DNA of 64,000 bases. Source: Escherichia coli (GTDB taxonomy: Bacteria; Pseudomonadota; Gammaproteobacteria; Enterobacterales; Enterobacteriaceae). Positions 1 to 64,000 of the stretch are shown here, in pieces (positions within the stretch are counted from its first letter, which is position 1; every line of letters starts with the position of its first letter). Location of the stretch: NCBI RefSeq assembly GCF_013122565.1, contig NZ_CP053258.1; one strand, given 5' to 3'. Both the position numbers and the translations under genes were made by a program. A model generated the notes under the pieces. That model was not told where the DNA came from. It worked only from the letters and a program-made list of their open reading frames with translations, and made no database searches.

Positions 1-11
1 CCTCAGAGAAT

Positions 12-824
12 TCAGATGTAGGAAGGGCGATCGTTTTTCGGTGTATCGCCAAGAGTCGAAAGCACGGTTTTACCGATTTCGCGTGCGGAGATGACCGCCT
101 GGCGGACTGCGCCGGAGTCACCCGAGATAATCAGAATGACTTCATTGCTGTAGCTGGTGCCTTGAGCGGGGGAGCTGTATGCCACAACATCCACATTGGC
201 GGACTTCAGCGCGGTGTCGGCCATCAGAACACCCACAGCAGCCGGAGCGCCGACAATAACGCCGCAAGCCCGTCCCAATGGTGCACCAAACGCTTTTTCC
301 AGTGCATAGCTGGCGCGGGCGGTATATTGCAGCTCAAGATGTCCGGCTTCGTTGGCATAGACATCGCCAAAGGTCCGATCGAGTTCTTTCAGGGCGACTT
401 CAATACCGCGTTTCACGTCGGAAACATCGTTGCCACCTAAGAGGATCAATGAGCCATGCCCGGCACCGCCTTTAGTATCGCGAGGAAGTTCAATGCTAAT
501 AACTTCAGTGTTGGTGGCTTTTACCGCTTCATCAGCGGCCATAATGTGTGGCCCTGCGCCAATACGCGCACCCAGAATGCCAATGGAACGATAGCGTTTT
601 TCAAGTTTCATCGCGTCCAACAGGGCGCTATCAACGTTCGCAATGACCAGACCTACAGTGTCGCCAATAGCGGTGCCAACAAATTCTGTTAACGTGCAGC
701 TTTTTTCTGCCATAGCCGTCTCTCGTATTTGATGAGTGGTTTTCGGGAGAACCTCATGCTCTGGCGTCGCTACGCGAGCGATGACCTGCGCCATGATCTG
801 TTCGACCAGTTCATTGCTGCTCAT
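12..824 (-). CDS. pduB: Propanediol-utilisation microcompartment shell protein PduB (BMC tandem-domain)
   Basis: 270-aa ORF with N-terminus [14 protein letters not shown], typical PduB; immediately downstream of pduA on the same strand. Confidence 0.85.
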
Positions 825-1105
825 GGGTTAATTCCCTTTGGTAAGATTTTTTCGACATCGGTATGTGGTCGGGGAATAACGTGTACGGCTTTTACTTCGC
901 CGACGTTACGCGCAGCTGCGGCACCTGCGTCTGTTGCCGCTTTTACCGCCCCGACATCACCACGAACGATGACGGTCACCAGCCCGGAACCTATTTTTTC
1001 GTAGCCGACCAGCAAAACATTTGCTGACTTCACCATGGCGTCTGCGGCCTCTATGGCGGCAGTTAAGCCTTTGGTTTCTACCATTCCTAACGCTTCTTGT
1101 TGCAT
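821..1105 (-). CDS. pduA: Propanediol-utilisation microcompartment shell protein PduA (BMC domain)
   Basis: 94-aa [33 protein letters not shown], the canonical BMC-domain shell protein; first gene of a minus-strand operon divergent from pduF. Confidence 0.9.
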
Positions 1106-1617
1106 AAAGACCTCGTCTGGATTTTTTTGACGATATGACTATAAAAAAAAGCGAGGAAAAAGAATGGCTGACTTAATCGGCTAATGAGAAAAATTAATAG
1201 AGGGCAAATATTATAAAATTGCTTTTATGAACTATATGTTGTTAATTTATTAGTTGTTTTGTGGATATTTCAATGTGAATTAATTGCGTTGGCTGAGGAG
1301 GTTAATCGCGGATAAAATTTCGTTGGGTTTGGTTCGCGGAAGGGAATTGTGATATTTGTTTAAATTTTATTATATCATGATGACAATTTTTTATTGTAAA
1401 AGCTTGGCGGTAATTATTACTTTCAACACTGATTAACGCTGTGTTGCATGATTCTGCAATGACAATAATTTGTTATCTTAGCACGATTTTTACACGAGTC
1501 TGTCATGCATGTTGGCAATATTTTCTGCAGAGCAATTTTTTATAGTTGCGCTCGGTATACACAACAATCAGCGCATAGTTGGCTGATAAAGAAAAACTCC
1601 GTAAAGAAGGTGTCACT
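1106..1617. promoter_or_regulatory. Divergent pdu / pduF-pocR control region
   Basis: 512-bp AT-rich non-coding spacer between divergent pduA and pduF starts; in Salmonella this region holds PocR-dependent promoters (established knowledge); no motif confirmed here. Confidence 0.5.
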
Positions 1618-2427
1618 ATGAATGATTCACTCAAGGCGCAATGCGTTGCCGAGTTTTTGGGCACTGGACTGTTCCTCTTTTTTGGCATTGGTTGTTTGTG
1701 CGCCCTGAAAGTTGCCGGGGCAAGTCTGGGACTGTGGGAAATTTGTATCATTTGGGGGTTAGGGATTTCGCTTGCTGTTTACCTTACGGCAGGTATTTCC
1801 GGCGCTCATCTTAACCCGGCTGTTACCATTGCTCTGTGGCTGTTTGCCTCTTTCCCAGCCCGTAAAGTGCTGCCATTTTGTGTGGCGCAATTAGCGGGTG
1901 CCTTTGGTGGTGCGGTTCTGGCATATTCTCTATACAGCAATTTGTTTATCGATTTTGAATCTGCTCACAATATGGTGCGTGGTAGTGCAGAAAGTTTACA
2001 ACTCGCCAGTATCTTCAGTACTTATCCGGCAGCGGCGATTAATGTATGGCAAGCTGCGTTGGTCGAAGTGGTCATAACGTCCATGTTAATGGGGTTGATT
2101 ATGGCGTTGACCGATGACGGTAATGGCGTACCCAAAGGACCGCTTGCGCCTTTACTTATTGGTATTCTGGTTGCTGTTATTGGTGCTTCTACCGGACCAT
2201 TAACCGGTTTTGCCATGAATCCAGCGCGTGATTTTGGACCTAAGATTTTCACCTGGCTTGCGGGGTGGGGGGAAATTGCGATGACTGGTGGACGCAATAT
2301 TCCTTATTTCATTGTACCCATTATTGCACCGATCATTGGGGCATGTGTTGGTGCGGCGATTTATCGCTATCTCATTGCAAAGAATTTACCTGTCAATAGT
2401 GTAACGCCTAAAGAAATTAGCGAATAA
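1618..2427 (+). CDS. pduF: Propanediol diffusion facilitator (aquaglyceroporin/MIP family)
   Basis: ORF with ATG at 1618 preceded by aaagaagg RBS; MIP-family hallmarks (two NPA motifs: HLNPAVT and NPARD); the ORF track starts at a TTG at 1579. Confidence 0.85.
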   Translation: MNDSLKAQCVAEFLGTGLFLFFGIGCLCALKVAGASLGLWEICIIWGLGISLAVYLTAGISGAHLNPAVTIALWLFASFPARKVLPFCVAQLAGAFGGAVLAYSLYSNLFIDFESAHNMVRGSAESLQLASIFSTYPAAAINVWQAALVEVVITSMLMGLIMALTDDGNGVPKGPLAPLLIGILVAVIGASTGPLTGFAMNPARDFGPKIFTWLAGWGEIAMTGGRNIPYFIVPIIAPIIGACVGAAIYRYLIAKNLPVNSVTPKEISE

Positions 2428-2629
2428 CGAAATACTCTGGCAGTTATAAACGTTTATTTTTTTACTGTTTGTGATCTGCTTTCCGAACTTATTAAAAAGT
2501 CTCCCGCTTCACGGAGGCTTTTGTTATTGTCCTTTGTGCTTCTCGTCAGTAAATCATCAGGGATGATGTGAAGATTAAATGTAAAACAATTGTTTTGCTA
2601 TAACAATAAATTAACTGGGAGGTTTTATC

Positions 2630-3544
2630 ATGATTTCTGCGGCGACACTTAATTCAGAACTCATTAATAAAATCGCGCAGGATTTTGCGCAGGCGACCAG
2701 CCTTGCGGTTGTCGTGGTCAATATTCACGGCGATGAAATTTCCGAGCTGTTTAACTTCACTCCATTTTGTCAGATGATGCGGCAACACCCTCAGCTAAGC
2801 ACTCGATGTCGCATGAGTGATCGTTGTGGGGGCCTGGAAGCCTCTAAGTCCGATCAGCCTTGTATTTATCGCTGTCATGCCGGATTAACCGATTTCTCTA
2901 TTCCTCTGGTAATCGCCGGACATTTAGTTGGTTTTGTATTGTGCGGGCAAGTTCGTCTGCGTAATGATGATGTCGATTTGGTTGATATTCTGAATGTCGA
3001 TGATTGCTGGCAGGCAGATCCCGAATTACTTAATGAATTCCGCAAAGTCCCTGAGATGGATTACTCAAGAGTTATGGCCTCTGCTGATTTGTTGAAGTTG
3101 ATTGTGGAAAATTGCCTCAAAAAACAACTCAATTTTGTGGTTATTAAAGAAAACAAATCTCAGTCAGATTCGGTGCGCCAGACTCGTGCGCCTAATCCCC
3201 ACGACAATAAAATGAAAAAAGCTTTACGCTATATTGATGCACATTTATCAGACGATTTGCGTCTGGAGGATGTCGCCTCACATGTTTACCTAAGCCCTTA
3301 TTATTTCAGTAAGTTATTTAAGAAATACCATGGAATCGGGTTTAATGCGTGGGTAAACCAACAACGGATGGCCAGCGCTCGTGAGTTACTGTGCCATAGC
3401 GACTGGAGCATCGCCAGCATTGCGCGTAATTTAGGTTTTTCCCAAACCAGTTATTTTTGCAAAGTTTTCCGTCAGACTTATCAGGTTACGCCGCAGGTGT
3501 ATCGGCAGCAAGTGAATGAAAATGCGGCGATGGAAATGGTATAG
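2630..3544 (+). CDS. pocR: AraC-family transcriptional activator of pdu/cob regulon
   Basis: 304-aa ORF with C-terminal AraC-type HTH; position between pduF and the cob leader matches the Salmonella pocR arrangement. Confidence 0.85.
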   Translation: MISAATLNSELINKIAQDFAQATSLAVVVVNIHGDEISELFNFTPFCQMMRQHPQLSTRCRMSDRCGGLEASKSDQPCIYRCHAGLTDFSIPLVIAGHLVGFVLCGQVRLRNDDVDLVDILNVDDCWQADPELLNEFRKVPEMDYSRVMASADLLKLIVENCLKKQLNFVVIKENKSQSDSVRQTRAPNPHDNKMKKALRYIDAHLSDDLRLEDVASHVYLSPYYFSKLFKKYHGIGFNAWVNQQRMASARELLCHSDWSIASIARNLGFSQTSYFCKVFRQTYQVTPQVYRQQVNENAAMEMV

Positions 3545-3649
3545 AGTAAATGCCCCAAAAAAAGAGGACGGTTTAAATAAACTCTGGAATGAATAATTAA
3601 CGTTATTTACCTGTTATGGGAAAAGTAAAATCAGCTCATAACATACGCT

Positions 3650-3860
3650 GACAGGTGTGGCACATTTGTGCCTGGGAAGAGGGTGAAAATCCCTCGCAGC
3701 CCCCGCTGCTGTAATGCTGACAAACCCGAAAATGCCACTGATCGCGAGATTGGGAAGGTCGGGAGAGGATGACGCTAAGCCAGAAGACCAGTCTGTCAGT
3801 CAATACCAACAACTTCGGTGGGAAGTGGGTTGCCCGGAAGCGTTCGGTAGAGTACAGGCG
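3650..3860 (+). promoter_or_regulatory. Cobalamin (B12) riboswitch, cob-operon leader type
   Basis: Conserved elements read directly: cctgggaaga, ggtgaaaatccc, gcagcccccgctgctgtaa, aatgccactg, and a B12-box-like aagccagaagaccagtc at about 3776-3795; boundaries approximate. Confidence 0.7.
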
Positions 3861-4028
3861 CGTCTTTATACCCCTACCACCCTGAAAGGATCAGGGTATG
3901 GCGGCATCATTTAGTTCTTTCATCGCAGTGCCGACAGGCACCAGGGATGCATTCAAGGTGTGGCAATATTGTTTCATGGCTTATCAACCAGAGCGCCATT
4001 ACAGGAAATTAAGTGGAGGGCGAGAGGC

Positions 4029-4466
4029 ATGAAAACGATAAAACCCGAATCGATAGCTCTTTTTTGCCTCTTATCTGGAGATGTGGATCTGGCGAAACAT
4101 CTGGCGGAAATATTGCCAATAACCTGTTTTGTTGGTGAGGACTGGCAGCAAGATTTCCAGCCTCTTAACGGTGGGCCTGTGCAATCGTTATCAGATGCGT
4201 ATAGCGATTATTCAGTGCTGCTATTGATAGCAGCTGAAAGCGAGATATCCGTACCAGAATGGCTCGCTCATTCTGAGGGAACGACGGTAATTTTGATTGC
4301 AGAACACAATGCCCGTTTACTGACTGGTCCGGCTGGTGGGGCTGTAGCATTAATCCATTATCTGAATGAAATCTGTCATTCCAGAGAAACCGCTGTCAAT
4401 GACGCATTTTGTCATACGTTAACACGAGGAAGTCGGGCTATTCCACAATGCCATCTTCTTTCGTAA
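4029..4466 (+). CDS. Hypothetical protein, about 145 aa, downstream of the B12 riboswitch at the position where cbiA would lie
   Basis: ORF 3960..4466 in the track (GTG start); internal ATG at 4029 has a good RBS (ggaggg about 8 nt upstream); no family recognised. Confidence 0.45.
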   Translation: MKTIKPESIALFCLLSGDVDLAKHLAEILPITCFVGEDWQQDFQPLNGGPVQSLSDAYSDYSVLLLIAAESEISVPEWLAHSEGTTVILIAEHNARLLTGPAGGAVALIHYLNEICHSRETAVNDAFCHTLTRGSRAIPQCHLLS

Positions 4467-4599
4467 TGGATTGAGAATGCTGGATTTTTAATTATATTAC
4501 GCGCAGTATTAATCGTGTAAATGTTTTGCGGTCAGCAACGGTGGGGGATCCATTGTTCTGTTCAATGAATACCATCATACAATTGAATCAGGAGTCGGT

Positions 4600-5145
4600 A
4601 TGATGATTTTGGTGACGGGGGGCGCACGGAGCGGGAAGAGTCGCCACGCAGAGGCGCTTATTGGGAACTCTTCACAGGTTCTGTATATCGCCACCTCGCA
4701 AATCCTTGATGATGAGATGGCTGCACGGATAGAACATCATCGGCAAGGCCGTCCGGCGCATTGGCGCACGGTGGAGCGTTGGCAACATCTTGATGAATTA
4801 ATTCATGTAGACATTAACCCGCATGAAGCTGTGTTGCTGGAATGCGTTACCACAATGGTGACTAATCTGTTGTTTGATTATGGCGGCGATAAAGACCCTG
4901 ATGAATGGGATTATCAGGCGATGGAACAGGCGATTAATGCTGAGATTCAGTCGTTGATTGCCGCCTGCCAACGTTGCCCCGCAAAGGTTGTATTAGTGAC
5001 TAACGAAGTGGGAATGGGGATTGTGCCGGAGAGTCGTCTGGCACGACATTTTCGTGATATTGCCGGGCGGGTAAATCAGCAGCTGGCCGCTGCGGCAAAT
5101 GAAGTATGGCTGGTGGTTTCGGGTATTGGAGTAAAAATCAAATGA
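4600..5145 (+). CDS. cobU: Adenosylcobinamide kinase / adenosylcobinamide-phosphate guanylyltransferase
   Basis: 181 aa, [15 protein letters not shown]-loop N-terminus; matches CobU. Confidence 0.95.
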
Positions 5146-5885
5146 GTAAATTATTTTGGGCGATGCTCTCATTTATTACGCGTCTGCCTGTACCGCGTCG
5201 CTGGTCCCAGGGACTGGATTTCGAGCATTATTCTCGCGGTATTATTACTTTTCCTTTAATTGGATTATTGCTTGGCGCGATTAGCGGGCTGGTCTTCACG
5301 GTGCTGCAGGCATGGTGTGGCGTACCACTGGCGGCACTGTTTAGCGTGCTTGTGCTGGCGCTGATGACCGGGGGATTCCACCTGGACGGCCTCGCCGATA
5401 CCTGTGATGGCGTATTTTCTGCACGTAGCCGCGATCGCATGTTGGAAATCATGCGTGATAGCCGTTTAGGCACCCACGGCGGTCTGGCATTGATTTTTGT
5501 TGTACTGGCAAAGATTCTGGTGTTAAGCGAGTTGGCTCTGCGTGGCGAACCGATCCTTGCATCGCTGGCGGCAGCATGTGCGGTCAGCCGCGGGACTGCC
5601 GCATTATTGATGTATCGTCATCGTTATGCCCGGGAAGAAGGGCTTGGCAATGTGTTCATTGGCAAAATTGATGGGCGACAAACCTGCGTCACACTCGGCT
5701 TAGCCGCTATTTTTGCTGCCGTATTATTGCCGGGTATGCATGGTGTGGCTGCTATGGTGGTGACGGTGGTGGCGATTTTCATCCTCGGTCAGCTTCTCAA
5801 ACGTACGCTGGGCGGGCAAACCGGCGATACGCTGGGAGCTGCTATAGAGCTTGGTGAACTGGTCTTCCTGCTGGCACTGCTATAA
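5142..5885 (+). CDS. cobS: Cobalamin (5'-phosphate) synthase
   Basis: Start trimmed to [16 protein letters not shown] (ATG at 5142, overlapping the cobU stop); polytopic membrane protein. Confidence 0.9.
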
Positions 5886-5896
5886 AGAGACGTGAC

Positions 5897-6976
5897 ATGC
5901 AAACACTTGCCGATTTACTGAATACGATCCCTGCTATCGATCCTGCCGCTATGTCGCGTGCACAACGGCATATTGACGGGTTACTCAAACCTGTTGGTAG
6001 CCTTGGAAGGCTGGAGGCGCTTGCCATACAACTGGCAGGAATGCCGGGGTTGAATGGCATACCGTATGTGGGCAAAAAAGCGGTACTGGTTATGTGTGCC
6101 GATCACGGCGTCTGGGAGGAAGGGGTCGCTATTTCCCCAAAAGAAGTGACAGCCATTCAGGCTGAAAATATGACCCGCGGAACAACCGGCGTGTGTGTGC
6201 TGGCAGCACAAGCGGGCGCTAACGTCCACGTAATTGATGTTGGTATTGATACTGTTGAACCTATCCCCGGGCTTATCAACATGCGTGTCGCACGAGGTAG
6301 CGGCAATATTGCTTCAGCTCCGGCAATGAGTCGCCGTCAGGCTGAAAAGTTGCTTTTGGACGTCATATGTTATACGCGGGAGCTGGCAAAAAACGGTGTC
6401 ACGCTGTTTGGTGTAGGTGAACTGGGGATGGCAAACACGACACCGGCAGCGGCAATAGTCAGCACAATCACTGGCCGGGATCCTGAAGAAGTGGTTGGGA
6501 TTGGCGCAAACCTGCCGACAGATAAACTGGCTAATAAAATTGATGTTGTGCGCCGGGCGATTACGTTGAATCAACCAAATCCGCAGGATGGCGTTGATGT
6601 TCTGGCAAAAGTGGGGGGATTTGATTTGGTCGGAATGGCTGGCGTGATGTTAGGCGCTGCTTCCTGCGGTTTACCCGTGTTGCTGGATGGATTTCTTTCT
6701 TATGCTGCTGCGCTCGCAGCCTGCCAGATGTCTCCTGCAATCAAACCGTATCTCATTCCTTCTCACCTGTCGGCAGAAAAAGGGGCGCGTATAGCGCTGT
6801 CGCATTTGGGGCTGGAGCCTTATCTCAATATGGATATGCGTTTAGGTGAGGGGAGTGGCGCAGCTCTGGCGATGCCCATCATCGAAGCTGCTTGTGCGAT
6901 ATACAACAACATGGGCGAACTTGCTGCCAGTAATATTGTTCTACCGGGGAAAACGTCTTCTGATTTGAACAGTTAA
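5897..6976 (+). CDS. cobT: Nicotinate-nucleotide--dimethylbenzimidazole phosphoribosyltransferase
   Basis: 359 aa, [19 protein letters not shown]; third gene of cobUST. Confidence 0.95.
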
Positions 6977-7037
6977 AAACGAAAAGTCTGATAAAAGCTA
7001 TACTTAACGAACAGCTTTCGCGACTTAGGAAAGGGAC

Positions 7038-7964
7038 ATGATGCGTCGTGTAAATATTCTTTGCTCATTTGCTCTGCTTTTTGCCAGCCATACTAGCCTG
7101 GCGGTAACCTATCCATTACCTCCAGAGGGTAGCCGTTTAGTGGGGCAGTCGCTTACTGTAACTGTTCCTGATCACAATACCCAGCCGCTGGAGACTTTTG
7201 CCGCACAATACGGGCAAGGGTTAAGTAACATGCTTGAAGCGAACCCGGGCGCTGATGTTTTTTTGCCGAAGTCTGGCTCGCAACTCACCATTCCGCAGCA
7301 ACTGATTTTGCCCGCCACTGTTCGTAAAGGGATTGTGGTTAACGTCGCTGAGATGCGTCTTTATTACTACCCGCCAGACAGTAATACTGTGGAAGTCTTT
7401 CCTATTGGTATCGGCCAGGCTGGGCGAGAAACCCCGCGTAACTGGGTGACTACCGTTGAACGTAAACAAGAAGCACCAACCTGGACGCCAACGCCGAACA
7501 CTCGGCGCGAATATGCGAAACGAGGGGAGAGTTTGCCCGCATTTGTTCCTGCGGGGCCCGATAATCCCATGGGGCTGTACGCGATTTATATTGGCAGGTT
7601 GTATGCCATCCATGGTACCAATGCCAATTTTGGTATTGGACTTCGGGTAAGTCAGGGCTGTATTCGTCTGCGCAATGACGATATCAAGTATCTGTTTGAT
7701 AATGTTCCTGTAGGTACTCGTGTGCAAATTATCGACCAGCCAGTAAAATACACCACTGAACCAGATGGCTCGAACTGGCTGGAAGTTCATGAGCCGCTGT
7801 CGCGCAATCGTGCAGAATATGAGTCTGACCGAAAAGTGCCATTGCCTGTAACCCCATCTTTGCGGGCGTTTATCAACGGGCAAGAAGTTGATGTGAATCG
7901 CGCAAATGCTGCGTTGCAACGACGATCGGGAATGCCTGTGAATATCAACCGTAACGGATTTTGA
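7038..7964 (+). CDS. ldtA: L,D-transpeptidase (YkuD domain)
   Basis: 308 aa with signal peptide and catalytic-region motif [20 protein letters not shown]; synteny next to cobT as for erfK/ldtA. Confidence 0.9.
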
Positions 7965-8125
7965 CATTCAAAACGTCTGGTTTTTCGGTCTGAGTAAGCA
8001 TTACGTCATGCAGAACAGGTTGTTTCGAATCATACAAATCATAATTTTCTTCTCATATGCGCATCTCTTATGAGCATAATCGTTATACTCTTCTGATTTA
8101 TACATGTTTGCTGATGACATGATCA

Positions 8126-9103
8126 ATGGAAAAGAGAATGACGAAACAGAAAAAAAACAGCCGCTGGCAGGGTTACGATCCTCGCTACATATACTCGCTC
8201 GTGGTCAGACGTTATTTTGCGGATATGAAAACCAAGATTGAGATTGCAGAGGAGCTTGGCGTTTCCCGCTTTAAAGTTGCCAGATTGATCGATGAGGCGA
8301 TCGAACAGGATTACGTGAGGTTTATCTTCCCTAAGCAGCAAGCGATGGATGAAGAAATCGCCAATAATCTACGGAAAAAATTTCATCTGGAAGATGCAAT
8401 TGTTCTTTCAGTTGCTGAATCCTGGACGACGCAAGAAGAACTCAATCACAAATTGGGTGAAGTCACCGCTGAATATCTTATGCAATCTCTTCATGAAGGT
8501 ATGAAAGTGGGGATCGCCTGGGGACGTGTATTATCAAGCACGGTCAGTAAGTTGAGCAAGTTGCCTCCTTTAGACGTTGTGCAGTTATCTGGCGTACATC
8601 CGGGGATAGAGTTTAGTCAAGGGCCAATAGATCTTATTCATAAGATCGCTGCCATTTCGCAGGGAAAAGCGCACCCAATGTACGTGCCGATGTGGGTCGA
8701 TGACGAAGAGCTTGCTGCCAGACTGGCAGGTGATCCTGCGGTATTAGATACACAGCAATATTACTCACAGTTGGATGTGGTTATCACCGGGATAGGTGAC
8801 TGGAAATCAGGTTCTTCAAGCTTGTATAAAATATTTCCGGATACCTGGTGCGAAGCTTTGTTTCAACAAGATATCGCTGCGGATGTGTGTATCTCGTTGG
8901 TCAACAGGGAAGGGAAGATTCTTCATAGTCCTATTGAACGTCTGGGATTTGGCATTTCGACGGATCAACTACAAAAAGCCAAAAAAGTGATTGGTGTCGC
9001 TGGAGGAGAAGAAAAATATGAAGGCATTCTTGCTTCGCTGAAATCCGGACTTTTGAATGTCTTAATTACTGATTTTGATACGGCCATTAAACTTCTGGAT
9101 TAA
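8126..9103 (+). CDS. SorC/DeoR-family sugar-binding transcriptional regulator
   Basis: 325 aa; N-terminal HTH (IEIAEELGVSRFKVARLI) followed by a sugar-binding-like domain; true start may be 8138 (MTKQKK). Confidence 0.75.
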   Translation: MEKRMTKQKKNSRWQGYDPRYIYSLVVRRYFADMKTKIEIAEELGVSRFKVARLIDEAIEQDYVRFIFPKQQAMDEEIANNLRKKFHLEDAIVLSVAESWTTQEELNHKLGEVTAEYLMQSLHEGMKVGIAWGRVLSSTVSKLSKLPPLDVVQLSGVHPGIEFSQGPIDLIHKIAAISQGKAHPMYVPMWVDDEELAARLAGDPAVLDTQQYYSQLDVVITGIGDWKSGSSSLYKIFPDTWCEALFQQDIAADVCISLVNREGKILHSPIERLGFGISTDQLQKAKKVIGVAGGEEKYEGILASLKSGLLNVLITDFDTAIKLLD

Positions 9104-9154
9104 TAGCCATATCAGTGAAGAAAGGGCAGTACCGCTGATTCTGCCCTTTTAATT

Positions 9155-9613
9155 TCAGGATGCTGCGAGCGTATCCTCTACATATTTAGCCACGTGCGTT
9201 GCAGGTAAATTGCGGCAAGTCTCAACAAAGGCGTTATCCTGAAACAGTGTGAATAAACGACGCAATATCGACATATGTTGATCACTGGTGGCAAATGCCA
9301 GGTTAAACATAATGCTACAATCAACTGTTAAATCAGCATCTTCCATTTGCCCGAAAGTGACATCATTGGCGAAACGAACAATACTGATACTGTTTACATT
9401 TACCAGCGTGTAATCGGCATGGGGAATGGCGATACCCTGACCGTTTGCCATCATTAGTCCTGTCGGATAGCTTTTTTCACGTTCCAGGCAGGCGTCAATG
9501 TATTCTGCAGTGATGTAGCCTTTTTCCAATAATTGCGTACCGGCAAAGGTGATCGCAGTTTGATAGTCACTGATGCTGTTATCAACATCATTCACCAGAA
9601 TTTCAAGTTTCAT
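9155..9613 (-). CDS. PTS EIIA component (fructose/mannitol/galactitol type, EIIA-2)
   Basis: 152 aa with phospho-His region GQGIAIPHADY; last gene of a minus-strand PTS operon. Confidence 0.8.
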   Translation of the reverse strand: MKLEILVNDVDNSISDYQTAITFAGTQLLEKGYITAEYIDACLEREKSYPTGLMMANGQGIAIPHADYTLVNVNSISIVRFANDVTFGQMEDADLTVDCSIMFNLAFATSDQHMSILRRLFTLFQDNAFVETCRNLPATHVAKYVEDTLAAS

Positions 9614-9623
9614 TGCACACCTG

Positions 9624-9908
9624 TTATTTCAACATCTCTTCTTTAACTGCAGCGAAAATCTCATCTTCGCCCAGACCTGTCAGTAATCCAGCGCCAACGA
9701 TGACACGAGTAGTAATGGCCGGGTTATCGAGTTTGGTCGATGAAACCACCAGGTCATAGCTGTTGAAGGTATCGCTGGTGCATGCCATTAACGAAGATTT
9801 ATCGACTTGCGCTTCAATTTTCTCTTCTTTCAGGAAGTCCTGCAGTACAGAGACCATGATGGAAGATGAGGCAATTCCGTTTCCGCAAACTACTAAGATT
9901 TTTTTCAT
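9624..9908 (-). CDS. PTS EIIB component (galactitol/ascorbate-type)
   Basis: 94 aa, MKKILVVCGNGIASSS with the phospho-Cys motif. Confidence 0.8.
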   Translation of the reverse strand: MKKILVVCGNGIASSSIMVSVLQDFLKEEKIEAQVDKSSLMACTSDTFNSYDLVVSSTKLDNPAITTRVIVGAGLLTGLGEDEIFAAVKEEMLK

Positions 9909-9931
9909 TTGATTATTCCTCTGTAAAAGAT

Positions 9932-11302
9932 TTAAAGCGCTTTTTCCAAATCCGTTTCAATCTGGCGACGTGATTTTTGTTTAATTAAGTATCCAATAGA
10001 TAACAAAAGGATACCTGCCATCAAATAGCCAATGATTCCAACATGGCTCAGGGCGGCAAACAGACCAGTAAATGGATTCGCTGACGGGTTAAGTGAAGAG
10101 TACATTACGCTGGCATCCGGGTTTGTACCAAATTTCTGGAAGACTTCGTTGGTAGCCGGTGCCATCCACGACGCAATATACAGACCACCACCGAACAAAA
10201 TGATCGAGGTCACCCAGGTGCGAATAATGTTGCCATTAAAAACAGGTACCATGCAGGCAATAAAAAACACAAACTGAGAGAGGTCACCCAGTGGCATAAC
10301 GCGGTTGCCGGGCAAGATCACGGCGAGGATCACAATGACCGGGATCAGTAATAATGCAGGGGCGATAACTGATGGATGACCCACAATCAGAGCAGTGTCC
10401 ATACCAACAGTGATTTGACGATCCGGGAACCGTTTGACCAGTTTTTTGCGTGCTACGTTGGAAAGCGGAACAAGTCCTTCCATCATGATAGAGGTCATAC
10501 GTGGTAACAGAAGCATGACCGCAGCCAGATACATCCCTAACTGTAGGCTGGCGATTATGGTGTGGTATGGGGATTTCCAGCCATAACCACAAAAGCCCAA
10601 CAAAATACCAATAATAAAACCAACCATAGTTGGATCGCCGAGAATGCCAAACCGTTTTTGAATAGTTTCGGCGGTCACATTCAGATTACGGAAGCCTGGG
10701 ATGCGATCATAAATCCAGTTGAATGGATAAGCGAAAAGTAAGTAGGTATTGGCAACCGGGTGAGAGATCGCAACACCTTTTGGCAGGTTAAAGAATTTTT
10801 CGTTATTTTTAGCACCAAGATCGGCAGCGATCAGCGCCCAGACATGGAATAGCGCGGCGGTCAATGCGCCATACAGGAAACTACCAGAATAGACGCCAAC
10901 AATTGCCCCCATTGACGCATTTTGATGAAGGTTGAAAACATCAACGTTAACACAGTCAGTCAGGCGGGCGACCAGCATTGCAATATTTACCGCAACACAG
11001 AGGGGAATAATGATAGCGCCCATGCTGGAGCCAAATCCCATAACCGCAGTCGCTGCGCCACCAACATCGATGGCACTGAGCGAGGAACCTGTTGCTTCTG
11101 CTAATCCGGTGACTGCCGGTTGCATTTTTTCCAGCATCAGTTTGATGGTCATGGTTAGCGCAATGAAACCAATGCCTACTTTGATGGCAGACGAGATACA
11201 TTCAGAAAGAGGACGGCCAAGTATCTTCATCAGTACCAGGAAGATGACCGGGATAAATATAAAATTTCCCAGATCGTTTATAAATTGCGTGATCAGTTCC
11301 AT
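9932..11302 (-). CDS. PTS EIIC permease, galactitol (GatC) family
   Basis: 456-aa polytopic membrane protein between IIB and the isomerase gene. Confidence 0.8.
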   Translation of the reverse strand: MELITQFINDLGNFIFIPVIFLVLMKILGRPLSECISSAIKVGIGFIALTMTIKLMLEKMQPAVTGLAEATGSSLSAIDVGGAATAVMGFGSSMGAIIIPLCVAVNIAMLVARLTDCVNVDVFNLHQNASMGAIVGVYSGSFLYGALTAALFHVWALIAADLGAKNNEKFFNLPKGVAISHPVANTYLLFAYPFNWIYDRIPGFRNLNVTAETIQKRFGILGDPTMVGFIIGILLGFCGYGWKSPYHTIIASLQLGMYLAAVMLLLPRMTSIMMEGLVPLSNVARKKLVKRFPDRQITVGMDTALIVGHPSVIAPALLLIPVIVILAVILPGNRVMPLGDLSQFVFFIACMVPVFNGNIIRTWVTSIILFGGGLYIASWMAPATNEVFQKFGTNPDASVMYSSLNPSANPFTGLFAALSHVGIIGYLMAGILLLSIGYLIKQKSRRQIETDLEKAL

Positions 11303-11305
11303 ACA

Positions 11306-11842
11306 TTAACCCTCAGATTTTTCATCATCTGGTCGGAAACCCATATTCCAGCGTACATCAGCGGGCTTAACCAGCAATGCATTATCGTTACGTTCAGCTT
11401 CTAGTAAGTTCTTTTTAGAATTTTCTCTGGCGGTGGTGAAGTCGAATGGGTTATCCAACCATGCATCGACAATCATTTTGCTGTATTCGAGATCGTTGAC
11501 CCGGCAACCCAGTCCAATAACTTGTGCGTTATTGCTGAGTCGCGCCCGCTTTGCGGAGTAGGGGTTAGTAACCGCAACGGCTCTTATGCCCCAGTGTTTG
11601 TTGATCTGACAAGTAAAGCCAATGCCAGTCCCACAAATGTAAATTCCCAGACGGCACTCATCGCGTTGAATAATGCCTGCCATTTCGTCGGCCAGACGCG
11701 CGAAGTTATTGACACCTTGTTCCTTACATGTGACGGGATCGTACACGATCTCCATGTTTTTCTCTTCTATGAGGTATTTTTTTATCTCCTCTTTACGTGC
11801 AAAACCTACATCATCGCTTGCGATAGCAATCTTTGTTTTCAT
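11306..11842 (-). CDS. RpiB/LacA/LacB-family sugar-phosphate isomerase with C-terminal extension
   Basis: 178 aa, MKTKIAIASDDVGF...GIYICGTGIGF, typical of ribose-5-P isomerase B / allose-6-P / galactose-6-P isomerases; first gene of the operon. Confidence 0.75.
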   Translation of the reverse strand: MKTKIAIASDDVGFARKEEIKKYLIEEKNMEIVYDPVTCKEQGVNNFARLADEMAGIIQRDECRLGIYICGTGIGFTCQINKHWGIRAVAVTNPYSAKRARLSNNAQVIGLGCRVNDLEYSKMIVDAWLDNPFDFTTARENSKKNLLEAERNDNALLVKPADVRWNMGFRPDDEKSEG

Positions 11843-12190
11843 TTCATTTTGCCTGTCGTTAAGTAACTAAAGCCAAGTATGCTGTTGGTAAATATTGGTT
11901 GTCAATTGAGATCTAAATCACAAAATTTATAACTGATTGATTTTTAATGAATTAAAAACCAATAAAAACAAATAAAAAATAAATTAAGCCAATTAAAACA
12001 AAGTAGGCTTGCACAAGCACTTTGCAATTAATAATAAAAACACATTAAATATCAATCATATATATGAATTGCCAAACATTGTCTTTATTGGGCTTATTTG
12101 TACTTTCTACAGTTAGTGTTTGTTTTTGTTTGCATCATCTGTGCTATGCTTGGCGTTTTCTAAGATGGGCAATAGATTTCAGGAGGAAGG

Positions 12191-12946
12191 ATGTATCTGG
12201 TTGATGAAAGGCGAAAGTTAATACTTGAAGACTTAATGTCGGCAGGTACGGTCTATGTCAGTGATCTTGCACGAAAGTATGAAGTAACGTATGAGACCAT
12301 CAGGAAAGATTTGACCCATCTTGAACAAAAAGGGCTGCTGATCAAAAGCCATGGTGGGGCGACTTTAAAGCAAAGGGCCATAGAGCATCCCTTTCAGGTC
12401 AGGGAAAAAGAAAATAACTCTTATAAGAAGGCGATAGCTCGTAAAGCGCTTGATTTCATTCCGCCTAATAGTTCGATGATTATCGGTACGGGCAGTACCA
12501 CTTTTGAGCTGGCTAACCTGTTATGTATGAAGTCTGGGTTTAAAATCTTCACAGATTCGCTCCCCGTTGCCAGTGTGTTGATTGAATCTGACAATCAGGT
12601 TTTTCTCTTTGGCGGCGAACTGCGTAGAAAGAGTTCCTCAGTGTTTGGGGGGTGGGCGGTATCTATGATCAACGATATACATGTTGATCTCTGTTTCATT
12701 GGAACCGACGGCTTTAGTAACATGACTGGTCCATCGACGCCTTCTTCTTCTGATGCGTTTTTGGATCGCACGATAATTTCGCACTCAGACAAAAAATATA
12801 TCCTCGGTGATTACACCAAGTTTGAGCGCAGCAGTTTGTTTAAGATCTGCGACTGGTCGGAGATCACCGCCCTTATTACCAACGATCATGCCGACAAAGA
12901 GGGGATTGCCGAAGTCGCAAAATACACGTCAGTAATAACCTGTTAG
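12191..12946 (+). CDS. DeoR/GlpR-family transcriptional regulator
   Basis: 251 aa; N-terminal HTH (VYVSDLARKYEVTYETIRKDL) plus DeoR-type sugar-phosphate-binding C-domain; divergent from the first PTS operon. Confidence 0.8.
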   Translation: MYLVDERRKLILEDLMSAGTVYVSDLARKYEVTYETIRKDLTHLEQKGLLIKSHGGATLKQRAIEHPFQVREKENNSYKKAIARKALDFIPPNSSMIIGTGSTTFELANLLCMKSGFKIFTDSLPVASVLIESDNQVFLFGGELRRKSSSVFGGWAVSMINDIHVDLCFIGTDGFSNMTGPSTPSSSDAFLDRTIISHSDKKYILGDYTKFERSSLFKICDWSEITALITNDHADKEGIAEVAKYTSVITC

Positions 12947-13123
12947 AACTCCCTACAACACGCCTTCTCCCTTCGAATCAGCTTTGCCAAATGTAATCAT
13001 TTCCAAATTATCAAGTGAGCATCCATGGTGATGCTTGCTTAGCGCCCTTTATTGAATGCATCCTCTGCATATTGCCAGTTGCACCTCATTTTTTGCGAAG
13101 AAATCATTTTTTGAATCACGGTT

Positions 13124-13263
13124 TGCTCATATGAGCATAAATGCTGTCGCCATTATGTGCTTTTTTGTGATCTGGATTTAATTTCTCAGATCTCGTCATT
13201 TATCCACAGGATCGTTGTGCTATAACTGCTCATATGAATATTGTTCAATGCTCATGTGAGCAT
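13124..13263. promoter_or_regulatory. Candidate operator: palindromic tgctcatatgagca-type sites upstream of the second PTS operon
   Basis: Perfect 14-bp palindrome tgctcatatgagca at 13124-13137; related half-site tgctcatatgaa at 13227-13238 and near-palindrome tgctcatgtgagca at 13250-13263. Confidence 0.45.
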
Positions 13264-13284
13264 TGTGGGGTGAGGGGGAAGGAT

Positions 13285-13728
13285 ATGATATCGATCAGTG
13301 TTGCCGATGGTGCGGGACTACAGAACTACGATGCCGTGCTTGAACATATTTATAACACGCATCGTGAAACGAATACGGTGAAAGAGAGCTGGCTCAATGC
13401 TATGCGTAAACGCGAAGCGGAATATCCGACAGGAATAGAACTGGAAGGTTATTCTATCGCTATACCACACTGTGATAGTGAACATGCGAATCAACCGGCT
13501 ATTTATATCATCCGTCTGCCAGACGCAATACCTGTGAACAGGGCTGATGAAGATGGAATATTGTGGGTCAGACTCGTCGTTAATCTTATTGTTACGGATC
13601 CTGCTGACCAGCTTCGATTGTTAAAGTCATTATTTAACCATCTCCAAAATGAAGAATTTTACCAAAACTTACTGACACTTCCCGTCGATGATGCAAAAGC
13701 ACTTTTTGTGTCCAAAATAATCCAATAG
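13285..13728 (+). CDS. PTS EIIA component (EIIA-2 type)
   Basis: Phospho-His region YSIAIPHCD; start placed at the ATG at 13285 with a gggggaagga RBS; the track ORF starts at 13234 inside the palindromes. Confidence 0.75.
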   Translation: MISISVADGAGLQNYDAVLEHIYNTHRETNTVKESWLNAMRKREAEYPTGIELEGYSIAIPHCDSEHANQPAIYIIRLPDAIPVNRADEDGILWVRLVVNLIVTDPADQLRLLKSLFNHLQNEEFYQNLLTLPVDDAKALFVSKIIQ

Positions 13729-13746
13729 TAAAAACTGGAGTTTATT

Positions 13747-14040
13747 ATGATTAATATTCTTGTTGCTTGTGGTAGCGGTGTCGCTACATCTACGCTTGCT
13801 GCTGATGAAGTGAAGTCAGTATGTGCTGAATATGGTATTACGGCATTTAAAATCAACAAATGCAGTATGGCTGAACTTTCTTCTGAGATGGCTCATGCAG
13901 ATATTGTACTCACAACTAATAACTATAAAGGTGATATTGGGAAACCACATATGAGTGTTGCAGGTTTTGTAACGGGTATTAATGAAGGAGCATTACGCAA
14001 GAAATTAGGAGAGTTATTAACTGAATTAGCAAATAGCTAA
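13747..14040 (+). CDS. PTS EIIB component (galactitol-type)
   Basis: 97 aa, MINILVACGSGVATST phospho-Cys motif. Confidence 0.8.
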   Translation: MINILVACGSGVATSTLAADEVKSVCAEYGITAFKINKCSMAELSSEMAHADIVLTTNNYKGDIGKPHMSVAGFVTGINEGALRKKLGELLTELANS

Positions 14041-14060
14041 ACCTGACAGGAATAATAAAA

Positions 14061-15314
14061 ATGGAAATGTTGAAAAATTTAATGGAAACCATCACCGGAA
14101 TGGGGGCAACTGCAATACTGCCGCTGGTGATATTTATTTTAGGTCTGGTGTTCAGAATGAAACCAGGTGCCGCGATCAAGTCGGGCATCACAGTCGGTAT
14201 TGGTTTTATTGGTTTAGGTTTGGTTGTTGGTTTATTAAATAGTTCATTACAGCCAGCTATTGAGTATTACTCAAAAGTAGGTAGTGGTTTTACGGTTGCA
14301 GATATTGGTTGGCCAGCAGTCGGTGCTGCTGCATGGGTAGCACCTTTTGCCGCATTAGTGATACCAGTTGGCATCGTACTTAACCTGATACTGGTGCGCC
14401 TGAAATTAACCAAAACGTTAAATGTTGATATCTGGAACTATATGCATTTTTTAGTTCCGGGCGCTCTGGCATATTTTGTGTTCGACAGTTTTATCATCGG
14501 CTTCTCTGTCGCGGTGGCTTTGAGTATTGCGGCTCTGTTTATTGGCGATTTGATTGCGCCCAGATGGCAAAAATATTATGGACTCGAGGGAACAACCTGT
14601 ACCACGATGATTCATATCGGCTGGACTCTACCGTTCGCCTGGGTAGTAAATAAAATCATTGATTACATCCCAGGGTTAAATAAGTTAGATGTTGATTTAA
14701 ACAGCGTGCAAAAACGCCTGGGTGTCTTTGGTGAACCTGCAATTATCGGTGTTATCGTTGGCGCATTACTCGGAGTTTTAACGAAACAGGCAATTACCAC
14801 AATTGTTCCCATGGCGATGGGGGTTGCTGGCGTAATGGTATTATTGCCTAAAGTGGTCGGTGTGCTGATGGAAGGTCTTAACCCGATTGGGAAAAGTGCT
14901 AAAGAAATCATGCAAAAACAGATGGGTAAAGATGCAGAATTAAACATCGGTATGGATTGTGCACTGGCGTTGGGGGATCCGGCTACGGTCACCGTGACAG
15001 TAATTACCATTCCTTTAACCATGCTATGTGCTCTGGTATTACCTGATATTAAGATCTTCCCAATCGGCGTATTGATGTCAATTATTTATATGACCACCAT
15101 GACCGTAATGGCGAGCAACGGTAACGTGATTCGTTCGATTATCTCGACCTTGTTATTCTGCGTTGTAGTGATGTATTTAGGCGGTTATGTCGCACCAGGG
15201 GCAACGCAATTTTTAGCTGGAGCCGGTGTAGGCTTGCAAGGACAAGGTACTGATTTTGTATTAACCGGCCCGTGGGAAATTTTAACCTATTGGTTGAGTA
15301 CCGTATTACATTGA
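14061..15314 (+). CDS. PTS EIIC permease, galactitol (GatC) family
   Basis: 417-aa polytopic membrane protein following IIA and IIB. Confidence 0.8.
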   Translation: MEMLKNLMETITGMGATAILPLVIFILGLVFRMKPGAAIKSGITVGIGFIGLGLVVGLLNSSLQPAIEYYSKVGSGFTVADIGWPAVGAAAWVAPFAALVIPVGIVLNLILVRLKLTKTLNVDIWNYMHFLVPGALAYFVFDSFIIGFSVAVALSIAALFIGDLIAPRWQKYYGLEGTTCTTMIHIGWTLPFAWVVNKIIDYIPGLNKLDVDLNSVQKRLGVFGEPAIIGVIVGALLGVLTKQAITTIVPMAMGVAGVMVLLPKVVGVLMEGLNPIGKSAKEIMQKQMGKDAELNIGMDCALALGDPATVTVTVITIPLTMLCALVLPDIKIFPIGVLMSIIYMTTMTVMASNGNVIRSIISTLLFCVVVMYLGGYVAPGATQFLAGAGVGLQGQGTDFVLTGPWEILTYWLSTVLH

Positions 15315-15336
15315 TTTAATAATCTGGAGTTTTAAC

Positions 15337-15981
15337 ATGGCAAAAATATTACCTTCTATATTTGGCGCGGATATTTTACGCCTGAAAGATGAAATTCATT
15401 TTCTGGAAGAGGAACAAACCGAAATATTGCACGTTGATTTAATGGATGGCACTTATGTCAGTAATATTGCCTTTGGCCCAAATCAAATAGCAGCAATGAA
15501 AAAAGCCAGTTCGATGATCTTTGATGTGCACATGATGCTGGCAAATCCTGAGCGACATATTGATGATGTAATCAATACCGGGGCGGAGATGATTTCTGTA
15601 CATTATGAATCGACGCCACATGTACATTATATTATTCAAAAAATCAAAAAAGCGGGTCGCAAAGCAGGTGTTGTGCTTAATCCTGGGACACCTGAATCTG
15701 TCATCGAGTATTTATTAGATGATATTGATTATATATTGTTAATGACAATTAACCCAGGGCAACCAGGCCAGACATTTATTCATAAAAGTCTGGAGAAAAT
15801 CCGTAATACCAAAAAAATGATATCTGGCAGAGATATTCAAATTGAAGTGGATGGTGGCGTTAATCTTGATAATGTAAAACAAGTTAAAGAAGCAGGGGCT
15901 GACCTTATTGTTGTTGGTGGTGCCTTATTTAACAAACAGCCTCGTGAAAGTTATCAGGCATTGAAAATCGCTATTCAGTGA
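15337..15981 (+). CDS. Ribulose-phosphate 3-epimerase family protein (Rpe/AlsE-like ketose-phosphate 3-epimerase)
   Basis: 214 aa with the HVDLMDG signature and TIM-barrel epimerase layout. Confidence 0.8.
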   Translation: MAKILPSIFGADILRLKDEIHFLEEEQTEILHVDLMDGTYVSNIAFGPNQIAAMKKASSMIFDVHMMLANPERHIDDVINTGAEMISVHYESTPHVHYIIQKIKKAGRKAGVVLNPGTPESVIEYLLDDIDYILLMTINPGQPGQTFIHKSLEKIRNTKKMISGRDIQIEVDGGVNLDNVKQVKEAGADLIVVGGALFNKQPRESYQALKIAIQ

Positions 15982-16078
15982 TCACAATCTAAAAATTTCA
16001 CATCCAGTTAAGTGAGGTTTTCGATTTCATATCGGGAGGAAAACCTCAGCTAAAAAATGTCTTTAATGGAGAAAAGTA

Positions 16079-16831
16079 ATGAGTAATTTTGCAGGTAAAG
16101 TGGTTTTAGTTACCGGAGGTGCTCACGGTATTGGCAAAGGGATAGCTAAACAATTTGCTGATCGTGGTGCACATACTGTTATTGTTGACTATAACGAAGA
16201 GAACGGCAAGGCCACTGCAGCAGAGTTAACTTTTGGCGATGTTAAATCGCTGTTTGTTAAAACAGATGTCTCTGATCCACAGGCATTAGTGGATGTACGG
16301 GAAAAAGTATTTGCTACCTTTGGTCGTATTGATGTGTTGATATTAAATGCCGGTGTGGCATTTGCCAATAAAGTTAACAATATTTCTTTTGAGGAATGGA
16401 ATAAGACTATCGCAATTAATTTATCGGGATTATTTAATACCGTTAAGGCGTTTTATGATGATTTCCTGACAAATAAGGGATCTATTGTTTATATCTCATC
16501 GGGATCAGCACTTTCGGGGACTGGAGGCGGTGTGAGTTATCCAGCCAGTAAAGCGGGAGGCGAAGGGTTGATTCGCGGTCTGGCGAAGGAGTTAGGACCA
16601 AAAGGCGTCAATGTTAATGCGATTGCTCCCCGCTTAATAGACACCGGAGAGATGATGCGGGTCAACTATCCGACACAAGCCGATTTAGACGCTGTCCTGG
16701 AAAAAATACCCGTCCGTCGTCTGGGAACTATCGATGATGTGGCTAACCTGGCAATATTTTTGGCAGATAAAGATAACTCTTATATTCAGGGACAAACCAT
16801 TTTAATGGATGGTGGCCGGACTATTGCTTAA
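16079..16831 (+). CDS. Short-chain dehydrogenase/reductase (SDR) family oxidoreductase
   Basis: 250 aa with Rossmann motif TGGAHGIGKG and a YxxxK active-site region (YPASK). Confidence 0.8.
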   Translation: MSNFAGKVVLVTGGAHGIGKGIAKQFADRGAHTVIVDYNEENGKATAAELTFGDVKSLFVKTDVSDPQALVDVREKVFATFGRIDVLILNAGVAFANKVNNISFEEWNKTIAINLSGLFNTVKAFYDDFLTNKGSIVYISSGSALSGTGGGVSYPASKAGGEGLIRGLAKELGPKGVNVNAIAPRLIDTGEMMRVNYPTQADLDAVLEKIPVRRLGTIDDVANLAIFLADKDNSYIQGQTILMDGGRTIA

Positions 16832-16846
16832 AAAGGGAGAGAAAAA

Positions 16847-17407
16847 ATGAGTGTTCAGGAAAATACTATTAATATTCTGCATGAATTAGAGAGTAATGCG
16901 CTGAAGATTGACGATGCTCAGGCTTCACAGTTCATTTCGCAAATCAGAAATGCCCGGCATATTTTTTTGCAGGGAGCTGGTCGCAGTGGCATTGCTATTC
17001 GCGCTTTTGCTAATCGCTTGCTGCATTTAGGTTTTTCAGTAAGCGTTGTGGGAGAAATATCATCACCGCATACTCAACCTGGAGATCTATTAATTATTGG
17101 GTCAGGCAGTGGTGAAACTACCAGTTTGAAAAGTCTGGCACAAAAAGCAGTTGATAGCGGAGTAAACGTCGCTCTGGTAACTATGAAAGCTGATTCAACG
17201 ATCGGTAAATTAGCTCAATCTGTGTTGGTACTACCAGGAAGTGTGAAAGACGATAACAATCGTGTTGCAGGCGCTTTCGCGCAACCAATGGGCTCAGCTT
17301 TTGAGCAACTCTGCTTTATTACTTATGATGCAATTGTTCTGGAGTTGATGTCTGAACTGGGTGAAAGCAGTGCCACAATGTTTACCCGACACGCTGATCT
17401 GGAATGA
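16847..17407 (+). CDS. SIS-domain sugar-phosphate isomerase (6-phospho-3-hexuloisomerase-like)
   Basis: 186 aa; single SIS domain (FLQGAGRSGIA); size and layout resemble HxlB-type PHI. Confidence 0.7.
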   Translation: MSVQENTINILHELESNALKIDDAQASQFISQIRNARHIFLQGAGRSGIAIRAFANRLLHLGFSVSVVGEISSPHTQPGDLLIIGSGSGETTSLKSLAQKAVDSGVNVALVTMKADSTIGKLAQSVLVLPGSVKDDNNRVAGAFAQPMGSAFEQLCFITYDAIVLELMSELGESSATMFTRHADLE

Positions 17408-17431
17408 CTAAAAAGTTGGTAATTAGAAAGC

Positions 17432-17461
17432 AAAAAGCCTGCTAGAAAGCAGGCTTTTTTG
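17432..17461. terminator. Bidirectional rho-independent terminator between the island and asnV
   Basis: Hairpin agcctgc-tagaaa-gcaggct flanked by an A-run upstream and a T-run downstream. Confidence 0.6.
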
Positions 17462-17465
17462 AATT

Positions 17466-17541
17466 TGGCTCCTCTGACTGGACTCGAACCAGTGACATAC
17501 GGATTAACAGTCCGCCGTTCTACCGACTGAACTACAGAGGA
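17466..17541 (-). tRNA. asnV: tRNA-Asn (GUU)
   Basis: 76-nt reverse complement of the E. coli tRNA-Asn sequence; position between ldtA side and nac. Confidence 0.95.
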
Positions 17542-17795
17542 ATCGTGTGAACGGGGCGCATATTAATGGCAGTGCATGGTGATGTCAAAGGGTGAAATGC
17601 ATTTTTTTGTTTGTTTGCTGTCAATTTCAACAAAGTGATGAGATTTCAATCTTATTGGTTATGAACCATCGTGGTGCATACTCTCCTTTTATGGGGCAGG
17701 GGAACGCGATTGCTGATAAAAAGAACCAATGACGAATCTATCATAATCTCTTATTTGACAGTTGGTTAGCTTGTACATCAACGCCAAAATAAAAC

Positions 17796-17811
17796 TGGCA
17801 AGCATCTTGCA
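17796..17811 (+). promoter_or_regulatory. Sigma-54 (-24/-12) promoter of nac
   Basis: tggca-N6-ttgca about 55 nt upstream of the nac ATG; nac is known to be sigma-54/NtrC dependent. Confidence 0.6.
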
Positions 17812-17866
17812 ATCTGGTTGTAAGTAATGGCGGCACTTGGGCCGATTCTTAAAAACCGGAGGCAAC

Positions 17867-18784
17867 ATGAACTTCAGACGCCTGAAATACTTCGTAAAAA
17901 TTGTAGATATTGGTAGCCTGACGCAGGCTGCTGAAGTATTGCATATCGCACAACCAGCGCTCAGCCAGCAGGTTGCCACACTCGAAGGTGAGTTAAATCA
18001 ACAACTTTTGATTCGCACAAAACGGGGCGTTACGCCAACAGACGCCGGAAAAATTCTCTATACCCATGCGCGGGCCATTTTACGTCAGTGTGAGCAGGCC
18101 CAACTGGCGGTGCATAACGTTGGTCAGGCATTATCGGGGCAAGTCTCGATTGGCTTTGCGCCAGGAACCGCTGCGTCATCCATCACCATGCCCTTATTAC
18201 AGGCGGTTCGCGCTGAATTCCCGGAGATCGTTATCTATCTTCATGAAAATAGCGGTGCAGTGCTTAACGAAAAACTGATAAATCACCAACTCGATATGGC
18301 GGTAATTTATGAGCATTCCCCTGTGGCTGGGGTATCCAGTCAGGCTTTGCTGAAAGAAGATCTTTTCCTGGTAGGAACTCAAGATTGCCCGGGGCAAAGC
18401 GTCGATGTTAATGCTATTGCGCAAATGAACCTCTTTCTCCCCAGTGATTACAGTGCTGTTAGACTTCGTGTTGATGAGGCTTTTTCCCTACGGCGGCTCA
18501 CGGCAAAAGTCATTGGTGAAATTGAGTCTATTGCCACGCTTACCGCAGCGATTGCCAGCGGCATGGGCGTTGCAGTATTACCCGAATCGGCCGCGCGTTC
18601 GTTATGTGGCGCAGTAAATGGGTGGATGTCACGCATTACCACGCCTTCCATGAGTCTCTCTTTGTCATTAAATTTACCCGCCAGAGCGAACTTATCGCCA
18701 CAGGCACAGGCAGTGAAAGAGTTGTTAATGTCAGTGATTAGTTCCCCAGTGATGGAAAAAAGGCAGTGGCAATTGGTGAGCTAA
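17867..18784 (+). CDS. nac: Nitrogen assimilation control protein, LysR family
   Basis: Start trimmed to MNFRRLKYFVKIVDIGSLTQAAEVLHIAQPALSQQ. Confidence 0.95.
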   Translation: MNFRRLKYFVKIVDIGSLTQAAEVLHIAQPALSQQVATLEGELNQQLLIRTKRGVTPTDAGKILYTHARAILRQCEQAQLAVHNVGQALSGQVSIGFAPGTAASSITMPLLQAVRAEFPEIVIYLHENSGAVLNEKLINHQLDMAVIYEHSPVAGVSSQALLKEDLFLVGTQDCPGQSVDVNAIAQMNLFLPSDYSAVRLRVDEAFSLRRLTAKVIGEIESIATLTAAIASGMGVAVLPESAARSLCGAVNGWMSRITTPSMSLSLSLNLPARANLSPQAQAVKELLMSVISSPVMEKRQWQLVS

Positions 18785-18885
18785 GCGTTATATCGGGATG
18801 GAATAAGATGCGGGTTTTTATTATTTGTTATGCCGGGCATTAGACTTTAACAATAACGGGAAATCTGAACTGCCCGGAGTTTACC

Positions 18886-19836
18886 GTGAATTTCCAACAA
18901 CTAAAGATAATCCGCGAGGCTGCACGTCAGGATTACAACCTGACAGAGGTTGCGAATATGCTTTTTACCTCACAGTCAGGCGTCAGCCGTCATATTCGAG
19001 AACTGGAGGATGAACTTGGCATCGAAATATTTGTTCGACGAGGTAAGCGACTGCTGGGCATGACTGAACCGGGCAAAGCATTACTGGTCATTGCAGAACG
19101 TATTCTGAATGAAGCCAGTAATGTTCGTCGGCTTGCAGACCTGTTTACCAACGATACGTCTGGCGTTCTCACTATTGCAACGACGCATACTCAGGCACGT
19201 TATAGCCTGCCAGAGGTTATTAAAGCTTTTCGCGAACTTTTCCCGGAGGTTCGGCTCGAGCTAATCCAGGGGACGCCACAGGAAATTGCGACGTTGTTGC
19301 AAAATGGTGAAGCTGATATTGGTATCGCCAGCGAGCGTTTGAGTAATGACCCGCAGCTCGTCGCCTTCCCGTGGTTTCGTTGGCACCATAGTTTGCTTGT
19401 TCCACTCGATCATCCCTTGACGCAAATTACACCATTGACGCTGGAATCAATAGCGAAGTGGCCATTAATCACTTACCGACAGGGTATTACGGGGCGCTCA
19501 CGCATTGATGACGCATTTGCCCGCAAAGGTTTGCTGGCAGATATTGTATTAAGTGCGCAGGATTCTGATGTCATTAAAACCTATGTTGCTCTTGGGCTGG
19601 GGATCGGATTAGTTGCCGAACAATCCAGCGGTGAACAAGAGGAAAAGAATTTAATCCGCCTGGATACGCGGCATCTTTTCGATGCTAATACTGTCTGGTT
19701 GGGACTCAAGCGAGGACAACTTCAGCGTAACTATGTCTGGCGCTTTCTGGAACTTTGTAATGCAGGACTTTCAGTTGAGGATATCAAGCGGCAGGTGATG
19801 GAAAACAGTGAAGAGGAAATTGATTATCAGATATAG
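18886..19836 (+). CDS. cbl: CysB-like LysR-family regulator of sulfonate-sulfur utilisation
   Basis: 316 aa, MNFQQLKIIREAARQDYNLTEVANMLFTSQSGVSRHIRELEDELG. Confidence 0.95.
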   Translation: MNFQQLKIIREAARQDYNLTEVANMLFTSQSGVSRHIRELEDELGIEIFVRRGKRLLGMTEPGKALLVIAERILNEASNVRRLADLFTNDTSGVLTIATTHTQARYSLPEVIKAFRELFPEVRLELIQGTPQEIATLLQNGEADIGIASERLSNDPQLVAFPWFRWHHSLLVPLDHPLTQITPLTLESIAKWPLITYRQGITGRSRIDDAFARKGLLADIVLSAQDSDVIKTYVALGLGIGLVAEQSSGEQEEKNLIRLDTRHLFDANTVWLGLKRGQLQRNYVWRFLELCNAGLSVEDIKRQVMENSEEEIDYQI

Positions 19837-19837
19837 C

Positions 19838-19866
19838 AAAAAGCCCGCTATAAAAGCGGGCTTTTC
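19838..19866. terminator. Bidirectional rho-independent terminator between cbl and asnU
   Basis: Hairpin gcccgct-ataaaa-gcgggc followed by ttttc, preceded by aaaa. Confidence 0.6.
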
Positions 19867-19873
19867 AGAAATT

Positions 19874-19949
19874 TGGCTCCTCTGACTGGACTCGAACCAG
19901 TGACATACGGATTAACAGTCCGCCGTTCTACCGACTGAACTACAGAGGA
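19874..19949 (-). tRNA. asnU: tRNA-Asn (GUU)
   Basis: Identical 76-nt tRNA-Asn sequence (reverse complement). Confidence 0.95.
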
Positions 19950-20109
19950 ATCGCTGTTGAGGCACATCTTAACGGCGAAAAATCTTTTGTCAAACCCGAT
20001 TTTTAAATTTCCCAACTGTTTGCCGTTTCTATCAACAGTTTGTTGCATTTGCAGACAATTTGTTGGCGAAAATCTTTGCAGCTTTGCTGATTCTCCCTCA
20101 TTATTTGAA

Positions 20110-21597
20110 ATGTGGTTTCACTTTCTGCAATTAAGGTCGGCTTTGAATATCTCCTCTGCTTTACGCCAGGTTGTTCACGGCACTCGCTGGCACGCTAAAC
20201 GCAAGAGCTACAAAGTGTTGTTCTGGCGCGAGATAACCCCGCTTGCTGTTCCTATCTTCATGGAGAATGCCTGTGTCCTGTTGATGGGGGTTCTGAGCAC
20301 TTTTCTGGTCAGCTGGCTGGGAAAAGATGCGATGGCCGGCGTGGGATTGGCGGACAGCTTCAATATGGTCATTATGGCTTTTTTTGCAGCTATCGATCTT
20401 GGTACTACTGTCGTTGTGGCATTTAGTCTCGGTAAGCGGGATCGACGACGAGCGAGGGTGGCGACGCGGCAGTCATTGGTGATCATGACGTTGTTTGCCG
20501 TACTGTTGGCAACGCTTATTCATCATTTTGGCGAACAAATTATTGATTTCGTCGCGGGTGATGCCACGACAGAAGTTAAAGCACTGGCGTTGACTTATCT
20601 GGAGCTGACGGTACTCAGTTATCCAGCAGCTGCCATCACTCTTATTGGTAGCGGGGCACTTCGTGGTGCAGGGAATACGAAAATACCGCTATTGATTAAC
20701 GGTAGCCTGAATATTCTTAATATTATTATTAGCGGCATATTGATTTACGGCCTTTTCTCCTGGCCGGGACTGGGATTTGTCGGGGCTGGGTTGGGTTTAA
20801 CCATTTCTCGTTATATTGGCGCAGTTGCAATTTTGTGGGTGCTGGCGATTGGTTTTAATCCTGCGCTAAGGATTTCGTTAAAGAGCTATTTTAAACCGCT
20901 GAATTTTAGCATTATCTGGGAAGTCATGGGGATTGGTATTCCAGCAAGTGTCGAATCAGTATTATTTACCAGTGGTCGGTTATTAACCCAAATGTTCGTT
21001 GCCGGGATGGGAACCAGTGTTATTGCCGGAAATTTTATCGCGTTTTCAATTGCGGCTCTTATCAACTTACCCGGAAGTGCGCTCGGCTCTGCTTCTACGA
21101 TCATTACAGGCCGAAGGTTGGGAGTAGGGCAGATAGCTCAAGCAGAGATTCAGTTGCGGCATGTGTTCTGGCTGTCTACTCTTGGATTAACGGCCATCGC
21201 CTGGCTAACGGCTCCCTTTGCCGGGGTTATGGCATCGTTTTACACCCAGGATCCACAGGTTAAACATGTCGTTGTGATTCTGATTTGGCTAAATGCTTTA
21301 TTTATGCCTATTTGGTCCGCCTCATGGGTGCTACCCGCTGGATTTAAAGGTGCTCGTGATGCCCGTTACGCCATGTGGGTTTCGATGTTGAGCATGTGGG
21401 GTTGTCGGGTTGTAGTCGGTTATGTGCTGGGCATCATGCTTGGCTGGGGTGTGGTTGGTGTCTGGATGGGAATGTTTGCCGACTGGGCTGTGCGGGCCGT
21501 GCTGTTTTACTGGCGAATGGTTACTGGACGTTGGCTATGGAAATACCCTCGATCCGAGCCGCAAAAGTGTGAAAAAAAGCCAGTTGTGTCGGAATAA
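20110..21597 (+). CDS. yeeO: MATE-family efflux transporter
   Basis: Polytopic membrane protein; start trimmed to MWFHFLQ (495 aa) from the 546-aa track ORF, which begins just after the asnU tRNA. Confidence 0.85.
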   Translation: MWFHFLQLRSALNISSALRQVVHGTRWHAKRKSYKVLFWREITPLAVPIFMENACVLLMGVLSTFLVSWLGKDAMAGVGLADSFNMVIMAFFAAIDLGTTVVVAFSLGKRDRRRARVATRQSLVIMTLFAVLLATLIHHFGEQIIDFVAGDATTEVKALALTYLELTVLSYPAAAITLIGSGALRGAGNTKIPLLINGSLNILNIIISGILIYGLFSWPGLGFVGAGLGLTISRYIGAVAILWVLAIGFNPALRISLKSYFKPLNFSIIWEVMGIGIPASVESVLFTSGRLLTQMFVAGMGTSVIAGNFIAFSIAALINLPGSALGSASTIITGRRLGVGQIAQAEIQLRHVFWLSTLGLTAIAWLTAPFAGVMASFYTQDPQVKHVVVILIWLNALFMPIWSASWVLPAGFKGARDARYAMWVSMLSMWGCRVVVGYVLGIMLGWGVVGVWMGMFADWAVRAVLFYWRMVTGRWLWKYPRSEPQKCEKKPVVSE

Positions 21598-21697
21598 ACG
21601 ACAAAATGCAGATTATTTCAGCAAACGATTTCAAATTTAAAAAACAGGCTTTGACATTGTGGGTGGGCATCGCTAATATTCGCCTCGTTCTCACGAT

Positions 21698-21773
21698 TCC
21701 TCTGTAGTTCAGTCGGTAGAACGGCGGACTGTTAATCCGTATGTCACTGGTTCGAGTCCAGTCAGAGGAGCCA
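21698..21773 (+). tRNA. asnW: tRNA-Asn (GUU)
   Basis: TCCTCTGTAGTTCAGTCGGTAGAACGGCGGACTGTTAATCCG...GAGCCA read directly on the plus strand. Confidence 0.95.
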
Positions 21774-21834
21774 AATTTTAGTTTTGAGACATCTCTATGA
21801 GTCTCAAGGCAGTTAAAAAATAAAAATTATTTTT

Positions 21835-21871
21835 ACCCGGTTAGCTTGTAAAAAAGTGACCGGGTTTTTTG
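21835..21871 (+). terminator. Rho-independent terminator downstream of asnW
   Basis: cccggt...gtgaccggg hairpin followed by tttttt. Confidence 0.55.
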
Positions 21872-22223
21872 ATTTCTGTGTTTCGTGCGCTTAATCGAGT
21901 CTCATGTTTCATTGAGCAAATTGCCCCCAACAGACATCACGATTCGCAAGTTCAAAAACTTCGTTCCGTGAAGTACCGTACAAAGATAAAGAAAAAATAC
22001 CTTACGCGGGATGTCGCTGTCGCGTCTTTATCGGGAAACTATACGTAATTGCCACTTTGTCTTCGGTAATCAGAAAAAGAAGACCTGCCATATTAATAAA
22101 TATTATTTCTCTGGGGACGGAGATTTTTTATAAGCAATATGACGAGTTAAACATTATATTTTTTATAAGGATTATATGAGATTAAAGAAATCTGCCATAA
22201 AAACAGATTTCTTTAAAATATAA

Positions 22224-22940
22224 TTAGAGATTTGCGACGTTATGATAAACTTTTTGTACATCGTCGTCATCTTCAAGGGCATCAACAAGCCCTTCAAAGA
22301 TTTCTAAATCTTCTGGGGAAAGCTCAACTTCTGATTGAGCAATCATTTCTAATTCTGTTGTTGAGAACTCAGTGATTCCAGCTGCTTTTAGAGCCGCGAT
22401 TCCTTTATGAAGGTCAGTAGGTTCAGTATAAATAACAATGTTACCTTCTTCTTCAGTCACATCACGAACATCAACTTCAGCTTCAAGTAAAATTTCAAAA
22501 ATATGGTCAGGGTCTGTTCCTTTAAATACAATCACACCCGTATTGTCAAACATATAGCTGACAGAACCTGCCGCTCCGATATTGCCGCCTTTTTTATTGA
22601 AAATTGTGCGAACGTTAGCAATCGTACGGTTAACATTTGAAGTCAATGTCTCGGCGATAATCATTGAGCCATTAGGACCAAAGCCTTCATAACGGCCCTG
22701 CACGAACGTTTCATCTCCGCCGCCTTTGGCTTTATCAATTGCTTTATCAATAACGTGTTTTGGAACTTGTGCCTGCTTTGCACGTTCAATAACGAATTTT
22801 AAAGATGTGTTTAATTCTGGATCGGGTTCACCTTGTTTAGCAGCAGCATAGATTTCTACACCGAATTTTGCATAAATTTTAGACGTTGCACCGTCTTTAG
22901 CCGTTTTTTTAGCAACAATATTGGCCCATTTACGTCCCAC
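22224..22940 (-). CDS. yeeN: YebC/PmpR-family probable transcriptional regulator
   Basis: 238 aa, [42 protein letters not shown]. Confidence 0.9.
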
Positions 22941-23282
22941 TGGAATGATCTCCTCGAAAATTTATTTACATTACTGGTAAATCGTTAACATGTGTTAATT
23001 CGGCATATTATATCATAACAGGAAAAATCTCGTCTATTAGAAATAAAAATATTCTAAAGTCATAATCTTATATTTAATTTTATAAAAACTTATAATGTTG
23101 GTGGGGTTTTTTATAATTGTGTTTTGAAAGCATACTTGCTTTTAATATGTGGAAATCATTAAGACGATAATAAAACTCGTATCCGCCCAAGGAAGCAAAC
23201 AGCCCGCGTTTATTGCGGGCTATTTGCCAGATGTCTTACTTAATCCTTCACATCTATTTTTGATAAGAAGGTTCAGAACTTA

Positions 23283-24737
23283 TTATCGGAACGGCGGCTC
23301 ATTAAAGGTTCGTAATTTACGTGAATGCAGTCGGTCGCCTTCTGCGCGCAGCAAATCGATTGCCCGAATGCCAATTTGCAGGTGTTCGGAAATAGCGCCT
23401 TCATAAAAACGGTTAGCCTGGCCGGGAAGTTTAATCTCGCCATGCAACGGTTTATCTGAAACACACAGTAGTGTCCCGTATGGCACGCGGAAACGATATC
23501 CTTGCGCGGCAATGGTTGCACTTTCCATATCAATTGCCACGGCCCGGCTTAAGTTAAAACGAAGTGCAGAAGCTGAGTAACGTAATTCCCAGTTCCTGTC
23601 ATCTGTGGTTACCACAGTGCCAGTACGTAGCCGCTGTTTGACTTCCTCACCGGGTCTGCCGCTCACCAGCTTGGTGGCGTCATAAAGCGCACGTTGCACT
23701 TCAGCAATGCTCGGAATAGGAATATCGGGCGGCAGAACCGCATCAAGAACGTGGTCATCGCGTAAATAAGCGTGTGCAAGTACATAATCGCCAATGGCCT
23801 GACTTTCACGTAATCCGCCACAGTGACCAATCATCAACCAGACATCCGGGCGTAGCACTGCCAGATGATCGCAGATGGTTTTAGCATTTGACGGTCCCAC
23901 GCCAATATTCACCAGAGTAATACCCTGACCATCGGCGGTAATTAAATGCCATGCTGGCATCTGGTGTTTTTTCCATGCAAGGTCGGAAATGGCTTCTTCT
24001 GGCGCTTCGGTTTCGGCGGTGATCCAGTTCCCGCCAGCACAAGAAAGGGCAATGTAGGGACTATCAGGATCGAGGATCTGGCTGCATCCCCAACGAACGA
24101 ATTCATCCACATAACGTGTATAGTTGGTAAACAAGACGAACGGCTGAAAATGTTCAACTGGCGTACCGGTATAATGGCGCAACCGTGCGAGGGAAAAATC
24201 GACGCGGCGCGCATCAAAATGCGATAGCGGGGAGAATTCAGTTGGATGATAAATGCCGTCTGCAGTTTCATCGCCAATTTGCGCCAGTTCTGTTGTCGGG
24301 AAATAGCGAGTTAACCCAGCGCTCATTGAGCGATCAAGTGTCAATTCAGAGCCATCGATGACATAAGGATAAGGGATTTCATGCTGCGAGGGTTGCACAG
24401 AGATATGCGCACCATAATCCTGATACAGCAACGTAAGTTGTTCATTAAGATACGAACGAAAGAGAGTAGGGCGAGTAATCGTGGTGGTGTAGCTGCCTGC
24501 GTGAGTAAAACGACCAAATGCGCGCGTTTTGGGGGGATTTGTTGTGCCACCGTCCCAGGTTACGGTCAGTGATGGATAGACAAAAAGACCTTGTTTGCGG
24601 GCGTTTTCATCAGGTAATTCGCCACTTGTAATATAGTTGCCAATGGCGTTGCGTAATGCGACTACAGATTGCTCATACAGCGCGTCGAGTTTATCCAGTG
24701 CCTGAGCTGGGGTCAGACCGGAGCCCTTATTATTCAT
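23283..24737 (-). CDS. amn: AMP nucleosidase
   Basis: Start trimmed to MNNKGSGLTPAQALDKLDALYEQ (484 aa); the track ORF extends 52 codons further upstream. Confidence 0.9.
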   Translation of the reverse strand: MNNKGSGLTPAQALDKLDALYEQSVVALRNAIGNYITSGELPDENARKQGLFVYPSLTVTWDGGTTNPPKTRAFGRFTHAGSYTTTITRPTLFRSYLNEQLTLLYQDYGAHISVQPSQHEIPYPYVIDGSELTLDRSMSAGLTRYFPTTELAQIGDETADGIYHPTEFSPLSHFDARRVDFSLARLRHYTGTPVEHFQPFVLFTNYTRYVDEFVRWGCSQILDPDSPYIALSCAGGNWITAETEAPEEAISDLAWKKHQMPAWHLITADGQGITLVNIGVGPSNAKTICDHLAVLRPDVWLMIGHCGGLRESQAIGDYVLAHAYLRDDHVLDAVLPPDIPIPSIAEVQRALYDATKLVSGRPGEEVKQRLRTGTVVTTDDRNWELRYSASALRFNLSRAVAIDMESATIAAQGYRFRVPYGTLLCVSDKPLHGEIKLPGQANRFYEGAISEHLQIGIRAIDLLRAEGDRLHSRKLRTFNEPPFR

Positions 24738-24838
24738 GTGTGTCTCCTGTTCCATACAATTACCGCACATCCGATAGTATGTCACAGGAATGTGAAACAA
24801 AAGTGTAAGGCGAAGATCGGATGATCTTCGCCAGGCTA

Positions 24839-26155
24839 TCAAGCGCGTTGATTGTCTTTCATCAACAAAGCGGTTATTGCGGAAATCAGGCATCCAGCCA
24901 GCAAATAAATGGCGACGCTATGCCAGTTCCCGGCAAAGTAAGTGATGAGTGCAGCGGCAATAAAAGGTGTAAATCCACCACCAACCACACTGGCAACCTG
25001 ATAACCGACTCCAGCGCCACTATAGCGATAACTGGCACCAAACATTTCGGTAAACATCGGTTGTTGCACACACACCACCATGTCATGCGCAATGTTTGCC
25101 AGCATTATGGAGAAGAAAACTATCCAGAAAATAGATTGTGCTTCAAGCGCCATAAAGAAAGGAAATGCGCTCAACGTTCCGATTAACGCACCTGTGATAT
25201 AAACCCTGCGGCGACCAAAACGATCGGCAAGCCAGGCAAAACAGGGAATTGTCAGGCAGCTTAATCCACCTACCAGCAAACCAATATTAAGGAAAAGTTC
25301 GCGCGGTAACCCCATATTCTGGGTTGAATAATTAAGTGCAAAGGCGGTAACGATGTACATCGTCAGCAACTCGCACAGCCGTAGCGCAATAATCTTCAGG
25401 AAAGCACCGGGATGTCGTAACAGAGCTTCGATAACCGGGATGCGTTTTTTCGCGGCCGCTTGATTATGTTGCTGTTGTTCAAATTCCGCAGACTCCTCCA
25501 TGCCATTGCGCACCCACAATGCTCCCAGTACCAGTACGATGCTAAACAGGAAAGGAATGCGCCAGCCCCAGCTTAAAAACTGTTCGTCAGTCGTCATCAT
25601 ACTGATCAATGAAACCAGTCCGGTTGAAAGCAGTAAACCTACACCGTAGCCAACTTGTACACCGCTACTGTAAAAGGCTTTTTTATTTTTCGGTGCACTT
25701 TCAACGGAAAGCAACGCCGCGCCTCCCCATTCGCCGCCGACGGCAAATCCCTGAATGGCACGCAGCGTCACCAGTAAAATAGGTGCCCACCACCCAATGG
25801 TCGAGAATGAAGGAAGAATACCAATCAAGGCTGTCGCGATGCCCATCATCCAGACGGTCAGCATTAACATGCGCTTACGTCCCAGTCGGTCGCCAAAGTG
25901 ACCGAAAATGACACCGCCGAGCGGACGGAAAAGGAATCCGACGCCAAAGGTGGCAAATGCGGCGAGCGTTCCCATCGCCGGGCTTACTTGCGGGAAAAAC
26001 TCGCGATTAAACACCAGTGCGGCGGTGATGCCATAGAGTAAAAAATCATACCAGTCGACGACGGCACCAGCGAAACTGCCTAACGCAGCTCGTCGGGCGC
26101 GACTTAACGAAAGCGTCCCTTCATCGGGACGAGTGGAGATGAGCGTGGAGTCCAT
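24839..26155 (-). CDS. shiA: Shikimate/dehydroshikimate MFS transporter
   Basis: 438 aa, MDSTLISTRPDEGTLSLSRARRAALGSFAGAVVDWYDF; 12-TM MFS layout. Confidence 0.9.
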   Translation of the reverse strand: MDSTLISTRPDEGTLSLSRARRAALGSFAGAVVDWYDFLLYGITAALVFNREFFPQVSPAMGTLAAFATFGVGFLFRPLGGVIFGHFGDRLGRKRMLMLTVWMMGIATALIGILPSFSTIGWWAPILLVTLRAIQGFAVGGEWGGAALLSVESAPKNKKAFYSSGVQVGYGVGLLLSTGLVSLISMMTTDEQFLSWGWRIPFLFSIVLVLGALWVRNGMEESAEFEQQQHNQAAAKKRIPVIEALLRHPGAFLKIIALRLCELLTMYIVTAFALNYSTQNMGLPRELFLNIGLLVGGLSCLTIPCFAWLADRFGRRRVYITGALIGTLSAFPFFMALEAQSIFWIVFFSIMLANIAHDMVVCVQQPMFTEMFGASYRYSGAGVGYQVASVVGGGFTPFIAAALITYFAGNWHSVAIYLLAGCLISAITALLMKDNQRA

Positions 26156-26469
26156 AATGATCCTGTTTGTACTGTCTTTTTATAATTAGTATGGAAAAGG
26201 TAACTCACATTGCCGTCGATCTATAAACGAACCTTATGAGACTACCTCGACAGAGCGCATCTGCAAATGATTTTATGGCTGATTAGCGGCAACATGAAAA
26301 ATTCGCTGGAAGATGAAAGCGCGGGAGTTGCTGGTGTTGTTTAAGGATTAAGCAGAGGACCCACAGGTTCGAGATATGAAACATAAAAGTCCGCATATGC
26401 ACAAAATGGCACCCTGATGAGTCTGATAGACTGCATTGCATTATAACCAGTAGGGAGGCGAGGTTAGGT

Positions 26470-27522
26470 ATGTTTTTAGCATCATTGTTGAGACGTATTG
26501 CATTTAGTTACTACGATTATAAAGCTTATAATTTCAATATTGAAAAAACAGATTTTGTTGTCATCCATATTCCCGATCAGATTGGCGATGCTATGGCCAT
26601 CTTTCCTGTTATTCGGACGCTTGAGTTGCATAAAATTAAGCATCTACTAATTGTTACGTCGACAATTAATTTAGAAGTCTTTAATGCGCTCAAACTTGAA
26701 CAGACTAAATTAACATTAGTCACAATGACTATGCAGGATCACGCAACATTAAAAGAAATAAAAGATTTAGCGAAGAACATAACACAGCAATACGGTACGC
26801 CGGATCTTTGTATAGAGGCGATGCGTAAAAAGAACCTGAAAACGATGTTATTTATCAGTCAGTTGAAAGCAAAAACGAATTTTCAGGTTGTTGGTTTAAC
26901 CATGAATTGCTACTCCCCTTTGTGCAAGAACGCGTCCCGTATGGATCAGAAACTCCGGGCTCCCGTACCCATGACATGGGCATTTATGATGCGTGAGGCG
27001 GGTTTTCCAGCAGTCAGGCCAATATATGAATTGCCACTAAGTGAGGATGTACTCGATGAGGTGCGCGAGGAAATGCGATCGTTAGGATCTTACATTGCGT
27101 TCAATTTAGAAGGTAGCTCGCAGGAACGTACATTTTCATTATCGATTGCAGAAAATCTAATAGAAAAAATTCAAAGTGAAACAGATATACCAATAGTGAT
27201 CGTTCATGGACCAAAAGGGGAAGGTAAAGCCAGGGAACTAGTGAATAGTTATAATAATGTCTACCGTTTATCCTTGTCACCATCGATTAAACGTTCAGCA
27301 GCAATCATAAAAGATGCTTATATCGCAATAACTCCTGACACTTCAATATTACATATGGCAAGTGCCTATAATACCCCCGTTGTTGCAATTTATGCTGATT
27401 ACAAAACGCGATGGCCCGCAATGGCCGATGTTTCGGAGTCAGTCGTCGTTGGGCAAAAAATTAACAATATAAGTCTGGATGAATTCGCAAAGGCATTAAA
27501 AAGTGTTTTGGCGAGAATATGA
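26470..27522 (+). CDS. yeeL: Putative glycosyltransferase (heptosyltransferase-like), intact yeeL homologue
   Basis: 350-aa uninterrupted ORF in the yeeL position between shiA and yeeJ; AT-rich; family assignment from memory, weaker than the positional call. Confidence 0.6.
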   Translation: MFLASLLRRIAFSYYDYKAYNFNIEKTDFVVIHIPDQIGDAMAIFPVIRTLELHKIKHLLIVTSTINLEVFNALKLEQTKLTLVTMTMQDHATLKEIKDLAKNITQQYGTPDLCIEAMRKKNLKTMLFISQLKAKTNFQVVGLTMNCYSPLCKNASRMDQKLRAPVPMTWAFMMREAGFPAVRPIYELPLSEDVLDEVREEMRSLGSYIAFNLEGSSQERTFSLSIAENLIEKIQSETDIPIVIVHGPKGEGKARELVNSYNNVYRLSLSPSIKRSAAIIKDAYIAITPDTSILHMASAYNTPVVAIYADYKTRWPAMADVSESVVVGQKINNISLDEFAKALKSVLARI

Positions 27523-27732
27523 AGCAGTACGTATGCAAAGTAATGCCGATCTGTTATGAACGGTGGTGTCATCAATACTCTGAGGCTGGTCAATCATCAC
27601 AGAAAACCAGCCTTTGGATCAAAGCAGTACTCACCGGATACAACCATAGTCACACCGAACGCGAATCTGGCGGTATCGCATTTTTATTTATTCATTTTCT
27701 GTGAGAGAAGGGCTAGTTCTATAGAGGGAATG

Positions 27733-27762
27733 TAAAAAAGAGTGCCCCGAATGGAGCACTCT
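27733..27762 (-). terminator. Rho-independent terminator of yeeJ
   Basis: On the minus strand: hairpin agagtgctccattcggggcactct followed by ttttt, 20 nt past the yeeJ stop. Confidence 0.6.
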
Positions 27763-27783
27763 TTAAGAAATTATAACGGAAAA

Positions 27784-35766
<7,983 letters not shown>

Positions 35767-36079
35767 GCTTACCTTCCCTGAACGAGCTAACATAAATGCG
35801 CCCTTTCTAGCACAGCGAAAAAATGTAAATCCTGATAGCAATATGATTGAAAATTAATAACTTTTCGTTAGGCAGTTTTGGGTGTGAGTTGCAAGAGGGG
35901 AGACTACTGAATTACTCAAGTTTTATAATCGAGGGGAAAATGGTGATGGCGTCCATAGCAAAACGCCCTCAACCATTAAGGTCGAAGGCGCTTAAGATGT
36001 CAAAAACCCGCTATCCGTTAAAAAGCAATGCTCAACTAAGGTCAGTGACATTGCGCTAAAAAAGCGAATTTTTAGAATT

Positions 36080-36155
36080 TGGCTCCTCTGACTGGACTCG
36101 AACCAGTGACATACGGATTAACAGTCCGCCGTTCTACCGACTGAACTACAGAGGA
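36080..36155 (-). tRNA. asnT: tRNA-Asn (GUU)
   Basis: Identical 76-nt tRNA-Asn (reverse complement); upstream flank atcgtgtgaacggggcgcatatta is identical to that of asnV. Confidence 0.95.
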
Positions 36156-36255
36156 ATCGTGTGAACGGGGCGCATATTACTTAGCGGTACCTTGTCTGTC
36201 AACACTAAATTTCATAAGTCATTTCAATTGGTTAATTAATCTGCAAAGTTGTTAA

Positions 36256-37053
36256 TTAATGAACATTCGTCGCCGAAAACGAGTCTGTATCATTAGCGTG
36301 ATGCAGTCTCTGCAAAGGATCTTGTTGATAAAATTGGCAGAAACGTTGCCACAATGAAGGGAAACGAGGAGCAAAAAGTTCTGGGGCGCTAAAGAAATAT
36401 TCAGAAAGTACGGCAAAACATTCAGCAGGATCACTGGCAGCATAAGCATCAATGCTCGCCGCATTCTCGCCAACCAATTCGATTTCTTCCTGAATGTTGT
36501 TCATTGCAGCATGAAGATCGTGTTCCCAGCCAGCAACCTCACGCAACGGAATAAAGGGAACTCCGCTGGCGCGATCGCCGTTACGGGTGTCCAGCTTATG
36601 AGCGACTTCATGAATAATCAGGTTAAAACCAGAAGCATCAAAAGAATCTTGTATATCCAACCAGTTCAAAACGATAGGCCCTTGCTGCCAGCTCTGACCT
36701 GACTGAACAATACGTTGGTTATGCACCAGACCGATATCGTCTTCCCATTCATCATCGACCACAAATGGCGCAGGATAAATTAAGACTTCATGAAAACCAT
36801 CCAGCCATTCCAGTCCTAACTCCAGAACGGGTAGGGAAAATAGAAGTGCTATCCGGCAGCTTCTTAATGAATCCAGTTCAAAGCCCTGTAAAGGAACAAG
36901 CCGCTTTTGCTGTAAAAAACGTTCGGCAAGAGTGACTAATTTGCTTTGTTCCTGTTCCGTCAGACACGTTAAAAGGGGGATCGATAGTGCTTCCTGCCAG
37001 GGAAGGGCAGTTTGATGTGCTGATTCTTGTACTTTCCAGGGCCACTTAATCAT
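36256..37053 (-). CDS. mtfA: Mlc titration factor A (zinc-dependent peptidase-like)
   Basis: Start trimmed to [25 protein letters not shown] zinc-binding motif present. Confidence 0.9.
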
Positions 37054-37146
37054 CGTTTTGCTCGCAAACTCGTCACTTGAACAAAATTGCACGGACAGGG
37101 ACTGTTAAAATGCCAAATTTCCTGGCATCATGGCAACCATCTGAAC

Positions 37147-37236
37147 GGAGAGATGCCGGAGCGGCTGAACGGACCGGTCTCGAAAACCGGAGTAGGGGCA
37201 ACTCTACCGGGGGTTCAAATCCCCCTCTCTCCGCCA
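37147..37236 (+). tRNA. serU: tRNA-Ser (CGA)
   Basis: GGAGAGATGCCGGAGCGGCTGAACGGACCGGTCTCGAAAACCGG...TTCAAATCCCCCTCTCTCCGCCA read directly; 90 nt with a long variable arm. Confidence 0.9.
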
Positions 37237-37805
37237 CTTTATCAATGACTTATCTCCCGACTTCCCGCCTTGCTTTTCCTAAACAGAACAATCGTAGAAT
37301 ATTCTTGAAGGGTTAGATCGTCACTGTTTTCTGTTCGATACTGTGACATTCAGCACTTGATTCGCTATGGATCTGACAGGAAGGTTTCGAGCGAAAATGT
37401 GCAGTTATTCAGTCGTTTTCTTATCGCTCACCATTCTTCTTTTAGACATTCATCCTATGAAACTGCCGCAAAGTTGGTGGTGGGAACTGAAGTTGCGTAG
37501 AGAAGGGGTCAATAATTGAGCCAAAAAAGGAACGCGGCCGTCAGATTAAAGCCGCGGGACAAAGTCCATAATTTCCAAGAGTTGTTGAATTTCCCAGCTT
37601 TTTTGAAAGCCTTTGTATCATACTAACAAGTAAAAAAGGTTTAAATACCAAAATTAACCTGTATTTTTGATAAGTCTTACCATTGTACGATTTACACAGT
37701 TTCTGCTCCTCCTTGTTGATAGTGGAAAGAGTGCATTATGCACTTGCGTAAACATTTATGATGCGTTGATGTCCAGGGTTCACATTTCCTTGTCAGGGGA
37801 TCGAC

Positions 37806-38336
37806 TTATTTGCGGCGAGGCATCATTCGTAACAGAGTATTATCTTTCTGAATGTAGTGATGAAAGAGTGCTGCGCCAGCGTGAGCTGCGATTAAAAAGT
37901 AACCTATATTTGCCCAGGTTTCGTGAATATTTTTTATCAGTGCTTTAATTTCGCTGTTTGGGGTAACAAAGGGAGACACATTGAAACCAAGGAAACTCCA
38001 CGATTTTCCACTGTAAGCCATTAAAGCAATCCCCAGCAGAGGAAGCGCAAGGAAGGTTATATAAAGCATGATGTGCATTAGCGAAGCCGCTTTCATTTGC
38101 CAGGCAGGTGGCGGTGGCACAATAGAAGGATCACTATAACGGTGTTTTATAATCAGGCGTGAAAACATTAACACCCAAACGAATATACCCGCATTGTAAT
38201 GTGTTTCTCGCATCAGCAGATAAGTATTACTACCTTTAGGAAACCAGCCACGGAGTTCCATCGCGGCATAGGTTATTGCAACGAAAAGCAGCGTTATCCA
38301 ATGTAAATAAATTTGAGTTTTTGAGAATCGGTTCAT
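37806..38336 (-). CDS. yodB: Cytochrome b561 family protein
   Basis: Start trimmed to MNRFSKTQIYLHWITLLFVAITYAAMEL (176 aa); membrane di-haem b561 layout. Confidence 0.85.
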   Translation of the reverse strand: MNRFSKTQIYLHWITLLFVAITYAAMELRGWFPKGSNTYLLMRETHYNAGIFVWVLMFSRLIIKHRYSDPSIVPPPPAWQMKAASLMHIMLYITFLALPLLGIALMAYSGKSWSFLGFNVSPFVTPNSEIKALIKNIHETWANIGYFLIAAHAGAALFHHYIQKDNTLLRMMPRRK

Positions 38337-38678
38337 TTTTGTAGCTCCTGTAATTTTCACAGTCAAGCTATCCCACGAACCTTAAAAATTCCTTATACAG
38401 ATGTGGTTTTAAGAATTTGTTATTTAAAAAATTGATAGTGCACATTGTAACCAGCCAATATAAGCAATGGCGAGAGCACAGGTATCTAACTCTGTTGGCC
38501 GTATTGTGTATGGAATCCGTTATTGGTTAACTCAATGCGGGTTAGCTTATTAATATACAGACACGTCATAGTGATGAGCGTGTCTGTAGCTAGCTTGCGT
38601 TCAGTGGCGTTTATGGATGCACCAGTGGCAGTTATGATGACTTACTAAAGCGGCATCGAGACGTTATCATGAGAATAC

Positions 38679-39329
38679 TCAATGAGACATCATTTCCTCG
38701 ACCACTTCTTCGCTACTCAACTGATATGGATAATACGTTGGCCAGTTTTCCATTTCATTCAATAAAGATTGCTGTGAATCATTACCCATAAAAATGTGAA
38801 AATGAGATGATTTTCGTGGTGCAATTATATGATCGCTAAATTGTATATATTTAGGGGCTTTGCTTTTAGGATCTTTACATTCGAATAAGTAACGAACGCC
38901 TTTCTTGCCTGATTTATAGGTGAGTATTTTGTATCCATCGTAATCATATTTACAGGATGTTGTTTCATTATTTCTATGGAATTCAACAATGCCGTCCTCA
39001 ATGCCAATCATCTCGATATCTGTCGCATAACCTTTGTGATAATAATCTTTAATTTCAGCAAATATTTTAGTTTTATCTGCATCCGCTTTTTTCTGAAAGA
39101 CGGGGTCAAGTTTGCCACTTTGCAGTAAAGGATAAACGGATTGCCAGACTCCATCCCAGTCACTTAGCGTTCGGTTTTTTACATTGGCATCATCAAAAAC
39201 ACCATTAGCAGCTTTTTGTTCGATCTCTGTTAAAGGTTTACCGTGTGAGTGATGACCATGCGAAAAGGCAGGAGCGCTAACAATAAAGACACCTAAAGCA
39301 ATAGCCAGTTTATGAAGACGAATCGCCAA
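38679..39329 (-). CDS. zinT: Periplasmic zinc/cadmium-binding protein
   Basis: 216 aa with signal peptide followed by a His-rich HGHHSHG motif. Confidence 0.9.
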
Positions 39330-39504
39330 AACAGTTTCCTCCAGAGTTAATGTATATGATGTGTAATGTTATATTGTAACATATAACAAAATGCAACAAC
39401 TCTTAGGAGACAAGAGAATAGTTCTCTCAGGTGTGCTTATCTATCTTATTGAAATAAAATAAATTATGTTGGTAATTTGAGGTTGATGACAAACGAAACA
39501 TAAC

Positions 39505-39560
39505 CTGATGCGATCTGTGTATGCCGGATAGGGCGCTCGCGCCGCATCCGGCAGGGATAA
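39505..39560. repeat. REP (repetitive extragenic palindrome) element
   Basis: gccggatagggcgctcgcgccgcatccggc imperfect palindrome in the zinT-msrQ spacer. Confidence 0.6.
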
Positions 39561-39585
39561 CGCGTACTTTGTCGGCAATATGAAA

Positions 39586-40221
39586 TTATACAGATAATTT
39601 GTTGTGAACCTGCTTGCGTAACCGGTTAAAAAGGGAACGCAACTTCTTATACCGTAAGGCTAAAAGCAGTACAGCCAGCCCAGCGTAGATGAGCGGCTGC
39701 GGTGAAATAATCTTCACTGACCACAGATAATGTATTGGGGCCAGGATCGCGACAAGATAGACGAAATTATGCAACTGTTGCCAGTGCTTGCCGAGTTTTC
39801 GCTGCATCGCCTGGGTTGAAGTAAACGCTAAAGCAAGCAAAATAACCCAGCTGATAATTCCTAACGTTAAATAAGGCCGGGTAATTAACTCCTTGCCTAA
39901 TAACGCCAGATTATTCACGCCCAGCTCCAGCAATGCGTAACTGGTTAAATGCAGTGTCGCCCAGGCAAAGCACCATAAGCCTAACAGGCGGCGAGTGCGT
40001 ATCAATAACGGCTGTTTTGCGTAGCGTGCCAGAGGTGTGATTAACAAGGTCGCCAGCAAAAATTTCAGTGCAGTGCGACCGGTAAAATGCTGAATATCTT
40101 TCACCGGATCGGCACCCAGTCCACCGTGATTGATCGCCCAGACCAGCCAGAGAAACGGCAACAATCCGGCAAGATGCAGGCAAACTTTCAGCCATGTCAC
40201 CTGTTTTGCTGTCAGACGCAT
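39586..40221 (-). CDS. msrQ: Methionine sulfoxide reductase haem-binding membrane subunit
   Basis: 211 aa, [26 protein letters not shown]; directly downstream of msrP. Confidence 0.9.
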
Positions 40222-41232
<1,011 letters not shown>

Positions 41233-41334
41233 TCACACTTTTTTGTCGTTAGCCAGCAAGAGCCGTTTACTGTTAATCTGTCAGGGAGTGTCCTCCCTAA
41301 CAGTAGCAGAGATCTGCTTTTACATATTTATGCA

Positions 41335-41748
41335 TTAACTGCCACGATAGGTTGAATACCCATATTGGCTAAGTAATAAAGGCACATGATAATGCTCGTT
41401 CACTTTATTAATATGAAATTCAACGGGGATCTCAGGGAAGAAACTTTCAAGATTTTGTTTCTTGAAATAGTCCCCGGTTTTAAATACGACACGGTAATCG
41501 CCAGTAGTCGCAGTTTGCTCGGGCCACAGTGCCTTAATTCGTCCATCCTTATCTGTTTTGGCGGTATTAAGTTGTAACCAGCCGTTATCCGCCTTCTTTT
41601 CAAGAGTGACTGTCACGTCAGCAGCGGGTTTTCCTGTTTGCTGGTTCAAAATGTGCACGCTAAGAATGTTTTGTTGTGCAGCATAGACCAAAGAAGGTAA
41701 TGAAAATGCAGCCGTTACTACGGAGAGTACTAAATAACGCTTTAACAT
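41335..41748 (-). CDS. hiuH: 5-hydroxyisourate hydrolase (transthyretin-like)
   Basis: 137 aa with signal peptide and C-terminal YRGS motif. Confidence 0.9.
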
Positions 41749-41880
41749 GTTTATATCCTTGTCATGTGAATGAGTTTTGAGGATAGCGAAAAAGCGTCCA
41801 GGGTAACCTTACAGCAGCATTACAATTTTGTAATGAACCAGGCTGTTTCTATAACATATGATTTATGGCATATTATTTTC

Positions 41881-42552
41881 ATGAAGATTTTACTTATTGA
41901 AGATAATCAAAGGACCCAGGAATGGGTAACGCAGGGGCTTTCCGAAGCGGGTTATGTCATTGATGCCGTTTCTGATGGCAGAGATGGGCTTTATCTTGCG
42001 CTGAAGGATGATTATGCATTGATCATTCTGGATATTATGCTTCCGGGTATGGATGGCTGGCAGATCTTACAAACGTTAAGAACAGCAAAGCAAACCCCTG
42101 TTATTTGCCTTACTGCAAGGGATTCTGTCGATGACAGAGTCAGAGGGCTGGACAGTGGAGCAAATGATTATCTGGTAAAACCTTTTTCATTTTCTGAGTT
42201 GCTGGCAAGGGTTCGGGCACAATTAAGGCAACATCACGCTCTGAATTCAACATTAGAAATCAGTGGCTTAAGAATGGACTCTGTTAGTCAAAGTGTGAGC
42301 AGGGACAATATCAGTATTACACTGACGCGCAAGGAGTTTCAGTTACTTTGGCTACTGGCCTCCAGAGCTGGCGAAATTATCCCCAGAACGGTTATTGCGA
42401 GTGAAATTTGGGGAATCAACTTTGATAGTGATACCAATACGGTGGACGTCGCCATTCGCAGGCTCCGCGCAAAAGTTGATGATCCTTTTCCTGAAAAGCT
42501 AATTGCCACAATCCGTGGGATGGGATATTCATTCGTAGCGGTAAAAAAATAA
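41881..42552 (+). CDS. hprR: Two-component response regulator (OmpR family)
   Basis: Start trimmed to MKILLIEDNQRT (223 aa); receiver plus winged-helix domains; the track ORF extends upstream to 41770. Confidence 0.85.
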   Translation: MKILLIEDNQRTQEWVTQGLSEAGYVIDAVSDGRDGLYLALKDDYALIILDIMLPGMDGWQILQTLRTAKQTPVICLTARDSVDDRVRGLDSGANDYLVKPFSFSELLARVRAQLRQHHALNSTLEISGLRMDSVSQSVSRDNISITLTRKEFQLLWLLASRAGEIIPRTVIASEIWGINFDSDTNTVDVAIRRLRAKVDDPFPEKLIATIRGMGYSFVAVKK

Positions 42553-43910
42553 TGAAAAGATTGTCTATTACCGTCCGTTTAACCTTGCTTTTTATATTGC
42601 TGCTGTCTGTTGCTGGCGCTGGAATTGTCTGGACTCTCTATAATGGCCTCGCAAGTGAGTTGAAATGGCGCGATGATACAACACTCATTAACCGGACTGC
42701 GCAGATCAAGCAGTTGTTAATTGATGGGGTAAATCCAGATACGTTACCTGTATACTTTAACCGGATGATGGATGTTAGTCAGGATATCTTGATCATTCAT
42801 GGTGATGGCATCAATAAAATTGTTAACCGGACAAATGTCAGTGATGACATGTTAAATAACATACCTGCGACTGAAACAATCAGCGCAGCTGGCATTTACA
42901 GAAGCATTATTAATGACACAGAGATAGATGCTTTACGAATTAATATTGATGAAGTTTCGCCATCATTAACGGTTACTGTGGCTAAATTGGCTTCAGCCAG
43001 ACATAACATGCTTGAACAGTATAAAATCAATAGCATTATAATTTGCATTGTCGCCATTATACTGTGCTCAGTATTAAGTCCGCTGTTAATCAGAACGGGG
43101 TTACGAGAGATCAAAAAGTTGAGTGGTGTAACGGAAGCGCTGAATTATAACGATAGCCGGGAGCCTGTTGAGGTTAGCGCATTACCGAGAGAACTAAAAC
43201 CTCTTGGGCAGGCGTTGAATAAAATGCATCATGCTTTAGTCAAAGATTTCGAGCGTCTAAGTCAGTTTGCTGACGATCTCGCTCATGAACTTAGAACGCC
43301 AATTAATGCATTACTGGGTCAGAATCAGGTTACGCTCAGTCAAACCAGAAGTATCGCTGAATATCAAAAAACAATTGCCGGAAACATTGAAGAGCTGGAA
43401 AATATTTCGCGGTTAACAGAGAACATACTGTTTCTTGCCAGGGCAGATAAAAACAATGTTTTGGTGAAACTGGACTCGCTTTCTCTCAATAAGGAAGTCA
43501 AAAATTTGTTGGACTATCTTGAATACCTTTCAGACGAGAAAGAGATTTGCTTTAAGGTCGAGTGCAATCAGCAAATCTTTGCGGATAAAATTTTACTGCA
43601 ACGAATGTTATCGAATCTTATTGTTAACGCTATTCGATATTCGCCAGAAAAATCGCGCATTCAGATAACCAGTTTTCTTGATACCAACGGATCTCTTAAT
43701 ATTGATATCGCCAGCCCCGGAACGAAAATTCATGAGCCTGAAAAACTCTTCCGTAGATTTTGGCGGGGAGATAATTCGCGTCATTCCGTAGGTCAGGGAC
43801 TTGGCCTTTCTTTAGTCAAAGCGATTGCCGAATTACATGGGGGAAGTGCTACGTATCACTATCTCAATAAGCATAATGTGTTCCGGATTACGTTGCCGCA
43901 AAGAAATTAA
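42552..43910 (+). CDS. hprS: Two-component sensor histidine kinase
   Basis: 452 aa; two TM segments, H-box LAHELRTPINA and an ATPase domain; start overlaps the hprR stop. Confidence 0.85.
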   Translation: MKRLSITVRLTLLFILLLSVAGAGIVWTLYNGLASELKWRDDTTLINRTAQIKQLLIDGVNPDTLPVYFNRMMDVSQDILIIHGDGINKIVNRTNVSDDMLNNIPATETISAAGIYRSIINDTEIDALRINIDEVSPSLTVTVAKLASARHNMLEQYKINSIIICIVAIILCSVLSPLLIRTGLREIKKLSGVTEALNYNDSREPVEVSALPRELKPLGQALNKMHHALVKDFERLSQFADDLAHELRTPINALLGQNQVTLSQTRSIAEYQKTIAGNIEELENISRLTENILFLARADKNNVLVKLDSLSLNKEVKNLLDYLEYLSDEKEICFKVECNQQIFADKILLQRMLSNLIVNAIRYSPEKSRIQITSFLDTNGSLNIDIASPGTKIHEPEKLFRRFWRGDNSRHSVGQGLGLSLVKAIAELHGGSATYHYLNKHNVFRITLPQRN

Positions 43911-44016
43911 CATAGGCTTCAGTACGCCATAAATTAACCGTGAAAAAACGCAGCCACGTCGTGAGTACTAACGCAGCTGCGATTGATTATGCGCTTACAT
44001 TCAAACGTAACAGGGA

Positions 44017-44868
44017 TTAACCCGCGTAAGCTGCCAGCATTTCCTGCGCCGCCAGTTTACCCAACGCATTCGCTGCGAAAGGACTGTCGCCGGTGAGAAC
44101 TTTACGGTCCTTATGTACTCGCCCGGTGATGTCGTCATTAATAATGTTCATGCCCATTTTCTTCAGCTCTTCGCCGAAGTACCAGGTGAGATGACCCGGC
44201 ATATAGCCTATCTCTGGCGTTTGTTTGTCTGCGGCGTCTGGGAATGCGCAAATGGAATAACCATTCAGTGGGTTATCGCCGTGGCGAAGCGCCAGAAAAG
44301 CCGCCGGGCCGTGGCAAAGGGAGATAACAAAACGGTCATTTTTGATTGCCCACTGTAAAGCGGCAGCTACGTCCTGGCTTTCAGGTAAACCAATAAGTGC
44401 GCCATGACCACCAGGAACAAAGATTGCTGCATATTCGCTGTCTGCGTTGAGGCTGGCGACAACATCCGCGAGTTTCTTCGGATTGCGGAACAACGATTTA
44501 TGCTGCTCAAAGAATGGCATTACTTTTTCATCTTTGTGCGGCATAGCCCAGTATTCAAACTTGGTCATCAGACCGGAAATGGTCGCCACTTCGAATTCGA
44601 AACCTGCAGCATGGAGATGATACAACGGCAGCAACGTTTCAATCGGATGGTTACCGGTCGAGAACAGTTTTCCGTTATCGGTCGGCAAATAACGTTCGTC
44701 CGCGGCGATCACCAGAATTTTATGTTTACCGCGATACGGTTTTGGATAGTCCACGCCATCAAGATCAGAGACAGGACTGGTATATTGGCTAAGCGAATAT
44801 TCTGAAGGGAAGAATGCATTATCTTCAGCAATATCGACCTGCGGGTTTTTACTTGTTTGAACAGTCAT
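44017..44868 (-). CDS. hchA: Hsp31 chaperone / glyoxalase III (DJ-1/PfpI family)
   Basis: 283 aa, MTVQTSKNPQVDIAEDNAFFPSEYSLSQYTSPVSDLDG. Confidence 0.95.
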   Translation of the reverse strand: MTVQTSKNPQVDIAEDNAFFPSEYSLSQYTSPVSDLDGVDYPKPYRGKHKILVIAADERYLPTDNGKLFSTGNHPIETLLPLYHLHAAGFEFEVATISGLMTKFEYWAMPHKDEKVMPFFEQHKSLFRNPKKLADVVASLNADSEYAAIFVPGGHGALIGLPESQDVAAALQWAIKNDRFVISLCHGPAAFLALRHGDNPLNGYSICAFPDAADKQTPEIGYMPGHLTWYFGEELKKMGMNIINDDITGRVHKDRKVLTGDSPFAANALGKLAAQEMLAAYAG

Positions 44869-45378
44869 AGTGTATTCCTTATTGTTGCTTAGTTAGGGTA
44901 GTCACTATATTTGCGACTGAGCTGGTCGCTATTTTTAACCAGGCTGGAAAATTGAGTCAATATATCGAAAGCGGTAGTCGGCGGGTGTAAGTATGTAATG
45001 ATGATGCTGCACTGGTGTTGAATATTATTCACGCCAAATTTTCCTTATTGAGCTACGTCGTCGCAAGTGGCCTCAATGATTTTAGACCATTATCAGAGGT
45101 ACGGGGCGGCGGGGAGAGATTTAGTGCTGTGGAATATTGTGGTGCTGATGAATATTTATATCCTGGATTGGCAGAGAAAAAGCTTATTTCATGCACTATT
45201 TTTGCAAATATTTCTATATGGGAGGCGGTTTTGTTGCAGATTAATTCATAAAGAAATGCATTTGGGTCTTGGCTTTAAGAGTAGCTGGTTGATGTTATTA
45301 TGCCAGGAGGGGCAGGGTAATGTGCCGTAACGATATGCTTTGGCAATTGCGTGCGCCGCAGATGGAAATGAAATGCCA

Positions 45379-45417
45379 ATAAAAAAGCCTGAGTTCGATG
45401 AGGGACGAACTCAGGCT
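45379..45417 (-). terminator. Rho-independent terminator of yedS
   Basis: 12-bp stem agcctgagttcg / cgaactcaggct, followed on the minus strand by a T-run. Confidence 0.65.
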
Positions 45418-45459
45418 AGTGTTAAGTTTTACAGTAACACGCCGCAGCGAGTTGGCTGA

Positions 45460-46647
45460 TTAGAACTGGTAGACTAAGCCCACAGCAACGATATCATCGG
45501 TAGCGATGCCGTTTTCTTTGTAGAAGTCGTCGTCGTTGTCCAGCAGGTTGATTTTGTAATCAACATAGGTGGACATGTTTTTGTTGAAGTAGTAGGTCAT
45601 ACCAATATCAACATATTTAACCAGATCTTTGTTGGTGTAGTGATGATTACCCTGGCTGTCGAAGTTATCACTATTTACACCGCCTAAATCCTTACCTTTA
45701 GATTGCAGGTAAGCGATGGACGGGCGCAGGCCGAAGTCGAACTGATACTGAGCAACAACTTCAAAGTTTTGGGTTTTGTTAGCAATGGCATCAGCATCAC
45801 CGTAACCAGTCATGTTACGGGTTTCAGCATACATAGCTGCTAAGTAAACGTTATTAGCGTCGTATTTAGCACCAACGGTCCATGCTTCTGCTGTTTCACC
45901 GCCAGCAGTTGCATCGAAGCGATCTCCATAACGGGTGTTATGAGTATCTTTGTGAACCTGGTTATCGGTACGGTCAGAGTTAGAATAAGCAGCCCCCAGA
46001 CTTAAACCGAAGTCGAAGTCATAGGAAGTGGACATACCGAAGCCGTCACCGTTCTCTTTAGCTAACTTACGTCCATTACCGTTACCAGATCCTTCCTGAC
46101 CGAACGCTCCACTACCTTCATTATTACCCTGATATTGCAGAGCAAAGTTCAGGCCATCAACCTGACCGAAGAAGCCATTGTTACGGTAGGTTGCAACACC
46201 ATTGGTACGACCGTTCATGAAGTTGTCAGCACCAGCATAGGTATCGCCACCAAATTCTGGCAGCATATCGGTCCATGCTTCTACGTCATATACGACACCG
46301 TAGTTACGACCATAGTCGAAAGTACCATTCTGGCCAAAGCCTAAACCTGCAAATGCCAGACGCGTTGCGGTATTACCTTTGTCACTTTCAGGACCGTTTG
46401 CGCCAATGTTAAATTCCCACTGACCGTAACCAGTGAATTGGTCAGCGATCTGAGTTTCACCTTTGAAACCGATACGGGCATATGACATGTCGCCATCGCT
46501 GCCAGAATCATCAGAGAAGTAGTGCAGGCCCGCTACTTTTCCGTACAAATCCAGTTTATTACCATCTTTATTATAGACTTCAGCCGCATTTGCTGCGCCA
46601 GCAACTAATAACGCCGGGACCAGCATTGCCAGAACTTTTCTTTTCAT
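45460..46647 (-). CDS. yedS: Outer-membrane general porin (OmpC/OmpF/PhoE family), intact
   Basis: Start trimmed to [21 protein letters not shown] (395 aa); C-terminal VYQF; porin-like Gly/Tyr/Asp-rich composition. Confidence 0.8.
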
Positions 46648-46958
46648 TATGTATTCCCTTGTGATTATAATCTTCATGAATATATCAATAAGTGCCGTTA
46701 TCCAAAAAAAAGCACATTTGGATACTATTCTATGAAGTTCATTTTATTTTAAGAATTACATGTAACAAATGTATTTAAAAGATTTCAAAATGTTTCCAAT
46801 CTATTTAATATAATTCAGAATTATGAATTCTAAATATAAGCATTCATGAAAATTATAGCTGTATATCAATAATTTATGAGTTAACCGGAAAAATAGGTAT
46901 TGTCAATGATTGTTGCGCCAAACGGCAGGTGTGATCACGCGCACATTAATGAAGACAT

Positions 46959-47045
46959 AAAAAAAAGCCGGCATCATGCCGGCCCAAAAAATATAAACAA
47001 GACGATAAAAGGCTAATAACAGGGTTATCATGACATAGAAATCAA
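46959..47045 (-). ncRNA. Candidate small RNA ending at a strong intrinsic terminator (possibly RseX)
   Basis: Minus-strand terminator GCCGGCATGATGCCGGC followed by U8 at 46983 to 46959, with no CDS upstream; 5' end not determined; the RseX identification rests only on remembered map position. Confidence 0.3.
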
Positions 47046-47213
47046 AAAAGGTATAATTGTATTCAGTGCTAATATATTGTTTAGGTGAATTAATAAAACC
47101 ATTACCAAAGATATAAATAAATCTTTATTGCTGATTTTCCGGTAATTATTGCAGTTGCGCAAAATTTATCTATTTGTTCAAAAAATGATTGAGTCTTGAC
47201 TGGCTCATCCAAT

Positions 47214-47579
47214 GTGGAAAAATGTGACTTTTATCACATAATAGTACTAAGTCTGAATTTTCCGGGTTATCTCAAAATGGAATACGGTTCGACAAAGATG
47301 GAAGAGAGACTCTCTCGCAGCCCTGGCGGCAAATTGGCTTTGTGGGCTTTCTATACATGGTGTGGCTATTTCGTCTGGGCAATGGCGCGTTACATCTGGG
47401 TGATGAGCCGGATCCCCGATGCCCCGGTGTCGGGATTTGAAAGCGATTTAGGATCTACCGCGGGAAAGTGGTTAGGGGCACTGGTCGGATTTTTATTTAT
47501 GGCTCTGGTCGGGGCATTGTTAGGCAGCATTGCCTGGTACACCCGACCTCGTCCCGCACGTAGCAGACGCTATGAATAA
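47214..47579 (+). CDS. yedR: Small inner-membrane protein
   Basis: Contains ...MEYGSTKMEERLSRSPGGKLALWAFYTWCGYF...; start uncertain (GTG 47214, or ATG 47277 / 47298). Confidence 0.7.
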   Translation: MEKCDFYHIIVLSLNFPGYLKMEYGSTKMEERLSRSPGGKLALWAFYTWCGYFVWAMARYIWVMSRIPDAPVSGFESDLGSTAGKWLGALVGFLFMALVGALLGSIAWYTRPRPARSRRYE

Positions 47580-47618
47580 AAACTGCTAAGGTTGCGACTC
47601 TTTGGCAACGGAGCGCGT

Positions 47619-48314
47619 ATGGACTTACAACACTGGCAGGCAGAGTTCGAAAACTGGTTGAAAAACCATCATCAGCACCAGGACGCGGCCCATGACGTGT
47701 GTCATTTTCGCCGCGTCTGGGCTACGGCACAGAAGCTGGCGGCAGATGATGATGTCGATATGCTGGTGATTTTAACCGCCTGTTATTTTCACGATATTGT
47801 GAGCCTGGCGAAAAATCATCCGCAGCGGCAGCGTTCTTCAATCCTGGCGGCAGAAGAGACGCGTCGCCTGCTCCGTGAAGAGTTCGTGCAATTTCCGGCG
47901 GAGAAAATTGAGGCCGTTTGTCATGCCATTGCCGCTCACAGTTTCAGCGCGCAAATCGCCCCCTTAACCACGGAAGCTAAAATTGTCCAGGATGCGGATC
48001 GGCTGGAAGCCCTGGGGGCGATTGGCCTGGTGCGCGTGTTTGCCGTTTCAGGGGCATTGGGCGTGGCGCTGTTTGATGGCGAAGATCCGTTCGCACAGTA
48101 TCGCCCGCTTGATGATAAACGCTACGCGCTGGATCATTTCCAGACTAAGTTGCTGAAGCTACCGCAAACCATGCAAACCGTAAGAGGCAAGCAGCTGGCG
48201 CAGCACAACGCGCAATTTTTAGTCGAGTTTATGGCGAAGCTCAGTGCCGAACTGGCGGGGGAGAATGAAGGTGTCGATCACAAGGTGATAGATGCGTTTT
48301 CACCCGCGGGCTGA
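47619..48314 (+). CDS. yedJ: HD-domain phosphohydrolase
   Basis: Start trimmed to [13 protein letters not shown] (231 aa); HD motif CYFHDIV. Confidence 0.85.
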
Positions 48315-48380
48315 GCGCGTGGCCCTAAATGGCTGTAATTATGTTAACCTGTCGACCATCTCAGATGGCCGGTTAAATCT

Positions 48381-49799
48381 ATGCAGGAAAATATATCAGT
48401 AACCGATTCATACAGCACCGGGAATGCCGCACAGGCAATGCTGGAGAAACTGCTGCAAATTTATGATGTTAAAACGCTGGTGGCGCAGCTTAATGGTGTG
48501 GGTGAGAATCACTGGAGCGCGGCAATTTTAAAACGTGCACTGGCGAATGACTCGGCATGGCACCGTTTAAGTGAGAAAGAGTTCGCCCATCTGCAAACGT
48601 TATTACCCAAACCACCGGCACATCATCCGCATTATGCGTTTCGCTTTATCGATCTATTCGCCGGAATTGGCGGCATCCGTCGCGGTTTTGAATCGATTGG
48701 CGGACAGTGCGTGTTTACCAGCGAATGGAACAAACATGCGGTACGCACTTATAAAGCCAACCATTATTGCGACCCGGCGACGCATCATTTTAATGAAGAT
48801 ATCCGCGACATCACCCTCAGCCATAAAGAAGGCGTGAGTGATGAGGCGGCGGTGGAACATATTCGTCAACACATTCCTGAACACGATGTTTTACTGGCCG
48901 GTTTCCCTTGTCAGCCATTTTCGCTGGCTGGCGTATCGAAAAAGAACTCGCTCGGGCGGGCGCACGGTTTTGCCTGCGATACTCAGGGCACGTTGTTCTT
49001 TGATGTGGTGCGCATTATCGACGCGCGTCGTCCGGCGATGTTTGTGCTCGAAAACGTCAAAAACCTGAAAAGCCACGACCAGGGTAAAACGTTCCGCATC
49101 ATCATGCAGACGCTGGACGAACTGGGCTATGACGTGGCTGATGCAGAAGATAACGGGCCGGACGATCCGAAAATCATCGACGGCAAACATTTCCTGCCGC
49201 AGCACCGTGAACGCATCGTGCTGGTGGGTTTTCGTCGCGATCTGAATCTGAAAGCCGATTTTACTCTGCGTGATATCAACGGATGTTTCCCTGCGCAGCG
49301 AGTGACGCTGGCGCAGCTGTTGGACCCGATGGTCGAGGCGAAATATATCCTGACGCCGGTACTGTGGAAGTACCTCTATCGATATGCGAAAAAACATCAG
49401 GCGCGCGGTAACGGCTTCGGTTATGGAATGGTTTATCCGAACAATCCGCAAAGCGTCACCCGTACGCTGTCTGCGCGTTATTACAAAGATGGCGCGGAAA
49501 TTTTAATCGATCGCGGATGGGATATGGCCACGGGTGAAAAAGACTTTGACGATCCGCTGAATCAGCAACATCGTCCACGTCGGTTAACGCCTCGAGAATG
49601 CGCGCGCTTAATGGGTTTTGAAGCGCCGGGAGAAGCGAAATTCCGCATTCCGGTTTCGGACACTCAGGCCTATCGCCAGTTCGGTAACTCGGTGGTCGTG
49701 CCGGTCTTTGCCGCGGTGGCAAAACTGCTTGAGCCAAAAATCAAACAGGCGGTGGCGTTGCGTCAGCAAGAGGCACAACATGGTCGACGTTCACGATAA
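48381..49799 (+). CDS. dcm: DNA-cytosine C5 methyltransferase (CCWGG)
   Basis: 472 aa; C5-MTase motifs FAGIGG (motif I) and GFPCQPFS (motif IV). Confidence 0.95.
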
Positions 49800-50250
49800 G
49801 GCCACCCGCAGCAAAAATATGCGCGCGATTGCCACGCGTGATACGGCGATTGAGAAGCGCCTCGCCAGTATGTTAACCGGGCAGGGCCTGGCGTTTCGCG
49901 TTCAGGACGCCAGTCTGCCCGGACGCCCGGATTTTGTCGTTGATGAATATCGCTGCGTGATATTTACCCACGGCTGCTTCTGGCACCATCATCACTGCTA
50001 TCTGTTTAAAGTGCCTGCGACTCGAACCGAGTTCTGGCTGGAGAAGATAGGTAAAAATGTTGAGCGAGATCGCCGCGATATCAGTCGCTTGCAGGAACTC
50101 GGCTGGCGCGTATTGATTGTCTGGGAGTGTGCATTACGTGGGCGCGAGAAGCTGACGGATGAAGCGCTTAGCGAGCGTCTGGAAGAGTGGATCTGCGGCG
50201 AAGGTGCCAGCGCGCAGATCGACACGCAGGGGATTCATTTACTCGCTTGA
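49780..50250 (+). CDS. vsr: Very-short-patch repair endonuclease
   Basis: 156 aa from the ATG at 49780 ([17 protein letters not shown]); overlaps the dcm 3' end by 20 nt in another frame. Confidence 0.9.
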
Positions 50251-51159
50251 TGCGTCCTGAATAACTGGCGCAACTACGGGTTTTGCCGGGAAGAGATATT
50301 TTCCCAACGTGACCAGTACCACCGCGAAGACAATTACGCCGAGCGCCAGCCATTCAATCTTCGACAGCGTTTCTCCGCCCAGTCCCGTACCCAGCAAGAC
50401 CGCGACCACCGGGTTAACGTAGGCGTAGCTGGTGGCGAGAGCCGGACTGACGTTGCGGATTAAATACATATAAGCGTTGATGGCGATAATCGAACCAAAC
50501 AGCGCCAGATAGCCGACCGCAAGGAAGCCTGAAAGGGAAGGGAGCGCCGTCAGTTTTTCACCCGCAATCATCGACGCGATCATTAACACCATGCCTGCCG
50601 CCAGCATCTCAATCGCACCCGCCATCATCCCTACAGGTAAGGTAATGCGCGAGCCATAAACCGAGCCAAACGCCCAGCTAATCGAGCCGATTAAAATCAG
50701 AATCGCGCCCCACGGATTGCCGCTTAAATTTCCACCGCTATTGAGCATGATGATTCCGGCAAGCCCAATGGCGATACCCACCCATTCCAGTTTGCGCGTT
50801 TTAATGCCAAACAGGCGGCTGAAGCACAGGGTAAAGAGGGGCACGGTTGCAACCACAACGGCGGCGATGCCGGAAGGAACATTTTGATGTTCGGCAACCG
50901 TCACCATGCCATTACCGACAGCCAGCAATAACAGGCCAATCAGCGCGGCATTGAGCAGCGGACGTAGCGGGGGGAGCTTGTGTCCGCGTAGTAGCAAAAA
51001 TGCCAGCAATAAAATACCGGCTGCCAGGAATCGAACGCCCGCCATCATTAACGGAGGCCAGCTTTCCACGCCAATCCGAATGACAAAATAGGTTGAGCCC
51101 CAAATGATATACAACGCAAACAGCGCGCCAAAAAGCGGTAACAACTGGCGGAAACGCAT
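50239..51159 (-). CDS. yedA: EamA/DMT-family transporter
   Basis: 306 aa, ten predicted TM helices, two EamA-like halves. Confidence 0.85.
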   Translation of the reverse strand: MRFRQLLPLFGALFALYIIWGSTYFVIRIGVESWPPLMMAGVRFLAAGILLLAFLLLRGHKLPPLRPLLNAALIGLLLLAVGNGMVTVAEHQNVPSGIAAVVVATVPLFTLCFSRLFGIKTRKLEWVGIAIGLAGIIMLNSGGNLSGNPWGAILILIGSISWAFGSVYGSRITLPVGMMAGAIEMLAAGMVLMIASMIAGEKLTALPSLSGFLAVGYLALFGSIIAINAYMYLIRNVSPALATSYAYVNPVVAVLLGTGLGGETLSKIEWLALGVIVFAVVLVTLGKYLFPAKPVVAPVIQDASSE

Positions 51160-51331
51160 AATCCCTCACGGTGGAAATAAAAAGGTGGTTCATAGTAAAC
51201 GTGAAAATCATTCTGCTGGCGAGAGATATAATTGCACTTGATTGTTAAAAAAATGTTGACCTGTGAAGCAAGTATCAGAGCTGCCGTTTTTGCTTCATAC
51301 TTACACCCTTCAACAATAAAAATGAGAGGGA

Positions 51332-52249
51332 ATGCTTTTGGCCGGGAGTAGTTTACTGACGTTGCTCGATGATATCGCCACACTGCTGGACGATATCTCC
51401 GTGATGGGCAAACTGGCGGCGAAGAAAACCGCCGGTGTATTAGGGGATGACTTATCGCTCAATGCGCAACAAGTTTCAGGCGTGCGGGCCAACCGGGAAC
51501 TTCCCGTGGTCTGGGGCGTGGCGAAAGGATCGCTGATTAATAAAGTGATTCTGGTGCCGCTGGCGCTGATCATCAGTGCGTTTATCCCGTGGGCGATTAC
51601 GCCTCTGTTGATGATTGGTGGCGCGTTTCTCTGCTTTGAAGGGGTAGAGAAAGTGCTGCATATGCTGGAGGCGCGTAAACATAAAGAAGATCCGGCGCAG
51701 AGTCAGCAGCGTCTTGAGAAGCTGGCGGCGCAGGATCCGCTGAAGTTTGAAAAGGACAAAATAAAAGGGGCGATTCGTACCGATTTTATATTGTCTGCGG
51801 AAATCGTCGCCATCACGCTGGGGATTGTGGCCGAAGCGCCGTTGCTTAATCAGGTGCTGGTGCTTTCAGGCATCGCGCTGGTAGTGACCGTAGGCGTCTA
51901 CGGTCTGGTAGGGGTTATCGTTAAGATTGATGACCTGGGGTATTGGCTGGCGGAAAAATCCAGCACGCTGATGCAGGCATTAGGTAAAGGGTTATTGATC
52001 ATTGCGCCCTGGCTGATGAAAGCGTTATCGATTGTCGGCACGCTGGCGATGTTCCTCGTCGGCGGCGGGATTGTGGTACATGGTATTGCGCCGCTGCATC
52101 ACGCCATTGAACATTTCGCCGGGCAGCAAAGTGCAGTAGTGGCGATGATATTACCGACTGTTTTAAATCTGATTCTTGGATTTATCATCGGCGGCATTGT
52201 GGTGCTGGGAGTGAAAGCCGTAGCGAAAATACGCGGTCAGGCACATTAA
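51332..52249 (+). CDS. yedI: DUF808-family inner-membrane protein
   Basis: 305 aa; ...[38 protein letters not shown]. Confidence 0.85.
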
Positions 52250-52327
52250 TACTCGCACAGGCTATTATGCAAAATTCGCCATCTTCAACTAAGGTGAACA
52301 AGTTTCACTCGAAAAAAGGAGGCGAGT

Positions 52328-52510
52328 ATGAGCTTTATGGTTAGTGAGGAAGTTACGGTTAAAGAGGGCGGCCCGCGGATGATTGTCACTGGATACTCCA
52401 GCGGTATGGTTGAGTGTCGTTGGTATGACGGTTACGGGGTCAAGCGGGAAGCTTTTCATGAAACCGAGCTTGTTCCGGGGGAGGGGAGTCGTTCTGCGGA
52501 AGAAGTTTGA
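52328..52510 (+). CDS. yodC: Small protein, DUF2158 family
   Basis: 60 aa, MSFMVSEEVTVKEGGPRMIVTGYSSGMVECRWYDGYG. Confidence 0.8.
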   Translation: MSFMVSEEVTVKEGGPRMIVTGYSSGMVECRWYDGYGVKREAFHETELVPGEGSRSAEEV

Positions 52511-52515
52511 AAGGG

Positions 52516-52740
52516 TATCATAAACACCCGACCGGATGTGGTGCTCACGTCGCATCCGGTCGGGTGTGCCAGTGTTTGCACTGAATTGCCTGATGCGACG
52601 CTATCGCGTCTTATCATGCCTACGTTATAAAACTATCGAAGTCTGTCGCGTCTTATCATGCCACCATTATAAAATTATCGCTGTTTTGCGGTACGCTATC
52701 GCCAGGTTATGCCAGAATCATAAAAAAGCAGGTGGGGAGT
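52516..52740. repeat. BIME/REP cluster
   Basis: Palindrome ccgaccggatg...catccggtcgg followed by several gcctgatgcgacgct / cgcgtcttatcatgcc REP-like units. Confidence 0.55.
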
Positions 52741-52747
52741 CGTCAGG

Positions 52748-55272
<2,525 letters not shown>

Positions 55273-55451
55273 TTACCAGGATGATTCTCAAAACAGCACA
55301 AATTATCAAAGATGATTTTTTCGGGAGCGATCCCGCTGACGCCAGAGCCACCAAGGGGTGACGTGCGTCACATTTCTATTCATAAGTAGCGTTAATCATT
55401 CATATAGCGAATATTTTCTTGTCAGCGAAAAAAATTGCGGATAAGGTGATG

Positions 55452-55538
55452 AACACATCAGATTTCCTGGTGTAACGAATTTTTTAAGTGCTTCTTGCTT
55501 AAGCAAGTTTCATCCCGACCTCCTCAGGGTCGGGATTT
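55452..55538 (+). ncRNA. dsrA: DsrA small regulatory RNA
   Basis: AACACATCAGATTTCCTGGTGTAACGAATTTTTTAAGTGCTTCTTGCTTAAGCAAGTTTCATCCCGACC...CAGGGTCGGGATTT read directly, ending in an intrinsic terminator. Confidence 0.9.
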
Positions 55539-55551
55539 TTTTATTGTGCAT

Positions 55552-55779
55552 TCAACGATTCACTTCAGAGACGCTGAAGTCATGAATATCCAGTTCGAAG
55601 GCATCCGCCAATTCACGCCATGTATGATATTCACGTCCATCGACGCTAACGTGTTCAGAATCATTCTGGCTGCGATGAACTTCGCTTTCGCTAATTTCAT
55701 TGATCGCCGCCAGCAGGGCATCGACATCGACGCTGACCTCACGTTTTGCGGTATCGCTGTACTCTTTTGCGGTTTTCAT
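55552..55779 (-). CDS. yodD: Small stress-induced protein
   Basis: Start trimmed to MKTAKEYSDTAKREVSVDVDALLAAINE (75 aa). Confidence 0.8.
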   Translation of the reverse strand: MKTAKEYSDTAKREVSVDVDALLAAINEISESEVHRSQNDSEHVSVDGREYHTWRELADAFELDIHDFSVSEVNR

Positions 55780-55851
55780 CATCTTTCCTCGCAACCGTTA
55801 CTCTGTTGTTGCCGCCAGTCGTTAAGTCCGCCTGGTATCTCTTAAGTATAG

Positions 55852-56130
<279 letters not shown>

Positions 56131-56173
56131 TCTTATTCAGCCTGACTGGTGGGAAACCACCAGTCAGAATGTG

Positions 56174-56797
56174 TTAGCGCATGTTGACAAAAATACCATT
56201 AGTCACATTATCCGTCAGTCGGACGACATGGTAGATAACCTGTTTATTATGCGTTTTGATCTTACGTTTAATATTACCTTTATGCGATGAAACGGTCTTG
56301 GCTTTGATATTCATTTGGTCAGAGATTTGAATCGTTCCCTGACCTGCCATCCACATTCGCAACATACTCGATTCGGTTCGGCTCAATGATAACGTCGGCA
56401 TATTTAAAAACGAGGTTATCGTTGTCTCTTTTTTCAGAATATCGCCAAGGATATCGTCGAGAGATTCCGGTTTAATCGATTTAGAACTGATCAATAAATT
56501 TTTTCTGACCAATAGATATTCATCAAAATGAACATTGGCAATTGCCATAAAAACGATAAATAACGTATTGGGATGTTGATTAATGATGTGCTTGATGCGC
56601 TGACTGTTAGAAGCATCATGGATGAAACAGTCCTCATTAATAAACACCACTGAAGGGCGCTGTGAATCACAAGCTATGGCAAGGTCATCAACGGTTTCAA
56701 TGTCGTTGATTTCTCTTTTTTTAACCCCTCTACTCAACAGATACCCGGTTAAACCTAGTCGGGTGTAACTACATAAATCCATAATAATCGTTGACAT
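56174..56797 (-). CDS. rcsA: Capsule-synthesis transcriptional co-activator (LuxR-type HTH)
   Basis: 207 aa, [46 protein letters not shown]-rich gene. Confidence 0.95.
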
Positions 56798-57086
56798 GGC
56801 ATACCCTCACTCAATGCGTAACGATAATTCCCCTTACCTGAATATTTCATCATGACTAAACGGAACAACATGGGTCACCTAATGCGCCACTCTCGCGATT
56901 TTTCAGGCGGACTTACTATCCCGTAAAGTGTTGTATAATTTGCCTGGAATTGTCTTAAAGTAAAGTAAATGTTGCGATATGTGAGTGAGCTTAAAACAAA
57001 TATTTCGCCGCAGGAGTATCCTGGAAGATGTTCGCAGGTATTATTTTTCGGATAATCCTTAGGATAACATGATAAACGTTACGGAA

Positions 57087-57872
57087 TTATATTAATGGCA
57101 ATTCACTAATAATATCAGCCAGCAAATTAAAAATTTCACTGAATAAATGTTCGCAAAAAGGCGCAATTAACGGCATTAATGCCGCCATTAAAGAGATGCC
57201 GACAGTCAGAGTTAATGGAAATCCAATAACAAAAATGGATAATTGCGGGGCCATACGATTCAGTAAACCTAATGCCAGATTCAGGGTCAGCAGCAGAGTA
57301 ATGAGCGGTAACGCCAGCATCAGCCCGTTAAGGAAAATCAAACTCCCTGCTTTGGTGAGTGCCAGAAACGCATTGCTGTTCAACGGTTCGCCACCAATTG
57401 GCAGGGTGTGAAAGGTATCGACCAGCAGTGAAATCAACCATAAATGACCGTTAAATGTCAGGAACAGCAATAACGCCAGCATATCCATGATACGCGCTAG
57501 AACGGGCATATTGAGATGGCTGGCCGGATCGACAAACGTCGCAAATGACAGCCCCATTTGCAGACCGATAATTTCGCCAGCGGTTCGCACAGCGGCAAAG
57601 GCAAATTGCATGGTGAAACCAAGCGCAATGCCGATCAGGATCTGCTGCACGGCCAGCCACAGAGCAAAGAACGAAAAAACAGGAACATCGTTGGCAGGTA
57701 ATGATGGGGCAATAGCGAACGTGATCATCATTGCCAGACCCAGTTTTACCCGTTTCGGCACGCTGCGTTCGCTCAGAATTGGCGCGGTAGAAATGAGCGC
57801 CAGCACGCGCAGTAACGGCCAGAAGTACAGACTTAGCCAGGAAAGCCATTGATCGCTTGTCACCTGCATCAT
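57087..57872 (-). CDS. fliR: Flagellar export apparatus protein FliR
   Basis: 261-aa polytopic membrane protein, last gene of the fliL operon. Confidence 0.9.
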
Positions 57873-57880
57873 TGTACGGG

Positions 57881-58150
57881 CTACCCGATGATATACGGCA
57901 GGTTAGTGAACAAGGTGCGGACGTAATCCAGCAACAGATTGAGCATCCACGGTCCGGCAATAATAATGGCAATAAATACGGCGATGATTTTTGGAATAAA
58001 CGACAGCGTCATTTCGTTAATCTGCGTGGCGGCCTGCAAAATACTGATGATAAGACCCGTGACCAGCGCCACCAGCAACAGCGGGGCAGCCAGTGCCAGC
58101 GCGACTTTCATCGCTTCAGTCCCCATCATCATGACCGATTCAGGTGTCAT
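57881..58150 (-). CDS. fliQ: Flagellar export apparatus protein FliQ
   Basis: 89-aa two-TM protein. Confidence 0.9.
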
Positions 58151-58159
58151 TTTGCCTCT

Positions 58160-58897
58160 CTAGCTGTAAAAGCTCTGCGCCAGCGAACCGACCAGCAATT
58201 GCCAACCATCCACCAGTACAAACAGCATCAGTTTAAAGGGCAGAGCAATGGTGGCTGGGGGAACCATCATCATCCCCAATGCCATCAACACGCTGGCAAT
58301 CACCAGGTCGATAATCAAAAAAGGAATGAAAATCGTGAAGCCTATCTGAAATGCGGTTTTCAACTCGCTGGTCACGTAGGCCGGGAGCAAAATGCGCATC
58401 GGCACGGCTTCAGGTCCCTGCAACGGGCCGGTATTCGCCAGTCTGGCAAACAACCCTAAATCTGCCTCACGGGTCTGACGCAGCATAAACTCACGCAGCG
58501 GCTGCGCCCCTTTTTCCAGCGCCTCCTGCATTGATATTTTCTCTTCACTGAATGGCTGGTACGCATCGACATAAATTTTGTCGATCACTGGCGACATAAT
58601 AAAAAAGGTCAAAAACAGTGCCAGCCCCAGCAATACCTGGTTAGGTGGCGCGGAGGGTGTTCCCAGTGCGTTACGCAATAAACCAAAAACAATGATGATG
58701 CGGGTGAAACTGGTCATCATCAGTAAAATTGCCGGAATAAACGTCAACGAGGTGATGAACACCAGCGTCTGCACCGGGAGCGACCAGCTTTGTCCACCGC
58801 CAAGCAGCGGCTGGCTGGTGATACCCGGCAGTTGCGCGAAGGCGAGGGGCGTAATCAGCCAGAGAAGGACAGGTGCGACAGACAATAAACGACGCAT
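58160..58897 (-). CDS. fliP: Flagellar export apparatus protein FliP
   Basis: 245 aa with signal peptide. Confidence 0.9.
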
Positions 58898-59265
58898 CAG
58901 GATCTCCCACTACGCTTAAGCAAATTTTTCATGACCGACTGAAAATCGGTCTGCGGTATCTCTTCTGTTGGTGCTGAAGGGGGAAGTTTATGCAGCAGAT
59001 TGATTTGCCCTGCGGTAACGCCGAGCACCAGCCGTGCATCTTCCACATCGACCACCACGACCCGTTCACGCGCGCCCAGCGAAGTACTGGCACTAATTTT
59101 CAGACCGTTAACGCCAGTGCGTTTAGGGGCAAATCCCAGCCGTTTTACCAGCCAGGCAGCAGCGAGGATCAGGGCAATAATGGCGATGAGTGCGCCGCTC
59201 ACCTGCAGCAGTGGCGCAGCAGAAACCGGCGCGGAAGATTGCACAGTAGCGTGGTTATTCATCAC
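58897..59265 (-). CDS. fliO: Flagellar protein FliO
   Basis: 122-aa single-TM protein between fliN and fliP. Confidence 0.85.
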
Positions 59266-59678
59266 TAACGGCTCAGGCGGCGCATTCGCTCAGACGGAGT
59301 AATGATATCGGTGATCCGCACGCCATATTTATCGGCAACGACCACCACTTCGCCCTGGGCGATTAAATAACCGTTGATCAGAATATCCAGTGGTTCGCCC
59401 GCCAGACCGTCCAGCGCCACGACGGACCCTTGCGTCAGACGCAACAGCTCTTTGATGGTCATCCGCGTACGGCCCAGTTCGACGGTCAGCTTGACCGGAA
59501 TATCCATAATCAGGTCGATATCCTGCAACGTTCCGCTGACATCACCACCGCCAAATTGCTGGAACACCGCGTCGGCAGCGCTTTTGCTACTGGTTGATTT
59601 TTGTTCGCTCAACGCTTCAGCCCACAGATCGTCCATTGCGCCGTTGTTGTCATCGGCCGGATTATTCATGTCACTCAT
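59265..59678 (-). CDS. fliN: Flagellar motor switch protein FliN
   Basis: 137 aa, MSDMNNPADDNNGAMDDLWAEAL. Confidence 0.9.
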   Translation of the reverse strand: MSDMNNPADDNNGAMDDLWAEALSEQKSTSSKSAADAVFQQFGGGDVSGTLQDIDLIMDIPVKLTVELGRTRMTIKELLRLTQGSVVALDGLAGEPLDILINGYLIAQGEVVVVADKYGVRITDIITPSERMRRLSR

Positions 59679-60679
59679 TTGGGCTGTTCCTCGTTCAGAG
59701 AATTTAAAATCGGGTTAATCAAATGTTCTATCCGTAACGCATACTGACCGTTGAGGGTGCCGTACTGACTGGTCAGTACCGGAACGCCGTCAACATGAGC
59801 GATGATGCGATCGGGTTTTTCTATCGGCAGGACGTCACCGGGTTTCAGTTTTAAAATCTGCGACAGGCGTAGCGAGATATCGGCAAAGTTGGCGACCAGC
59901 TCCAGCTGTGAATGCTGCACCTGGCGCACCAGGTTATCGCGCCAGTTCTGATCTTCATTACGCGAGTTTTCCAGCGGCGGGTTAACCAACAATTCCCGTA
60001 GCGGCTCGATCATGCTGAAAGGCAGGCAGATATTAAATTCGCCGGTCAGGTTGCCAATCTCCACATGGAACGGCGTGTTAACCACAATGTCGTTCGGCGA
60101 GGTGGTGATATTGGTAAATTTCACCTGCATTTCCGAACGCACGTACTCAACTTCCAGCGGATTAATCGCCTTCCAGGCGTCGCTATAGCCTTCAAGCGCC
60201 AGCTTTAACATGCGGTTGATGACGCGCTGTTCGGTATGGGTAAACTCGCGACCTTCCACTTTGGTCGGGAAGCGTCCATCGCCGCCAAACAGGTTATCCA
60301 CGGCGATAAACACCAGACTCGGCGAGAATACCACCAGCCCTGTGCCGCGCAGCGGTTTCAGATGGATAAGGTTCAGGTTGGTCGGCACCGGCAGGTTGCG
60401 GGCAAATTCATGGTACGGCTGAATGCGGATGGCCCCGACGGTTATATCCGGGCTACGACGCAGCAGGTTGAACAGCCCCATACGAAAATGGCGGGCAAAG
60501 CGCTCATTAATGATTTCCAGCGCCTGCAAACGTTCGCGCACAACCCGTCGTTGGGTATTCGGATCGTACGGACGAATGTCACTTTCGCCGCTAACACTGG
60601 CTGTCGGTTCGTCTTTGACTTCGCTGTCACCATTCAACAGCGCATCAATTTCAGCTTGAGAAAGAATACTATCGCCCAT
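59675..60679 (-). CDS. fliM: Flagellar motor switch protein FliM
   Basis: Start trimmed to MGDSILSQAEIDALLNG (334 aa); the track ORF runs 34 codons further into fliL. Confidence 0.9.
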   Translation of the reverse strand: MGDSILSQAEIDALLNGDSEVKDEPTASVSGESDIRPYDPNTQRRVVRERLQALEIINERFARHFRMGLFNLLRRSPDITVGAIRIQPYHEFARNLPVPTNLNLIHLKPLRGTGLVVFSPSLVFIAVDNLFGGDGRFPTKVEGREFTHTEQRVINRMLKLALEGYSDAWKAINPLEVEYVRSEMQVKFTNITTSPNDIVVNTPFHVEIGNLTGEFNICLPFSMIEPLRELLVNPPLENSRNEDQNWRDNLVRQVQHSQLELVANFADISLRLSQILKLKPGDVLPIEKPDRIIAHVDGVPVLTSQYGTLNGQYALRIEHLINPILNSLNEEQPK

Positions 60680-60683
60680 GTCG

Positions 60684-61148
60684 TTATCGCAGAATAAAAG
60701 CGGTATACAGCACGTCGGTGACATCCTGTTTCGGTTGCCCGGCAACAAGCGGGGTGGAAAGCGTGGTTTTAATCTCGGCAATCAGGTTTTTCTTGCCTTC
60801 TTCTGTCGCCAGTACGGCAGCATCCTGACGCGAAAACAGTAACAGCAAACGGCTACGGACTTCCGGCAAATACTCACTCAGCCGCGAGCGGGTAGCTTCA
60901 TCTTTCAGGCGCAGGGTTATGCCGATATAAAGCACGCGATCCGCATCGCCCAAATTGACCGTGAAGGTATCCAGCGCATAGAAGACCGGTGAGGGCACGA
61001 CGCGTTGCTGCGCTTTGTCGTCAGCGGCAACCTGATGCGAATGCCAGTAGCTGTAACCTGCGCTGGCACAGGCCGCGAGGGTAATGAATACCAGAATCGG
61101 GATCCAAAGCGATCGCTTGCTTTTCTTGCTTATCGCGTAATCAGTCAT
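60684..61148 (-). CDS. fliL: Flagellar basal-body-associated protein FliL
   Basis: 154-aa single-TM protein, first gene of the fliLMNOPQR operon. Confidence 0.9.
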
Positions 61149-61252
61149 GTGTTGCGGTCTTCCTGTGTCGCTACTGCTTATCGGCTAATTATCCTGCGTC
61201 TTGAGCGCAACAAAGCGGGGAAAAGACGCGGATTACGGTGCTACCTCTGACG

Positions 61253-62380
61253 TTAGGCGAAAATATCAACGCCGCTGTTGCCTGTTACACGCCCTTGTAA
61301 AGAGACGGGAACCGGAAGCGTATCGTCGTCTTCCCCCGCCAGAGGTTCATGGTTTGCTGTGCGTTGGCTTTGCTGTTGCTGGGAAGCGGCCTGCTGCTGA
61401 CCACTAAAGCTTTCGCCACTGATGTTGCTTTGCCCTAACTGAATGCCACTTTCGGCCAGCTGCGTACGCAGTACCGGCAGCGCTGCTTCCAGGGCGGCGC
61501 GTACGTGCTGATGTGGTGAAACCATCTGGATTTGCGCCTGGTTATCATCCACTTTGAGGGAGATTTGCACTTCACCTAAATCCTGCGGGTGCAGACGCAA
61601 CTCTGCACTTTGTTGCCCCTGGCGGGTAAACAGCAAAATATGCTGGCTTAATGATTGTTGCCATTCGTGAGAACCCAGCGGTGCACTCAAAACAGGCGCG
61701 GCGGCGGTGGGCAGTGGCTGTGTCTGGTGTGGAGTGATTAGCGGGCTGGCGGCAGCGGTCACCGACGAAGGCGTGCTGATGACTTCCGCTTTACTCTGGG
61801 CTTCTGCTATCAGCGGTGTTAATGGCTGAGCTGGCGTGCCGGGGGCGTCATCAGGCTGTGCTGTTGTGAGTTGCGCAGAAGTCAGTTTTGTGAAAAGCGT
61901 TGGTTTCTCTGTCGGTAACACGGTTGACGGTGCATCAGTCACTTTGGGCGTATTGTCAAAACCCGGCAACATCGCAAAAAGGGCACTCAGGCTGGCGGTG
62001 ACGTCTTCATTCAGATCATCCGCTTTTTCGTCTTTTGCCGTATTGTTGTCAGCCGCCGCAGCCAACGTTATCGTCTGAGCGGTGGTTAACGGTGTCGATG
62101 TGGATTGTTCGTCGTTGATGACAGGCGGTGTTTCATCCACAGGGATCAGTAAATCCGCTTGTTGCGCGTCGGAAACAATATCGCTGACCAGCGGCTCGCC
62201 TTTTGTCGTGGGCTTATCTGTTGCCACCAGCAACTGGGGAGTCGCTTTGTCGGTTGTTGCCTCGCCTGTTAATGCTTCGCTCAACAACGCGAGAAAATCT
62301 TGTGCAGCATCGCTGGCTTTGCCGCCAGACAATGTGGTGTTATCAACGTCAGCGGTAATCAAGGGCGCTATGCGAATCAT
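61253..62380 (-). CDS. fliK: Flagellar hook-length control protein FliK
   Basis: 375 aa, Pro/Thr/Gln-rich. Confidence 0.9.
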
Positions 62381-62820
62381 TCAGGTTTCCTCATGGCGGC
62401 GCGCTGGGCGAACTCATCCATCTTTTTCTGATCGAGGCGGTTTTCTGCAAGCAGTGCCGCCGTGGATTGCCGTTCCTGCAGTGTCTGCCAGGCCTGCAAA
62501 CGTTGTTTCTTTTCTCGCCAGCTGTTCAGGGCAATGTCAACTTTCTGCGTCCACTGATTAAGTTGCTGGCGATGCTGAGTAATGGCTTTTTCCAGCGTCT
62601 GGATAAACTGCTGATAGTTGATCCAGCGGTTGCTGGTCATCCCGGCACTCATATCGCTGTTGAGGTTATTGCGATATTCATTCTGATAATCGATCAGCAT
62701 TTTGAGCTGTTCTTCCGCCTGCTGACATCCGCGACGCATTTCACCCAGCAGGCGCGCGGCATCCTCTACCTCTTTTTCTGCCAGATCTTTCAGGGTCGCC
62801 AGCGCGCCATGTTCTGTCAT
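62377..62820 (-). CDS. fliJ: Flagellar export chaperone FliJ
   Basis: 147-aa coiled-coil protein. Confidence 0.9.
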
Positions 62821-62838
62821 CTGCCGTTATCTCCTGGG

Positions 62839-64000
62839 TTATGACACTGTCGGGAAAATACGCTCCAGCCCCTGGAGAGACGCTTCCCAGTCCGCGCGTT
62901 CAAAAATGCCTTGTTGCAAATAGCCCTCCAGCTGCGGCCACAGGGCGATGGCTTTGTCGAGCATCGGATCGCTGCCTTTGGCATACGCGCCGACGCTAAC
63001 CAGATCGCGGTTACGCTGAAAACTCGACAACAGCTGTTTGAAGGTGCGCACTCGCGCGTAATGTTGCTCGCTGATCAACGCCGTCATTGCGCGGCTGATC
63101 GACGCTTCAATATCGATAGCCGGATAGTGCCCGGCTTCCGCCAGTCGGCGAGACAGCACAATGTGACCGTCGAGGATCGCCCGCGCGGAGTCTGCAATGG
63201 GGTCCTGCTGGTCATCGCCTTCAGTAAGCACGGTATAAAACGCGGTAATCGAGCCGCCGCCGCTAATGCCATTTCCGGCACGCTCGACCAGTGCCGGTAA
63301 TTTGGCAAACACCGACGGTGGATAACCTTTGGTGGCGGGTGGTTCGCCAATCGCCAGCGCAATTTCACGCTGGGCCATCGCGTAGCGGGTGAGGGAGTCC
63401 ATAATCAGCAACACATGCTGACCACGATCGCGAAAATCTTCGGCAATGCGCGTGGCATAGGCGGCACCTTGCATTCGCAGGAGCGGAGACACATCCGCCG
63501 GAGCGGCAATCACCACTGATCGTGCACGCCCTTCGGCACCGAGGATATTCTCAATAAAATCTTTTACTTCGCGCCCACGTTCACCAATCAAACCCACGAC
63601 AATGACATCGGCGCGGGTGTAACGTGCCATCATCCCCAGCAGCACACTTTTACCAACGCCGGACCCGGCAAACAGCCCCATACGCTGCCCACGCCCAACG
63701 GTAAGCAGGGCATTGATTGGGCGCACGCCGGTGTCCAGCACATGTTCAATCGGTGTACGTTGCAACGGGTTAAATGGCGGGGTAATCAGCGCACCGGTTT
63801 CCGTCGTATCGGGGGAGGGCAGGCCATCGAGCGGTTTACCGCTGCCGTCCAGAACGCGACCTAATAACGCCGGACCGAGCGGCAACTGCTTGCCGCTTTG
63901 CAGCCCTTCTGTCGAAATGTTTTTGGCATAAACACGCGCGCCGGGCAGGACACCTTCCACTTCCTCCAGCGGCATTAAAAACAGCCGTTGACCGTTAAAG
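62839..64000 (-). CDS. fliI: Flagellum-specific ATP synthase FliI (C-terminal about 85 percent; N-terminus lies beyond the window end)
   Basis: Walker [10 protein letters not shown] and Walker B region; frame stays open to position 64000. Confidence 0.9.

Follow-up and report, generated by a model that had tools for sequence, protein, structure and literature searches.

The first 3,544 nucleotides of the window, by which we mean the whole 64,000-nucleotide stretch of Escherichia coli DNA analysed here, very probably form the promoter-proximal part of a Salmonella-type pdu locus that is complete, ancestral and repeatedly lost elsewhere. This part of the window contains the following features:

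12-824, minus strand: pduB, an intact gene for a tandem-BMC shell protein of 270 aa (NF011944, 474 bits; cut-off 173)
821-1105, minus strand: pduA, which heads the pdu operon and encodes a BMC-H hexamer shell protein of 94 aa
1106-1617, unstranded: divergent pduA/pduF control region, assigned by position as the likely counterpart of the Salmonella Ppdu and pduF promoters
1618-2427, plus strand: pduF, propanediol diffusion facilitator, MIP-family channel, 269 aa (TIGR00861 MIP, 225 bits)
2486-2569, minus strand: match to STnc230, an enterobacterial sRNA, in the pduF-pocR spacer (Rfam RF02075, 74.8 bits; gathering score 50)
2630-3544, plus strand: pocR, AraC-family regulator that activates pdu and cob in response to 1,2-propanediol, 304 aa (NF047788, 555 bits; cut-off 500)

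The original prediction had placed pduA/pduB, pduF and pocR upstream of cobU, and both the profile scores and the identities to the Salmonella proteins bear this out. PduB is 91% identical to its Salmonella counterpart, PduF 87% and PocR 90%, while PduA is 98% identical to the Salmonella and Citrobacter proteins and matches the PduA structure 3NGK (E=1.7e-52); the orthologue of the latter gene carries the RefSeq name pduA, and the channel gene is annotated as pduF in relatives. Both shell proteins by which a Pdu microcompartment is recognised, the PduA hexamer and the PduB tandem-BMC protein, are present, and the divergent pduF-pocR regulatory unit has the orientation seen in the Salmonella locus. 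None of the four genes contains an internal stop or a frameshift, and dN/dS relative to other Escherichia species is 0.00-0.07 for all four (0.02-0.05 for pduB). In the control region, homology to Salmonella is missing only across 1227-1462, and the promoter-like sites are uniformly weak. A terminator-like hairpin lies at 2495-2522, inside the STnc230 match.

Window position 1 falls within the pduB-pduC spacer, which leaves pduC outside the window, and pduC-pduV were therefore read in the near-identical draft assembly GCA_052983875.1. This assembly equals window 1-13544 at 13,543 of 13,544 bases and is the closest match overall, the nearest complete RefSeq genome being about 98.4% identical here. 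In it pduC, D, E, G, H, J, K, L, M, N, O, P, Q, S, T, U and V are all intact, with tmaR and yeeA lying beyond them, and its 19 pdu operon genes have the lengths found in the RefSeq-annotated operon of relative L001. The signature enzymes, namely the B12-dependent diol dehydratase PduCDE and the reactivase PduGH, are full length (Pfam families Dehydratase_LU, Dehydratase_MU, Dehydratase_SU and DDR), and are accompanied by the aldehyde dehydrogenase PduP (Aldedh, 461 aa), the phosphotransacylase PduL (PTAC, 210 aa), the vertex protein PduN (EutN_CcmL, 91 aa) and the adenosyltransferase PduO (Cob_adeno_trans, 335 aa). Among complete genomes, at least 80% of pduC-pduV is present in 636 of the 638 that are pduAB-positive. 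The expectation that the rest of the operon would lie past position 1 is thus supported by both sources, and the truncated upstream remnant named as its possible refutation is not what the near-identical assembly holds, all genes from pduC to pduV being intact there.

Between pocR and cobU, at 3545-4599, the original prediction had missed a cobalamin riboswitch and relics of cbi genes, which are followed by the cobUST genes:

3636-3810, plus strand: cobalamin riboswitch aptamer, leader of the former cbi/cob operon (Rfam RF00174, 107.7 bits; gathering score 31.5; model positions 1-189 of 189)
3811-3897, plus strand: riboswitch expression platform, with an RBS hairpin (CCCTGA-AAGGA-TCAGGG) directly 5' of the cbiA start codon
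3898-4032, plus strand: 44-codon fusion ORF, in which unrelated sequence follows the cbiA start codon and first three codons
4029-4466, plus strand: CbiG N-terminal domain relic, 145 aa, a cobalt-precorrin-5A hydrolase fragment (NF004463, 69 bits; cut-off 546)
4471-4498, plus strand: sigma-70-like promoter candidate upstream of cobU (TTGAGA-16-TATATT, 10 of 12 consensus matches), present in K-12 too
4600-5145, plus strand: cobU (NCBIfam, 245 bits, above cut-off)
5142-5885, plus strand: cobS (NCBIfam, 303 bits, above cut-off)
5897-6976, plus strand: cobT (NCBIfam, 471 bits, above cut-off)

The aptamer, a full-length match above the gathering score, is 93-95% identical across Escherichia species, with lower values of about 75-81% in the adjoining relic ORFs, and the expression platform is kept in Klebsiella, Citrobacter, Salmonella and every Escherichia examined (90-94% identity within Escherichia). 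Homology to the Salmonella and Citrobacter cbiA stops past codon 3, at window 3906 (8-9 nt into the gene). The stop codon of the resulting fusion ORF overlaps the start codon of the 145-aa relic ORF in an ATGA motif, and the fusion ORF is open, of the same length and free of indels in six Escherichia species despite 72-80% nucleotide identity. The relic covers NF004463 profile positions 1-125 of 351, is 42% identical to residues 1-119 of CbiG from Salmonella, Citrobacter and Klebsiella, and has a dN/dS of 0.44-0.61. A CbiG enzyme would be about 351 aa long, contain an N-terminal, a middle and a C-terminal domain and score above the curated cut-off; 4029-4466 falls short of this and, judged by its sequence, is a CbiG relic fragment and no CbiG enzyme. 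A protein search with the relic ORF returned fragments from Escherichia and Shigella only and no full-length CbiG.

Across species both relic ORFs are free of stops and frameshifts at 72-85% identity, as compared with 90-95% for riboswitch and platform. Under random substitution, the chance of staying open would be about 2.5e-4 for the CbiG relic ORF, which is open in all species examined, and 0.03 for the fusion ORF, values biased by the inclusion of E. albertii and E. marmotae, which were added via protein hits and hence preselected as open ORFs. A cbiF 3' end in 3907-4028 was considered and rejected, local alignments being no better than those of shuffled sequence (z<1); a C-terminal E-x-H-Y-x-K-L likeness is suggestive only. 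The stretch 4380-4599, considered as a cbiP remnant, has open frames of less than 30 aa, and the loci compared stop before cbiP. The 42% CbiG identity also prompted the idea that the cbiG relic and cobUST share a separate, more distant origin than pdu-pocR, which we rejected because CobT and CobU give strong, full-length alignments with the nearest solved chains (1JH8 and 1C9K, respectively) and because the divergence of the relic fits relaxed constraint (dN/dS about 0.5). The cobUST genes themselves are intact, with a role in nucleotide-loop assembly and cobinamide salvage. Lawrence and Roth, as cited in PMC3158058, reportedly dealt with E. coli cobUST, and with loss and reacquisition of cob/pdu, in 1995 and 1996.

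The pdu segment occurs in 638 of 5,426 complete E. coli genomes (about one in eight), and these 638, NC101 among them, align to window 1-4294 at 97.4-98.4% identity. The same architecture of pdu, pocR, riboswitch, relic ORFs and cob is found in E. whittamii, E. albertii, E. marmotae and representatives of two more Escherichia species; pduC is split in one E. marmotae relative, and cobU and cobT are not called in E. albertii. In Salmonella, Citrobacter and Klebsiella the local order pduBA / pduF-pocR recurs and leads into an intact cbiA-cbiG and the genes after it. In the Salmonella enterica regulon, pduF-pocR is divergent from pduABCDEGHJKLMNOPQSTUVWX, with cbiA-P cobUST downstream. The window resembles it in the order and orientation of pduBA, pduF-pocR and cob leader, in proteins that are 87-98% identical, in the conserved riboswitch and RBS hairpin, and presumably in the cob-side chromosomal neighbourhood of the LT2 map. 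It differs in that cbiA-cbiP are missing save for three cbiA codons and the decayed CbiG N-domain, and de novo B12 synthesis is therefore absent; in that the operon stops at pduV, beside tmaR, with neither pduW nor pduX in the relatives examined; and in that cobUST lies about 0.8 kb behind the riboswitch rather than about 17 kb. Within E. coli, pdu is known in LF82, where the region spans 17.4 kb, and in E2348/69 (PMC2941450), as well as in ST372 (PMC9997745). The pdu-positive AIEC LF82, EPEC E2348/69, NC101 and ST372 carry the same locus as the window and differ from it in lineage alone; the E. coli pdu locus is thus already known, and the window's copy is a correct but ordinary one.

Comparison with K-12 (blastn against NC_000913.3) shows homology starting at window 4295, which sets a breakpoint at 4294/4295, inside the CbiG relic ORF. 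On the left side K-12 carries the yeeH pseudogene, IS5H and CP4-44, and the original prediction had likewise named an IS5 and a cryptic prophage on that side of cobU. A right-hand junction had also been foreseen in the window, and there is one, although it lies at this breakpoint and not at the pocR end (3544). The backbone had been described as otherwise collinear with K-12, which fails at 7941-17414, where a sugar-PTS island of about 9.5 kb is missing from K-12. The two genomes have in common cobUST, ldtA and the distal flank (tmaR, yeeA, sbmC onwards), and K-12 keeps the 183-bp 3' end of pduV beside tmaR and window 4295-4599 beside cobU, including the 3' 172 bp of the relic ORF. In place of the roughly 21 kb in between, which starts in pduV', takes in pduA, pduF, pocR and the riboswitch and ends with the 5' portion of the relic, K-12 has a cryptic prophage of 12.7 kb with IS5 and IS2. 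Identity between the window and the K-12-type cobU-proximal haplotype is only about 93%, and the K-12-type breakpoint is common to about two-thirds of complete genomes. Other breakpoints lie at 4126, 4340, 4416/7 and 4460, giving at least five distinct ones on the cobU side, among which one is a clean pduV'-relic' junction without a mobile element, and the pduV relic is retained by about 5,400 genomes. The description of pdu as an accessory region consequently stands as regards its variable presence, while its history appears to be one of ancestry with repeated loss rather than insertion.

Recent acquisition of the pdu segment as a genomic island in a K-12-like backbone would fit its presence in only about 12% of complete genomes and its uneven GC content (about 55% in pduB vs 35-46% in the control region, pduF and pocR), and the phylogenetic pattern in ST372 has been taken to reflect multiple acquisitions tied to predicted islands (PMC9997745). 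We nevertheless consider this very unlikely: an integrase, a transposase and flanking repeats are all absent from 1-4600, as are mobility genes from 1-7000; relics of both ends of the locus occur in K-12 and in nearly all pdu-negative genomes, with several different deletion breakpoints; and five other Escherichia species have the same site and architecture, the local gene order extending to Salmonella, Citrobacter and Klebsiella. The hallmarks of a mobile genomic island (an integrase or transposase, an insertion site bounded by a tRNA or repeats, absence in sister species) are not found here, and insertion is largely refuted, while re-acquisition by homologous replacement is possible. More improbable still is decay of the locus into a non-functional remnant, either reduced to its pduAB-pduF-pocR end or pseudogenised as an operon since E. 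coli makes no B12. Such a state is suggested by the end of the window short of pduC, the loss of the cbi genes, the split pduC of the E. marmotae relative and the uncalled cobU and cobT of E. albertii, yet it is at odds with the full set of 19 operon genes in the near-identical assembly, with the low dN/dS of pduA, pduB, pduF and pocR, with the intact cobUST, and with published work in which the pdu locus of E. coli is regarded as functional (PMC2941450 and related AIEC papers).

We thus favour an ancestral locus that was lost repeatedly, because relics of both ends persist and the deletion breakpoints are multiple. The ancestral enterobacterial site would lie between tmaR/yeeA and cobUST, with pduA and pduB read leftwards into pduC-pduV and pduF and pocR read rightwards. 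In the Escherichia ancestor, the block of 17 cbi genes that separated pocR from cobU was probably cut down to the leader and two short ORFs, and most E. coli, K-12 included, would later have lost the pdu segment by several independent deletions; in K-12 it was presumably replaced by CP4-44 and IS5, whereas the lineage of the window would have retained it. Individual lineages, this one included, may possibly have regained pdu by homologous recombination at the same site. By analogy with Salmonella, PduF would let in 1,2-propanediol, and PocR bound to it would switch on the pdu and cob promoters. A shell built from PduA, B, J, K, N, T and U would then enclose B12-dependent PduCDE together with PduP, Q and L, confining propionaldehyde, and in Escherichia, without corrin-ring synthesis, the pathway would need imported cobalamin, or else cobinamide that CobUST completes.

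In pdu-positive strains, cobUST would now stand directly behind a cob leader controlled by PocR and B12. We propose tentatively, and with more doubt than conviction, that the riboswitch, RBS hairpin and two relic ORFs may constitute a selected leader of a salvage-only cobUST operon, including a PocR-dependent cob promoter; position and conservation suggest that cobUST may be under PocR and riboswitch control. The gutted cbi operon of pdu-positive Escherichia would thereby have found a new regulatory use, in which the ATGA-coupled relic ORFs may need to be translated, for example against Rho-dependent polarity, and propanediol would induce, and B12 repress, cobinamide salvage. The site at 4471-4498 could drive cobUST independently; the promoter scan found promoter-like sites not enriched over shuffled sequence, and this one is a consensus match only.

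The pdu finding leaves current understanding unchanged, and the conservation of the riboswitch/relic-ORF leader before cobUST adds one small new point. For the organism, pdu enables E. coli to use 1,2-propanediol, a compound produced by gut anaerobes from fucose and rhamnose, and has been linked to adherent-invasive and to host-adapted lineages, such that its presence in a strain is of some ecological value. The locus also illustrates that an accessory trait can be ancestral and many times lost, with K-12 scarred at both ends.

All four genes that the original prediction read upstream of cobU, namely the shell genes pduA and pduB together with pduF and pocR, are intact in the ORF list and in an NCBIfam scan, the latter also recovering cobU, cobS, cobT and ldtA in this order from position 4600 on.

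12-824, minus strand: pduB, 270 aa, intact; PduB equivalog, 474 bits (cut-off 173)
821-1105, minus strand: pduA, 94 aa, intact
1618-2427, plus strand: pduF, 269 aa, intact; MIP-family channel
2630-3544, plus strand: pocR, 304 aa, intact; PocR equivalog, 555 bits (cut-off 500)

PduA is 98% identical to its Salmonella counterpart, PduB 91%, PduF 87% and PocR 90%. Among solved structures, PduA pairs with 3NGK, itself a PduA (E=1.7e-52), and dN/dS relative to other Escherichia species is 0.00-0.07 for all four genes. The pduF-pocR spacer carries, at 2486-2569 on the minus strand, a stretch that matches the enterobacterial sRNA STnc230 with 74.8 bits (gathering score 50) and shares sequence with a terminator-like hairpin at 2495-2522.

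Position 1 falls within the pduB-pduC spacer; evidence for the remainder of the operon, from pduC onward and predicted to lie to the left of the window, comes from a near-identical contig and from counts in complete genomes. Contig JBRJJH010000003.1 of the draft assembly GCA_052983875.1 encodes the exact window PocR protein, differs from window 1-13544 by one mismatch, and continues leftward through pduC, D, E, G, H, J, K, L, M, N, O, P, Q, S, T, U and V into tmaR and yeeA, with gene lengths all equal to those in the RefSeq-annotated relative JNE151685. Window 1-4294 is present in 638 of 5,426 complete E. coli genomes and at least 80% of pduC-pduV in 636 of the same set; the pduAB end is hardly ever found on its own. 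Given the full pduC-pduV in the near-identical contig, the 636 genomes and the low dN/dS, the locus is not a truncated or frameshifted remnant. In the E. coli relatives L001 (6574-7017) and L089 (20092-20535) the operon ends at pduV, directly adjoining tmaR, and neither pduW nor pduX is present, in contrast to the Salmonella pdu operon, which contains both. In the E. marmotae locus L087, pduC is called as two separate genes, 212 and 329 aa long (315-1968), which may reflect a pseudogene or an assembly error.

The stretch 3545-4599, passed over when the original prediction closed the locus at 3544, holds a riboswitch and cbi remains, listed here with their nucleotide identities across the segments between pocR and cobU of six Escherichia species.

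3636-3810: cobalamin riboswitch, full length, 107.7 bits (gathering score 31.5); identity 93-95%
Expression platform of the riboswitch; identity 90-94%
From 3898, the cbiA start codon: fusion ORF of 44 codons, its stop overlapping the next ORF start (ATGA); identity 72-80%
4029-4466: CbiG relic ORF, 145 aa; identity 80-85%

Nucleotide homology to Salmonella, Citrobacter and Klebsiella spans the riboswitch and its expression platform, in which the ribosome-binding site lies within the hairpin CCCTGA-AAGGA-TCAGGG, and for cbiA it ends after the third codon, at 3906. The relic aligns to CbiG residues 1-119 with 42% identity and covers only positions 1-125 of 351 on the CbiG model (69 bits vs a cut-off of 546). 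Since cbiA homology stops at codon 3 and the relic represents only the N-terminal part of CbiG, cbiA through cbiF are gone, as is cbiG through cbiP apart from this relic. Local alignments of 3907-4028 with the cbiF 3' end score at the level of shuffled sequence (z<1). A promoter-like site just before cobU (4471-4498) is a consensus match only.

Homology to K-12 starts within the relic ORF, at 4295, so that the predicted interval was right in its pdu genes and wrong in its K-12 boundary, which is 4294 rather than 3544. At the other end of the locus, 183 bp from the 3' end of pduV survive in K-12 beside tmaR, and both scars are annotated in RefSeq, as a "cobalamin biosynthesis protein" and an "EutP/PduV family" fragment. 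The original prediction was accurate in placing an IS5 and a cryptic prophage on this side of cobU in K-12: MG1655 has the yeeH pseudogene, IS5H and CP4-44 there. The pduV relic is kept in about 5,400 of the 5,426 genomes. About two of every three genomes have a cobU-side breakpoint of the K-12 type (4295); it lies at 4126 in about 210, where pduV' is joined straight to the relic without a mobile element, at 4340 in O157:H7, and at 4416/4417 and 4460 in other groups. No integrase, transposase or repeat boundary was found at the locus. The same architecture, from pdu and pocR through the riboswitch and both relic ORFs to cob, occurs at about 90% nucleotide identity in representatives of E. whittamii and two further Escherichia species, and is likewise present in E. 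albertii and E. marmotae. The cbi loss is thus older than the radiation of the genus, pdu is ancestral at this site, and pdu-negative E. coli came about through repeated deletion. In single lineages, pdu may have been regained here through homologous recombination, a route put forward for ST372 (PMC9997745). Over 4295-4700, the K-12-type pdu-negative class is about 92-94% identical to the window, vs 97-98% for pdu-positive genomes, and two old haplotypes of this cobU-proximal stretch seem to coexist in the species.

That some E. coli carry pdu is already known from publications: a 17.4-kb pdu region is described in LF82 and, among B2 strains, otherwise only in E2348/69 (PMC2941450), ST372 also carries pdu (PMC9997745), and many AIEC papers mention it. 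NC101 is among the complete genomes matching window 1-4294. A passage in PMC3158058, citing Lawrence and Roth 1996, describes S. bongori and E. coli as having lost cob-pdu.

The surrounding backbone, predicted to be otherwise collinear with K-12, departs from it in a sugar-PTS island of about 9.5 kb (7941-17414), absent from K-12 and lying between ldtA and the tRNA-Asn gene asnV (17469-17541); it comprises a SorC-type regulator (8126-9103), two PTS IIA/IIB/IIC sets, an RpiB/LacAB isomerase, a DeoR regulator, rpe, an SDR oxidoreductase and hxlB. Least conserved relative to K-12 (93.6% identity) is the region of yeeJ, an inverse autotransporter adhesin (29798-32558), within which repeated segments fall to 86% and one stretch does not align. 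The closest complete RefSeq E. coli genomes are about 98.2-98.5% identical to the window, GCA_052983875.1 differs at a single base across 13.5 kb of compared sequence, and the window seems to come from a deep and poorly sampled lineage of E. coli.

We conclude that the pdu locus is a genuine one and in all likelihood functional. By homology with the Salmonella system, PduF would admit 1,2-propanediol, PocR with propanediol would activate the pdu and cob promoters, and the shell proteins would enclose a B12-dependent diol dehydratase and the downstream enzymes; lacking cbi genes, the pathway would depend on imported corrinoids, with CobUST serving cobinamide salvage. In E. albertii (L085, 6435-7877), pdu, pocR, the relic ORF and cobS are kept, but neither cobU nor cobT is called, nor would either fit into the gaps; salvage genes there appear to be decaying while the relic ORF stays open. 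Across the six species both leader ORFs are open and free of frameshifts, the sole indel being one in-frame 3-nt change in the relic, even though the relic has undergone at least 208 substitutions and the fusion ORF at least 69. Under random substitution, the chance of acquiring no stop is about 2.5e-4 for the relic and 0.03 for the fusion ORF, in a test biased by two species having been found via their open ORFs. Together with dN/dS of 0.3-0.6, this openness despite drift suggests selection for translation through the leader, not for the encoded proteins, which, if true, would be in keeping with joint control of a cobUST operon by B12 and PocR.

Follow-up and report, generated by a model that had tools for sequence, protein, structure and literature searches.

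A conserved cobalamin riboswitch between pocR and cobU in Escherichia and its possible rewiring onto cobinamide salvage

What does a riboswitch control once most of the genes behind it have been deleted? This question is raised by a 64,000-nucleotide stretch of Escherichia coli DNA (contig NZ_CP053258.1, assembly GCF_013122565.1; hereafter the window), in which only 1,055 bp (3545-4599) separate pocR from cobU, whereas in a Citrobacter locus (L088), which has pocR and cobUST-ldtA in common with the window, cbiA-cbiP takes up ~14.1 kb of the corresponding interval. An original prediction for this DNA had proposed that the cbi operon is gone from a gap of about 1 kb, that propanediol utilisation lies next door, and that a B12-sensing leader with a B12 box was left behind. 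The genes bore this out: pocR stops at 3544 and cobU starts at 4600, no cbiA-cbiP gene was found within 3545-4599, and pduA and pduB adjoin at 12-1105. The features discussed below are collected in Table 1.

Table 1 Features of the pocR-cobU region, in window coordinates
Feature	Position	Strand	Basis or remark
pocR, propanediol-responsive AraC-type activator	2630..3544	+	NF047788 PocR equivalog, 554.7 bits vs cutoff 500
Residual spacer at deletion D1	3545..3593	+	Alignment with Salmonella, Citrobacter and L037
Retained cob operon leader (aptamer and expression platform)	3594..3897	+	blastn vs Citrobacter/Salmonella leaders
Cobalamin (AdoCbl-type) riboswitch aptamer	3636..3810	+	RF00174 (Infernal/Rfam)
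B12 box AAGCCAGAAGACCAGTC	3777..3793	+	Aligned to consensus AGCCAGGAGACCuGCC in the Rfam alignment
Conserved block CAACAACTTCGGTGGGAAGTGGGTTG, directly 3' of the aptamer	3807..3832	+	Alignment of 20 leaders
Putative RBS-sequestering hairpin CCCUGA-AAGGA-UCAGGG	3880..3896	+	Read in the sequence; also folded
sORF, 44 codons, MAASFSSFIAVPTGT...	3898..4032	+	Starts at the ancestral cbiA ATG
cbiG', 145 codons	4029..4466	+	Remnant of the 5' third of cbiG (cobalt-precorrin-5A hydrolase)
Decayed cbiP 3' end, last ~47 codons	4461..4603	+	Includes the old cbiP-stop/cobU-start overlap
Promoter-like TTGAGA-16-TATATT	4471..4498	+	10/12 consensus matches
cobU	4600-5145	+	NF004469, 245.1 bits; NCBIfam equivalog above cutoff
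cobS; cobT	5142-5885; 5897-6976	+	NCBIfam equivalogs above cutoff
cobUST	4600..6976	+	Cobinamide salvage and nucleotide-loop assembly; presumed regulated output

The riboswitch leader and the remains of its operon

A covariance-model scan confirmed a full-length cobalamin riboswitch aptamer between pocR and cobU, in the predicted 3.6-3.9 kb, matching RF00174 over model positions 1-189 of 189 with 107.7 bits (gathering score 31.5; E 5e-26), far beyond chance, and including the expected B12 box. Escherichia aptamers scored 105.6-112.8 bits, compared with 106.9 for Salmonella and 106.8 for Citrobacter, both located before intact cbi operons, and their base pairs were kept in 241 of 246 pair cells; double compensatory changes were not found within Escherichia, where the aptamers vary too little. 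In RefSeq E. coli genomes, the PGAP annotation already includes this riboswitch.

The spacer aligned with the Salmonella cob leader, and by blastn identity to the Citrobacter and Salmonella leaders was 82-85% from window position 3594 or 3632 to 3906, i.e. to cbiA codon 3; by this similarity, the leader is the orthologue of the cob leader in these genera. In the block directly following the aptamer, 23 of the 26 columns were invariant in 20 leaders, and T35, T36 and the first C were conserved in at least 90%. Runs of G in this block are complementary to CCUACC/CCACC, which flanks the RBS hairpin on the 5' side, and GGUGG pairs with CCACC in the MFE fold. We regard this block as a candidate anti-sequester (enhancer) element, on the model of the Salmonella cob mRNA enhancer (Ravnum & Andersson 2001, as relayed in PMC11162775).

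The hairpin itself carries the Shine-Dalgarno AAGGA in its loop (3886-3890), with the start codon one nucleotide past its end. Across the 20 leaders 94.9% of cells were paired and the pairs were almost invariant; covariation, suspected from Klebsiella-type leaders, was rejected, column-wise counting showing none, and the proposed structure draws on conservation and on the Salmonella literature. The same hairpin, 26-nt block and ATGGCGGC start occur in 14 leaders with cbiA still under their control.

The upstream part of the leader had a different fate. The position of the residual spacer holds ~320 bp in Salmonella, Citrobacter and locus L037, including a highly conserved ~190-bp block, the presumed site of the Pcob promoter, in which a promoter-like TTGTCA-16-TAAAAT was located (L014, 11000-11027). 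In the alignment this block was missing from the window and from two further loci (L004 and L005), and three others (L006, L083 and L086) had the same short pocR-aptamer spacer. What is left is poorly conserved among Escherichia lineages (p-distance 0.23), and the aptamer now lies 92 nt behind pocR. Scanning of the + strand identified neither promoter-like nor terminator-like sites between the pocR stop and the aptamer, and no terminator-like sites between the riboswitch and cobU. Since this deletion (D1) removed the promoter block, the leader, originally proposed as retained, is not retained in full and is probably transcribed from pocR; aptamer, platform and cbiA start codon did survive. We do not claim that D1 also removed an intrinsic terminator, as none after Salmonella pocR passes the scan.

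Downstream of the switch, the original prediction had placed a short unknown ORF. That ORF, cbiG', matches residues 1-119 of Salmonella CbiG (blastx, 42% identity, E 4e-21, all gaps in frame) and ends with a 26-residue tail for which no source was found. It is a remnant and not a CbiG: NF004463 gave 69.7 bits against a cutoff of 546, over profile positions 1-125 of 351, no Pfam family (CbiG_N, CbiG_mid or CbiG_C) was detected even at E 10, and, with respect to real CbiG N-termini, GIAVRVLAPL is deleted and SGHAGGAN is changed to TGPAGGAV. The AlphaFold model of CbiG' was weak (pLDDT 59.7, with tail and deleted region <50), there was no PDB sequence match, and Foldseek returned only generic Rossmann-like matches with E above 0.001, which is uninformative as to a folded domain. 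RefSeq names this protein either "hypothetical protein" or "cobalamin biosynthesis protein".

A second ORF of 44 codons, missed originally, precedes cbiG', and its TGA overlaps the cbiG' ATG (ATGA), an overlap that is conserved. cbiA DNA homology reaches 3906 and in-register cbiA similarity over sORF nucleotides 10-45 was 15/36, compared with 9.0 ± 2.6 (P 0.02); the first ~15 codons of the sORF are probably decayed cbiA. Of CbiA (cobyrinate a,c-diamide synthase) it keeps at most MAA...SFIAVPTGT, the P-loop GTGSGCGKT being truncated and the ORF ending after 44 codons, and without a whole P-loop and amidotransferase domains it is not a CbiA. NCBIfam yielded no match to an overlapping 66-aa ORF (3714-3914), the sORF itself being too short to score. 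No source was found for 3907-4028 and 4365-4480 by blastx, tblastx and nhmmer, with profiles from seven Escherichia lineages against 11 intact cob loci (best E 0.1-0.6); the same three methods gave no support to a derivation of the sORF body from the cbiF 3' end (HYRK vs EYRKA).

Directly before cobU, the final ~140 bp of the spacer represent decayed cbiP, recognised by alignment, by a tblastx match of a 10-residue stretch against TIMQQHREPV plus stop and by an nhmmer profile match to L088 16917-17042 (E 1.6e-5). The promoter-like site within this tail is identical in K-12-type E. coli and absent from the homologous Citrobacter cbiP coding sequence. By its consensus match it may be a constitutive cobU-proximal promoter, and it may let cobUST bypass the switch.

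Taken together, the alignments show at least three deletions in place of the single cbiA-cbiP loss first envisaged. By D1 the leader lost the promoter block of its own and was joined to the pocR end, D2 took out cbiA (after ~15 codons) through cbiF, and D3 everything from the remainder of cbiG to the greater part of cbiP; none of cbiB-cbiF or cbiH-cbiO is present, and only ~3-15 cbiA codons are left. At megablast sensitivity, none of 5,426 complete E. coli genomes had an intact L037-type cbi operon. To call the riboswitch orphaned, as was done originally, is an overstatement, as the switch still heads the remains of its own operon and keeps its expression platform and the cbiA start codon.

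Purifying selection on the riboswitch and maintained frames across Escherichia

This arrangement is genus-wide, being present in E. albertii, E. marmotae, E. whittamii and 643 of the 5,426 complete E. coli genomes; ~88% of E. coli have neither the switch nor the 5' two-thirds of cbiG', and these K-12-type genomes keep only 4295-4599 upstream of cobU. A full-text literature search found no description of it. Among six lineages, in which dS of neighbouring genes is 0.28-0.56, mean p-distance was 0.060 for the aptamer and 0.077 for the platform vs 0.15-0.23 for flanking non-coding DNA, i.e. 3-4 times less divergence, and 262 nt of switch had no indels vs 7 events in 224 nt of flanking DNA. Purifying selection thus acts on the riboswitch RNA throughout the genus.

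These figures, from lineages at dS 0.3-0.5, speak against a non-functional relic, i.e. leader DNA that has simply not yet decayed. The originally controlled genes are indeed gone, most E. coli do without the switch with no obvious harm, and double compensatory changes are missing within Escherichia; however, the covariance-model scores equal those of functional orthologues, and in the same period the adjoining cbiG' (at 42% identity) and cbiP tail decayed heavily. We consider a relic very improbable.

Selection also extends to the reading frames. In all seven Escherichia sequences, cbiG' was intact at 144-145 codons (in E. coli, E. marmotae, E. albertii and E. whittamii) and the sORF was 44 codons long, with P(no stop) of 0.001 and 0.04, respectively, and a single 3-nt indel was observed in the ORFs vs 17.8 expected (P 4e-7), showing that the frame of both is maintained across Escherichia. 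At the amino-acid level, omega of the sORF was 0.61, with no departure from neutral (0.78 ± 0.21), as expected if an ORF is kept for its translation and not for its product. With conserved frame and length, free amino acids and a stop overlapping the next start, the sORF follows the pattern of a relay or leader ORF. Omega of cbiG' was 0.43 vs a neutral 0.69 ± 0.10 (0 of 200 simulations as low; 0.28 for codons 1-45) and its dN was ~10 times that of neighbouring genes; dN/dS of cobUST was 0.05-0.15. In E. albertii, where cobU is broken and cobT absent, the aptamer, the hairpin and the two ORFs are all still intact, and aptamer divergence shows no acceleration. A role outside the control of cobUST would suit this pattern, unless cobU and cobT were lost recently.

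A possible route from adenosylcobalamin to cobUST

What, then, is the switch kept for? Judging from the sequence, we give somewhat better than even odds (about 0.55) to the reading that the AdoCbl riboswitch and translational platform of the cob operon still work and have been rewired onto the salvage genes cobUST. It is reasonable to read the locus as one in which the switch controls cobUST, and the direct B12 feedback on salvage suggested by the original prediction is plausible.

In the mechanism that we infer, the transcript would start at the pocR promoters, and would thus be propanediol-inducible, and would run in order through pocR, the aptamer, the RBS hairpin, the 44-codon ORF, the 145-codon cbiG', 140 nt of former cbiP and cobUST, with translation of cbiG' coupled to that of the sORF by the ATGA overlap. 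At low AdoCbl, the conserved G-rich block would open the RBS hairpin, both small ORFs would be translated, and transcription would continue into cobUST, on top of the output of a weak proximal promoter. At high AdoCbl, the aptamer would fold and the Shine-Dalgarno would be hidden by the hairpin, leaving ~570 nt of RNA without ribosomes, on which Rho-dependent polarity and/or mRNA decay would cut read-through into cobUST. Since a stop codon there would make polarity constitutive, both ORFs would be kept open. A precedent for the route proposed here is E. coli btuB, where an AdoCbl riboswitch prevents translation from starting and Rho then ends transcription within the ORF (PMC11162775).

Several observations, among them the E. 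albertii pattern and the lack of covariation in the RBS hairpin, count against this mechanism or limit its reach. Both ORFs are neither C-rich nor G-poor and thus show no compositional sign of a rut site; K-12-type E. coli apparently manage with the 4295-4599 piece alone, so that the switch may add little to cobUST expression; and the amino-acid constraint on cbiG' is not predicted by a pure role as translated spacer. We hold only tentatively the more specific version, in which debris of the dead operon, namely frames assembled from pieces of cbiA, of cbiG and of unidentifiable origin, would have been exapted as a relay and kept open only so that ribosomes carry, or fail to carry, the AdoCbl decision across 570 nt to cobUST, while promoter loss would have brought the switch under transcription from pocR and so rebuilt the rule "propanediol induces, B12 represses" of the Salmonella cob/pdu regulon without the biosynthetic genes. 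In a stronger form of this version, CbiG' would now be a B12-regulated small protein with a new role.

The amino-acid constraint on cbiG', which goes beyond frame upkeep, is one reason to consider that the switch is kept mainly to control CbiG', as a neofunctionalised small protein (e.g. a corrinoid-handling or regulatory factor) made when B12 is low, with cobUST expressed from its own promoter. The stable length of 144-145 aa in four species, the retention of switch, sORF and cbiG' in E. albertii despite dead cobU and cobT, and the promoter-like site standing between cbiG' and cobU all speak for it. We nevertheless judge it unlikely: the hallmark segments of the CbiG N-terminus are lost or changed, domain and family searches and structure prediction gave no Pfam domain, a sub-cutoff NCBIfam score, a weak model and no significant fold or PDB match, dN is far above that of the neighbours, and ~88% of E. 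coli have lost most of the gene.

The E. albertii pattern would also suit a switch acting on pocR, as a 3'-UTR element 92 nt past its stop that sets the end or stability of the pocR mRNA by B12 and so tunes the pdu regulon, the downstream genes being incidental. The leader, devoid of a promoter of its own, abuts pocR with no terminator-like site between them, and a B12 riboswitch beside pocR has a precedent in Listeria. A stability element would, however, have no need of the conserved RBS hairpin, start codon, first codons and two open frames, and we know of no such mechanism for this leader; we see this explanation as improbable.

If control of cobUST by the retained switch is correct, the locus would be a natural example of a riboswitch that outlived its genes and was re-used for feedback on cobinamide salvage, serving strains that need B12 for propanediol catabolism. 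It would also present pseudogene fragments whose frames selection keeps open for a reason that is non-coding, a rarely documented constraint that can mislead annotation. The Escherichia ancestor probably had a pocR-cob-pdu locus of the Salmonella/Citrobacter type at this chromosomal site, which was then lost piece by piece; this would qualify the classic "loss and reacquisition" account of enteric B12 synthesis. As pdu+ E. coli include gut-inflammation-associated strains, the matching of B12 salvage to propanediol use is of some practical interest.

Comparison with known cobalamin riboswitches

The closest relative is the cob leader of Salmonella enterica, an AdoCbl riboswitch exerting translational control of cbiA (work of Richter-Dahlfors, Ravnum and Andersson, as outlined in PMC11162775). 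Both are orthologous DNA downstream of pocR, and they share aptamer, B12 box, G-rich block, RBS hairpin and ATGGCGGC start. Unlike the Salmonella leader, that of Escherichia has lost the promoter block upstream together with ~190 nt of 5' leader, the ORF under its presumed control is a 44-codon remnant and not cbiA, and of the seventeen cbi genes there remain two small ORFs and a cbiP tail, leaving cobUST as the sole real output. The btuB riboswitch of E. coli shares with it the Rfam family, the host genus and a translational sequestration of the RBS in which the coding sequence is involved (PMC11162775). However, btuB has its own promoter and one full-length gene, whereas the switch described here would lie inside a longer transcript, and to act on the target genes its effect would have to pass across two remnant ORFs.

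In other bacteria, B12 riboswitches located before salvage genes of the cobU, cobS and cobT type are a common regulon design. There the switch directly precedes the salvage genes, whereas the Escherichia arrangement is secondary, having arisen by deletion, with remnant ORFs in between. In the pdu locus of Listeria monocytogenes, a B12 riboswitch beside pocR controls the antisense RNA AspocR and thereby ties pocR expression to B12. The Listeria element lies on the opposite strand and acts through an antisense RNA, whereas the Escherichia switch lies on the same strand, downstream of pocR, and carries a translational platform.

Identity of the leader and deletion map of the locus

The window comes from an Escherichia chromosome, and DsrA, rseX and four identical tRNA-like matches were found in it; the positions equivalent to two of these matches are annotated as tRNA-Asn in strain 6EVA. 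An insert (~8100-16900) lies between ldtA and the tRNA-like match at 17469; it encodes a DeoR/LsrR-like regulator (8126-9103) and a pair of galactitol-type PTS EIIC components (9932-11302, minus strand; 14061-15314, plus strand); in 6EVA tRNA-Asn directly follows ldtA.

The interval singled out by the original prediction, 3545-4599, is exactly the pocR-cobU spacer, and its claim that a B12 riboswitch was kept there after loss of the cbi genes was borne out: a covariance-model scan (Rfam) recovered a full-length cobalamin aptamer (model positions 1-189, 107.7 bits against a gathering score of 31.5), and the cob leaders of Salmonella and Citrobacter aligned with the window at 82-85% identity, from ~3594/3632 to 3906. 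The RNA itself is clearly a member of RF00174 and an orthologue of the Salmonella cob leader; RefSeq (PGAP) already annotates a 'cobalamin riboswitch'. Between pduF and pocR, an antisense sRNA, STnc230 (RF02075, 74.8 bits; 2486-2569, minus strand), holds a position that is conserved across every Escherichia locus examined as well as in Salmonella and Citrobacter, and is overlapped by a plus-strand hairpin with a T-run (2495-2522).

Features of the locus and deletions
Feature	Position	Strand	Remarks
pduB/pduA	12-1105	minus	family scans
pduF			family scans
pocR	2630-3544		family scans
Cobalamin riboswitch aptamer	3636-3810	plus	Rfam, full-length
B12 box	3777-3793
Platform (leader 3' of aptamer)	3811-3897		includes RBS hairpin
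RBS hairpin	3880-3896		CCCUGA-AAGGA-UCAGGG, directly 5' of sORF
sORF	3898-4032		44 codons, starts at old cbiA ATG
cbiG' (cbiG remnant)	4029-4466		145 codons, ATG overlapped by sORF TGA
cobU	4600-5145		family scans
cobS, cobT, ldtA			family scans
Deletion D1			promoter and 5' leader lost, about 235 bp
Deletion D2			cbiA through cbiF lost, about 6 kb
Deletion D3			remainder of cbiG through most of cbiP lost, about 7.5 kb (Citrobacter L088 gene coordinates)

The locus was compared with the pocR loci of 80 species representatives, full Citrobacter pocR-to-ldtA loci, and E. albertii and E. marmotae loci. The leader match ends three codons into cbiA, whose start is the ATG at 3898. Downstream, 4029-4364 encodes CbiG residues 1-119 (42% identity, E 4e-21, every gap in frame), the match to the 351-position NCBIfam CbiG model stopping at position 125 and scoring far under cutoff, and ~4461-4603 is collinear with the last ~47 cbiP codons, including the cbiP-stop/cobU-start overlap. 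Upstream, Salmonella, Citrobacter and the Klebsiella-like locus L037 share a pocR-aptamer interval of ~320 bp with a highly conserved ~190-bp block, inside which a good promoter-like TTGTCA-16-TAAAAT (locus L014, 11000-11027) lies roughly at the expected 5' start of the leader reported for Salmonella (468 nt). This block is absent from the aligned Escherichia loci (window, L004, L005), leaving 92 bp from pocR stop to aptamer, and the same short spacer is present in L006, L083 (E. albertii) and L086 (E. marmotae). Together, the missing promoter block and the leader, cbiG and cbiP fragment homologies imply that at least three deletions separate the present locus from the intact arrangement. No match to 3907-4028 or 4365-4460 was found anywhere in the intact operons searched; in-register similarity to cbiA over the ~15 codons that follow the ATG (15/36 against 9.0 ± 2.6, P 0.02) suggests that this part of the sORF is decayed cbiA.

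In Escherichia sp. MOD1-EC7003 (L037, 10001-18932), pocR is followed by an intact cbiA-cbiG stretch. Its PocR is just 85% identical to that of the window, a Klebsiella-like level, and its cob/pdu island is possibly horizontally acquired or misassigned. No such intact cbi operon was detected among complete E. coli genomes at megablast sensitivity.

Constraint on the RNA and on two small ORFs

Mean pairwise p-distance among six lineages was 0.060 in the aptamer and 0.077 in the platform, against 0.15-0.23 in flanking non-coding segments, with neighbouring-gene dS of 0.28-0.56. Aptamer and platform had no indels in 262 nt, compared with seven events in 224 nt of flanking DNA, and orphaned aptamers scored no lower (105.6-112.8 bits) than those of intact operons (Salmonella 106.9, Citrobacter 106.8). 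The reading of the switch as a pure relic is poorly supported. Conservation, but no covariation, was seen in the RBS hairpin and in the aptamers of Escherichia.

Both ORFs were intact and unchanged in length in seven of seven sequences. The cbiG' frame terminates on entering cbiP-derived sequence, out of frame. Using the minimum substitution number, the probability that no stop arose was 0.04 (sORF) and 0.001 (cbiG'); the combined frames had one indel (3 nt) against about 18 expected (P 4e-7). When dN/dS was calibrated by neutral simulations with the observed transition bias, the amino-acid sequence of the sORF showed no departure from neutrality (0.61 vs 0.78 ± 0.21), and cbiG' was modestly constrained (0.43 vs 0.69 ± 0.10; 0 of 200 simulations that low). 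Genuine CbiG N-termini are near-identical between genera; GIAVRVLAPL is gone from the Escherichia remnant, where SGHAGGAN reads TGPAGGAV. A Pfam scan of the cbiG' product gave no domain, and its predicted structure was weak, with no significant match found.

Distribution and proposed control of cobUST

Among complete E. coli genomes, 643 out of 5,426 carried the arrangement, labelled 'cobalamin riboswitch' and 'hypothetical protein' by PGAP; it was also seen in E. whittamii, two divergent 'E. coli' species representatives, E. marmotae and E. albertii; CbiG' homologues were confined to Escherichia and Shigella. The other complete E. coli genomes retained only 4295-4599, which in the one genome inspected (AGR5151; L002, 4805-5296) adjoins an IS4-family transposase remnant and bears a pseudogene annotation, partial 'cobalamin biosynthesis protein'. 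This piece falls into two E. coli allele classes, 90-95% (4,031 records) and 95-99% (1,364) identical to the window, and in K-12-type strains its cbiG' remnant carries a 9-nt in-frame deletion. In the E. coli deer isolate LF3-1 (NZ_CM139230.1, 1759390-1759863) the spacer match begins only at window 4126 and abuts an EutP/PduV-family gene, which indicates a different rearrangement of the pdu-cob junction. A 'Citrobacter sp.' MAG contig (L003, DXKH01000123.1), 98% identical over pocR and spacer, looks like mis-binned E. coli DNA, and a 383-bp contig of a Streptomyces assembly (L064, NZ_POUC01001014.1), encoding PocR at 99% identity, is likely contamination.

The platform is that characterised in Salmonella, in which, according to Ravnum and Andersson (2001), as cited in PMC11162775, AdoCbl represses cbiA translation through an RBS hairpin together with an enhancer element upstream; in the sister btuB switch of E. 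coli, Rho terminates transcription within the ORF once translation is blocked (PMC11162775). We therefore propose that pocR transcripts run into the riboswitch, that AdoCbl would then stop translation of the sORF and the coupled cbiG', and that polarity from the untranslated frames would cut read-through into cobUST; open frames would be needed for reversible switching. In the platform, a near-invariant 26-nt block (3807-3832, 23 columns invariant) has G-runs complementary to the 5' flank of the RBS hairpin. Just past it, RNAalifold of 20 leaders paired GUUGC(C/U) (3830-3835) with the start-codon G and GCGGC (3900-3905), a pairing that may form part of the sequestering structure and may be a reason why the surviving deletion spared the first three cbiA codons. 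No rut-like composition was seen in the sORF or cbiG'. Switch-dependent read-through would add to a promoter-like site near cobU (TTGAGA-16-TATATT, 4471-4498, plus strand), which lies in DNA derived from cbiP coding sequence and is identical in K-12-type strains; the Citrobacter counterpart (TTAGCT...TTCCAT) is not promoter-like, so a promoter for cobU may have formed de novo once cbiP had died.

The E. albertii loci (L083-L085, 6436-7900) bear on the target of the switch. Their cobU is broken just past its start by 16-nt and ~85-nt deletions and cobT is absent (cobS 6958-7701, then ldtA at 7877), so cobinamide salvage may be lost, although pdu, pocR, riboswitch (112.8 bits), sORF and cbiG' are all intact and the aptamer has not sped up. 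This retention, the protein-level constraint on cbiG' and the dispensing with the switch by most E. coli keep two alternatives to cobUST control alive, namely that the switch controls a neofunctionalised CbiG' or that it acts on pocR mRNA. In the E. marmotae locus (L086, 315-1968) two ORFs, 212 and 329 aa long, stand in place of an unbroken pduC; pdu may be inactive in this strain, while riboswitch, ORFs and cobUST are intact.

Comparison with known systems

We found no description of this arrangement, or of selection on it, in the published literature searched. In other bacteria, salvage genes are commonly under B12 switches. In contrast to the Salmonella cob unit, the locus described here has lost its own promoter and its biosynthetic genes, and two remnant ORFs stand between the switch and the only real genes that it would control, cobUST.

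Follow-up and report, generated by a model that had tools for sequence, protein, structure and literature searches.

A two-module PTS island between ldtA and asnV in Escherichia coli and its putative polyol-catabolic pathway

We propose that the interval between ldtA and the tRNA-Asn gene asnV, in a 64,000-nt stretch of Escherichia coli DNA (the window), is an accessory carbohydrate-catabolic island of two PTS modules acquired together, and that a polyol would be converted to fructose 6-phosphate by its SDR-family dehydrogenase, epimerase and PHI-type isomerase. For this explanation as a whole, including a mechanism deduced from sequence, we estimate a probability of about 0.55. The island consists of two modules of recognizable gene families that recur across phyla and are accompanied by palindromic operator motifs, and its enzyme set fits no described pathway.

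Boundaries, gene content and history of the island

In K-12, ldtA and asnV are separated by a spacer of only 55 bp, in agreement with the arrangement given in the first-pass annotation, which had placed 12 extra genes in about 9.5 kb at this site. The window has 12 ORFs between ldtA and asnV, matching the annotated gene set of a near-identical RefSeq locus, and junction alignment assigned 9,474 bp of island-specific DNA to the place of 37 bp of the K-12 spacer. The left junction lies within the final 24 nt of ldtA, so that the C-terminus of LdtA is unlike that of K-12, and the right junction lies 7 nt past the stop codon of the hxlB-like gene. The GC content of the island is 42.4%, compared with 48.0% in the remaining window, and is the lowest of any 9.5-kb stretch there. 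All 12 ORFs are intact and full-length compared with their orthologues. The features are as follows.

7038..7964, plus strand: ldtA (flank); its last 24 nt (7941-7964) are island-type, unlike K-12
7941..17414, no strand: island-specific DNA, 9,474 bp (junction alignment, sequence and GC content)
8050..8076, plus strand: two degenerate copies of TGCTCA-N2-TGAGCA upstream of the SorC-type gene; candidate autoregulatory operator
8126..9103, plus strand: SorC-family sugar-binding regulator by family match (start may be 8138, as in RefSeq); putative regulator of module 2
9155..9613, minus strand: module 1 EIIA (PTS_EIIA_2)
9624..9908, minus strand: module 1 EIIB (PTS_IIB)
9932..11302, minus strand: module 1 EIIC, Gat family
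11306..11842, minus strand: RpiB/LacAB-family sugar-phosphate isomerase, 40% identical to K-12 RpiB
11876..11925, minus strand: conserved module 1 promoter TTGACA-18-CATACT with ACCAA repeats
Just upstream of the module 1 promoter, minus strand: CRP-like site TGTGA-N6-TCTCA
11951-12056, minus strand: further AAAAACCAAT-type repeats near the module 1 promoter
12191..12946, plus strand: DeoR/GlpR-family regulator, divergent from module 1; putative regulator of module 1
13124..13262, plus strand: three TGCTCA-N2-TGAGCA copies (13124, 13227, 13249) upstream of module 2; candidate SorC operators
13163-13184, plus strand: weak CRP-like half-site upstream of module 2
13285..13728, plus strand: module 2 EIIA, closest to GatA (39% identical); most likely starts here rather than at 13234
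13747..14040, plus strand: module 2 EIIB (PTS_IIB)
14061..15314, plus strand: module 2 EIIC, Gat family
15337..15981, plus strand: RPE-type ketose-phosphate 3-epimerase
16079..16831, plus strand: SDR-family dehydrogenase
16847..17407, plus strand: PHI/HxlB-type 6-phospho-3-hexuloisomerase homologue
17466-17541, minus strand: asnV tRNA-Asn (flank), with its terminator at 17432-17459, both intact

Profile searches recovered the expected families for all 12 proteins (E = 1e-7 to 1e-105), and the gene order and strands given in the first-pass annotation stood as well. That annotation had treated the genes as a single set; the genes are as it described, but they form two separable modules. The Pfam assignments of an identically arranged Providencia locus are Sugar-bind, PTS_EIIA_2, PTS_IIB, EIIC-GAT, LacAB_rpiB, DeoR, Ribul_P_3_epim, adh_short and SIS. 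The PTS phosphorylation residues are present, with the IPH motif in both EIIAs and Cys8 in both EIIBs.

The position near asnV had suggested an island site at the 3' end of a tRNA gene; the proximity is real, but the island lies 51-58 bp downstream and is not integrated into the tRNA. As had been noted from the sequence, there is no integrase or transposase among the island ORFs, and no tRNA-derived direct repeat was found at the island boundary. The Rfam scan matched only the tRNA. We rejected an integrase-mediated, tRNA-integrated mobile island on these grounds, together with the intact tRNA and terminator and the boundary approximately 51-58 bp beyond the tRNA.

The island is carried by approximately 225 of the 5,426 complete E. 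coli genomes (about 4%), always at the ldtA-asnV site, and its copies share 97-98% identity. In E. coli its rate of divergence equals that of the flanking DNA, which indicates an old resident; it behaves as a vertically inherited segment and not as a recently inserted element. Recent transfer from Klebsiella plasmids was rejected, the nucleotide identity being merely 70-76%, and an apparent E. coli plasmid copy (CP088875.1) proved to be chromosomal backbone with the order cobUST-ldtA-island-nac. Cluster copies in other species are found on conjugative plasmids or beside integrases. Module 1 of K. oxytoca, of Citrobacter and of a K. pneumoniae plasmid still contains a second PHI gene; at this position E. 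coli shows a gap of 51 bp, and it has apparently lost module 1's own PHI copy.

The core IIA-IIB-IIC-Rpe-SDR-SIS was present in 31 of the 34 loci with an SDR orthologue, from Gammaproteobacteria, Firmicutes and Actinobacteria; the other three were contig-truncated or decayed copies. Module 1 is optional and present in a subset of loci only. About two thirds of the loci have module 2 without an RpiB-like gene, and Streptococcus gallolyticus has module 1 alone, with nothing else of the cluster within 8 kb on either side. Both units have spread among gut, insect and plant bacteria of three phyla.

Enzymes, candidate operators and the proposed route

The EIICs of modules 1 and 2 match TIGR00827 (E = 1e-104 and 4e-96), and their Providencia orthologues carry PF03611. 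At 351 and 323 bits, both fall short of the GatC-specific cut-off of 542 bits, so they are Gat-family members rather than GatC orthologues. With separate EIIC-GAT, PTS_EIIA_2 with the active-site His and PTS_IIB with an N-terminal Cys, the transporters belong to the Gat-family PTS (TC 4.A.5).

The epimerase passes TIGR01163 (235 bits; cut-off 212.6) and falls below the cut-off of the AlsE model (178 vs. 271 bits); it scores 194 bits to the RPE 2FLI compared with 125 bits to AlsE 3CT7. AlsE-type epimerases are reportedly told by a one-residue-longer loop after beta-strand 8. In the alignment this loop reads GGA-LF or GGY-LF in the island copies, a short form like that of Rpe (GSA-IF), whereas AlsE has GTSGLF; an AlsE-type epimerase was ruled out by loop length and scores. 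Residues H32, D34, M36, D37, H65, M67, M136 and D172 are invariant in the alignment with E. coli Rpe. By its equivalog model, metal/catalytic His and Asp residues and Met cushions, the enzyme is a putative RPE.

No protein of the cluster is better conserved than the dehydrogenase, with 67-93% identity across three phyla; its orthologues extend down to 67% identity and the next SDRs reach at most 41%. A search of the PDB with its sequence returned generic FabG-like relatives only and no close characterized relative. The SIS-domain protein, approximately 53% identical to B. subtilis YckF/HxlB, passes the PHI model TIGR03127 (210 bits; cut-off 160), as does every SIS protein tested (192-213 vs. 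160 bits), including module 1 paralogues and copies that share just 33-37% identity with that of E. coli. Four reference PHIs have 39 invariant columns in common, and 19 of these, among them the polar and glycine positions of the shared motifs, show 97-100% conservation across 34 island-type copies. Almost all variants retain the PHI gene or, in its place, a distant PHI homologue. Neither the island nor the inspected flanks of related loci contain a 3-hexulose-6-phosphate synthase gene, and a PHI homologue without this synthase is an unusual feature.

All five matches to TGCTCA-N2-TGAGCA in the window fall in the two promoter regions. Of 14 SorC-bearing loci, 13 have two or three copies in the stretch from the SorC or DeoR gene to module 2 and the 14th has one, and the palindrome is absent from all six PRD-regulated loci tested; Gram-positive versions of the cluster use PRD/Mga-type activators. 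Conservation from E. coli to Streptococcus was likewise seen for the promoter and repeats on the DeoR side. Generic scans for promoters and terminators gave no enrichment over shuffled sequences, and only the match coinciding with the conserved promoter was used. Judging from this conservation, the candidate operators probably link SorC with module 2 and DeoR with module 1. The SorC-type protein would repress module 2 and its own gene through the TGCTCA-N2-TGAGCA operators, the DeoR protein would control module 1 through ACCAAT-type repeats over its promoter, and CRP may add catabolite control.

In the proposed route, the Gat-family EIIA, EIIB and EIIC of module 2 would take up and phosphorylate a sugar alcohol, oxidation of the polyol phosphate by the SDR would yield a ketose phosphate, the epimerase would invert the carbon adjoining the carbonyl, and the PHI-type isomerase would shift the carbonyl to give fructose 6-phosphate. 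The geometry in which each enzyme finds canonical use would be C3 oxidation of a hexitol 6-phosphate, C4 epimerization of the 3-hexulose 6-phosphate and the PHI reaction; the epimerization would be canonical because the keto-to-phosphate spacing is that of ribulose 5-phosphate. Module 1 would import a related free sugar, the phosphate of which would be handled by the RpiB-like and PHI-type isomerases, and E. coli presumably uses the PHI of module 2 for this step. The confirmed families, the conserved six-gene core, the passes of the PHI model and the RPE-type epimerase support the scheme. So does the hexose setting of an Anaerostipes variant, where the operon that holds the Rpe-SDR-PHI trio also has GatD-like, GatY-like and 1-phosphofructokinase genes. 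Fructose 6-phosphate is our best inference for the module 2 product, with a pentose or tetrose phosphate less likely. The linear SDR-epimerase-PHI order is one of several chemically consistent orders, and we know of no described precedent for the C3-oxidation route.

Other explanations and significance

A pentose phosphate would suit the RPE-type pocket and the near-RpiB isomerase just as well. The island might serve pentitols, with ribitol, D-arabitol or xylitol entering through module 2, the SDR producing ribulose 5-phosphate or xylulose 5-phosphate, a genuine RPE, and the RpiB-like protein acting as ribose-5-phosphate isomerase, all leading to the pentose phosphate pathway, which the Gat-family pentitol operons of Listeria reportedly feed. 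The epimerase's RPE equivalog score and short loop, and the RpiB-like protein being closest to RpiB, argue for this explanation, and Gat-family PTS systems for D-arabitol have been described (PMC6685057). We nevertheless consider it unlikely, as it assigns no role to the widely retained PHI-type isomerase, the dehydrogenase is an SDR rather than the MDR type of known pentitol-phosphate dehydrogenases, and a housekeeping Rpe would render the tightly conserved Rpe-SDR pair redundant. Still less probable is a tetritol island, with erythritol or threitol entering through module 2 and erythrulose through module 1, both reaching erythrose 4-phosphate by a dehydrogenase, a racemase/epimerase, a keto-shift isomerase and an RpiB-family isomerase, a functional parallel to the reported Brucella EryB/C/H/I and M. 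smegmatis LerI/DerI routes. It is the sole scheme that needs all four enzyme chemistries; it would let the RpiB-like and PHI-like pair of module 1 be self-sufficient, as in Streptococcus, and would explain how the module 2 PHI replaces that of module 1. Indeed, a module 1 standing alone with only these two isomerases is hard to square with a hexose route to fructose 6-phosphate, and a tetrulose route fits it better. Known erythrulose-4-phosphate isomerases are of the RpiB family, and the match of the island protein to the corresponding NCBIfam model is weak (99.7 bits; cut-off 240). Against it, the PHI homologue looks canonical for a C6 substrate and the RPE homologue for a C5 one, the RpiB-like gene is missing from some two thirds of the loci that have module 2, homology to the Brucella enzymes is confined to the RpiB family, and we know of no Gat-family PTS for a C4 compound.

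The annotation of K-12 RpiB as allose-6-phosphate isomerase, and the membership of AlsE in the epimerase family, raise the prospect of D-allose entering through module 1, with the RpiB-like protein as its isomerase, and allitol, D-altritol or D-allulose through module 2, the two branches meeting at D-allulose 6-phosphate, which would be converted to fructose 6-phosphate. Such a pairing of a polyol with its aldose suits the two-module layout; this route is improbable, given an epimerase that lacks AlsE's longer loop and scores far better to RPE, and a PHI without a clear role. Most doubtful is a cryptic, decaying remnant with no present function in E. coli. Loss of the second PHI gene, erosion of the island by IS3 and an integrase in one strain, and a DeoR segment more divergent than the remaining island would agree with decay, but the 12 full-length ORFs, the retained phosphorylation residues and maintenance in some 225 genomes at 97-98% identity do not.

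Returning to the conserved enzymes that a Gat-family PTS would supply, we regard it as possible, at somewhat less than even odds, that the trio of SDR, PHI-type isomerase and RPE-type epimerase constitutes an undescribed catabolic pathway spread horizontally among gut, insect-gut and plant-associated bacteria of three phyla. It would run from a rare hexitol through a 3-ketohexose 6-phosphate to fructose 6-phosphate, or be a PTS-based analogue of the erythritol pathway. If so, 6-phospho-3-hexuloisomerase would gain a physiological role independent of formaldehyde fixation.

Uncharacterized PTS clusters are common in the E. coli pan-genome. The earlier view that this one had no assigned substrate held, as full-text literature searches (asnV/ldtA, PHI, polyol, RefSeq accession and L. 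plantarum topics) found no substrate or functional study of the island genes. The only mentions of the locus are mere listings in two genome comparisons, of bovine STEC O156:H25/O182:H25 (PMC5359238) and of the OVR-A region of Pantoea ananatis (PMC5817063). The island does not touch a long-standing open question. Identification of its substrates would widen what particular strains of E. coli, Klebsiella, Enterococcus, L. plantarum and bee-gut symbionts are known to feed on by one or two nutrients, with rare polyols now used as sweeteners and plant polyols as candidates. It would also reveal a new use for a PHI-family enzyme, explain why a cluster whose dehydrogenase is 80-90% conserved crosses phyla, and make the paired regulators and conserved candidate operators ready-made inducible switches.

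Comparison with known systems

A copy of gat, sgc, srl or als was rejected, and the absence of a match to gat, srl and als asserted in the first-pass annotation was upheld, since identity between the island proteins and Gat, Sgc, Srl, Als, RpiB and Rpe of K-12 reaches only 26-41%. Like the island, gat and sgc of E. coli (TC 4.A.5) combine separate EIIA, EIIB and EIIC of the same PTS family with a DeoR-type regulator in polyol-type catabolic systems, and sgc also has an RPE-family gene; however, protein identity is 31-39%. Only the PTS parts and the regulator match the K-12 gat locus in tblastn, and in place of a GatD-type Zn dehydrogenase and GatYZ aldolase the island has an SDR, a PHI homologue and an RpiB-like isomerase. 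The srl/gut (sorbitol) and sor (L-sorbose) systems share with it a PTS, an SDR polyol-phosphate dehydrogenase, a SIS-domain isomerase (GutQ) and a DeoR or SorC regulator, but their PTS families differ, the island SDR is 26% identical to SrlD, and its SIS protein is of the PHI rather than the KdsD/GutQ type.

Set alongside by description, the D-arabitol/xylitol PTS operons of Listeria monocytogenes and Bacillus methanolicus likewise join a Gat-family PTS with Rpe and RpiB copies, and the PRD/Mga-type activators of Gram-positive versions of the cluster are a further shared trait. These operons have MDR-type dehydrogenases and a transketolase, and to our knowledge no PHI role has been described in them, whereas the island dehydrogenase is an SDR and there is no transketolase among the 12 genes. 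The erythritol/threitol pathways of Brucella and Mycobacterium also use a dehydrogenase, a carbonyl-adjacent epimerase, a keto-shift isomerase and an RpiB-family aldose-ketose isomerase; they have a kinase instead of a PTS, and their enzymes are non-homologous bar the RpiB family, so the resemblance is one of analogy only. With the ribulose monophosphate pathway (HxlA/HxlB) the island shares a bona fide PHI-family member, but it lacks HPS, and its PHI is linked to a PTS and a dehydrogenase in non-methylotrophs.

Boundaries, composition and residence of the island

The interval between ldtA (7038-7964, plus strand) and the tRNA-Asn gene asnV holds 12 ORFs in the window, and the same 12 genes are annotated between cobUST-ldtA and tRNA-Asn-nac-cbl in PapRG-06-5, which is the closest match among complete E. 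coli genomes (98.3% identity across 11.5 kb). In K-12 MG1655, the ldtA-asnV gap is only 55 bp; thus, both the K-12-type arrangement given in the first-pass annotation and its count of 12 additional genes were borne out. Junction alignment and inspection of the raw sequence placed the island-specific DNA at 7941-17414 (9,474 bp), in place of 37 bp present in K-12. On the left, the junction falls inside the final 24 nt of ldtA, so that the end of LdtA differs in island carriers, and the right junction is located 7 nt past the stop codon of the final island gene. Two features next to the right junction are intact in the window:

17432-17459, terminator of asnV
17466-17541, minus strand, tRNA-Asn gene asnV

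An imperfect direct repeat of 19 nt (15 of 19 identical) was observed, with one copy immediately within either island boundary: the 3' end of ldtA has ACGACGATCGGGAATGCCT (7919-7937), and that of the hxlB-like gene has ACGCTGATCTGGAATGACT (17391-17409). The recombination that gave rise to the island, or that deleted it, could have left this mark, although by a rough estimate such a repeat is barely more than chance would give.

The GC content of the island is 42.4%, versus 48.0% for the rest of the window, and is the lowest of any 9.5-kb stretch there. As had been noticed beforehand, no integrase or transposase ORF was found among the window ORFs of the island, and its far boundary showed no copy of the tRNA 3' end. 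Thus, the island is foreign by composition, yet it is not a classical tRNA-integrated element. Four tRNA-Asn genes (17466, 19874, 21698, and 36080) and a tRNA-Ser gene (37147) are present in 17466-37236, and asn-tRNA genes are well-known island sites. Since window 17984-64000 is collinear with PapRG-06-5, whose annotation has no integrase or island at any of these genes, the asn-tRNA sites are empty in the window.

Compared with PapRG-06-5, identity is 98.5-99.1% in the island and 98.6-98.7% in the flanks. The island has therefore diverged in step with the chromosome, and is a long-established resident of some E. coli lineages. The segment 11843-12946 (the DeoR gene and its AT-rich upstream spacer) is lower than both the remaining island and the flanks, at 96.1% identity with 4 gaps, pointing to locally relaxed constraint or to a patch of recombination.

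A presence/absence search across 5,426 complete E. coli genomes found at least 80% of the island in 225-226, and the count was unchanged with or without the ldtA and nac flanks in the query, indicating that every copy lies at one site. E. coli CFSAN064036 retains only a fragment of the SorC-type regulator gene, cut by an IS3-family element, with the remaining island absent; a tyrosine-integrase pseudogene follows the fragment and adjoins tRNA-Asn. asnV also serves other elements as a site, and these can erode the island.

Gene families, modules and their spread

NCBIfam searches of the island proteins, together with the Pfam families recorded for an identically ordered Providencia locus, confirmed every family proposed in the first-pass annotation. 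The island encodes a SorC-type sugar-binding regulator, a DeoR/GlpR regulator, two each of EIIA (PTS_EIIA_2), EIIB (PTS_IIB), and EIIC (EIIC-GAT), one RpiB/LacAB-family isomerase, one SDR, a ribulose-phosphate 3-epimerase (RPE) family protein (235 bits; RPE equivalog cut-off 212.6), and an SIS protein scoring 210 bits against the cut-off of 160 of the 6-phospho-3-hexuloisomerase (PHI/HxlB) model. The residues phosphorylated in PTS proteins (His of IPH and Cys8) are present. The island proteins share no more than 26-41% identity with the Gat, Sgc, Srl, Als, RpiB, and Rpe proteins of K-12; therefore, duplication of a known E. coli operon was rejected, and the gene set is indeed distinct from gat, srl, and als, as previously proposed.

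A scan with one genome per species revealed a tight SDR orthologue group of 33 loci at 67-93% identity, with the next match at no more than 41%, and the same pattern was obtained in a search of 5.8 billion proteins.

Carriers of the SDR orthologue group
Enterobacterales: Enterobacter, Citrobacter, Klebsiella, Providencia, Pantoea, Erwinia, Brenneria, Rahnella, and others
Further carriers: Vibrio cholerae; bee-gut Gilliamella
Also: Enterococcus, Paenibacillus, bee-gut Lactobacillus, Breznakia
Lachnospiraceae: Anaerostipes, Enterocloster, Hespellia
Actinobacteria: one metagenome-assembled genome

We mapped the 12 island proteins onto 34 loci (the 33 from the SDR scan and the V. cholerae locus). 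The six-gene set IIA-IIB-IIC-epimerase-SDR-PHI (module 2) was observed in 31 loci; two of the three exceptions were contig-truncated and one was decayed. The block of DeoR and RpiB-like-IIC-IIB-IIA (module 1) was restricted to nine loci of other species. Its RpiB-like protein forms a separate tight group (64-99% identity) that reaches Streptococcus, Tetragenococcus, one Staphylococcus plasmid, and Lactiplantibacillus plantarum, in which it is common and both modules are present. In S. gallolyticus, module 1 and a PHI gene are surrounded by housekeeping genes, and module 2 is absent within 8 kb. The SorC-type gene is directly upstream of module 2 in module-2-only Enterobacterales and in V. cholerae, and the DeoR gene is divergent from module 1 in all cases; thus, the E. 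coli order is SorC, an inversely oriented insert of module 1 and DeoR, and module 2. Gram-positive versions have PRD/Mga-type activators in place of SorC. The SDR is far more conserved than its neighbours, with a median identity in Firmicutes and Actinobacteria of 79%, whereas the epimerase, PHI, and PTS components reach 56-62%.

Vehicles by which the cluster could move were also found. Among 36 plasmid records that carry it, 10 are typed as conjugative and 35 come from true plasmids (Klebsiella 15, Pantoea 15, Enterobacter 3, Erwinia 1, and Duffyella 1); the remaining record, labelled E. coli, carries chromosomal backbone. This record (CP088875.1, pF17EC0245-1, 393 kb) reads cobUST-ldtA-island-nac-cbl-yeeO-yeeN-amn-shiA, and is probably a chromosomal segment wrongly assigned as a plasmid. 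A Klebsiella plasmid as recent donor was rejected, because its copy shares only 70-76% DNA identity with the E. coli island. The V. cholerae contig (11967-14209 of that locus) carries both modules and a Cof-type phosphatase gene beside a tyrosine integrase, which adjoins a Dus-family (tRNA-dihydrouridine synthase) gene. This locus resembles the dusA-integrating genomic islands described in the literature. An integrase fragment was also observed near the Pantoea locus.

Candidate operators and promoter elements

The palindrome TGCTCATATGAGCA has five matches in the 64-kb window at up to three mismatches, a total not above chance; the informative part is their clustering, since all five fall either ahead of the SorC-type gene (8050-8076) or ahead of module 2 (13124-13262). 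Among 14 SorC-bearing loci of other genera, 13 have two or three copies, approximately 120 bp apart, in the interval that separates module 2 from the SorC or DeoR gene, and the remaining one (Providencia) has a single copy. None was found in the six PRD-regulated loci tested. This pattern of positions links the SorC-type protein to module 2, and the candidate operator appears to tie the two together despite their 4-kb separation in E. coli.

Two conserved elements were predicted at module 1:

11905-11876, minus strand, module 1 promoter TTGACA-18-CATACT, carrying ACCAA(T/C) repeats
11904-11925, CRP-like site TGTGA-N6-TCTCA just upstream of this promoter, conserved in Gammaproteobacteria only

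The -35 box and the ACCAA(T/C) repeats, which are candidate DeoR operators, are kept from E. coli to Enterococcus and Streptococcus, and Gram-positive module 1 promoters have a cre-like sequence downstream instead of the CRP-like site.

Proposed catabolic route and comparison with known systems

The PTS hands over its substrate in phosphorylated form, and SDRs within PTS operons such as SrlD and SorD are polyol-phosphate dehydrogenases; by analogy, the island SDR would most simply be an enzyme of this kind. The epimerase is RPE-like rather than AlsE-like: it scores 194 bits to S. pyogenes RPE versus 125 bits to E. coli AlsE, and its loop following beta-strand 8 is one residue shorter than that of AlsE (GGA-LF versus GTSGLF). 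The AlsE loop reportedly lengthens the pocket for hexulose-6-P (Chan et al. 2008); that paper is cited in PMC12216980. The scores and the short loop indicate that the epimerase would expect the keto-to-phosphate spacing of ribulose-5-P. Judged by its sequence, the SIS protein is a canonical PHI: it is approximately 53% identical to B. subtilis YckF/HxlB, and the PHI model is passed by all SIS variants, including copies 33-37% identical to that of E. coli and the module-1 paralogues. Furthermore, four reference PHIs share 39 invariant columns, and in 34 island-type copies 19 of these columns, polar and glycine residues of the common motifs among them, show 97-100% conservation. To our knowledge, the only reaction known for the PHI family converts D-arabino-3-hexulose-6-P to fructose-6-P, and no hexulose-phosphate synthase accompanied PHI in any locus inspected.

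We propose that module 2 would oxidize a hexitol-6-P at C3, epimerize the resulting 3-hexulose-6-P at C4, where the carbonyl-to-phosphate spacing equals that of ribulose-5-P, and yield fructose-6-P by the PHI reaction, so that each enzyme would work in its canonical geometry. An Anaerostipes variant points to a hexose context, as its epimerase-SDR-PHI trio shares one operon with GatD-like, 1-phosphofructokinase, and GatY-like genes. In these metagenome-assembled loci (approximately 6100-14100), the trio and the GatD-like Zn dehydrogenase occur with one PTS and also with a D-psicose-3-epimerase-like TIM-barrel protein and the GatY-like aldolase; this may be a merged hexitol operon and could help to identify the substrate. 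Module 1 has no dehydrogenase and would thus import a free sugar. A second PHI gene lies between the SorC gene and the module 1 EIIA gene in K. oxytoca, Citrobacter, and a conjugative IncF K. pneumoniae plasmid, and E. coli has only 51 bp at this position. Since E. coli could lose this copy, the two PHIs would share an intermediate or use very similar ones, and the pathways would converge. Overall, we give a probability of roughly 55% to a polyol and a related sugar converging on the PHI step, with fructose-6-P as the likeliest exit. The weak point of the fructose-6-P scheme is Streptococcus, where the RpiB-like and PHI-like proteins alone offer no obvious route from a hexose to fructose-6-P.

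Pentitols feeding the pentose phosphate pathway would be consistent with RPE and RpiB, but would leave a near-universal PHI without a role, and we regard this reading as unlikely, though worth keeping in view. More doubtful is a route from a tetritol or erythrulose to erythrose-4-P, by analogy with the pathways of Brucella and Mycobacterium; it would use all four chemistries and explain a self-sufficient module 1, but it fits poorly with the canonical-looking RPE and PHI pockets and would need an external RpiB in about two thirds of the loci, those without module 1. The non-AlsE character of the epimerase leaves little probability for an allose, allitol, or allulose island, and intact ORFs with long-term retention make a cryptic remnant very improbable.

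The locus has been recorded before without functional study. It appears as a gene list between erfK and nac in bovine STEC O156:H25/O182:H25 and is missing in O156:H8 (PMC5359238), and for Pantoea ananatis, module 2 is tabulated among the genes of OVR-A, a plasmid-borne "onion virulence region" (PMC5817063); neither paper proposes a function. PMC5996543 reports a frequency for an hxlB-like gene which, set against the approximately 4% of strains with the island, means that it must be another hxlB-like gene. PTS clusters without a characterised function are common across the E. coli pan-genome, and no question of long standing hangs on this island. In kind it is ordinary, a cluster for polyol/sugar catabolism built on a Gat-family PTS, with repressors of the SorC and DeoR types; what is out of the ordinary is its set of SDR, RPE-type, and PHI-type enzymes, with PHI lacking its synthase partner, and its conservation across phyla.

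Follow-up and report, generated by a model that had tools for sequence, protein, structure and literature searches.

Gene content of the island

The window, a stretch of 64,000 nucleotides of Escherichia coli DNA (contig NZ_CP053258.1), carries an accessory island with two phosphotransferase system (PTS) gene sets. Its features are as follows, in window positions.

7941-17414, no strand: accessory island, 9,474 bp, from the ldtA 3' end to the asnV terminator
8138-9103, plus: SorC/DeoR(Bsu)-type sugar-binding transcriptional regulator (sorC), PF04198 Sugar-bind domain; ORF opens at 8126
9155-9613, minus: PTS IIA of cassette 1 (IIA1), 152 aa; PF00359, E = 1.4e-25; AIPH phospho-histidine motif visible in the alignment
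9624-9908, minus: PTS IIB of cassette 1 (IIB1), 94 aa; PF02302; N-terminal VVCGNGIASS loop with Cys8
9932-11302, minus: PTS IIC of cassette 1 (IIC1), 456 aa, Gat family; PF03611, E = 9e-64
11306-11842, minus: RpiB/LacAB-family sugar-phosphate isomerase, 178 aa; PF02502; opens the cassette-1 operon
11843-12190, no strand: divergent promoter region of the rpiB operon and deoR, AT-rich (GC 0.29)
12191-12946, plus: DeoR/GlpR-family repressor (deoR), PF08220 and PF00455; predicted regulator of cassette 1
12947-13284, plus: promoter/operator region of the IIA2 operon, holding the palindromes GCTCATATGAGC and GCTCATGTGAGC
13285-13728, plus: PTS IIA of the outer operon (IIA2), 147 aa; PF00359
13747-14040, plus: PTS IIB of the outer operon (IIB2), 97 aa; PF02302; LVACGSGVATS loop in the alignment
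14061-15314, plus: PTS IIC of the outer operon (IIC2), 417 aa, Gat family; PF03611, E = 8e-69
15337-15981, plus: ribulose-phosphate 3-epimerase family enzyme (Rpe), 214 aa; PF00834
16079-16831, plus: SDR-family NAD(P) oxidoreductase, 250 aa; PF13561 and PF00106
16847-17407, plus: SIS-domain 6-phospho-3-hexuloisomerase (HxlB)-like isomerase, 186 aa
17432-17541, minus: tRNA-Asn (asnV), right border of the island; tRNA at 17466-17541, terminator hairpin at 17432-17459

Homology with island-less E. coli stops at window position 7940, the left edge, and a junction alignment with K-12 W3110 showed that 37 bp of K-12 sequence are swapped for the island. At the right, the island lies beyond the asnV terminator and not inside the tRNA gene. 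Its content of 12 genes is metabolic only; no integrase or other mobility gene was found within it, and the 3' end of the tRNA is not repeated directly at its borders.

Two Gat-type PTS sets and their associated enzymes

The original prediction of two full Gat-type IIA/IIB/IIC sets was borne out by matches to PF00359, PF02302 and PF03611 at 9155-11302 (minus strand) and 13285-15314 (plus strand). The IIC proteins were correctly described as diverged, being 29% identical, and the IIA and IIB pairs are each 28% identical. The claim that the IIC N-termini differ did not hold, as the alignment spans residues 6/9 to 392/389 and the 39-aa difference in length corresponds to the C-terminal tail of IIC1. 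Against TIGR00827, IIC1 scored 350 bits and IIC2 322 bits, both below the cut-off of 542. IIC1 is 96% identical to its Salmonella homologue and only 32% identical to K-12 GatC; IIC2 is 90-94% identical to its counterparts in other Enterobacterales, 85% to that of Lactovum and only 34% to GatC. IIA2 fell narrowly short of the GatA model PRK09665 (136 bits; cut-off 139), and its start is most likely at 13285 (147 aa) rather than at 13234, as judged from the RefSeq start and a AGGGGGAAGGA ribosome-binding site.

Three of the enzymes could be placed by curated models and solved structures. The RpiB-like protein exceeded the TIGR00689 cut-off (99.7 against 88.3 bits), with E. coli RpiB (2vvr) as its closest solved structure. 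Rpe passed TIGR01163 (235 bits; cut-off 212.6) and stayed below the cut-off of the AlsE model (178 against 271), the closest structure being S. pyogenes Rpe (2fli). The HxlB-like isomerase scored 209.6 bits against TIGR03127 (cut-off 160), and its closest solved structure is B. subtilis YckF/HxlB (1m3s). This HxlB-type isomerase occurs here without HxlA, which we count against the explanation preferred below. For the SDR protein, none of the NCBIfam models reached its curated cut-off. Homologues in Firmicutes whose genes are linked to Gat-type PTS genes share 79-92% identity with it, and it is a predicted sugar- or polyol-phosphate dehydrogenase. The SorC-type regulator matched NCBIfam models weakly. 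The divergent promoter region at 11843-12190 contains A/T-tract repeats (D1) and promoter-like hexamers on both strands.

Predicted pairing of the regulators with the PTS sets

Upstream of IIA2, GCTCATATGAGC is found at 13125-13136 and GCTCATGTGAGC at 13250-13261, and sorC is preceded by weaker, related sites (8052-8077). The window contains six matches to this palindrome motif (0.54 expected), all of them in the IIA2 or sorC upstream regions. A scan of 14 enterobacterial loci with sorC showed one to three copies in each, and two or three in 12 of them, within about 300 bp upstream of IIA2; the scanned Firmicute and Orbus loci, all lacking sorC, contain no copy. In the short-form loci described below, sorC stands directly upstream of IIA2-IIB2-IIC2-rpe-SDR-SIS and deoR is missing. 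In turn, deoR is divergent from rpiB-IIC1-IIB1(-IIA1) in Orbus, L093, E. faecalis, the Vibrio-like contig L092 and a Staphylococcus plasmid, and its GC3 of 0.49 is like that of cassette 1. We infer that the SorC-type regulator controls the IIA2 operon and not the PTS set that adjoins it, and that the DeoR repressor probably controls cassette 1; the predicted operator-regulator pairing is one of co-occurrence only.

Since sorC belongs to operon 2 and deoR to PTS set 1, a DeoR|RpiB-IIC-IIB-IIA unit appears nested inside a SorC + IIA-IIB-IIC-Rpe-SDR-HxlB unit. The inner unit is inverted between sorC and the outer operators, and therefore each regulator adjoins the PTS genes of the other unit. The original operon limits, with sorC in the first module and deoR in the second, were thus wrong by locus comparison and operators, and the presumed side-by-side join at about 12 kb is replaced by a nested insertion at about 9104-12946.

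Distribution and ancestry of the two units

A long form with the same gene order and orientation was found at other chromosomal sites in Citrobacter, K. oxytoca, Enterobacter, Entomohabitans, Providencia and Salmonella. It has 12 genes as here, or 13 in the two genera, Citrobacter and K. oxytoca only, that carry a second SIS gene between sorC and IIA1. In the long forms the two cassettes diverge in parallel (IIC1 92-96%, IIC2 91-93%). Compared with Salmonella, all 12 proteins of the window are 64-96% identical and the DNA 70-78%. The island adjoins asnV here and tRNA-Gly(ccc) in Enterobacter and, with an integrase, in Salmonella; neither ldtA nor nac was a neighbour at any other island locus examined. 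A short form, consisting of sorC and operon 2 only, is present in eight enterobacterial genera, including Pseudocitrobacter, Brenneria, Erwinia, Pantoea, Izhakiella, Rouxiella and UBA5654, and on the metagenomic contig L008. Cassette 1 occurs by itself, with its own deoR and SIS gene, in Orbus (Orbales) and in L093.

In neighbour-joining trees with bootstraps, the only trees built, the Enterobacterales IIC2 clade lies inside Lactovum/Streptococcus/Breznakia (bootstraps 99, 98 and 94%), and the gammaproteobacterial IIC1 clade falls among sequences of Firmicutes and Coriobacteriia, its Firmicute sister having 16% bootstrap. The nearest non-proteobacterial IIC2 proteins are those of Lactovum (85%) and Streptococcus (76-78%), and the nearest IIC1 proteins those of Enterococcus and S. 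suis (81-82%). The proposed phylogeny of each IIC thus placed IIC2 in Streptococcaceae-like Firmicutes with 98-99% bootstrap; together with the IIC1 clade and an island GC that is lower than that of the host in all enteric hosts examined, this agrees with the suggested low-GC donor ancestry. The idea of a composite island also stood, in the sense of two evolutionarily separate cassettes.

These results probably reflect a carbohydrate-utilisation island, pre-assembled and about 9.5 kb long, with two nested units of Firmicute descent, that spread as one block. Low-GC Gram-positive lineages would be the source of both units. The nested composite would have a single origin within Enterobacterales, where a complete cassette 1 was inserted with its own SIS gene, which would have been kept in Citrobacter and Klebsiella and lost here. 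The composite would afterwards have been transferred as one block, and the Escherichia copy may have been at asnV for so long that it has diverged at the pace of its flanks.

One joint transfer from a Firmicute in which the cassettes were already adjacent is a less probable but still credible account; short forms and lone cassettes would then be losses, and the nested order a rearrangement. The cassettes are indeed adjacent in E. faecalis, E. raffinosus, Enterococcus sp. CU9D, a Staphylococcus pseudoxylosus plasmid and contig L003, and in tandem in contig L092 (IIC2 90.6%, IIC1 89.4%). Moreover, in a tree of the seven outer-unit genes the long forms were not monophyletic (0/200 bootstraps) and the window copy grouped with the short form of UBA5654; a single insertion therefore requires that cassettes were later lost or that variants of the island recombined. 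However, the sample includes no Firmicute that is nearest in both cassettes (L003: IIC2 85%, IIC1 75%; Enterococcus CU9D: IIC1 82%, IIC2 69%). The Firmicute loci have PRD-type activators and lack sorC and its operator, cassette order and orientation differ in each lineage, and cassette 1 stands alone in Orbales.

Base composition and codon usage

The second operon had been described as markedly more AT-rich than the first. The direction was correct, but the total-GC gap is ordinary for the window. With the original module limits, total GC is 0.450 for module 1 (8126-11842) and 0.417 for module 2 (12191-17407), compared with 0.516 in the left core, 0.481 in the right core and 0.472 in the whole window; a gap of 0.033 or more separates 52% of neighbouring segments of equal size when the window is compared pair by pair. 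The GC3 of IIA1..rpiB plus deoR is 0.477, against 0.358 for IIA2..SIS (z = 6.0). Relative to nine flanking core genes (0.492), cassette 1 showed no difference (z = 0.8), in contrast to IIA2..SIS (z = 8.2). In codon usage, the first part lies at a distance of 0.105 from 27 core genes and the second at 0.166, with a maximum of 0.094 in size-matched random samples of core codons. Thus the proposed GC and codon-usage check left total GC within the spread of the window and separated the two parts by GC3 and codon usage.

That this difference carries no historical signal, and arises from gene-specific constraints, expression level or regional heterogeneity, seems improbable. Besides the ordinary total-GC gap, it would account for the low GC3 of rpe, IIB2 and SDR, which are the lowest in every enteric host with the IIC genes always higher, and a core gene can be low as well (yeeN, 0.27, against 0.49-0.52 for core genes). 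Nevertheless, the GC3 contrast and a codon-usage shift beyond the size-matched core samples argue against it, and the step falls on the independently defined cassette boundary, with deoR (0.49) grouping with cassette 1. The contrast also keeps its sign in all six other long forms, although in the window (+0.12) it is two to three times as large as in these (+0.04 to +0.07), an excess AT-richness peculiar to Escherichia that counts against the preferred explanation. The outer operon probably owes its lower GC3 to this mosaic history together with gene-specific bias, and the value is not evidence of separate recent acquisition.

Occurrence within E. coli

The complete island is present in 225 of 5,426 complete E. 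coli genomes, a patchy distribution (4%). The original prediction had the modules acquired separately, and it is very unlikely that this genome or a recent Escherichia ancestor gained them in separate events that met at an asnV hotspot. Although their GC3 values differ, the site adjoins a tRNA gene and the nearest Firmicute relatives of IIC1 and IIC2 are not the same, the identical nested arrangement recurs at other loci in six other genera and the two parts diverge in parallel. Within E. coli, 237 genomes have the one part, 226 the other and 225 both, and the genomes seen with a partial island resemble deletion remnants, such as 271 bp of sorC or deoR alone. Compared with another E. coli carrier, both parts are as diverged as the flanks (98.0-99.1% identity in the island, 98.4-98.6% in the flanks). 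A local tandem duplication followed by divergence can practically be dismissed as the source of both PTS sets: they belong to the same protein families within one neighbourhood, but they are as far from each other (28-29%) as from K-12 GatC, each has orthologues in other phyla at 74-96%, and their regulators, enzymes and gene order are unlike.

Predicted function and relation to known systems

In the pre-assembled island, the outer unit would comprise the SorC-type regulator, two to three putative GCTCAYRTGAGC operators and the operon IIA2-IIB2-IIC2-Rpe-SDR-HxlB-like isomerase. The inner unit would comprise the DeoR repressor divergent from RpiB-like isomerase-IIC1-IIB1-IIA1, inverted between sorC and the outer operators. 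The general EI/HPr chain would supply phosphate to each permease by way of its own IIA and IIB, and the two permeases would import and phosphorylate distinct polyols or rare sugars. The SDR protein, the C3-epimerase and the HxlB-type and RpiB-type isomerases may then convert the sugar phosphates to pentose-phosphate or fructose-6-phosphate intermediates, a scheme shown for pentitol PTS operons of the Gat type in Listeria and Bacillus methanolicus.

The galactitol PTS GatABC of E. coli K-12 (gatYZABCDR; Gat family, TC 4.A.5) shares with the island separate IIA (PF00359), IIB (PF02302) and IIC (PF03611) proteins and a DeoR-family repressor. In contrast to it, the island lacks a GatD-type Zn-dehydrogenase and a tagatose-bisphosphate aldolase, and carries Rpe, SDR, HxlB-like and RpiB-like enzymes instead. 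The sgc operon of K-12 (sgcRAQCBXE) encodes a cryptic, uncharacterised PTS of the Gat family. By description, not by sequence, it resembles the island in linking such a PTS to an Rpe paralogue, a homologue of ribulose-phosphate 3-epimerase, and to a regulator of the DeoR type, but it has one permease only and lacks SDR, HxlB-like and RpiB-like genes.

Listeria monocytogenes reportedly has Gat-type pentitol PTS operons with pentose-phosphate enzymes, namely PTS(Axl) lmo2665-2668 and the lmo0498-0508 operon, in work by Kentache et al. from 2016, which PMC6685057 cites. In such Gram-positive operons (Listeria, B. methanolicus), Gat IIA/IIB/IIC genes are co-transcribed with a polyol-phosphate dehydrogenase, Rpe and RpiB, as in the gene set of the island, and PRD activators are common to them and to the Firmicute relatives of the island. 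They are routinely mis-annotated as galactitol systems; the B. methanolicus PTS annotated as 'galactitol' is actually a D-arabitol PTS, atlABCD (PMC6685057). The dehydrogenase of the island, likened to theirs without sequence comparison, is an SDR and not a Zn-dependent MDR protein, and the enteric islands differ in carrying SorC- and DeoR-type repressors, two permeases and an HxlB-type isomerase.

Other E. coli islands are associated with tRNA-Asn genes, such as the HPI at asnT and the pks island at asnW. Like these, the present island lies at the asn tRNA cluster, is patchy and has a GC below the core; unlike them, it lacks an integrase and a tRNA 3' repeat, lies beyond the terminator, spans only 9.5 kb and is purely metabolic.

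The linkage of the two cassettes in other arrangements in Vibrio, Enterococcus and a Staphylococcus plasmid suggests that they work together. Our best guess is that the substrates are polyols or rare sugars. As the unit moves ready-made among enterics and traces to low-GC Gram-positives, it would be an ordinary, uncharacterised metabolic island and not a new kind of system.

Nested arrangement of the island

One genome per species was scanned with an IIC-2 profile and then searched by tblastn with all 12 island proteins, and extra loci were added by looking up individual homologues. In the genome scan, 12 Enterobacterales species had IIC-2 copies of 90-94% identity; the idea that IIC-2 has no enterobacterial relatives outside E. 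coli was rejected as an artefact of 90%-identity clustering in the first protein search. The island genes occur in the following arrangements.

Arrangements of the island genes in other genomes
Short form: sorC + IIA2-IIB2-IIC2-rpe-SDR-SIS; Pseudocitrobacter, Brenneria, Erwinia, Pantoea, Izhakiella, Rouxiella, UBA5654, and the metagenomic contig L008
Long form (the order of the window): sorC(+) IIA1 IIB1 IIC1 rpiB(-) deoR(+) IIA2..SIS(+); Citrobacter, K. oxytoca, Enterobacter wuhouensis, Entomohabitans, Providencia vermicola, and Salmonella enterica
Cassette 1 alone: deoR / rpiB-IIC1-IIB1-IIA1-SIS'; Orbus mooreae and contig L093
Tandem: sorC-operon 2, HAD phosphatase, complete cassette 1, integrase; Vibrio-like contig L092
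Tandem: cassette 1, PRD activator, operon 2; E. faecalis, E. raffinosus, Enterococcus sp. CU9D, and a Staphylococcus pseudoxylosus plasmid
Fused: one operon with a single IIA; contig L003

These arrangements indicate that the island of the window consists of cassette 1 (about 9104-12946) nested between sorC and the promoter of operon 2 (IIA2-IIB2-IIC2-rpe-SDR-SIS). The original prediction placed a module boundary near 12 kb, which has to be abandoned because, judged by the other genomes, it groups both regulators wrongly. These modules also form a longer array in Enterococcus faecalis GCA_038289225.1 (L090, 495-17365), where three Gat-family PTS clusters follow one another: PRD-IIA-IIC-IIB-YjbQ-Rpe-SIS, DeoR/RpiB-IIC-IIB-IIA-SIS, and PRD-IIA-IIB-IIC-Rpe-SDR-SIS.

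Limits and chromosomal setting

The window is an E. coli-type chromosome segment with the gene order pdu/pocR, cobUST, ldtA, island, asnV, nac, cbl, asnU, yeeO, asnW, and onward. Its core DNA is no more than about 98.3-98.6% identical to its best match among 5426 complete E. coli genomes, and hardly any core stretch reaches 99%, suggesting that it comes from a somewhat divergent lineage that is not closely represented among the complete genomes. Features of the setting are as follows.

1-4500: pduB, pduA, pduF, and pocR beside cobUST, covered to at least 80% in only 638 of the 5426 genomes and so a second variable block of the window
7941-17414: the island
17466-17541, 19874-19949, 21698-21773, 36080-36155, and 37147-37236: four tRNA-Asn(GTT) and one tRNA-Ser(CGA), all within 20 kb
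22224-22940 (-): yeeN (YebC/PmpR family)
27784-35841 (-): giant ORF of 2685 aa, presumably a YeeJ-type adhesin; the homologue found here in E. coli carries the annotation Ig-like domain-containing protein

Homology with island-less genomes such as K-12 stops on the left at 7940, 24 nt before the ldtA stop codon, and returns at about 17415, just past the last island gene. The right end falls outside the terminator of tRNA-Asn asnV, 51 nt away from the tRNA 3' end. The island is thus a 9,474-bp insert in place of 37 bp in K-12. Island DNA supplies the final 24 nt of ldtA, stop codon included (7941-7964), and the end of the gene differs in K-12 (311 aa against 308 aa), so the insertion swapped the C-terminal codons of a core gene. 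In the K-12 alignment the left junction resembles the end of hxlB at 15 of 19 positions, but this was discarded as an explanation of the empty site of K-12, which holds 37 unrelated bases. The promoter and terminator scans were relied on for the asnV terminator only; the promoter consensus scan did no better than on shuffled sequence (19 found vs 22.4 expected).

The asn tRNA cluster is a recognised island hotspot of E. coli. No integrase or transposase was found among the island genes, and no direct repeats or tRNA-derived att sites at its borders. The pair that marks a classical tRNA-integrated island, an integrase and a direct repeat from the tRNA 3' end, is therefore missing. The patchy distribution, atypical composition, and differing host locations are those of a genomic island, and the Salmonella and Vibrio-like copies of the genes adjoin integrases.

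Base composition and codon usage

The second module had been described by eye as markedly more AT-rich than the first and than the flanks. With the boundaries originally drawn, the direction was right (GC 0.450 in the first vs 0.417 in the second) and the size was not: the gap of 0.033 was equalled by 52% of equal-sized neighbouring segment pairs within the window. Total GC was 0.516 and 0.481 in the flanks, 0.472 in the whole window, and 0.424 in the island. Sliding windows of total GC were rejected as a means of separating the modules, as they could not split them from the background heterogeneity; only GC3 and codon usage did so. The contrast in GC3 was clear, and it became sharper with the corrected cassette boundaries.

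GC3 of the two units and the flanking core
IIA1-IIB1-IIC1-rpiB + deoR: 0.477; no difference from the 9 flanking core genes (z = 0.8)
IIA2..SIS operon: 0.358; z = 6.0 vs the inner set and z = 8.2 vs core
9 flanking core genes: 0.492; reference

The codon-usage distance to 27 core genes was 0.105 for the inner set and 0.166 for the outer operon, while random size-matched samples of core codons gave at most 0.094. The regional composition is itself heterogeneous: yeeN, conserved at its E. coli position, has a GC3 of 0.27, below every island gene except IIB-2. Low-GC patches occur at 22-23 kb, 26-28 kb, and 37-39 kb, close to tRNA genes of the asn cluster.

Every long form shows a GC3 contrast of this sign (+0.015 to +0.074; +0.04 to +0.07 outside the low-GC Providencia). 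In the window it is +0.12, an Escherichia-specific excess over the other long forms.

History in enterics and E. coli

The modules had been proposed to be acquired separately, which at this site is contradicted by several lines of evidence. First, the nested order is common to other genera and is old, since the window and the Salmonella copies have all 12 genes in common at 64-96% amino-acid identity and only 70-78% DNA identity. Second, the divergence of both parts is parallel across the long forms. Third, the two parts occur together in E. coli: at a coverage of at least 80%, one is present in 237 and the other in 226 genomes, and both are in 225, so that the island is carried by 225/5426 complete genomes (about 4%). 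Some match of any kind was seen in 267 genomes, and the partial matches look like deletion remnants. Finally, in a comparison with E. coli PapRG-06-5, identity is 98.0-99.1% for the island segments and 98.4-98.6% for the flanks, suggesting that both parts were already at asnV when these lineages began to diverge.

The site itself is not shared with other hosts. The Salmonella and Enterobacter copies lie at tRNA-Gly(ccc), with an integrase in Salmonella, and no other island locus outside the window's site had ldtA or nac as neighbours. Cassette 1's own SIS gene is kept between sorC and IIA1 in Citrobacter and K. oxytoca, and is lost in the window, Salmonella, Enterobacter, Entomohabitans, and Providencia. 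This pattern fits a cassette that was complete when it inserted and later lost its redundant isomerase. The locus is a clean example of a compositional step that marks an old junction between cassettes, carried along within the island, rather than recording how the host itself acquired the DNA, and GC steps taken as separate local acquisitions would mislead.

Origin across phyla

In neighbour-joining (NJ) trees with bootstrap (numpy implementation), the Enterobacterales IIC-2 clade (99%) was sister to Lactovum (Streptococcaceae) and contig L003 (98%), and this group was nested among Streptococcus and Breznakia (94%). The gammaproteobacterial IIC-1 clade (100%) lay inside a Firmicute and Coriobacteriia radiation, where no sister group gained clear support. 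Moreover, the GC of the island is below that of the flanks in every enteric host. Together, the IIC phylogenies and this GC deficit support a low-GC Gram-positive ancestry, more firmly for the outer operon, and the low-GC donor suggested originally was a correct guess as to the ultimate source. No sampled Firmicute is nearest for both cassettes, which would favour two inter-phylum crossings over one. However, the outer-unit tree does not unite the long forms in one clade, and losses or recombination must therefore have played a part as well.

IIC-2-type proteins of Rouxiella silvae (L026) and Glaesserella sp. (P0072) make up a second proteobacterial group, 61-62% identical to the window's protein. 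The pair (99% bootstrap) clusters among Bacillales, apart from the main enterobacterial clade, suggesting another independent inter-phylum transfer.

Two PTS sets of old subfamilies

As predicted, the island contains two complete Gat-type PTS sets. Both IICs match PF03611 (EIIC-GAT; E = 9e-64 and 8e-69), and each set has IIA (PF00359) and IIB (PF02302) as separate soluble proteins, as in the Gat family (TC 4.A.5). Both IIBs have a CG(N/S)G(I/V)A(S/T)S loop with a predicted phosphorylatable Cys8, and both IIAs an AIPH motif with the predicted phosphorylatable His. The divergence claimed for the IICs (456 vs 417 aa) is real at 29% identity, with IIA and IIB each 28% identical between the sets; the claimed difference in N-termini is not, the length gap being a C-terminal tail of IIC-1.

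Neither set belongs with the galactitol-specific GatABC, on model scores or on linked genes. Against TIGR00827 (cut-off 542) the IICs reach only 350 and 322 bits, against PRK09665 (cut-off 139) the IIAs reach only 81.6 and 136.1 bits, and the island has no GatD dehydrogenase or GatYZ tagatose-bisphosphate aldolase as in the K-12 gat locus. Since the island IICs are also only 32-34% identical to K-12 GatC, the sequences place IIC-1, IIC-2, and GatC as three old subfamilies, not recent duplicates. The labels 'PTS galactitol transporter' on the island genes are probably wrong.

Regulation

Proximity cannot assign the regulators to operons here, as each adjoins the genes of the other unit. Within the 64 kb, the palindrome GCTCAYRTGAGC is confined to 13125 and 13250 and, in weaker form, to 8052-8077 (6 motif matches vs 0.54 expected). 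It lies just upstream of IIA2 in every sorC-bearing enterobacterial locus, short or long form, in 1-3 copies (2 or 3 in 12/14 loci) with conserved spacing, and no copies were found in Firmicute or Orbus loci without sorC. We infer that it is a putative operator of the SorC-type regulator, and that DeoR would control the divergent rpiB operon, as in the stand-alone cassette. The rpiB-deoR intergenic region (GC 0.29) has, at 11951-12056, three copies of A/T-tract repeats of the AATAAAAACA type, which may mark a DeoR operator or a curved-DNA/H-NS target.

Proposed function and significance

Besides the transporters, the island codes for an RpiB-family isomerase, a Rpe-family 3-epimerase above the TIGR01163 (Rpe) cut-off, an SDR, and an HxlB-type SIS isomerase above its model cut-off (209.6 bits vs 160), with B. 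subtilis YckF as the nearest solved structure. The HxlA/HxlB pair of the RuMP pathway is incomplete, as no HxlA was found in the island (the Rpe-family protein scores 35 bits against the HxlA cut-off of 200). The SDR matched no NCBIfam model at curated cut-off, and searches of solved structures with the four enzymes returned generic families only, for the SDR FabG-like proteins without a clue to substrate.

By gene content, the SDR, Rpe, and RpiB beside the PTS resemble a Gat-type pentitol/polyol operon, in which a polyol-phosphate dehydrogenase and pentose-phosphate enzymes accompany the transporter. Gat-type pentitol PTS operons of Gram-positives with the same logic were reportedly described by Kentache et al. 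in 2016 (Listeria PTS-Axl). The accessory enzymes match the logic of such operons (Listeria PTS-Axl, B. methanolicus Atl), and on this likeness two polyols or rare sugars might be taken up by the PTS, and then be oxidised, epimerised, and isomerised to xylulose-5-phosphate, ribulose-5-phosphate, or fructose-6-phosphate. In Gram-positives, Gat-type PTS genes labelled 'galactitol' turned out to serve D-arabitol transport, in linkage with polyol-phosphate dehydrogenases and enzymes of the pentose-phosphate pathway (PMC6685057). Literature searches by site, enzymes, substrates, and RefSeq proteins found no description of the island or its substrates.

Repeated independent linkage and the loss of the duplicate SIS suggest that the two cassettes cooperate. 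It is possible, if rather doubtful, that they are not independent uptake systems but two arms of one catabolic pathway for a pair of related polyols or rare sugars, with the HxlB-type 3-hexuloisomerase acting outside formaldehyde fixation. Pointing this way, the same two IIC subfamilies are joined in at least four architectures (nested in Enterobacterales, tandem in the Vibrio-like contig, tandem in Enterococcus and the Staphylococcus plasmid, and fused in L003), the duplicate SIS of cassette 1 is lost in some nested copies including the window, and the linked SDR is unusually conserved (79-92% identity across phyla).

The island is an ordinary accessory metabolic island, already annotated generically by RefSeq and nothing new in kind, and the block also turns up sporadically in Salmonella, Klebsiella, Citrobacter, Enterobacter, and Providencia. 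It probably gives its carriers access to a niche of polyols or rare sugars that gut lactic acid bacteria use too, and the identities of its substrates could explain strain-level differences in gut colonisation.

Follow-up and report, generated by a model that had tools for sequence, protein, structure and literature searches.

Palindromic sites before a galactitol-type PTS operon of Escherichia coli as candidate operators of a non-adjacent SorC-family regulator

A set of palindromic sites built on the half-sites GCTCAT/ATGAGC precedes a galactitol-type PTS operon (operon 2) in an accessory island of E. coli, and comparison of loci shows that these sites are conserved in sequence and spacing and co-occur with a SorC-family gene rather than with a DeoR-family gene. 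We consider it likely that the palindromes are the operators of this SorC-family protein, which would repress operon 2 at its transcription start. The SorC gene stands at the far end of the island, and an independent module of a DeoR-family regulator and an rpiB-IIC-IIB-IIA operon lies between it and the proposed target. Since the motif tracks the SorC gene across otherwise unlike loci, the regulator at the left end appears to act on the operon at the right end. The first-pass annotation had left the choice between DeoR and SorC open; the evidence favours SorC and speaks against the adjacent DeoR gene.

The island and its palindromic sites

The sites lie inside an accessory island with ldtA on one side and a tRNA-Asn gene on the other. 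The island is carried by 233 of 5426 complete E. coli genomes (about 4%), LF82 among them, and the cobT gene of the window (the whole stretch of 64,000 nucleotides that was analysed) is 99.4% identical to sequenced E. coli strains. Three tRNA-Asn (GTT) genes occur within 4.3 kb around nac, cbl and yeeO (17466-17541, 19874-19949 and 21698-21773); the island adjoins the first of them, and an integrase was not seen inside the island. Table 1 summarizes the features of the island. The SorC gene is about 4-5 kb from the proposed operators, and the DeoR-family gene ends 60-340 bp from them; the gap between the latter gene and operon-2 IIA, which holds O1 to O3, is 338 bp long. The regulon has as its shared core an rpe-like epimerase and an hxlB-type isomerase, so the pathway may be one of hexitol or ketohexose phosphates. 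A literature search found no characterisation of the gene cluster; the psicose locus of K. pneumoniae (PMC6020474) and the sorbose operon of CFT073 (PMC2831201) were considered and are different loci.

Table 1. Features of the island, with positions in the window unless another locus is named
Feature	Sequence	Position	Strand	Score, basis or remark
Two overlapping degenerate palindrome copies	CTTCTCATATGCGCAT and CATCTCTTATGAGCAT	8049..8077		13.7 and 14.5 bits
Predicted -10 of SorC promoter	TATACT	8084..8089	+	inference
SorC-family regulator gene		8126..9103	+	proposed palindrome binder; RefSeq start 8138
Operon 1: rpiB/lacAB-type isomerase, IIC, IIB, IIA		11842-9155	minus	ORFs, NCBIfam
Direct repeat in rpiB/deoR divergent region	TTGGTaaataTTGGT	11885..11899		only exact match in window
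Second copy of repeat	ACCAAtaaaaACAAA	11958-11972		possible further one at 12119-12133
Repeats in other loci		L011 5790-5930; L022 6835-6855; L023 6745-6765, 6827-6842; L024 6815-6835, 6889-6905
DeoR/GlpR-family regulator gene		12191..12946	+	NCBIfam AgaR-like matches, below cut-off
O0, degenerate distal operator (proposed)	ATTATCAAGTGAGCAT	13007..13022		10.0 bits in E. coli
O1, strong auxiliary operator (proposed)	TTGCTCATATGAGCAT	13123..13138		25.4 bits
O1', possible fifth, weak site	TCGCCATTATGTGCTT	13147..13162		conserved alignment block; low matrix score
CRP-like box (predicted), TGTGATC	TGTGATCTGGATTTAA	13166..13181	+	left half perfect, right half 2/5
Extended -10 element of operon-2 promoter (predicted)	TGcTATAAC	13218..13226	+	cross-genus conservation
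O2, weak half-operator (proposed)	CTGCTCATATGAATAT	13226..13241		13.4 bits; overlaps predicted transcription start
O3, strong half-operator (proposed)	ATGCTCATGTGAGCAT	13248..13263		24.0 bits; leader, about +15 to +30 from predicted start
Operon 2 (galactitol-type PTS), proposed target		13285..17407	+	ORFs, NCBIfam, RefSeq annotation of orthologous loci
Operon 2 IIA		13285-13728	+
Operon 2 IIB		13747-14040	+
Operon 2 IIC		14061-15314	+
Operon 2 rpe-like epimerase		15337-15981	+
Operon 2 SDR dehydrogenase		16079-16831	+
Operon 2 hxlB-type 6-phospho-3-hexuloisomerase		16847-17407	+

The perfect 14-bp palindrome reported earlier at 13124-13137 (TGCTCATATGAGCA, the core of O1) was confirmed by sequence reading and by pattern search. 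The core of O2 (TGCTCATATGAAta/TGCTCATATGAATA, 13227-13240), which had also been recognised, differs from the palindrome at two positions, and that of O3 (TGCTCATGTGAGCA) at one; O3 had been placed at 13250-13263, and the site is present there with its coordinates shifted by one base, the 14-mer spanning 13249-13262 and the 16-mer 13248-13263. The similar motif described before the SorC gene proved to be two degenerate copies with cores TTCTCATATGCGCA (8050-8063, two mismatches) and ATCTCTTATGAGCA (8063-8076, three mismatches). A pattern search of the 64-kb window returned these five sites as the sole matches with at most three mismatches, in two intergenic regions only.

Raw counts of the half-site TGCTCAT, or of the palindrome with up to three mismatches, are not significant alone; it is the low-mismatch count, the matrix scores and the location that make the sites significant. 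The 12-mer core GCTCATATGAGC with at most one mismatch was observed twice against an expectation of 0.14. A weight matrix trained on non-E. coli sites only (18.8 bits) gave six top matches in the window, of 25.4, 24.0, 14.5, 13.7, 13.4 and 10.0 bits, followed by 6.6, and all six fall in the deoR-IIA gap or the region upstream of the SorC gene. About 3e-4 matches of at least 24 bits are expected in 64 kb; the chance of at least 13.7 bits in the 163-bp gap upstream of the SorC gene is about 1e-3, and the per-region probabilities are about 1e-3 or lower. Because the top scores of a Markov-shuffle null reach about 12.7 bits, the sites of 13-14.5 bits are convincing only by virtue of their location. 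No report of the motif was found in the literature, where the matches were all NdeI cloning primers.

A scan for relatives of the DeoR protein found the island complete in Entomohabitans, Citrobacter, Enterobacter, K. oxytoca, Providencia and 'Enterobacter sp. EA-1'. In these six, with gap DNA that is otherwise divergent, the four sites recur with spacings of 116-122 bp (O0-O1), 100-103 bp (O1-O2) and 20-22 bp (O2-O3), and the order in the gap is O0, O1, an invariant TGTGATC, TG-n-TATAA(C/A), and then O2 and O3. The O1-O3 spacing is 120-126 bp across seven genera. The proposal of an operator array at the second PTS operon thus holds, in that the array makes a strong phylogenetic footprint across seven genera. 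The truncated copies of Proteus (L008) and Rosenbergiella (L013) were uninformative, and two MAG loci at 30% identity (L014, L015) were left out as too distant. Among E. coli alleles (12947-13285 compared with L001-L004), the gap is 86-97% identical, far below the flanking core genes (cobT about 99%), which points to several island alleles or to recombination; the flanks of the sites vary but their cores do not change. Strain EC5502 has a 12-bp deletion adjoining O1, and its O1 reads TGCTCATGTGAGCA.

The individual sites are conserved in different ways. O0 is unchanged among the E. coli variants; its position in other genera holds a full palindrome, GCTCATAAGAGC, and the equivalents in Citrobacter, Enterobacter, Klebsiella, Entomohabitans and EA-1 score 19-24 bits. 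The core of O1 is kept while its flanks diverge, both within E. coli and across genera. In O2 the left half alone is conserved, with GCTC..TG invariant across genera. In O3, CTCA..TGAGCA is invariant in nine taxa, and the centre alternates between CATGTG and CACATG, which are mutual reverse complements; such a flip fits a symmetric protein dimer on DNA and not an RNA element. O1' has an O2-like consensus in other genera, ATGCGCTTATGTGATT, and appears in three genera as a three-mismatch match 26 bp downstream of O1; because its matrix score is low, we list it tentatively as a fifth, weak site. The centres of O2 and O3 are 22 bp apart in the window and 20-22 bp apart in all 11 further SorC-bearing loci, distant ones included, a variation of 2 bp. 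The O1-O2 distance of 103 bp corresponds to about 9.8 helical turns and O1-O3 to about 11.9, and hence the phasing is approximate only.

Two observations concern the surroundings of the array. In the Providencia island (L009 6754-7254), operon-2 IIA is lost and O2 is degenerate, with O0, O1 and O3 retained. Also, a palindrome-like sequence, AACCACATATGAGTGT, lies within the IIB gene of operon 2 (13943-13958); it scores 5.9 bits in E. coli, 10.8 bits in Entomohabitans (L005 7779-7794) and 14.3 bits in Providencia (L009 7450-7465), and could be an internal operator or plain coding constraint.

The sites had been described as overlapping the start region of IIA. This was not upheld: by RefSeq annotation of the orthologous genes, and by alignment with other genera, the start is ATG 13285, which follows a Shine-Dalgarno sequence, so that the whole array precedes the coding region. 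The longest IIA ORF opens with the ATG at 13234, but that ATG belongs to the CATATG of O2. A simple promoter and terminator scan of 12900-13350 gave no convincing sigma-70 promoter and no terminator, and TGcTATAAC was not called by it; the position of the operon-2 promoter was inferred from cross-genus conservation, not from a consensus scan. TG-n-TAT is invariant in all Enterobacterales, and TG-n-TATAA(C/A) stands directly before O2. A -10-like hexamer directly precedes O2 also in Rouxiella (TATGAT) and Glaesserella (TATTAT). As this holds for every PTS-type locus, the O2/O3 pair should cover about -6 to +30, which is a repressor position.

Between O1 and the predicted promoter lies the CRP-like box. 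Its TGTGA is invariant in nine sequences, Rouxiella included, and its right half is TTTAA in E. coli and TATAA elsewhere. Its centre is 47.5 bp before the start of the -10 element, or about -59.5 to -61.5 from the predicted transcription start, and CRP may bind there; in a class I CRP-dependent promoter a 22-bp TGTGA-N6-TCACA site would be centred near -61.5. A good CRP-like site, TGAGATCTAAATCACA, was also observed in the promoter region of operon 1 (11906-11921), adjoining the TTGGT repeats, and Gilliamella has a perfect TGTGATCAAGATCACA in the same place (L023, about 6785-6800). With CRP-like sites at both PTS operons, both may therefore depend on CRP.

Co-occurrence of the motif with SorC-family and DeoR-family genes

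The SorC-family protein carries PF04198, which was recorded for all homologues, and has NCBIfam matches to B. subtilis DeoR and to LsrR. Its full-length matches are K. pneumoniae SorC (2w48), B. subtilis DeoR (8r7y) and LsrR (4l5i). Five loci in which a SorC orthologue occurs without a DeoR-family gene in the 8-10 kb of flanking DNA examined still carry the motif in their regulatory region: Glaesserella (L016, 62% identity to the SorC protein of the window), Rouxiella (L018, 60%), an unassigned lineage with an MFS transporter and an FGGY kinase (L020/L021, 61%), L025 (45%) and L026 (40%). In the first three, operon 1 is absent and the SorC gene adjoins operon-2-type genes. In the SorC-only loci the motif occurs in tandem, as a weak site 20-22 bp from a strong one, and the transporters differ (PTS, MFS or ABC). 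For example, Glaesserella has ACTCATATGATT-N10-ACTCATATGAGC directly before the IIA start, and Rouxiella has TGCTCATGTGTTA-N10-GCTCATATGAGC. Since homologues with as little as 40% identity retain the recognition helix SRFKVAR unchanged, the motif was predicted in more distant homologues, and L025 and L026 were picked on this basis. In both, SorC stands beside SIS-FGGY-ABC transporter-rpe genes, and a perfect GCTCATATGAGC is accompanied by a weak partner at 20-21 bp.

On the other hand, in Thermophilibacter, E. faecalis, Gilliamella and Paenibacillus, orthologues of the DeoR-family protein (62-74% identity) occur where both the palindrome and SorC are absent. These DeoR-only orthologues are always divergent from an operon-1-type rpiB-IIC-IIB-IIA cluster, and the four loci, from three phyla, share the repeats TTGGT-N5-TTGGT(tGTCAA) and ACCAA-N5-ACCAA in the divergent region. 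The motif is therefore found in every SorC-bearing locus examined and is absent from all four DeoR-only loci, where the absence of either regulator gene was checked within flanks of 7-10 kb. The motif does not follow the DeoR-family orthologues as a DeoR/GlpR operator should, and the DeoR-family regulator is probably not the palindrome binder. The pairing of SorC with the motif and of DeoR with the repeats thus divides the island into two interleaved modules, one of SorC and operon 2 and the other of DeoR and operon 1.

The TTGGT/ACCAA repeats, which have a 10-bp period, are a candidate operator of the DeoR-family regulator. In E. coli, Enterococcus, Paenibacillus, Gilliamella and Thermophilibacter they occupy the region that separates the gene of this regulator from the divergently oriented rpiB-PTS operon. 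A search of the rpiB/deoR divergent region did not find the GCTCAT palindrome; another palindrome there, TCATATATATGA, in AT-rich DNA, was judged to be a chance occurrence. In Gilliamella (L023 367-6712), IIB, IIC, rpe, SDR and hxlB genes are fused behind operon 1 with the DeoR-family regulator alone, SorC gene and palindrome being absent, which suggests that the two E. coli operons serve one pathway. In E. faecalis (L022 7888-13724), the DeoR/operon-1 module is flanked by an operon of a second galactitol-type PTS with YjbQ, rpe and SIS genes, headed by a PRD/Mga-type regulator and not by SorC. The second module would thus be under different regulator families in different lineages.

The idea that one regulator serves both ends of the island finds support in the tracking of SorC by the motif, to a lesser degree for the SorC promoter than for the PTS operon. 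The 8049-8077 block is unchanged among E. coli variants, and eight taxa share TACTCT without change at a distance of 6-7 bp past the ATGAGC half-site; the invariant TAyACT box there is probably the -10 element. In other genera the right half-site ATGAGC(A/G) alone is conserved at this promoter. Because full-site scores are reached in E. coli only, and because the two copies are 13 bp apart instead of the 20-22 bp of the tandem, we regard the block as a candidate autoregulatory site; autorepression is plausible but less secure than the control of operon 2.

Proposed mechanism and alternative explanations

The core operator would be the tandem of O2 (weak) and O3 (strong) directly after the extended -10 box, covering the predicted transcription start and the early leader of the IIA-IIB-IIC-rpe-SDR-hxlB operon. 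On the model of the SorC-family repressors with solved structures, a tetramer (dimer of dimers) would occupy O2/O3 and block RNA polymerase, and a phosphorylated pathway intermediate would release it. O1 and O0, at conserved distances of about 103 and 220 bp upstream, would serve as auxiliary operators, which probably raise the local repressor concentration or loop around the CRP-like box; looping or cooperative recruitment through these two sites is plausible. The weak site over the SorC promoter would probably give autorepression. A more elaborate scheme can be drawn, which we regard as a speculative and rather doubtful extension: the SorC tetramer reaches over the DeoR module to an array of four to five operators, a 103-bp loop between O1 and O2/O3 contains a segment bent by CRP, O0 and O1 act as roadblocks to read-through from deoR, and the two repressors provide AND-type logic for one pathway spread over two PTS operons. 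If true, the SorC family would thereby gain its first described looped architecture with multiple operators.

The same SorC-family protein could bind these sites mainly as an activator, or in a dual role, with O1 and O0 activating. K. pneumoniae SorC is reported to serve as both an activator and a repressor. The positions of O1 and O0, near -100 and -220, are upstream of the core promoter, and the lack of a recognisable -35 box means that the promoter probably needs an activator. However, the conserved CRP-like box can explain activation, and what all loci retain, even those whose upstream DNA is only about 100 bp long, is the O2/O3 tandem just behind the -10 box, in a repressor position; we therefore hold a mainly activating role to be unlikely. 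Assignment of the palindromes to the adjacent DeoR/GlpR-family repressor, with multi-site looping like that of E. coli DeoR at deo, would account for the position of its gene, whose stop codon is 60 bp from O0 and 177 bp from O1 with no terminator predicted before IIA. It would also agree with the multiple palindromic operators used by E. coli DeoR and GlpR. It is nevertheless very unlikely in view of the loci compared above: the four DeoR-only loci lack the palindrome and have the TTGGT-N5-TTGGT repeat, which the rpiB/deoR region of the window has too, the five loci without a DeoR-family gene in the fetched flanks carry the palindrome, and the operon-2-type genes of Gilliamella, under DeoR alone, do without it.

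The palindromes might instead belong to a global or unlinked regulator (LTTR, Cra or Mlc) or have no regulatory role, as a leader RNA hairpin or a chance NdeI-type palindrome; the whole of this group we take to be highly improbable. The T-N12-A palindromes bear a loose resemblance to LTTR boxes, and L018 and L025 have LysR-type genes in their flanks, but such genes are absent from the E. coli island, L016, L020 and L026, and SorC is the sole regulator common to all palindrome-bearing loci. O3 can form a small hairpin in the leader, but the fold of the leader is unremarkable (z = -1.23) and Rfam gave no match, and an RNA element was rejected on these grounds; O0 and O1 are moreover outside the transcript, and the centre of O3 flips its orientation between genera. 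Chance is excluded by the matrix statistics together with the conservation.

Relation to known systems and significance

The operator of a SorC-family repressor comprises two neighbouring half-operators that differ in affinity, fits within 39-45 bp and is bound by a tetramer; in B. subtilis DeoR and CggR the tetramer is a dimer of dimers and the operator overlaps the promoter or leader, and phosphosugars relieve the repression (PMC11229326). When compared with B. subtilis DeoR at dra-nupC-pdp and CggR at gapA, with spacings read from the operator sequences published in that paper, the regulator has the same N-terminal HTH and PF04198 domain, and its proposed target has a strong and a weak dyad half-operator, with about two helical turns between them, over the predicted promoter or early transcript. 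Tetramer binding with a phosphosugar effector would be expected by this analogy. The differences are in the half-site, which is GCTCAT/ATGAGC in the window and TTGAA...TTCAA or CGGGAC...GTC for DeoR or CggR, and in the additional strong single palindromes that lie about 103 and 220 bp upstream and have no described counterpart in either system. Also unlike those systems, the regulator gene in E. coli is not adjacent to the proposed target operon.

The combination of a promoter-proximal operator with auxiliaries about 100 bp or more upstream is shared with lac O1/O3, gal OE/OI and deo O1/O2/OE, and a CRP-like box between operators is found in lac (O3-CRP-O1). The repressor, however, is of another family, and looping is suggested by the constant 100-103 bp, a distance not demonstrably in phase. 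Like the operators of E. coli DeoR, GlpR and AgaR, the sites would give local control of PTS and sugar-phosphate operons, and a gene of that family adjoins the array; in contrast to such operators, the motif does not travel with the DeoR-family orthologues, which appear to use TTGGT direct repeats. The system as a whole is of a well-known type, a local sugar-catabolic repressor and its operators. What would be new is the motif and its assignment to this SorC subfamily, the non-adjacent wiring and the array of four to five sites.

The motif and the regulator make a testable pair for an uncharacterised SorC subfamily that is conserved across Enterobacterales, a Pasteurellaceae genus and more distant, taxonomically unassigned homologues, and that is predicted to control rpe/hxlB-type sugar-phosphate pathways, including that of the accessory island of LF82. 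Assigning the operator to the nearest regulator gene would mislead here, as two modules are interleaved. The motif may be used for defining the regulon, for building inducible reporters to find the sugar, and for annotating similar loci.

Follow-up and report, generated by a model that had tools for sequence, protein, structure and literature searches.

PTS-dependent polyol operons are well known, and those of Escherichia coli closest to the locus studied here, gatYZABCD and srlAEBD-gutM-srlR-gutQ, combine a polyol-type PTS with a polyol-phosphate dehydrogenase; in the srl operon this dehydrogenase is an SDR (SrlD) and is paired with a SIS-domain isomerase (GutQ). In the allose/allulose system of E. 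coli (alsBACEK, rpiB), a rare hexose phosphate is led to fructose-6-phosphate (F6P) by an Rpe-family epimerase and an RpiB-type isomerase, with uptake by an ABC transporter and a kinase. The ribulose-monophosphate (RuMP) pair HxlA/HxlB, found in Bacillus subtilis (yckG/yckF) and in methylotrophs, is induced by formaldehyde and makes its 3-hexulose-6-phosphate from formaldehyde and ribulose-5-phosphate (Ru5P). Finally, a Listeria-type locus (L046), which we take to be lmo0498-lmo0508, the 'second pentitol operon' (Kentache et al. 2016), carries Gat EIIA/B/C, a PRD-type activator, a dehydrogenase, a SIS isomerase and an Rpe paralogue, together with the canonical pentose-phosphate genes for RpiB, Rpe and Tal.

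We analysed a locus in a 64-kb stretch of E. coli DNA (the window) which resembles each of these systems in part. It shares the Gat-type PTS and an SDR next to a SIS protein with gat and srl, whereas its EII proteins fall below the galactitol-specific cutoffs, its SIS protein is of the HxlB rather than the KpsF/GutQ type, and both a tagatose-bisphosphate aldolase and an MDR-type GatD are absent. Unlike the als system, it relies on a PTS for uptake, has an epimerase which is below the AlsE cutoff and lacks the lid Phe, and adds an SDR and an HxlB. In comparison with the RuMP pair, it has no HxlA partner in the window or in most related clusters, it belongs to a PTS sugar operon with sugar-responsive regulators, and its 3-hexulose-6-phosphate would come from a dehydrogenase and an epimerase. 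This enzyme combination is without a described function in spite of its many hosts: full-text searches of the literature yielded annotations and no functional study, and one of the annotations lists the cluster within the OVR-A onion-virulence region of Pantoea ananatis (PMC5817063).

The locus and its three enzymes

The locus is an accessory island of 9 kb between ldtA and tRNA-Asn, carried by about 4% of complete E. coli genomes (Table 1). As the initial annotation had proposed, a PTS operon (operon B) ends in three enzyme genes, and the three ORFs lie exactly where it had placed them, in the order epimerase, SDR, SIS, at the 3' end of a Gat-type operon whose upstream co-directional genes encode EIIA, EIIB and EIIC-Gat with intergenic gaps of 16-98 bp. 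Annotated genes in other E. coli match the three at 99-100% protein identity, and across phyla the identity is 60-93%, hence the three are real genes and not chance ORFs. Just past the SIS gene stands a hairpin with T-runs on both strands.

Table 1. Features of the island and its right edge (positions in the window)
Feature	Position	Strand	Remarks
SorC-type sugar-binding transcriptional regulator	8126-9103	+	so annotated in E. coli PapRG-06-5
Operon A	9155-11842	-	RpiB/LacAB-like isomerase, EIIC-Gat, EIIB, EIIA
Operon A EIIA	9155-9613	-	
Operon A EIIB	9624-9908	-	
Operon A EIIC-Gat	9932-11302	-	
Operon A RpiB/LacAB-like isomerase	11306-11842	-	RpiB subfamily models below or near cutoffs
DeoR/GlpR-family regulator	12191-12946	+	divergent from operon A; AgaR/GlpR-like, below model cutoffs
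Candidate operators, 14-bp palindrome TGCTCAYRTGAGCA	13124-13137, 13249-13262	.	two perfect copies upstream of operon B
PTS EIIA	13285-13728	+	GatA model 136.1 bits vs cutoff 139
PTS EIIB	13747-14040	+	GatB model 50.7 bits vs cutoff 95
PTS EIIC-Gat	14061-15314	+	galactitol-specific model 322.5 bits vs cutoff 542.2
Rpe-family epimerase, lid-variant clade	15337-15981	+	214 aa
Classical NAD-type SDR	16079-16831	+	250 aa
HxlB-type SIS protein (6-phospho-3-hexuloisomerase family)	16847-17407	+	186 aa
Bidirectional terminator-like site	17432-17459	.	palindromic GC-rich hairpin, A/T runs both sides; shared with tRNA-Asn
tRNA-Asn (GTT)	17466-17541	-	right edge of island

The transporter is of the Gat family, with EIIA, EIIB and EIIC encoded as separate ORFs, EIIC matching TIGR00827 at E=3.7e-96 and PF03611 detected on orthologues; all three components stay under the curated cutoffs of the galactitol-specific GatABC models. 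The EIIA start used here follows the RefSeq annotation of an orthologue, the longest ORF beginning at 13234.

Profile models and structure matches bear out the families named in the initial annotation (SDR, ketose-phosphate 3-epimerase, SIS). The homology search by which that annotation had proposed to challenge its hexuloisomerase-like assignment came out in favour of HxlB: the protein reaches 209.6 bits on TIGR03127 (cutoff 160), its closest solved structure is B. subtilis YckF/HxlB (1m3s, E=5e-44, full length, 47% identical), and the two have all invariant motifs in common, among them GxGRSG, QPxGxxFEQ and a C-terminal HA..E. The KdsD/GutQ models gave no significant match. All SIS proteins of related clusters score 191-213 bits on TIGR03127, even where identity to the E. 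coli copy falls to 33-38%. They make up two deep lineages, about 35% identical to each other, and B. subtilis HxlB is placed within their diversity by its identities of 45-47% (lineage 1) and 36-38% (lineage 2). The SIS protein is thus classed by its motifs and scores as PHI/HxlB-type rather than as a regulatory or capsule-type SIS protein, and is predicted to be a 6-phospho-3-hexuloisomerase.

Regarding the epimerase, the initial annotation had called it a ketose-phosphate 3-epimerase, of which the Rpe family stands and the AlsE-like C3 role is not supported. The protein reaches 235.3 bits on TIGR01163 (cutoff 212.6) among the curated profile models but 178.4 bits on the AlsE model (cutoff 271), is 33% identical to E. 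coli AlsE, and has S. pyogenes Rpe (2fli, E=3e-56) as nearest solved structure. Aligned with E. coli Rpe and AlsE, it keeps unchanged the His-Asp-His-Asp set for metal binding and catalysis (H32, D34, H65, D172) and three active-site Met (M36, M67, M136), as expected of the (beta/alpha)8-barrel family PF00834/TIGR01163. Two marks of a housekeeping Rpe, an aromatic lid in NPGF(G/A)GQ and a Gly-Ser/Thr after strand beta-8, are missing from it: the capping loop reads NPGQPGQ instead of the canonical NPGFGGQ, with Gln142-Pro143 in place of the lid Phe and its Gly neighbour, and the motif after beta-8 is VGGALF, with Gly for Ser/Thr. The lid Phe is taken to touch C1 of the substrate, partly on the basis of the human RPE structure. 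The GFGG loop forms a cap over the Rpe active site (PMC8756792). In a simple neighbour-joining tree of the Rpe family, all cluster-linked Rpe-like proteins fall into one clade of 19 leaves in which the lid is never aromatic (E in 6, R in 4, Q in 4, L in 3, T in 2), whereas it is aromatic in 120 of the 131 sequences outside; we therefore dropped the idea that the gene was an independent recruit from a housekeeping rpe with canonical function. By these features the protein is neither a housekeeping Rpe nor AlsE-like but a member of a dedicated clade. AlsE, whose substrate is a 2-ketohexose-6-phosphate, retains the lid Phe, and the loss of this residue would fit C4 epimerisation of 3-hexulose-6-phosphate better than 3-epimerisation of a 2-ketohexose-6-phosphate. 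Nevertheless, since the protein lies above the curated Rpe equivalog cutoff, ordinary Ru5P epimerisation could still be its activity.

The dehydrogenase is a classical SDR, with the motifs TGGAHGIG, VDYN and ISS...YPASK (Ser-Tyr-Lys triad), and PF00106 and PF13561 are detected on its orthologues. It is the most conserved part of the module, 101 of 250 positions being invariant in 15 sequences from several phyla, and is presumed to be the dehydrogenase which sets the specificity of the module. The Asp of VDYN, at the end of beta-2, is a mark of NAD preference, consistent with catabolic oxidation. The label 'polyol-phosphate-type' in the initial annotation found no homology support: no NCBIfam model scored above its cutoff, the best being the glucose 1-dehydrogenase and FabG models, the top PDB matches are unassigned or FabG-like SDRs, and a relationship to SrlD was rejected at just 26% identity, so that none of these three comparisons detected a link to polyol-phosphate dehydrogenases.

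Conservation of the module across phyla

An SDR with 61-93% identity to that of E. coli occurs in 31 species-level genomes of the scan, of which 30 have an adjacent Rpe-like gene, 30 an HxlB-type SIS gene and 29 EIIC-Gat; the scan, run with query-derived peptides, favours close SDR relatives, and naive ORF calling was applied to the fetched loci. The only locus without an Rpe-like neighbour (L025) is cut by a contig end. The hosts belong to Proteobacteria, Firmicutes and Actinobacteria, and include Enterobacterales, Enterococcus, Streptococcus, Paenibacillus, Lachnospiraceae, Peptoniphilaceae, Selenomonadales and Austwickia, and also L. plantarum; the module is found on conjugative Klebsiella plasmids, on plasmids of onion-pathogenic Pantoea and Erwinia, and in Lachnospiraceae of the gut. 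Gene order varies, with Rpe-SDR-IIC-IIA-SIS-IIB in Lachnospiraceae and Rpe-SIS-SDR in L. plantarum, and some loci are mosaic, such as L011 (SDR 92% identical, EIIC 69%) and L023 (Rpe 72%, SIS 35%). A single inherited block thus does not account for the linkage, and synteny kept across phyla in spite of shuffled order and mosaic parts argues that SDR, Rpe-like protein, HxlB-type SIS and Gat PTS function as a unit, in agreement with the single unit of three enzymes and PTS assumed in the initial annotation. Judged from its distribution, the module of three enzymes with Gat-family EIIABC is self-contained, horizontally mobile and widely transferred.

A few loci vary this composition. An HxlA gene is absent from 29 of the 31 species-level loci and was not found in the window by tblastn with two HxlA proteins, which gave just weak barrel similarity to the Rpe-like gene; it occurs near an SDR orthologue (61%) and an Rpe-like gene in L036, and in the separately found L049 (259 bits, cutoff 200) together with HxlB, an Rpe-like gene, an SDR orthologue (65%) and Gat EIIABC. 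The view that HxlA replaces HxlB in L049 was dropped after an ORF scan of the uncalled gaps gave HxlB and EIIA. An Anaerostipes cluster also encodes GatD-like, PfkB-kinase and GatY-aldolase proteins, which would make a bypass from tagatose-6-phosphate to F6P partly redundant there. In the Listeria-type locus, an Rpe paralogue from the lid-variant clade (lid Leu, 59% identical) sits beside a second Rpe, which implies that the two differ in role; the dehydrogenase of this locus is an MDR (GatD-like), and its KpsF/GutQ-like SIS partner indicates that epimerases of the clade also go with isomerases other than hexuloisomerases. Because of this SIS partner we rejected the Listeria-type operon as the same module and regard it as an analogue. 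The Klebsiella psicose locus (PMC6020474) was likewise rejected as an equivalent, since with its permease, kinase and AlsE it is a different system.

Proposed routes to fructose-6-phosphate

From gene presence, family membership and conserved linkage, we infer the catalytic steps, their order and the kind of substrate as follows. We would put about even confidence in a module that turns a polyol or a related ketohexose into F6P by means of the SDR, the Rpe paralogue and the HxlB-type isomerase. The Gat-type PTS would import a linear polyol (or related ketohexose) and phosphorylate its terminal hydroxyl; the NAD-dependent SDR would oxidise the polyol phosphate to a ketohexose-6-phosphate; the lid-variant Rpe paralogue would invert the carbon beside the carbonyl on the phosphate side; and the HxlB-type isomerase would shift the carbonyl from C3 to C2, yielding F6P. 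The intermediate common to all versions of this route is most likely D-arabino-3-hexulose-6-phosphate. An end at F6P by RuMP-type isomerisation, already suggested in the initial annotation, seems the most economical reading of the gene set and is reinforced by the L049 variant with HxlA and HxlB.

Two chemistries could lead there. In one, the SDR would be a hexitol-6-phosphate 3-dehydrogenase and the Rpe paralogue a 3-hexulose-6-phosphate 4-epimerase, acting on a substrate whose tail is identical to that of xylulose-5-phosphate and Ru5P. We know of no hexitol-phosphate 3-dehydrogenase among known activities, and the natural hexitols which fit, D-talitol/altritol and D-iditol, are rare. In the other, the SDR would be a 2-dehydrogenase with a product such as tagatose-6-phosphate, and HxlB would act twice, around the C4 epimerisation, which requires that it accept tagatose-6-phosphate. 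That the first chemistry, followed by HxlB, is an undescribed route to F6P outside one-carbon metabolism, in effect a pentose-phosphate logic one carbon up, is a rather doubtful proposal. If it is true, HxlB, a RuMP enzyme, would have a physiological function in bacteria that are not methylotrophs, two new activities (the hexitol-phosphate 3-dehydrogenase and the 3-hexulose-phosphate 4-epimerase) would be added, and a carbohydrate niche trait mobile among gut, insect and plant bacteria would be revealed; metabolic models built on the automatic names rpe, FabG/SDR and hxlB would then be misled into adding a second Rpe that is spurious and a RuMP step that is an orphan.

The same genes might instead serve a pentitol, which we think unlikely. 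D-arabitol, xylitol or ribitol would enter through the PTS, the SDR would convert the pentitol-5-phosphate to Ru5P or xylulose-5-phosphate, the Rpe-like protein would have its ordinary role, and the SIS protein would work at the pentose level, e.g. from arabinose-5-phosphate to Ru5P, as a PHI analogue one carbon shorter. Gat-family PTSs are reported to carry D-arabitol in Listeria and B. methanolicus (PMC6685057), and operon A makes an RpiB-like enzyme available; but an isomerase would be superfluous in a route by a pentitol-5-phosphate 2-dehydrogenase, and the SIS gene is nevertheless retained in 30 of 31 loci. The score above the Rpe equivalog cutoff suits this reading, whereas the epimerase clade lacks the lid Phe which nearly all Ru5P epimerases keep. 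Although the out-group cluster nearest to the module, the Listeria-type locus, combines RpiB, Rpe and transaldolase with a KpsF/GutQ-like SIS, its lid-variant epimerase coexists with a second Rpe, every SIS of the module's own clusters is HxlB-type without a significant KdsD/GutQ match, and HxlA co-occurs in variant loci.

The route taken literally from the initial annotation appears quite improbable to us. Here the SDR would be a hexitol-6-phosphate 2-dehydrogenase giving psicose-6-phosphate (from allitol/altritol) or another 2-ketohexose-6-phosphate, and an AlsE-like C3 epimerisation would lead to F6P. Such two-step chemistry of dehydrogenase and 3-epimerase is established for D-allose/allulose (PMC12216980), and the match to the AlsE model is strong though sub-threshold; the protein is nevertheless nearer to Rpe (235 vs 178 bits), and the lid Phe present in AlsE is absent from its clade. 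E. coli K-12 RpiB is annotated as allose-6-phosphate isomerase and an RpiB-like enzyme is encoded in the adjoining operon A, but Pantoea, Erwinia, Brenneria and Paenibacillus carry operon B with no operon A. The SIS protein would have to be auxiliary, or act on a second substrate or for operon A (allose/psicose), which leaves an HxlB conserved in 30 of 31 loci without a role. A partial RuMP set, whose HxlB and Rpe would assimilate or detoxify formaldehyde and lie next to a PTS and an SDR by chance, is very improbable: both enzymes belong to the RuMP cycle and L049 has HxlA and HxlB together, yet neither the window nor 29 of the 31 loci has an HxlA homologue, and the clusters are linked throughout to Gat EII genes and to regulators that respond to sugars (SorC, DeoR, PRD/Mga).

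The neighbouring operon and candidate operators

In operon A, the RpiB-like protein keeps the Cys of ICGTG, has Ser in place of His99 of E. coli RpiB, and bears a C-terminal extension of about 30 aa. An HxlB-type SIS gene closes operon A in K. oxytoca, a K. pneumoniae plasmid, Enterococcus, L. plantarum and S. gallolyticus, and is missing from the copy here. By the logic proposed above for operon B, operon A (RpiB-like protein plus HxlB) would epimerise psicose-6-phosphate to F6P via 3-hexulose-6-phosphate without AlsE.

Two regulator genes accompany the operons. Orthologues of the SorC-type regulator (74-81% identical) lie directly 5' of operon B in Pantoea, Erwinia, Brenneria, Izhakiella and Pseudocitrobacter, and the DeoR gene is absent from these loci. 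The palindrome TGCTCAYRTGAGCA has 2 matches in the window against 0.06 expected, the second one 23 bp upstream of the EIIA start, with half-sites at 13012-13022 and 13227-13237, and 9 Enterobacterales loci, including those with SorC-type gene and operon B, have it at the equivalent place. This pattern suggests that operon B is probably controlled through these palindromes by the distant SorC-type regulator and not by the adjacent DeoR gene. The DeoR/GlpR-family gene, on the other hand, probably regulates the RpiB-like operon A; a DeoR gene stands divergent beside the RpiB-like operon in S. gallolyticus (operon A alone), L. plantarum and Gilliamella.

Linkage, conservation and mobility of the module

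The cluster studied here is a PTS polyol-type operon, of a known kind with an undescribed set of enzymes. No functional work on it was found in the literature searched, where it figures as annotation alone, as it does in the OVR-A onion-virulence region of Pantoea ananatis (PMC5817063). Its biology is ordinary carbohydrate catabolism. What matters is that the module, i.e. the Gat-type EII genes with the Rpe-like, SDR and SIS genes, occurs in many hosts, is mobile and receives misleading names from automatic annotation, and that two of its enzyme activities may be new and its HxlB may serve outside methylotrophy. In the window, the three enzyme ORFs were located exactly where the initial annotation had placed them.

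Relatives of the SDR with 80-90% identity occur in Providencia, Pantoea, Erwinia, Enterococcus, Paenibacillus and others. A scan with one genome per species gave 31 loci whose SDR is 61-93% identical to that of the window, distributed over Enterobacterales, Enterococcus, Streptococcus cuniculi, Paenibacillus, Lachnospiraceae, Peptoniphilaceae, Selenomonadales, Austwickia and Erysipelotrichaceae. The Rpe-like gene adjoins the SDR gene in 30 of these loci, the remaining one (L025) being truncated by a contig end, while the HxlB-type SIS is present in 30/31 and EIIC-Gat in 29/31. Lactiplantibacillus plantarum also has the module (SDR 66%, Rpe-like 65%, SIS 62%). The order of genes is Rpe-SIS-SDR in L. 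plantarum and Rpe-SDR-IIC-IIA-SIS-IIB in Lachnospiraceae, the regulators are variously SorC-type, DeoR or PRD/Mga-type, and the parts are mosaic when compared with the E. coli proteins (Enterococcus sp. CU9D, SDR 92% versus EIIC 69% and neighbours 69-75%; Hespellia, Rpe 72% versus SIS 35%), thus the module is not one inherited block.

Of the components, the SDR is much the best conserved, with 77-79% identity between two module lineages for which EIIC gives 45-51%, Rpe 45-46% and SIS 36-37%. Its C-terminal 150 residues, substrate loops included, are almost invariant, and 101 of 250 positions are invariant among 15 sequences. Such conservation far above that of its partners, as also in Enterococcus sp. 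CU9D, suggests either that alleles have been exchanged across phyla or that the constraint on the SDR is unusually strong.

The module is mobile, since it adjoins a tRNA gene in the window, has an integrase fragment or IS elements beside it at other loci, and is carried by 36 plasmids, of which 10 are predicted to be conjugative, in Klebsiella, Pantoea, Enterobacter and Erwinia. The entire two-operon island is found on a K. pneumoniae IncF plasmid with ISKpn26 at its flanks. Many of the plasmids with the module come from onion-rot isolates of P. ananatis, P. agglomerans, Erwinia persicina and Enterobacter ludwigii, and others are K. pneumoniae IncF plasmids (example plasmid accessions NZ_CP054998.1, NC_016515.1 and NZ_CP020945.2).

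Enzyme assignments and the candidate route

The SDR has a normal Ser-Tyr-Lys triad and the Asp indicative of a preference for NAD. However, the label "polyol-phosphate-type dehydrogenase" given to it initially finds no backing in homology: it is 26% identical to SrlD, it matches generic FabG and glucose-dehydrogenase models alone, each below cutoff, and its nearest solved structures are assorted FabG-like SDRs.

The epimerase scores 235.3 bits on the curated equivalog model for Rpe, above its cutoff of 212.6, and 178 bits on that for AlsE, below its cutoff of 271. The Rpe of S. pyogenes is its nearest solved structure, and the metal and catalytic residues as well as the three Met are conserved. 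In Rpe, the GFGG loop is described as belonging to the active site and to its cap (PMC8756792). In every cluster copy NPG[Q/T/R/E]xGQ replaces the capping loop NPGF(G/A)GQ, which is retained in E. coli Rpe, AlsE and an unrelated Enterococcus Rpe paralogue, and the Ser/Thr after strand beta-8 is replaced by Gly. Among the 150 nearest cluster representatives at 50% identity, this lid residue is Phe in 117 and Tyr or Trp in 12. A neighbour-joining tree puts all 13 cluster-linked copies and a Listeria-type copy in one clade of 19 leaves, none with an aromatic lid, versus 120/131 outside it. Compared with Ru5P, the substrate of AlsE has one more carbon at the phosphate end, and AlsE keeps the Phe; therefore its loss would fit a substrate extended at the head, as 3-hexulose-6-phosphate would be.

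As for the SIS protein, it passes the HxlB model (209.6 bits, cutoff 160) and has B. subtilis YckF/HxlB as its closest solved structure, which sets it apart from the regulatory or capsule-type SIS proteins that the initial annotation had named as the outcome speaking against its route. The cluster SIS genes form two deep lineages of about 35% mutual identity, both scoring 191-213 bits on this model. B. subtilis HxlB, a genuine hexuloisomerase, falls within their diversity (45-47% to lineage 1, 36-38% to lineage 2) and shares every invariant motif, and the simplest reading of these sequences is that the cluster proteins retain hexuloisomerase chemistry.

HxlA and HxlB are the enzymes known to act on D-arabino-3-hexulose-6-P. 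A metagenomic variant locus (L049, 4821-12746) encodes Gat EIIB/EIIC/EIIA, a PRD regulator, an Rpe-like protein with Glu at the lid, HxlB (191 bits), an SDR 65% identical to that of the window, HxlA (259 bits versus 200) and a second SDR; its HxlB and EIIA ORFs were missed by the gene caller. It is a complete HPS/PHI pair within a PTS sugar operon. In another variant (L036), HxlA (237 bits) is encoded close to an Rpe-like gene and an SDR orthologue of 61% identity, thus both enzymes of this ketose phosphate associate with the SDR-epimerase pair. No HxlA was found in the 64-kb window, so any 3-hexulose-6-P there must come from the SDR and the epimerase.

The initial annotation had proposed SDR oxidation, 3-epimerisation and SIS isomerisation to fructose-6-phosphate (F6P). 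In the route we favour, the Gat-type PTS would supply a hexitol-6-P or ketohexose-6-P, the SDR would oxidise the delivered sugar phosphate, the Rpe paralogue would invert the carbon beside the carbonyl on the phosphate side, and HxlB would give F6P. Two chemistries would satisfy all constraints. In chemistry (i), a hexitol-6-P with a "xylulose-like" C4 (D-talitol-6-P or D-iditol-6-P) would undergo 3-dehydrogenation and then C4 epimerisation, formally the conversion of Xu5P into Ru5P on a substrate whose head is longer, and the resulting D-arabino-3-hexulose-6-P would pass to HxlB. In chemistry (ii), 2-dehydrogenation (e.g. galactitol-P to tagatose-6-P) would be followed by HxlB acting backwards to a 3-ulose, C4 epimerisation and HxlB acting forwards, the net result being 4-epimerisation of tagatose-6-P to F6P. 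The neighbouring genes give a hint of a substrate from the tagatose and galactitol family: Gat-type EII genes are everywhere, lacC and lacD lie upstream in an Enterococcus, and the Anaerostipes cluster has genes for GatD-like, PfkB-kinase, GatY-type aldolase and ketose-3-epimerase-like proteins, with which bypass (ii) would be partly redundant there.

A pentitol operon with helper enzymes of the pentose phosphate pathway would agree with the epimerase score above the Rpe cutoff and with the Listeria-type relative, but we consider it less likely, as it leaves the strictly conserved HxlB, the HxlA association and the loss of the lid Phe unexplained. That relative (L046, 1534-10289), which we take to be lmo0498-0508, has two adjoining Rpe-family genes, one from the lid-variant clade, together with a KpsF/GutQ-like SIS without CBS domains, a GatD-like MDR, an unannotated 132-aa ORF and a Gat PTS. 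A literal AlsE-type route, with 2-dehydrogenation and then 3-epimerisation, would leave HxlB idle and appears improbable. Formaldehyde handling is hardly credible, with sugar-responsive regulators and the window devoid of HxlA.

Composition and regulation of the island

The window is Escherichia-type chromosome, with cobUST-ldtA at left and tRNA-Asn, nac, cbl and yeeO at right, and a 9.4-kb accessory island lies between ldtA (7038-7964) and tRNA-Asn (17466-17541, minus strand).

Features of the accessory island
Feature	Coordinates	Strand
SorC-type regulator	8126-9103	+
Operon A EIIA	9155-9613	-
Operon A EIIB	9624-9908	-
Operon A EIIC-Gat	9932-11302	-
Operon A RpiB/LacAB-like	11306-11842	-
DeoR-family gene	12191-12946	+
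Operon B EIIA	13285-13728	+
Operon B EIIB	13747-14040	+
Operon B EIIC-Gat	14061-15314	+
Operon B Rpe-like	15337-15981	+
Operon B SDR	16079-16831	+
Operon B SIS	16847-17407	+
Hairpin, bidirectional terminator-like	17432-17459	

The 14-bp palindrome TGCTCAYRTGAGCA has two perfect copies upstream of operon B (13124-13137 and 13249-13262; 0.06 matches expected in the window) and none elsewhere in the window, with half-sites at 13012-13022 and 13227-13237. Nine Enterobacterales loci, with or without a DeoR gene, keep it in the same position, among them loci whose sole regulator is SorC-type, and it is a likely operator for that regulator. A DeoR gene stands divergent beside the RpiB-like operon in three places (Streptococcus gallolyticus, L. 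plantarum and Gilliamella), and S. gallolyticus has operon A alone, with its own HxlB. From the conservation of the palindrome and the pairing of DeoR with operon A, we conclude that the island is composite, the insertion of a unit of operon A and DeoR having split the sorC-like gene from operon B, and that the SorC-type protein is the likely regulator of operon B.

The end of operon A in E. coli is 51 bp from the sorC-like gene (9103-9155; compared with the loci L035, 415-945, and L054, 1428-1949). It is without the closing HxlB gene found in K. oxytoca, the K. pneumoniae IncF plasmid, Enterococcus, L. plantarum and S. gallolyticus, and with this gene lost it may therefore depend on the HxlB of operon B. 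The RpiB-like protein of operon A keeps the catalytic Cys, has Ser at the position of E. coli RpiB His99 and is extended at the C-terminus by about 30 aa, which are conserved; it shows 65-90% identity across Firmicutes and Proteobacteria.

Among 5,426 complete E. coli genomes, at least 80% coverage was found in 225 for operon B (query 12000-17600) and in 237 for the operon A segment, about 4% each. The best identity in this set is at most 98.6% for the cobU-ldtA flank (4600-8000) and 98.3% and 99.0% for the two island segments (8100-17600). Since no segment exceeds 99.0%, the source is an Escherichia lineage that is somewhat divergent or is absent from that set.

The tRNA-Asn (GTT) at the island's edge is one of three within 4.3 kb, the others at 19874-19949 and 21698-21773, flanking nac-cbl and yeeO; in E. 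coli, this is the region where islands insert at the asn tRNA genes. Where the GC content is about 50%, the minus strand has a very long ORF (27784-35841; 2,685 aa), which may encode a YeeJ-like adhesin, given its proximity to the asn tRNAs.
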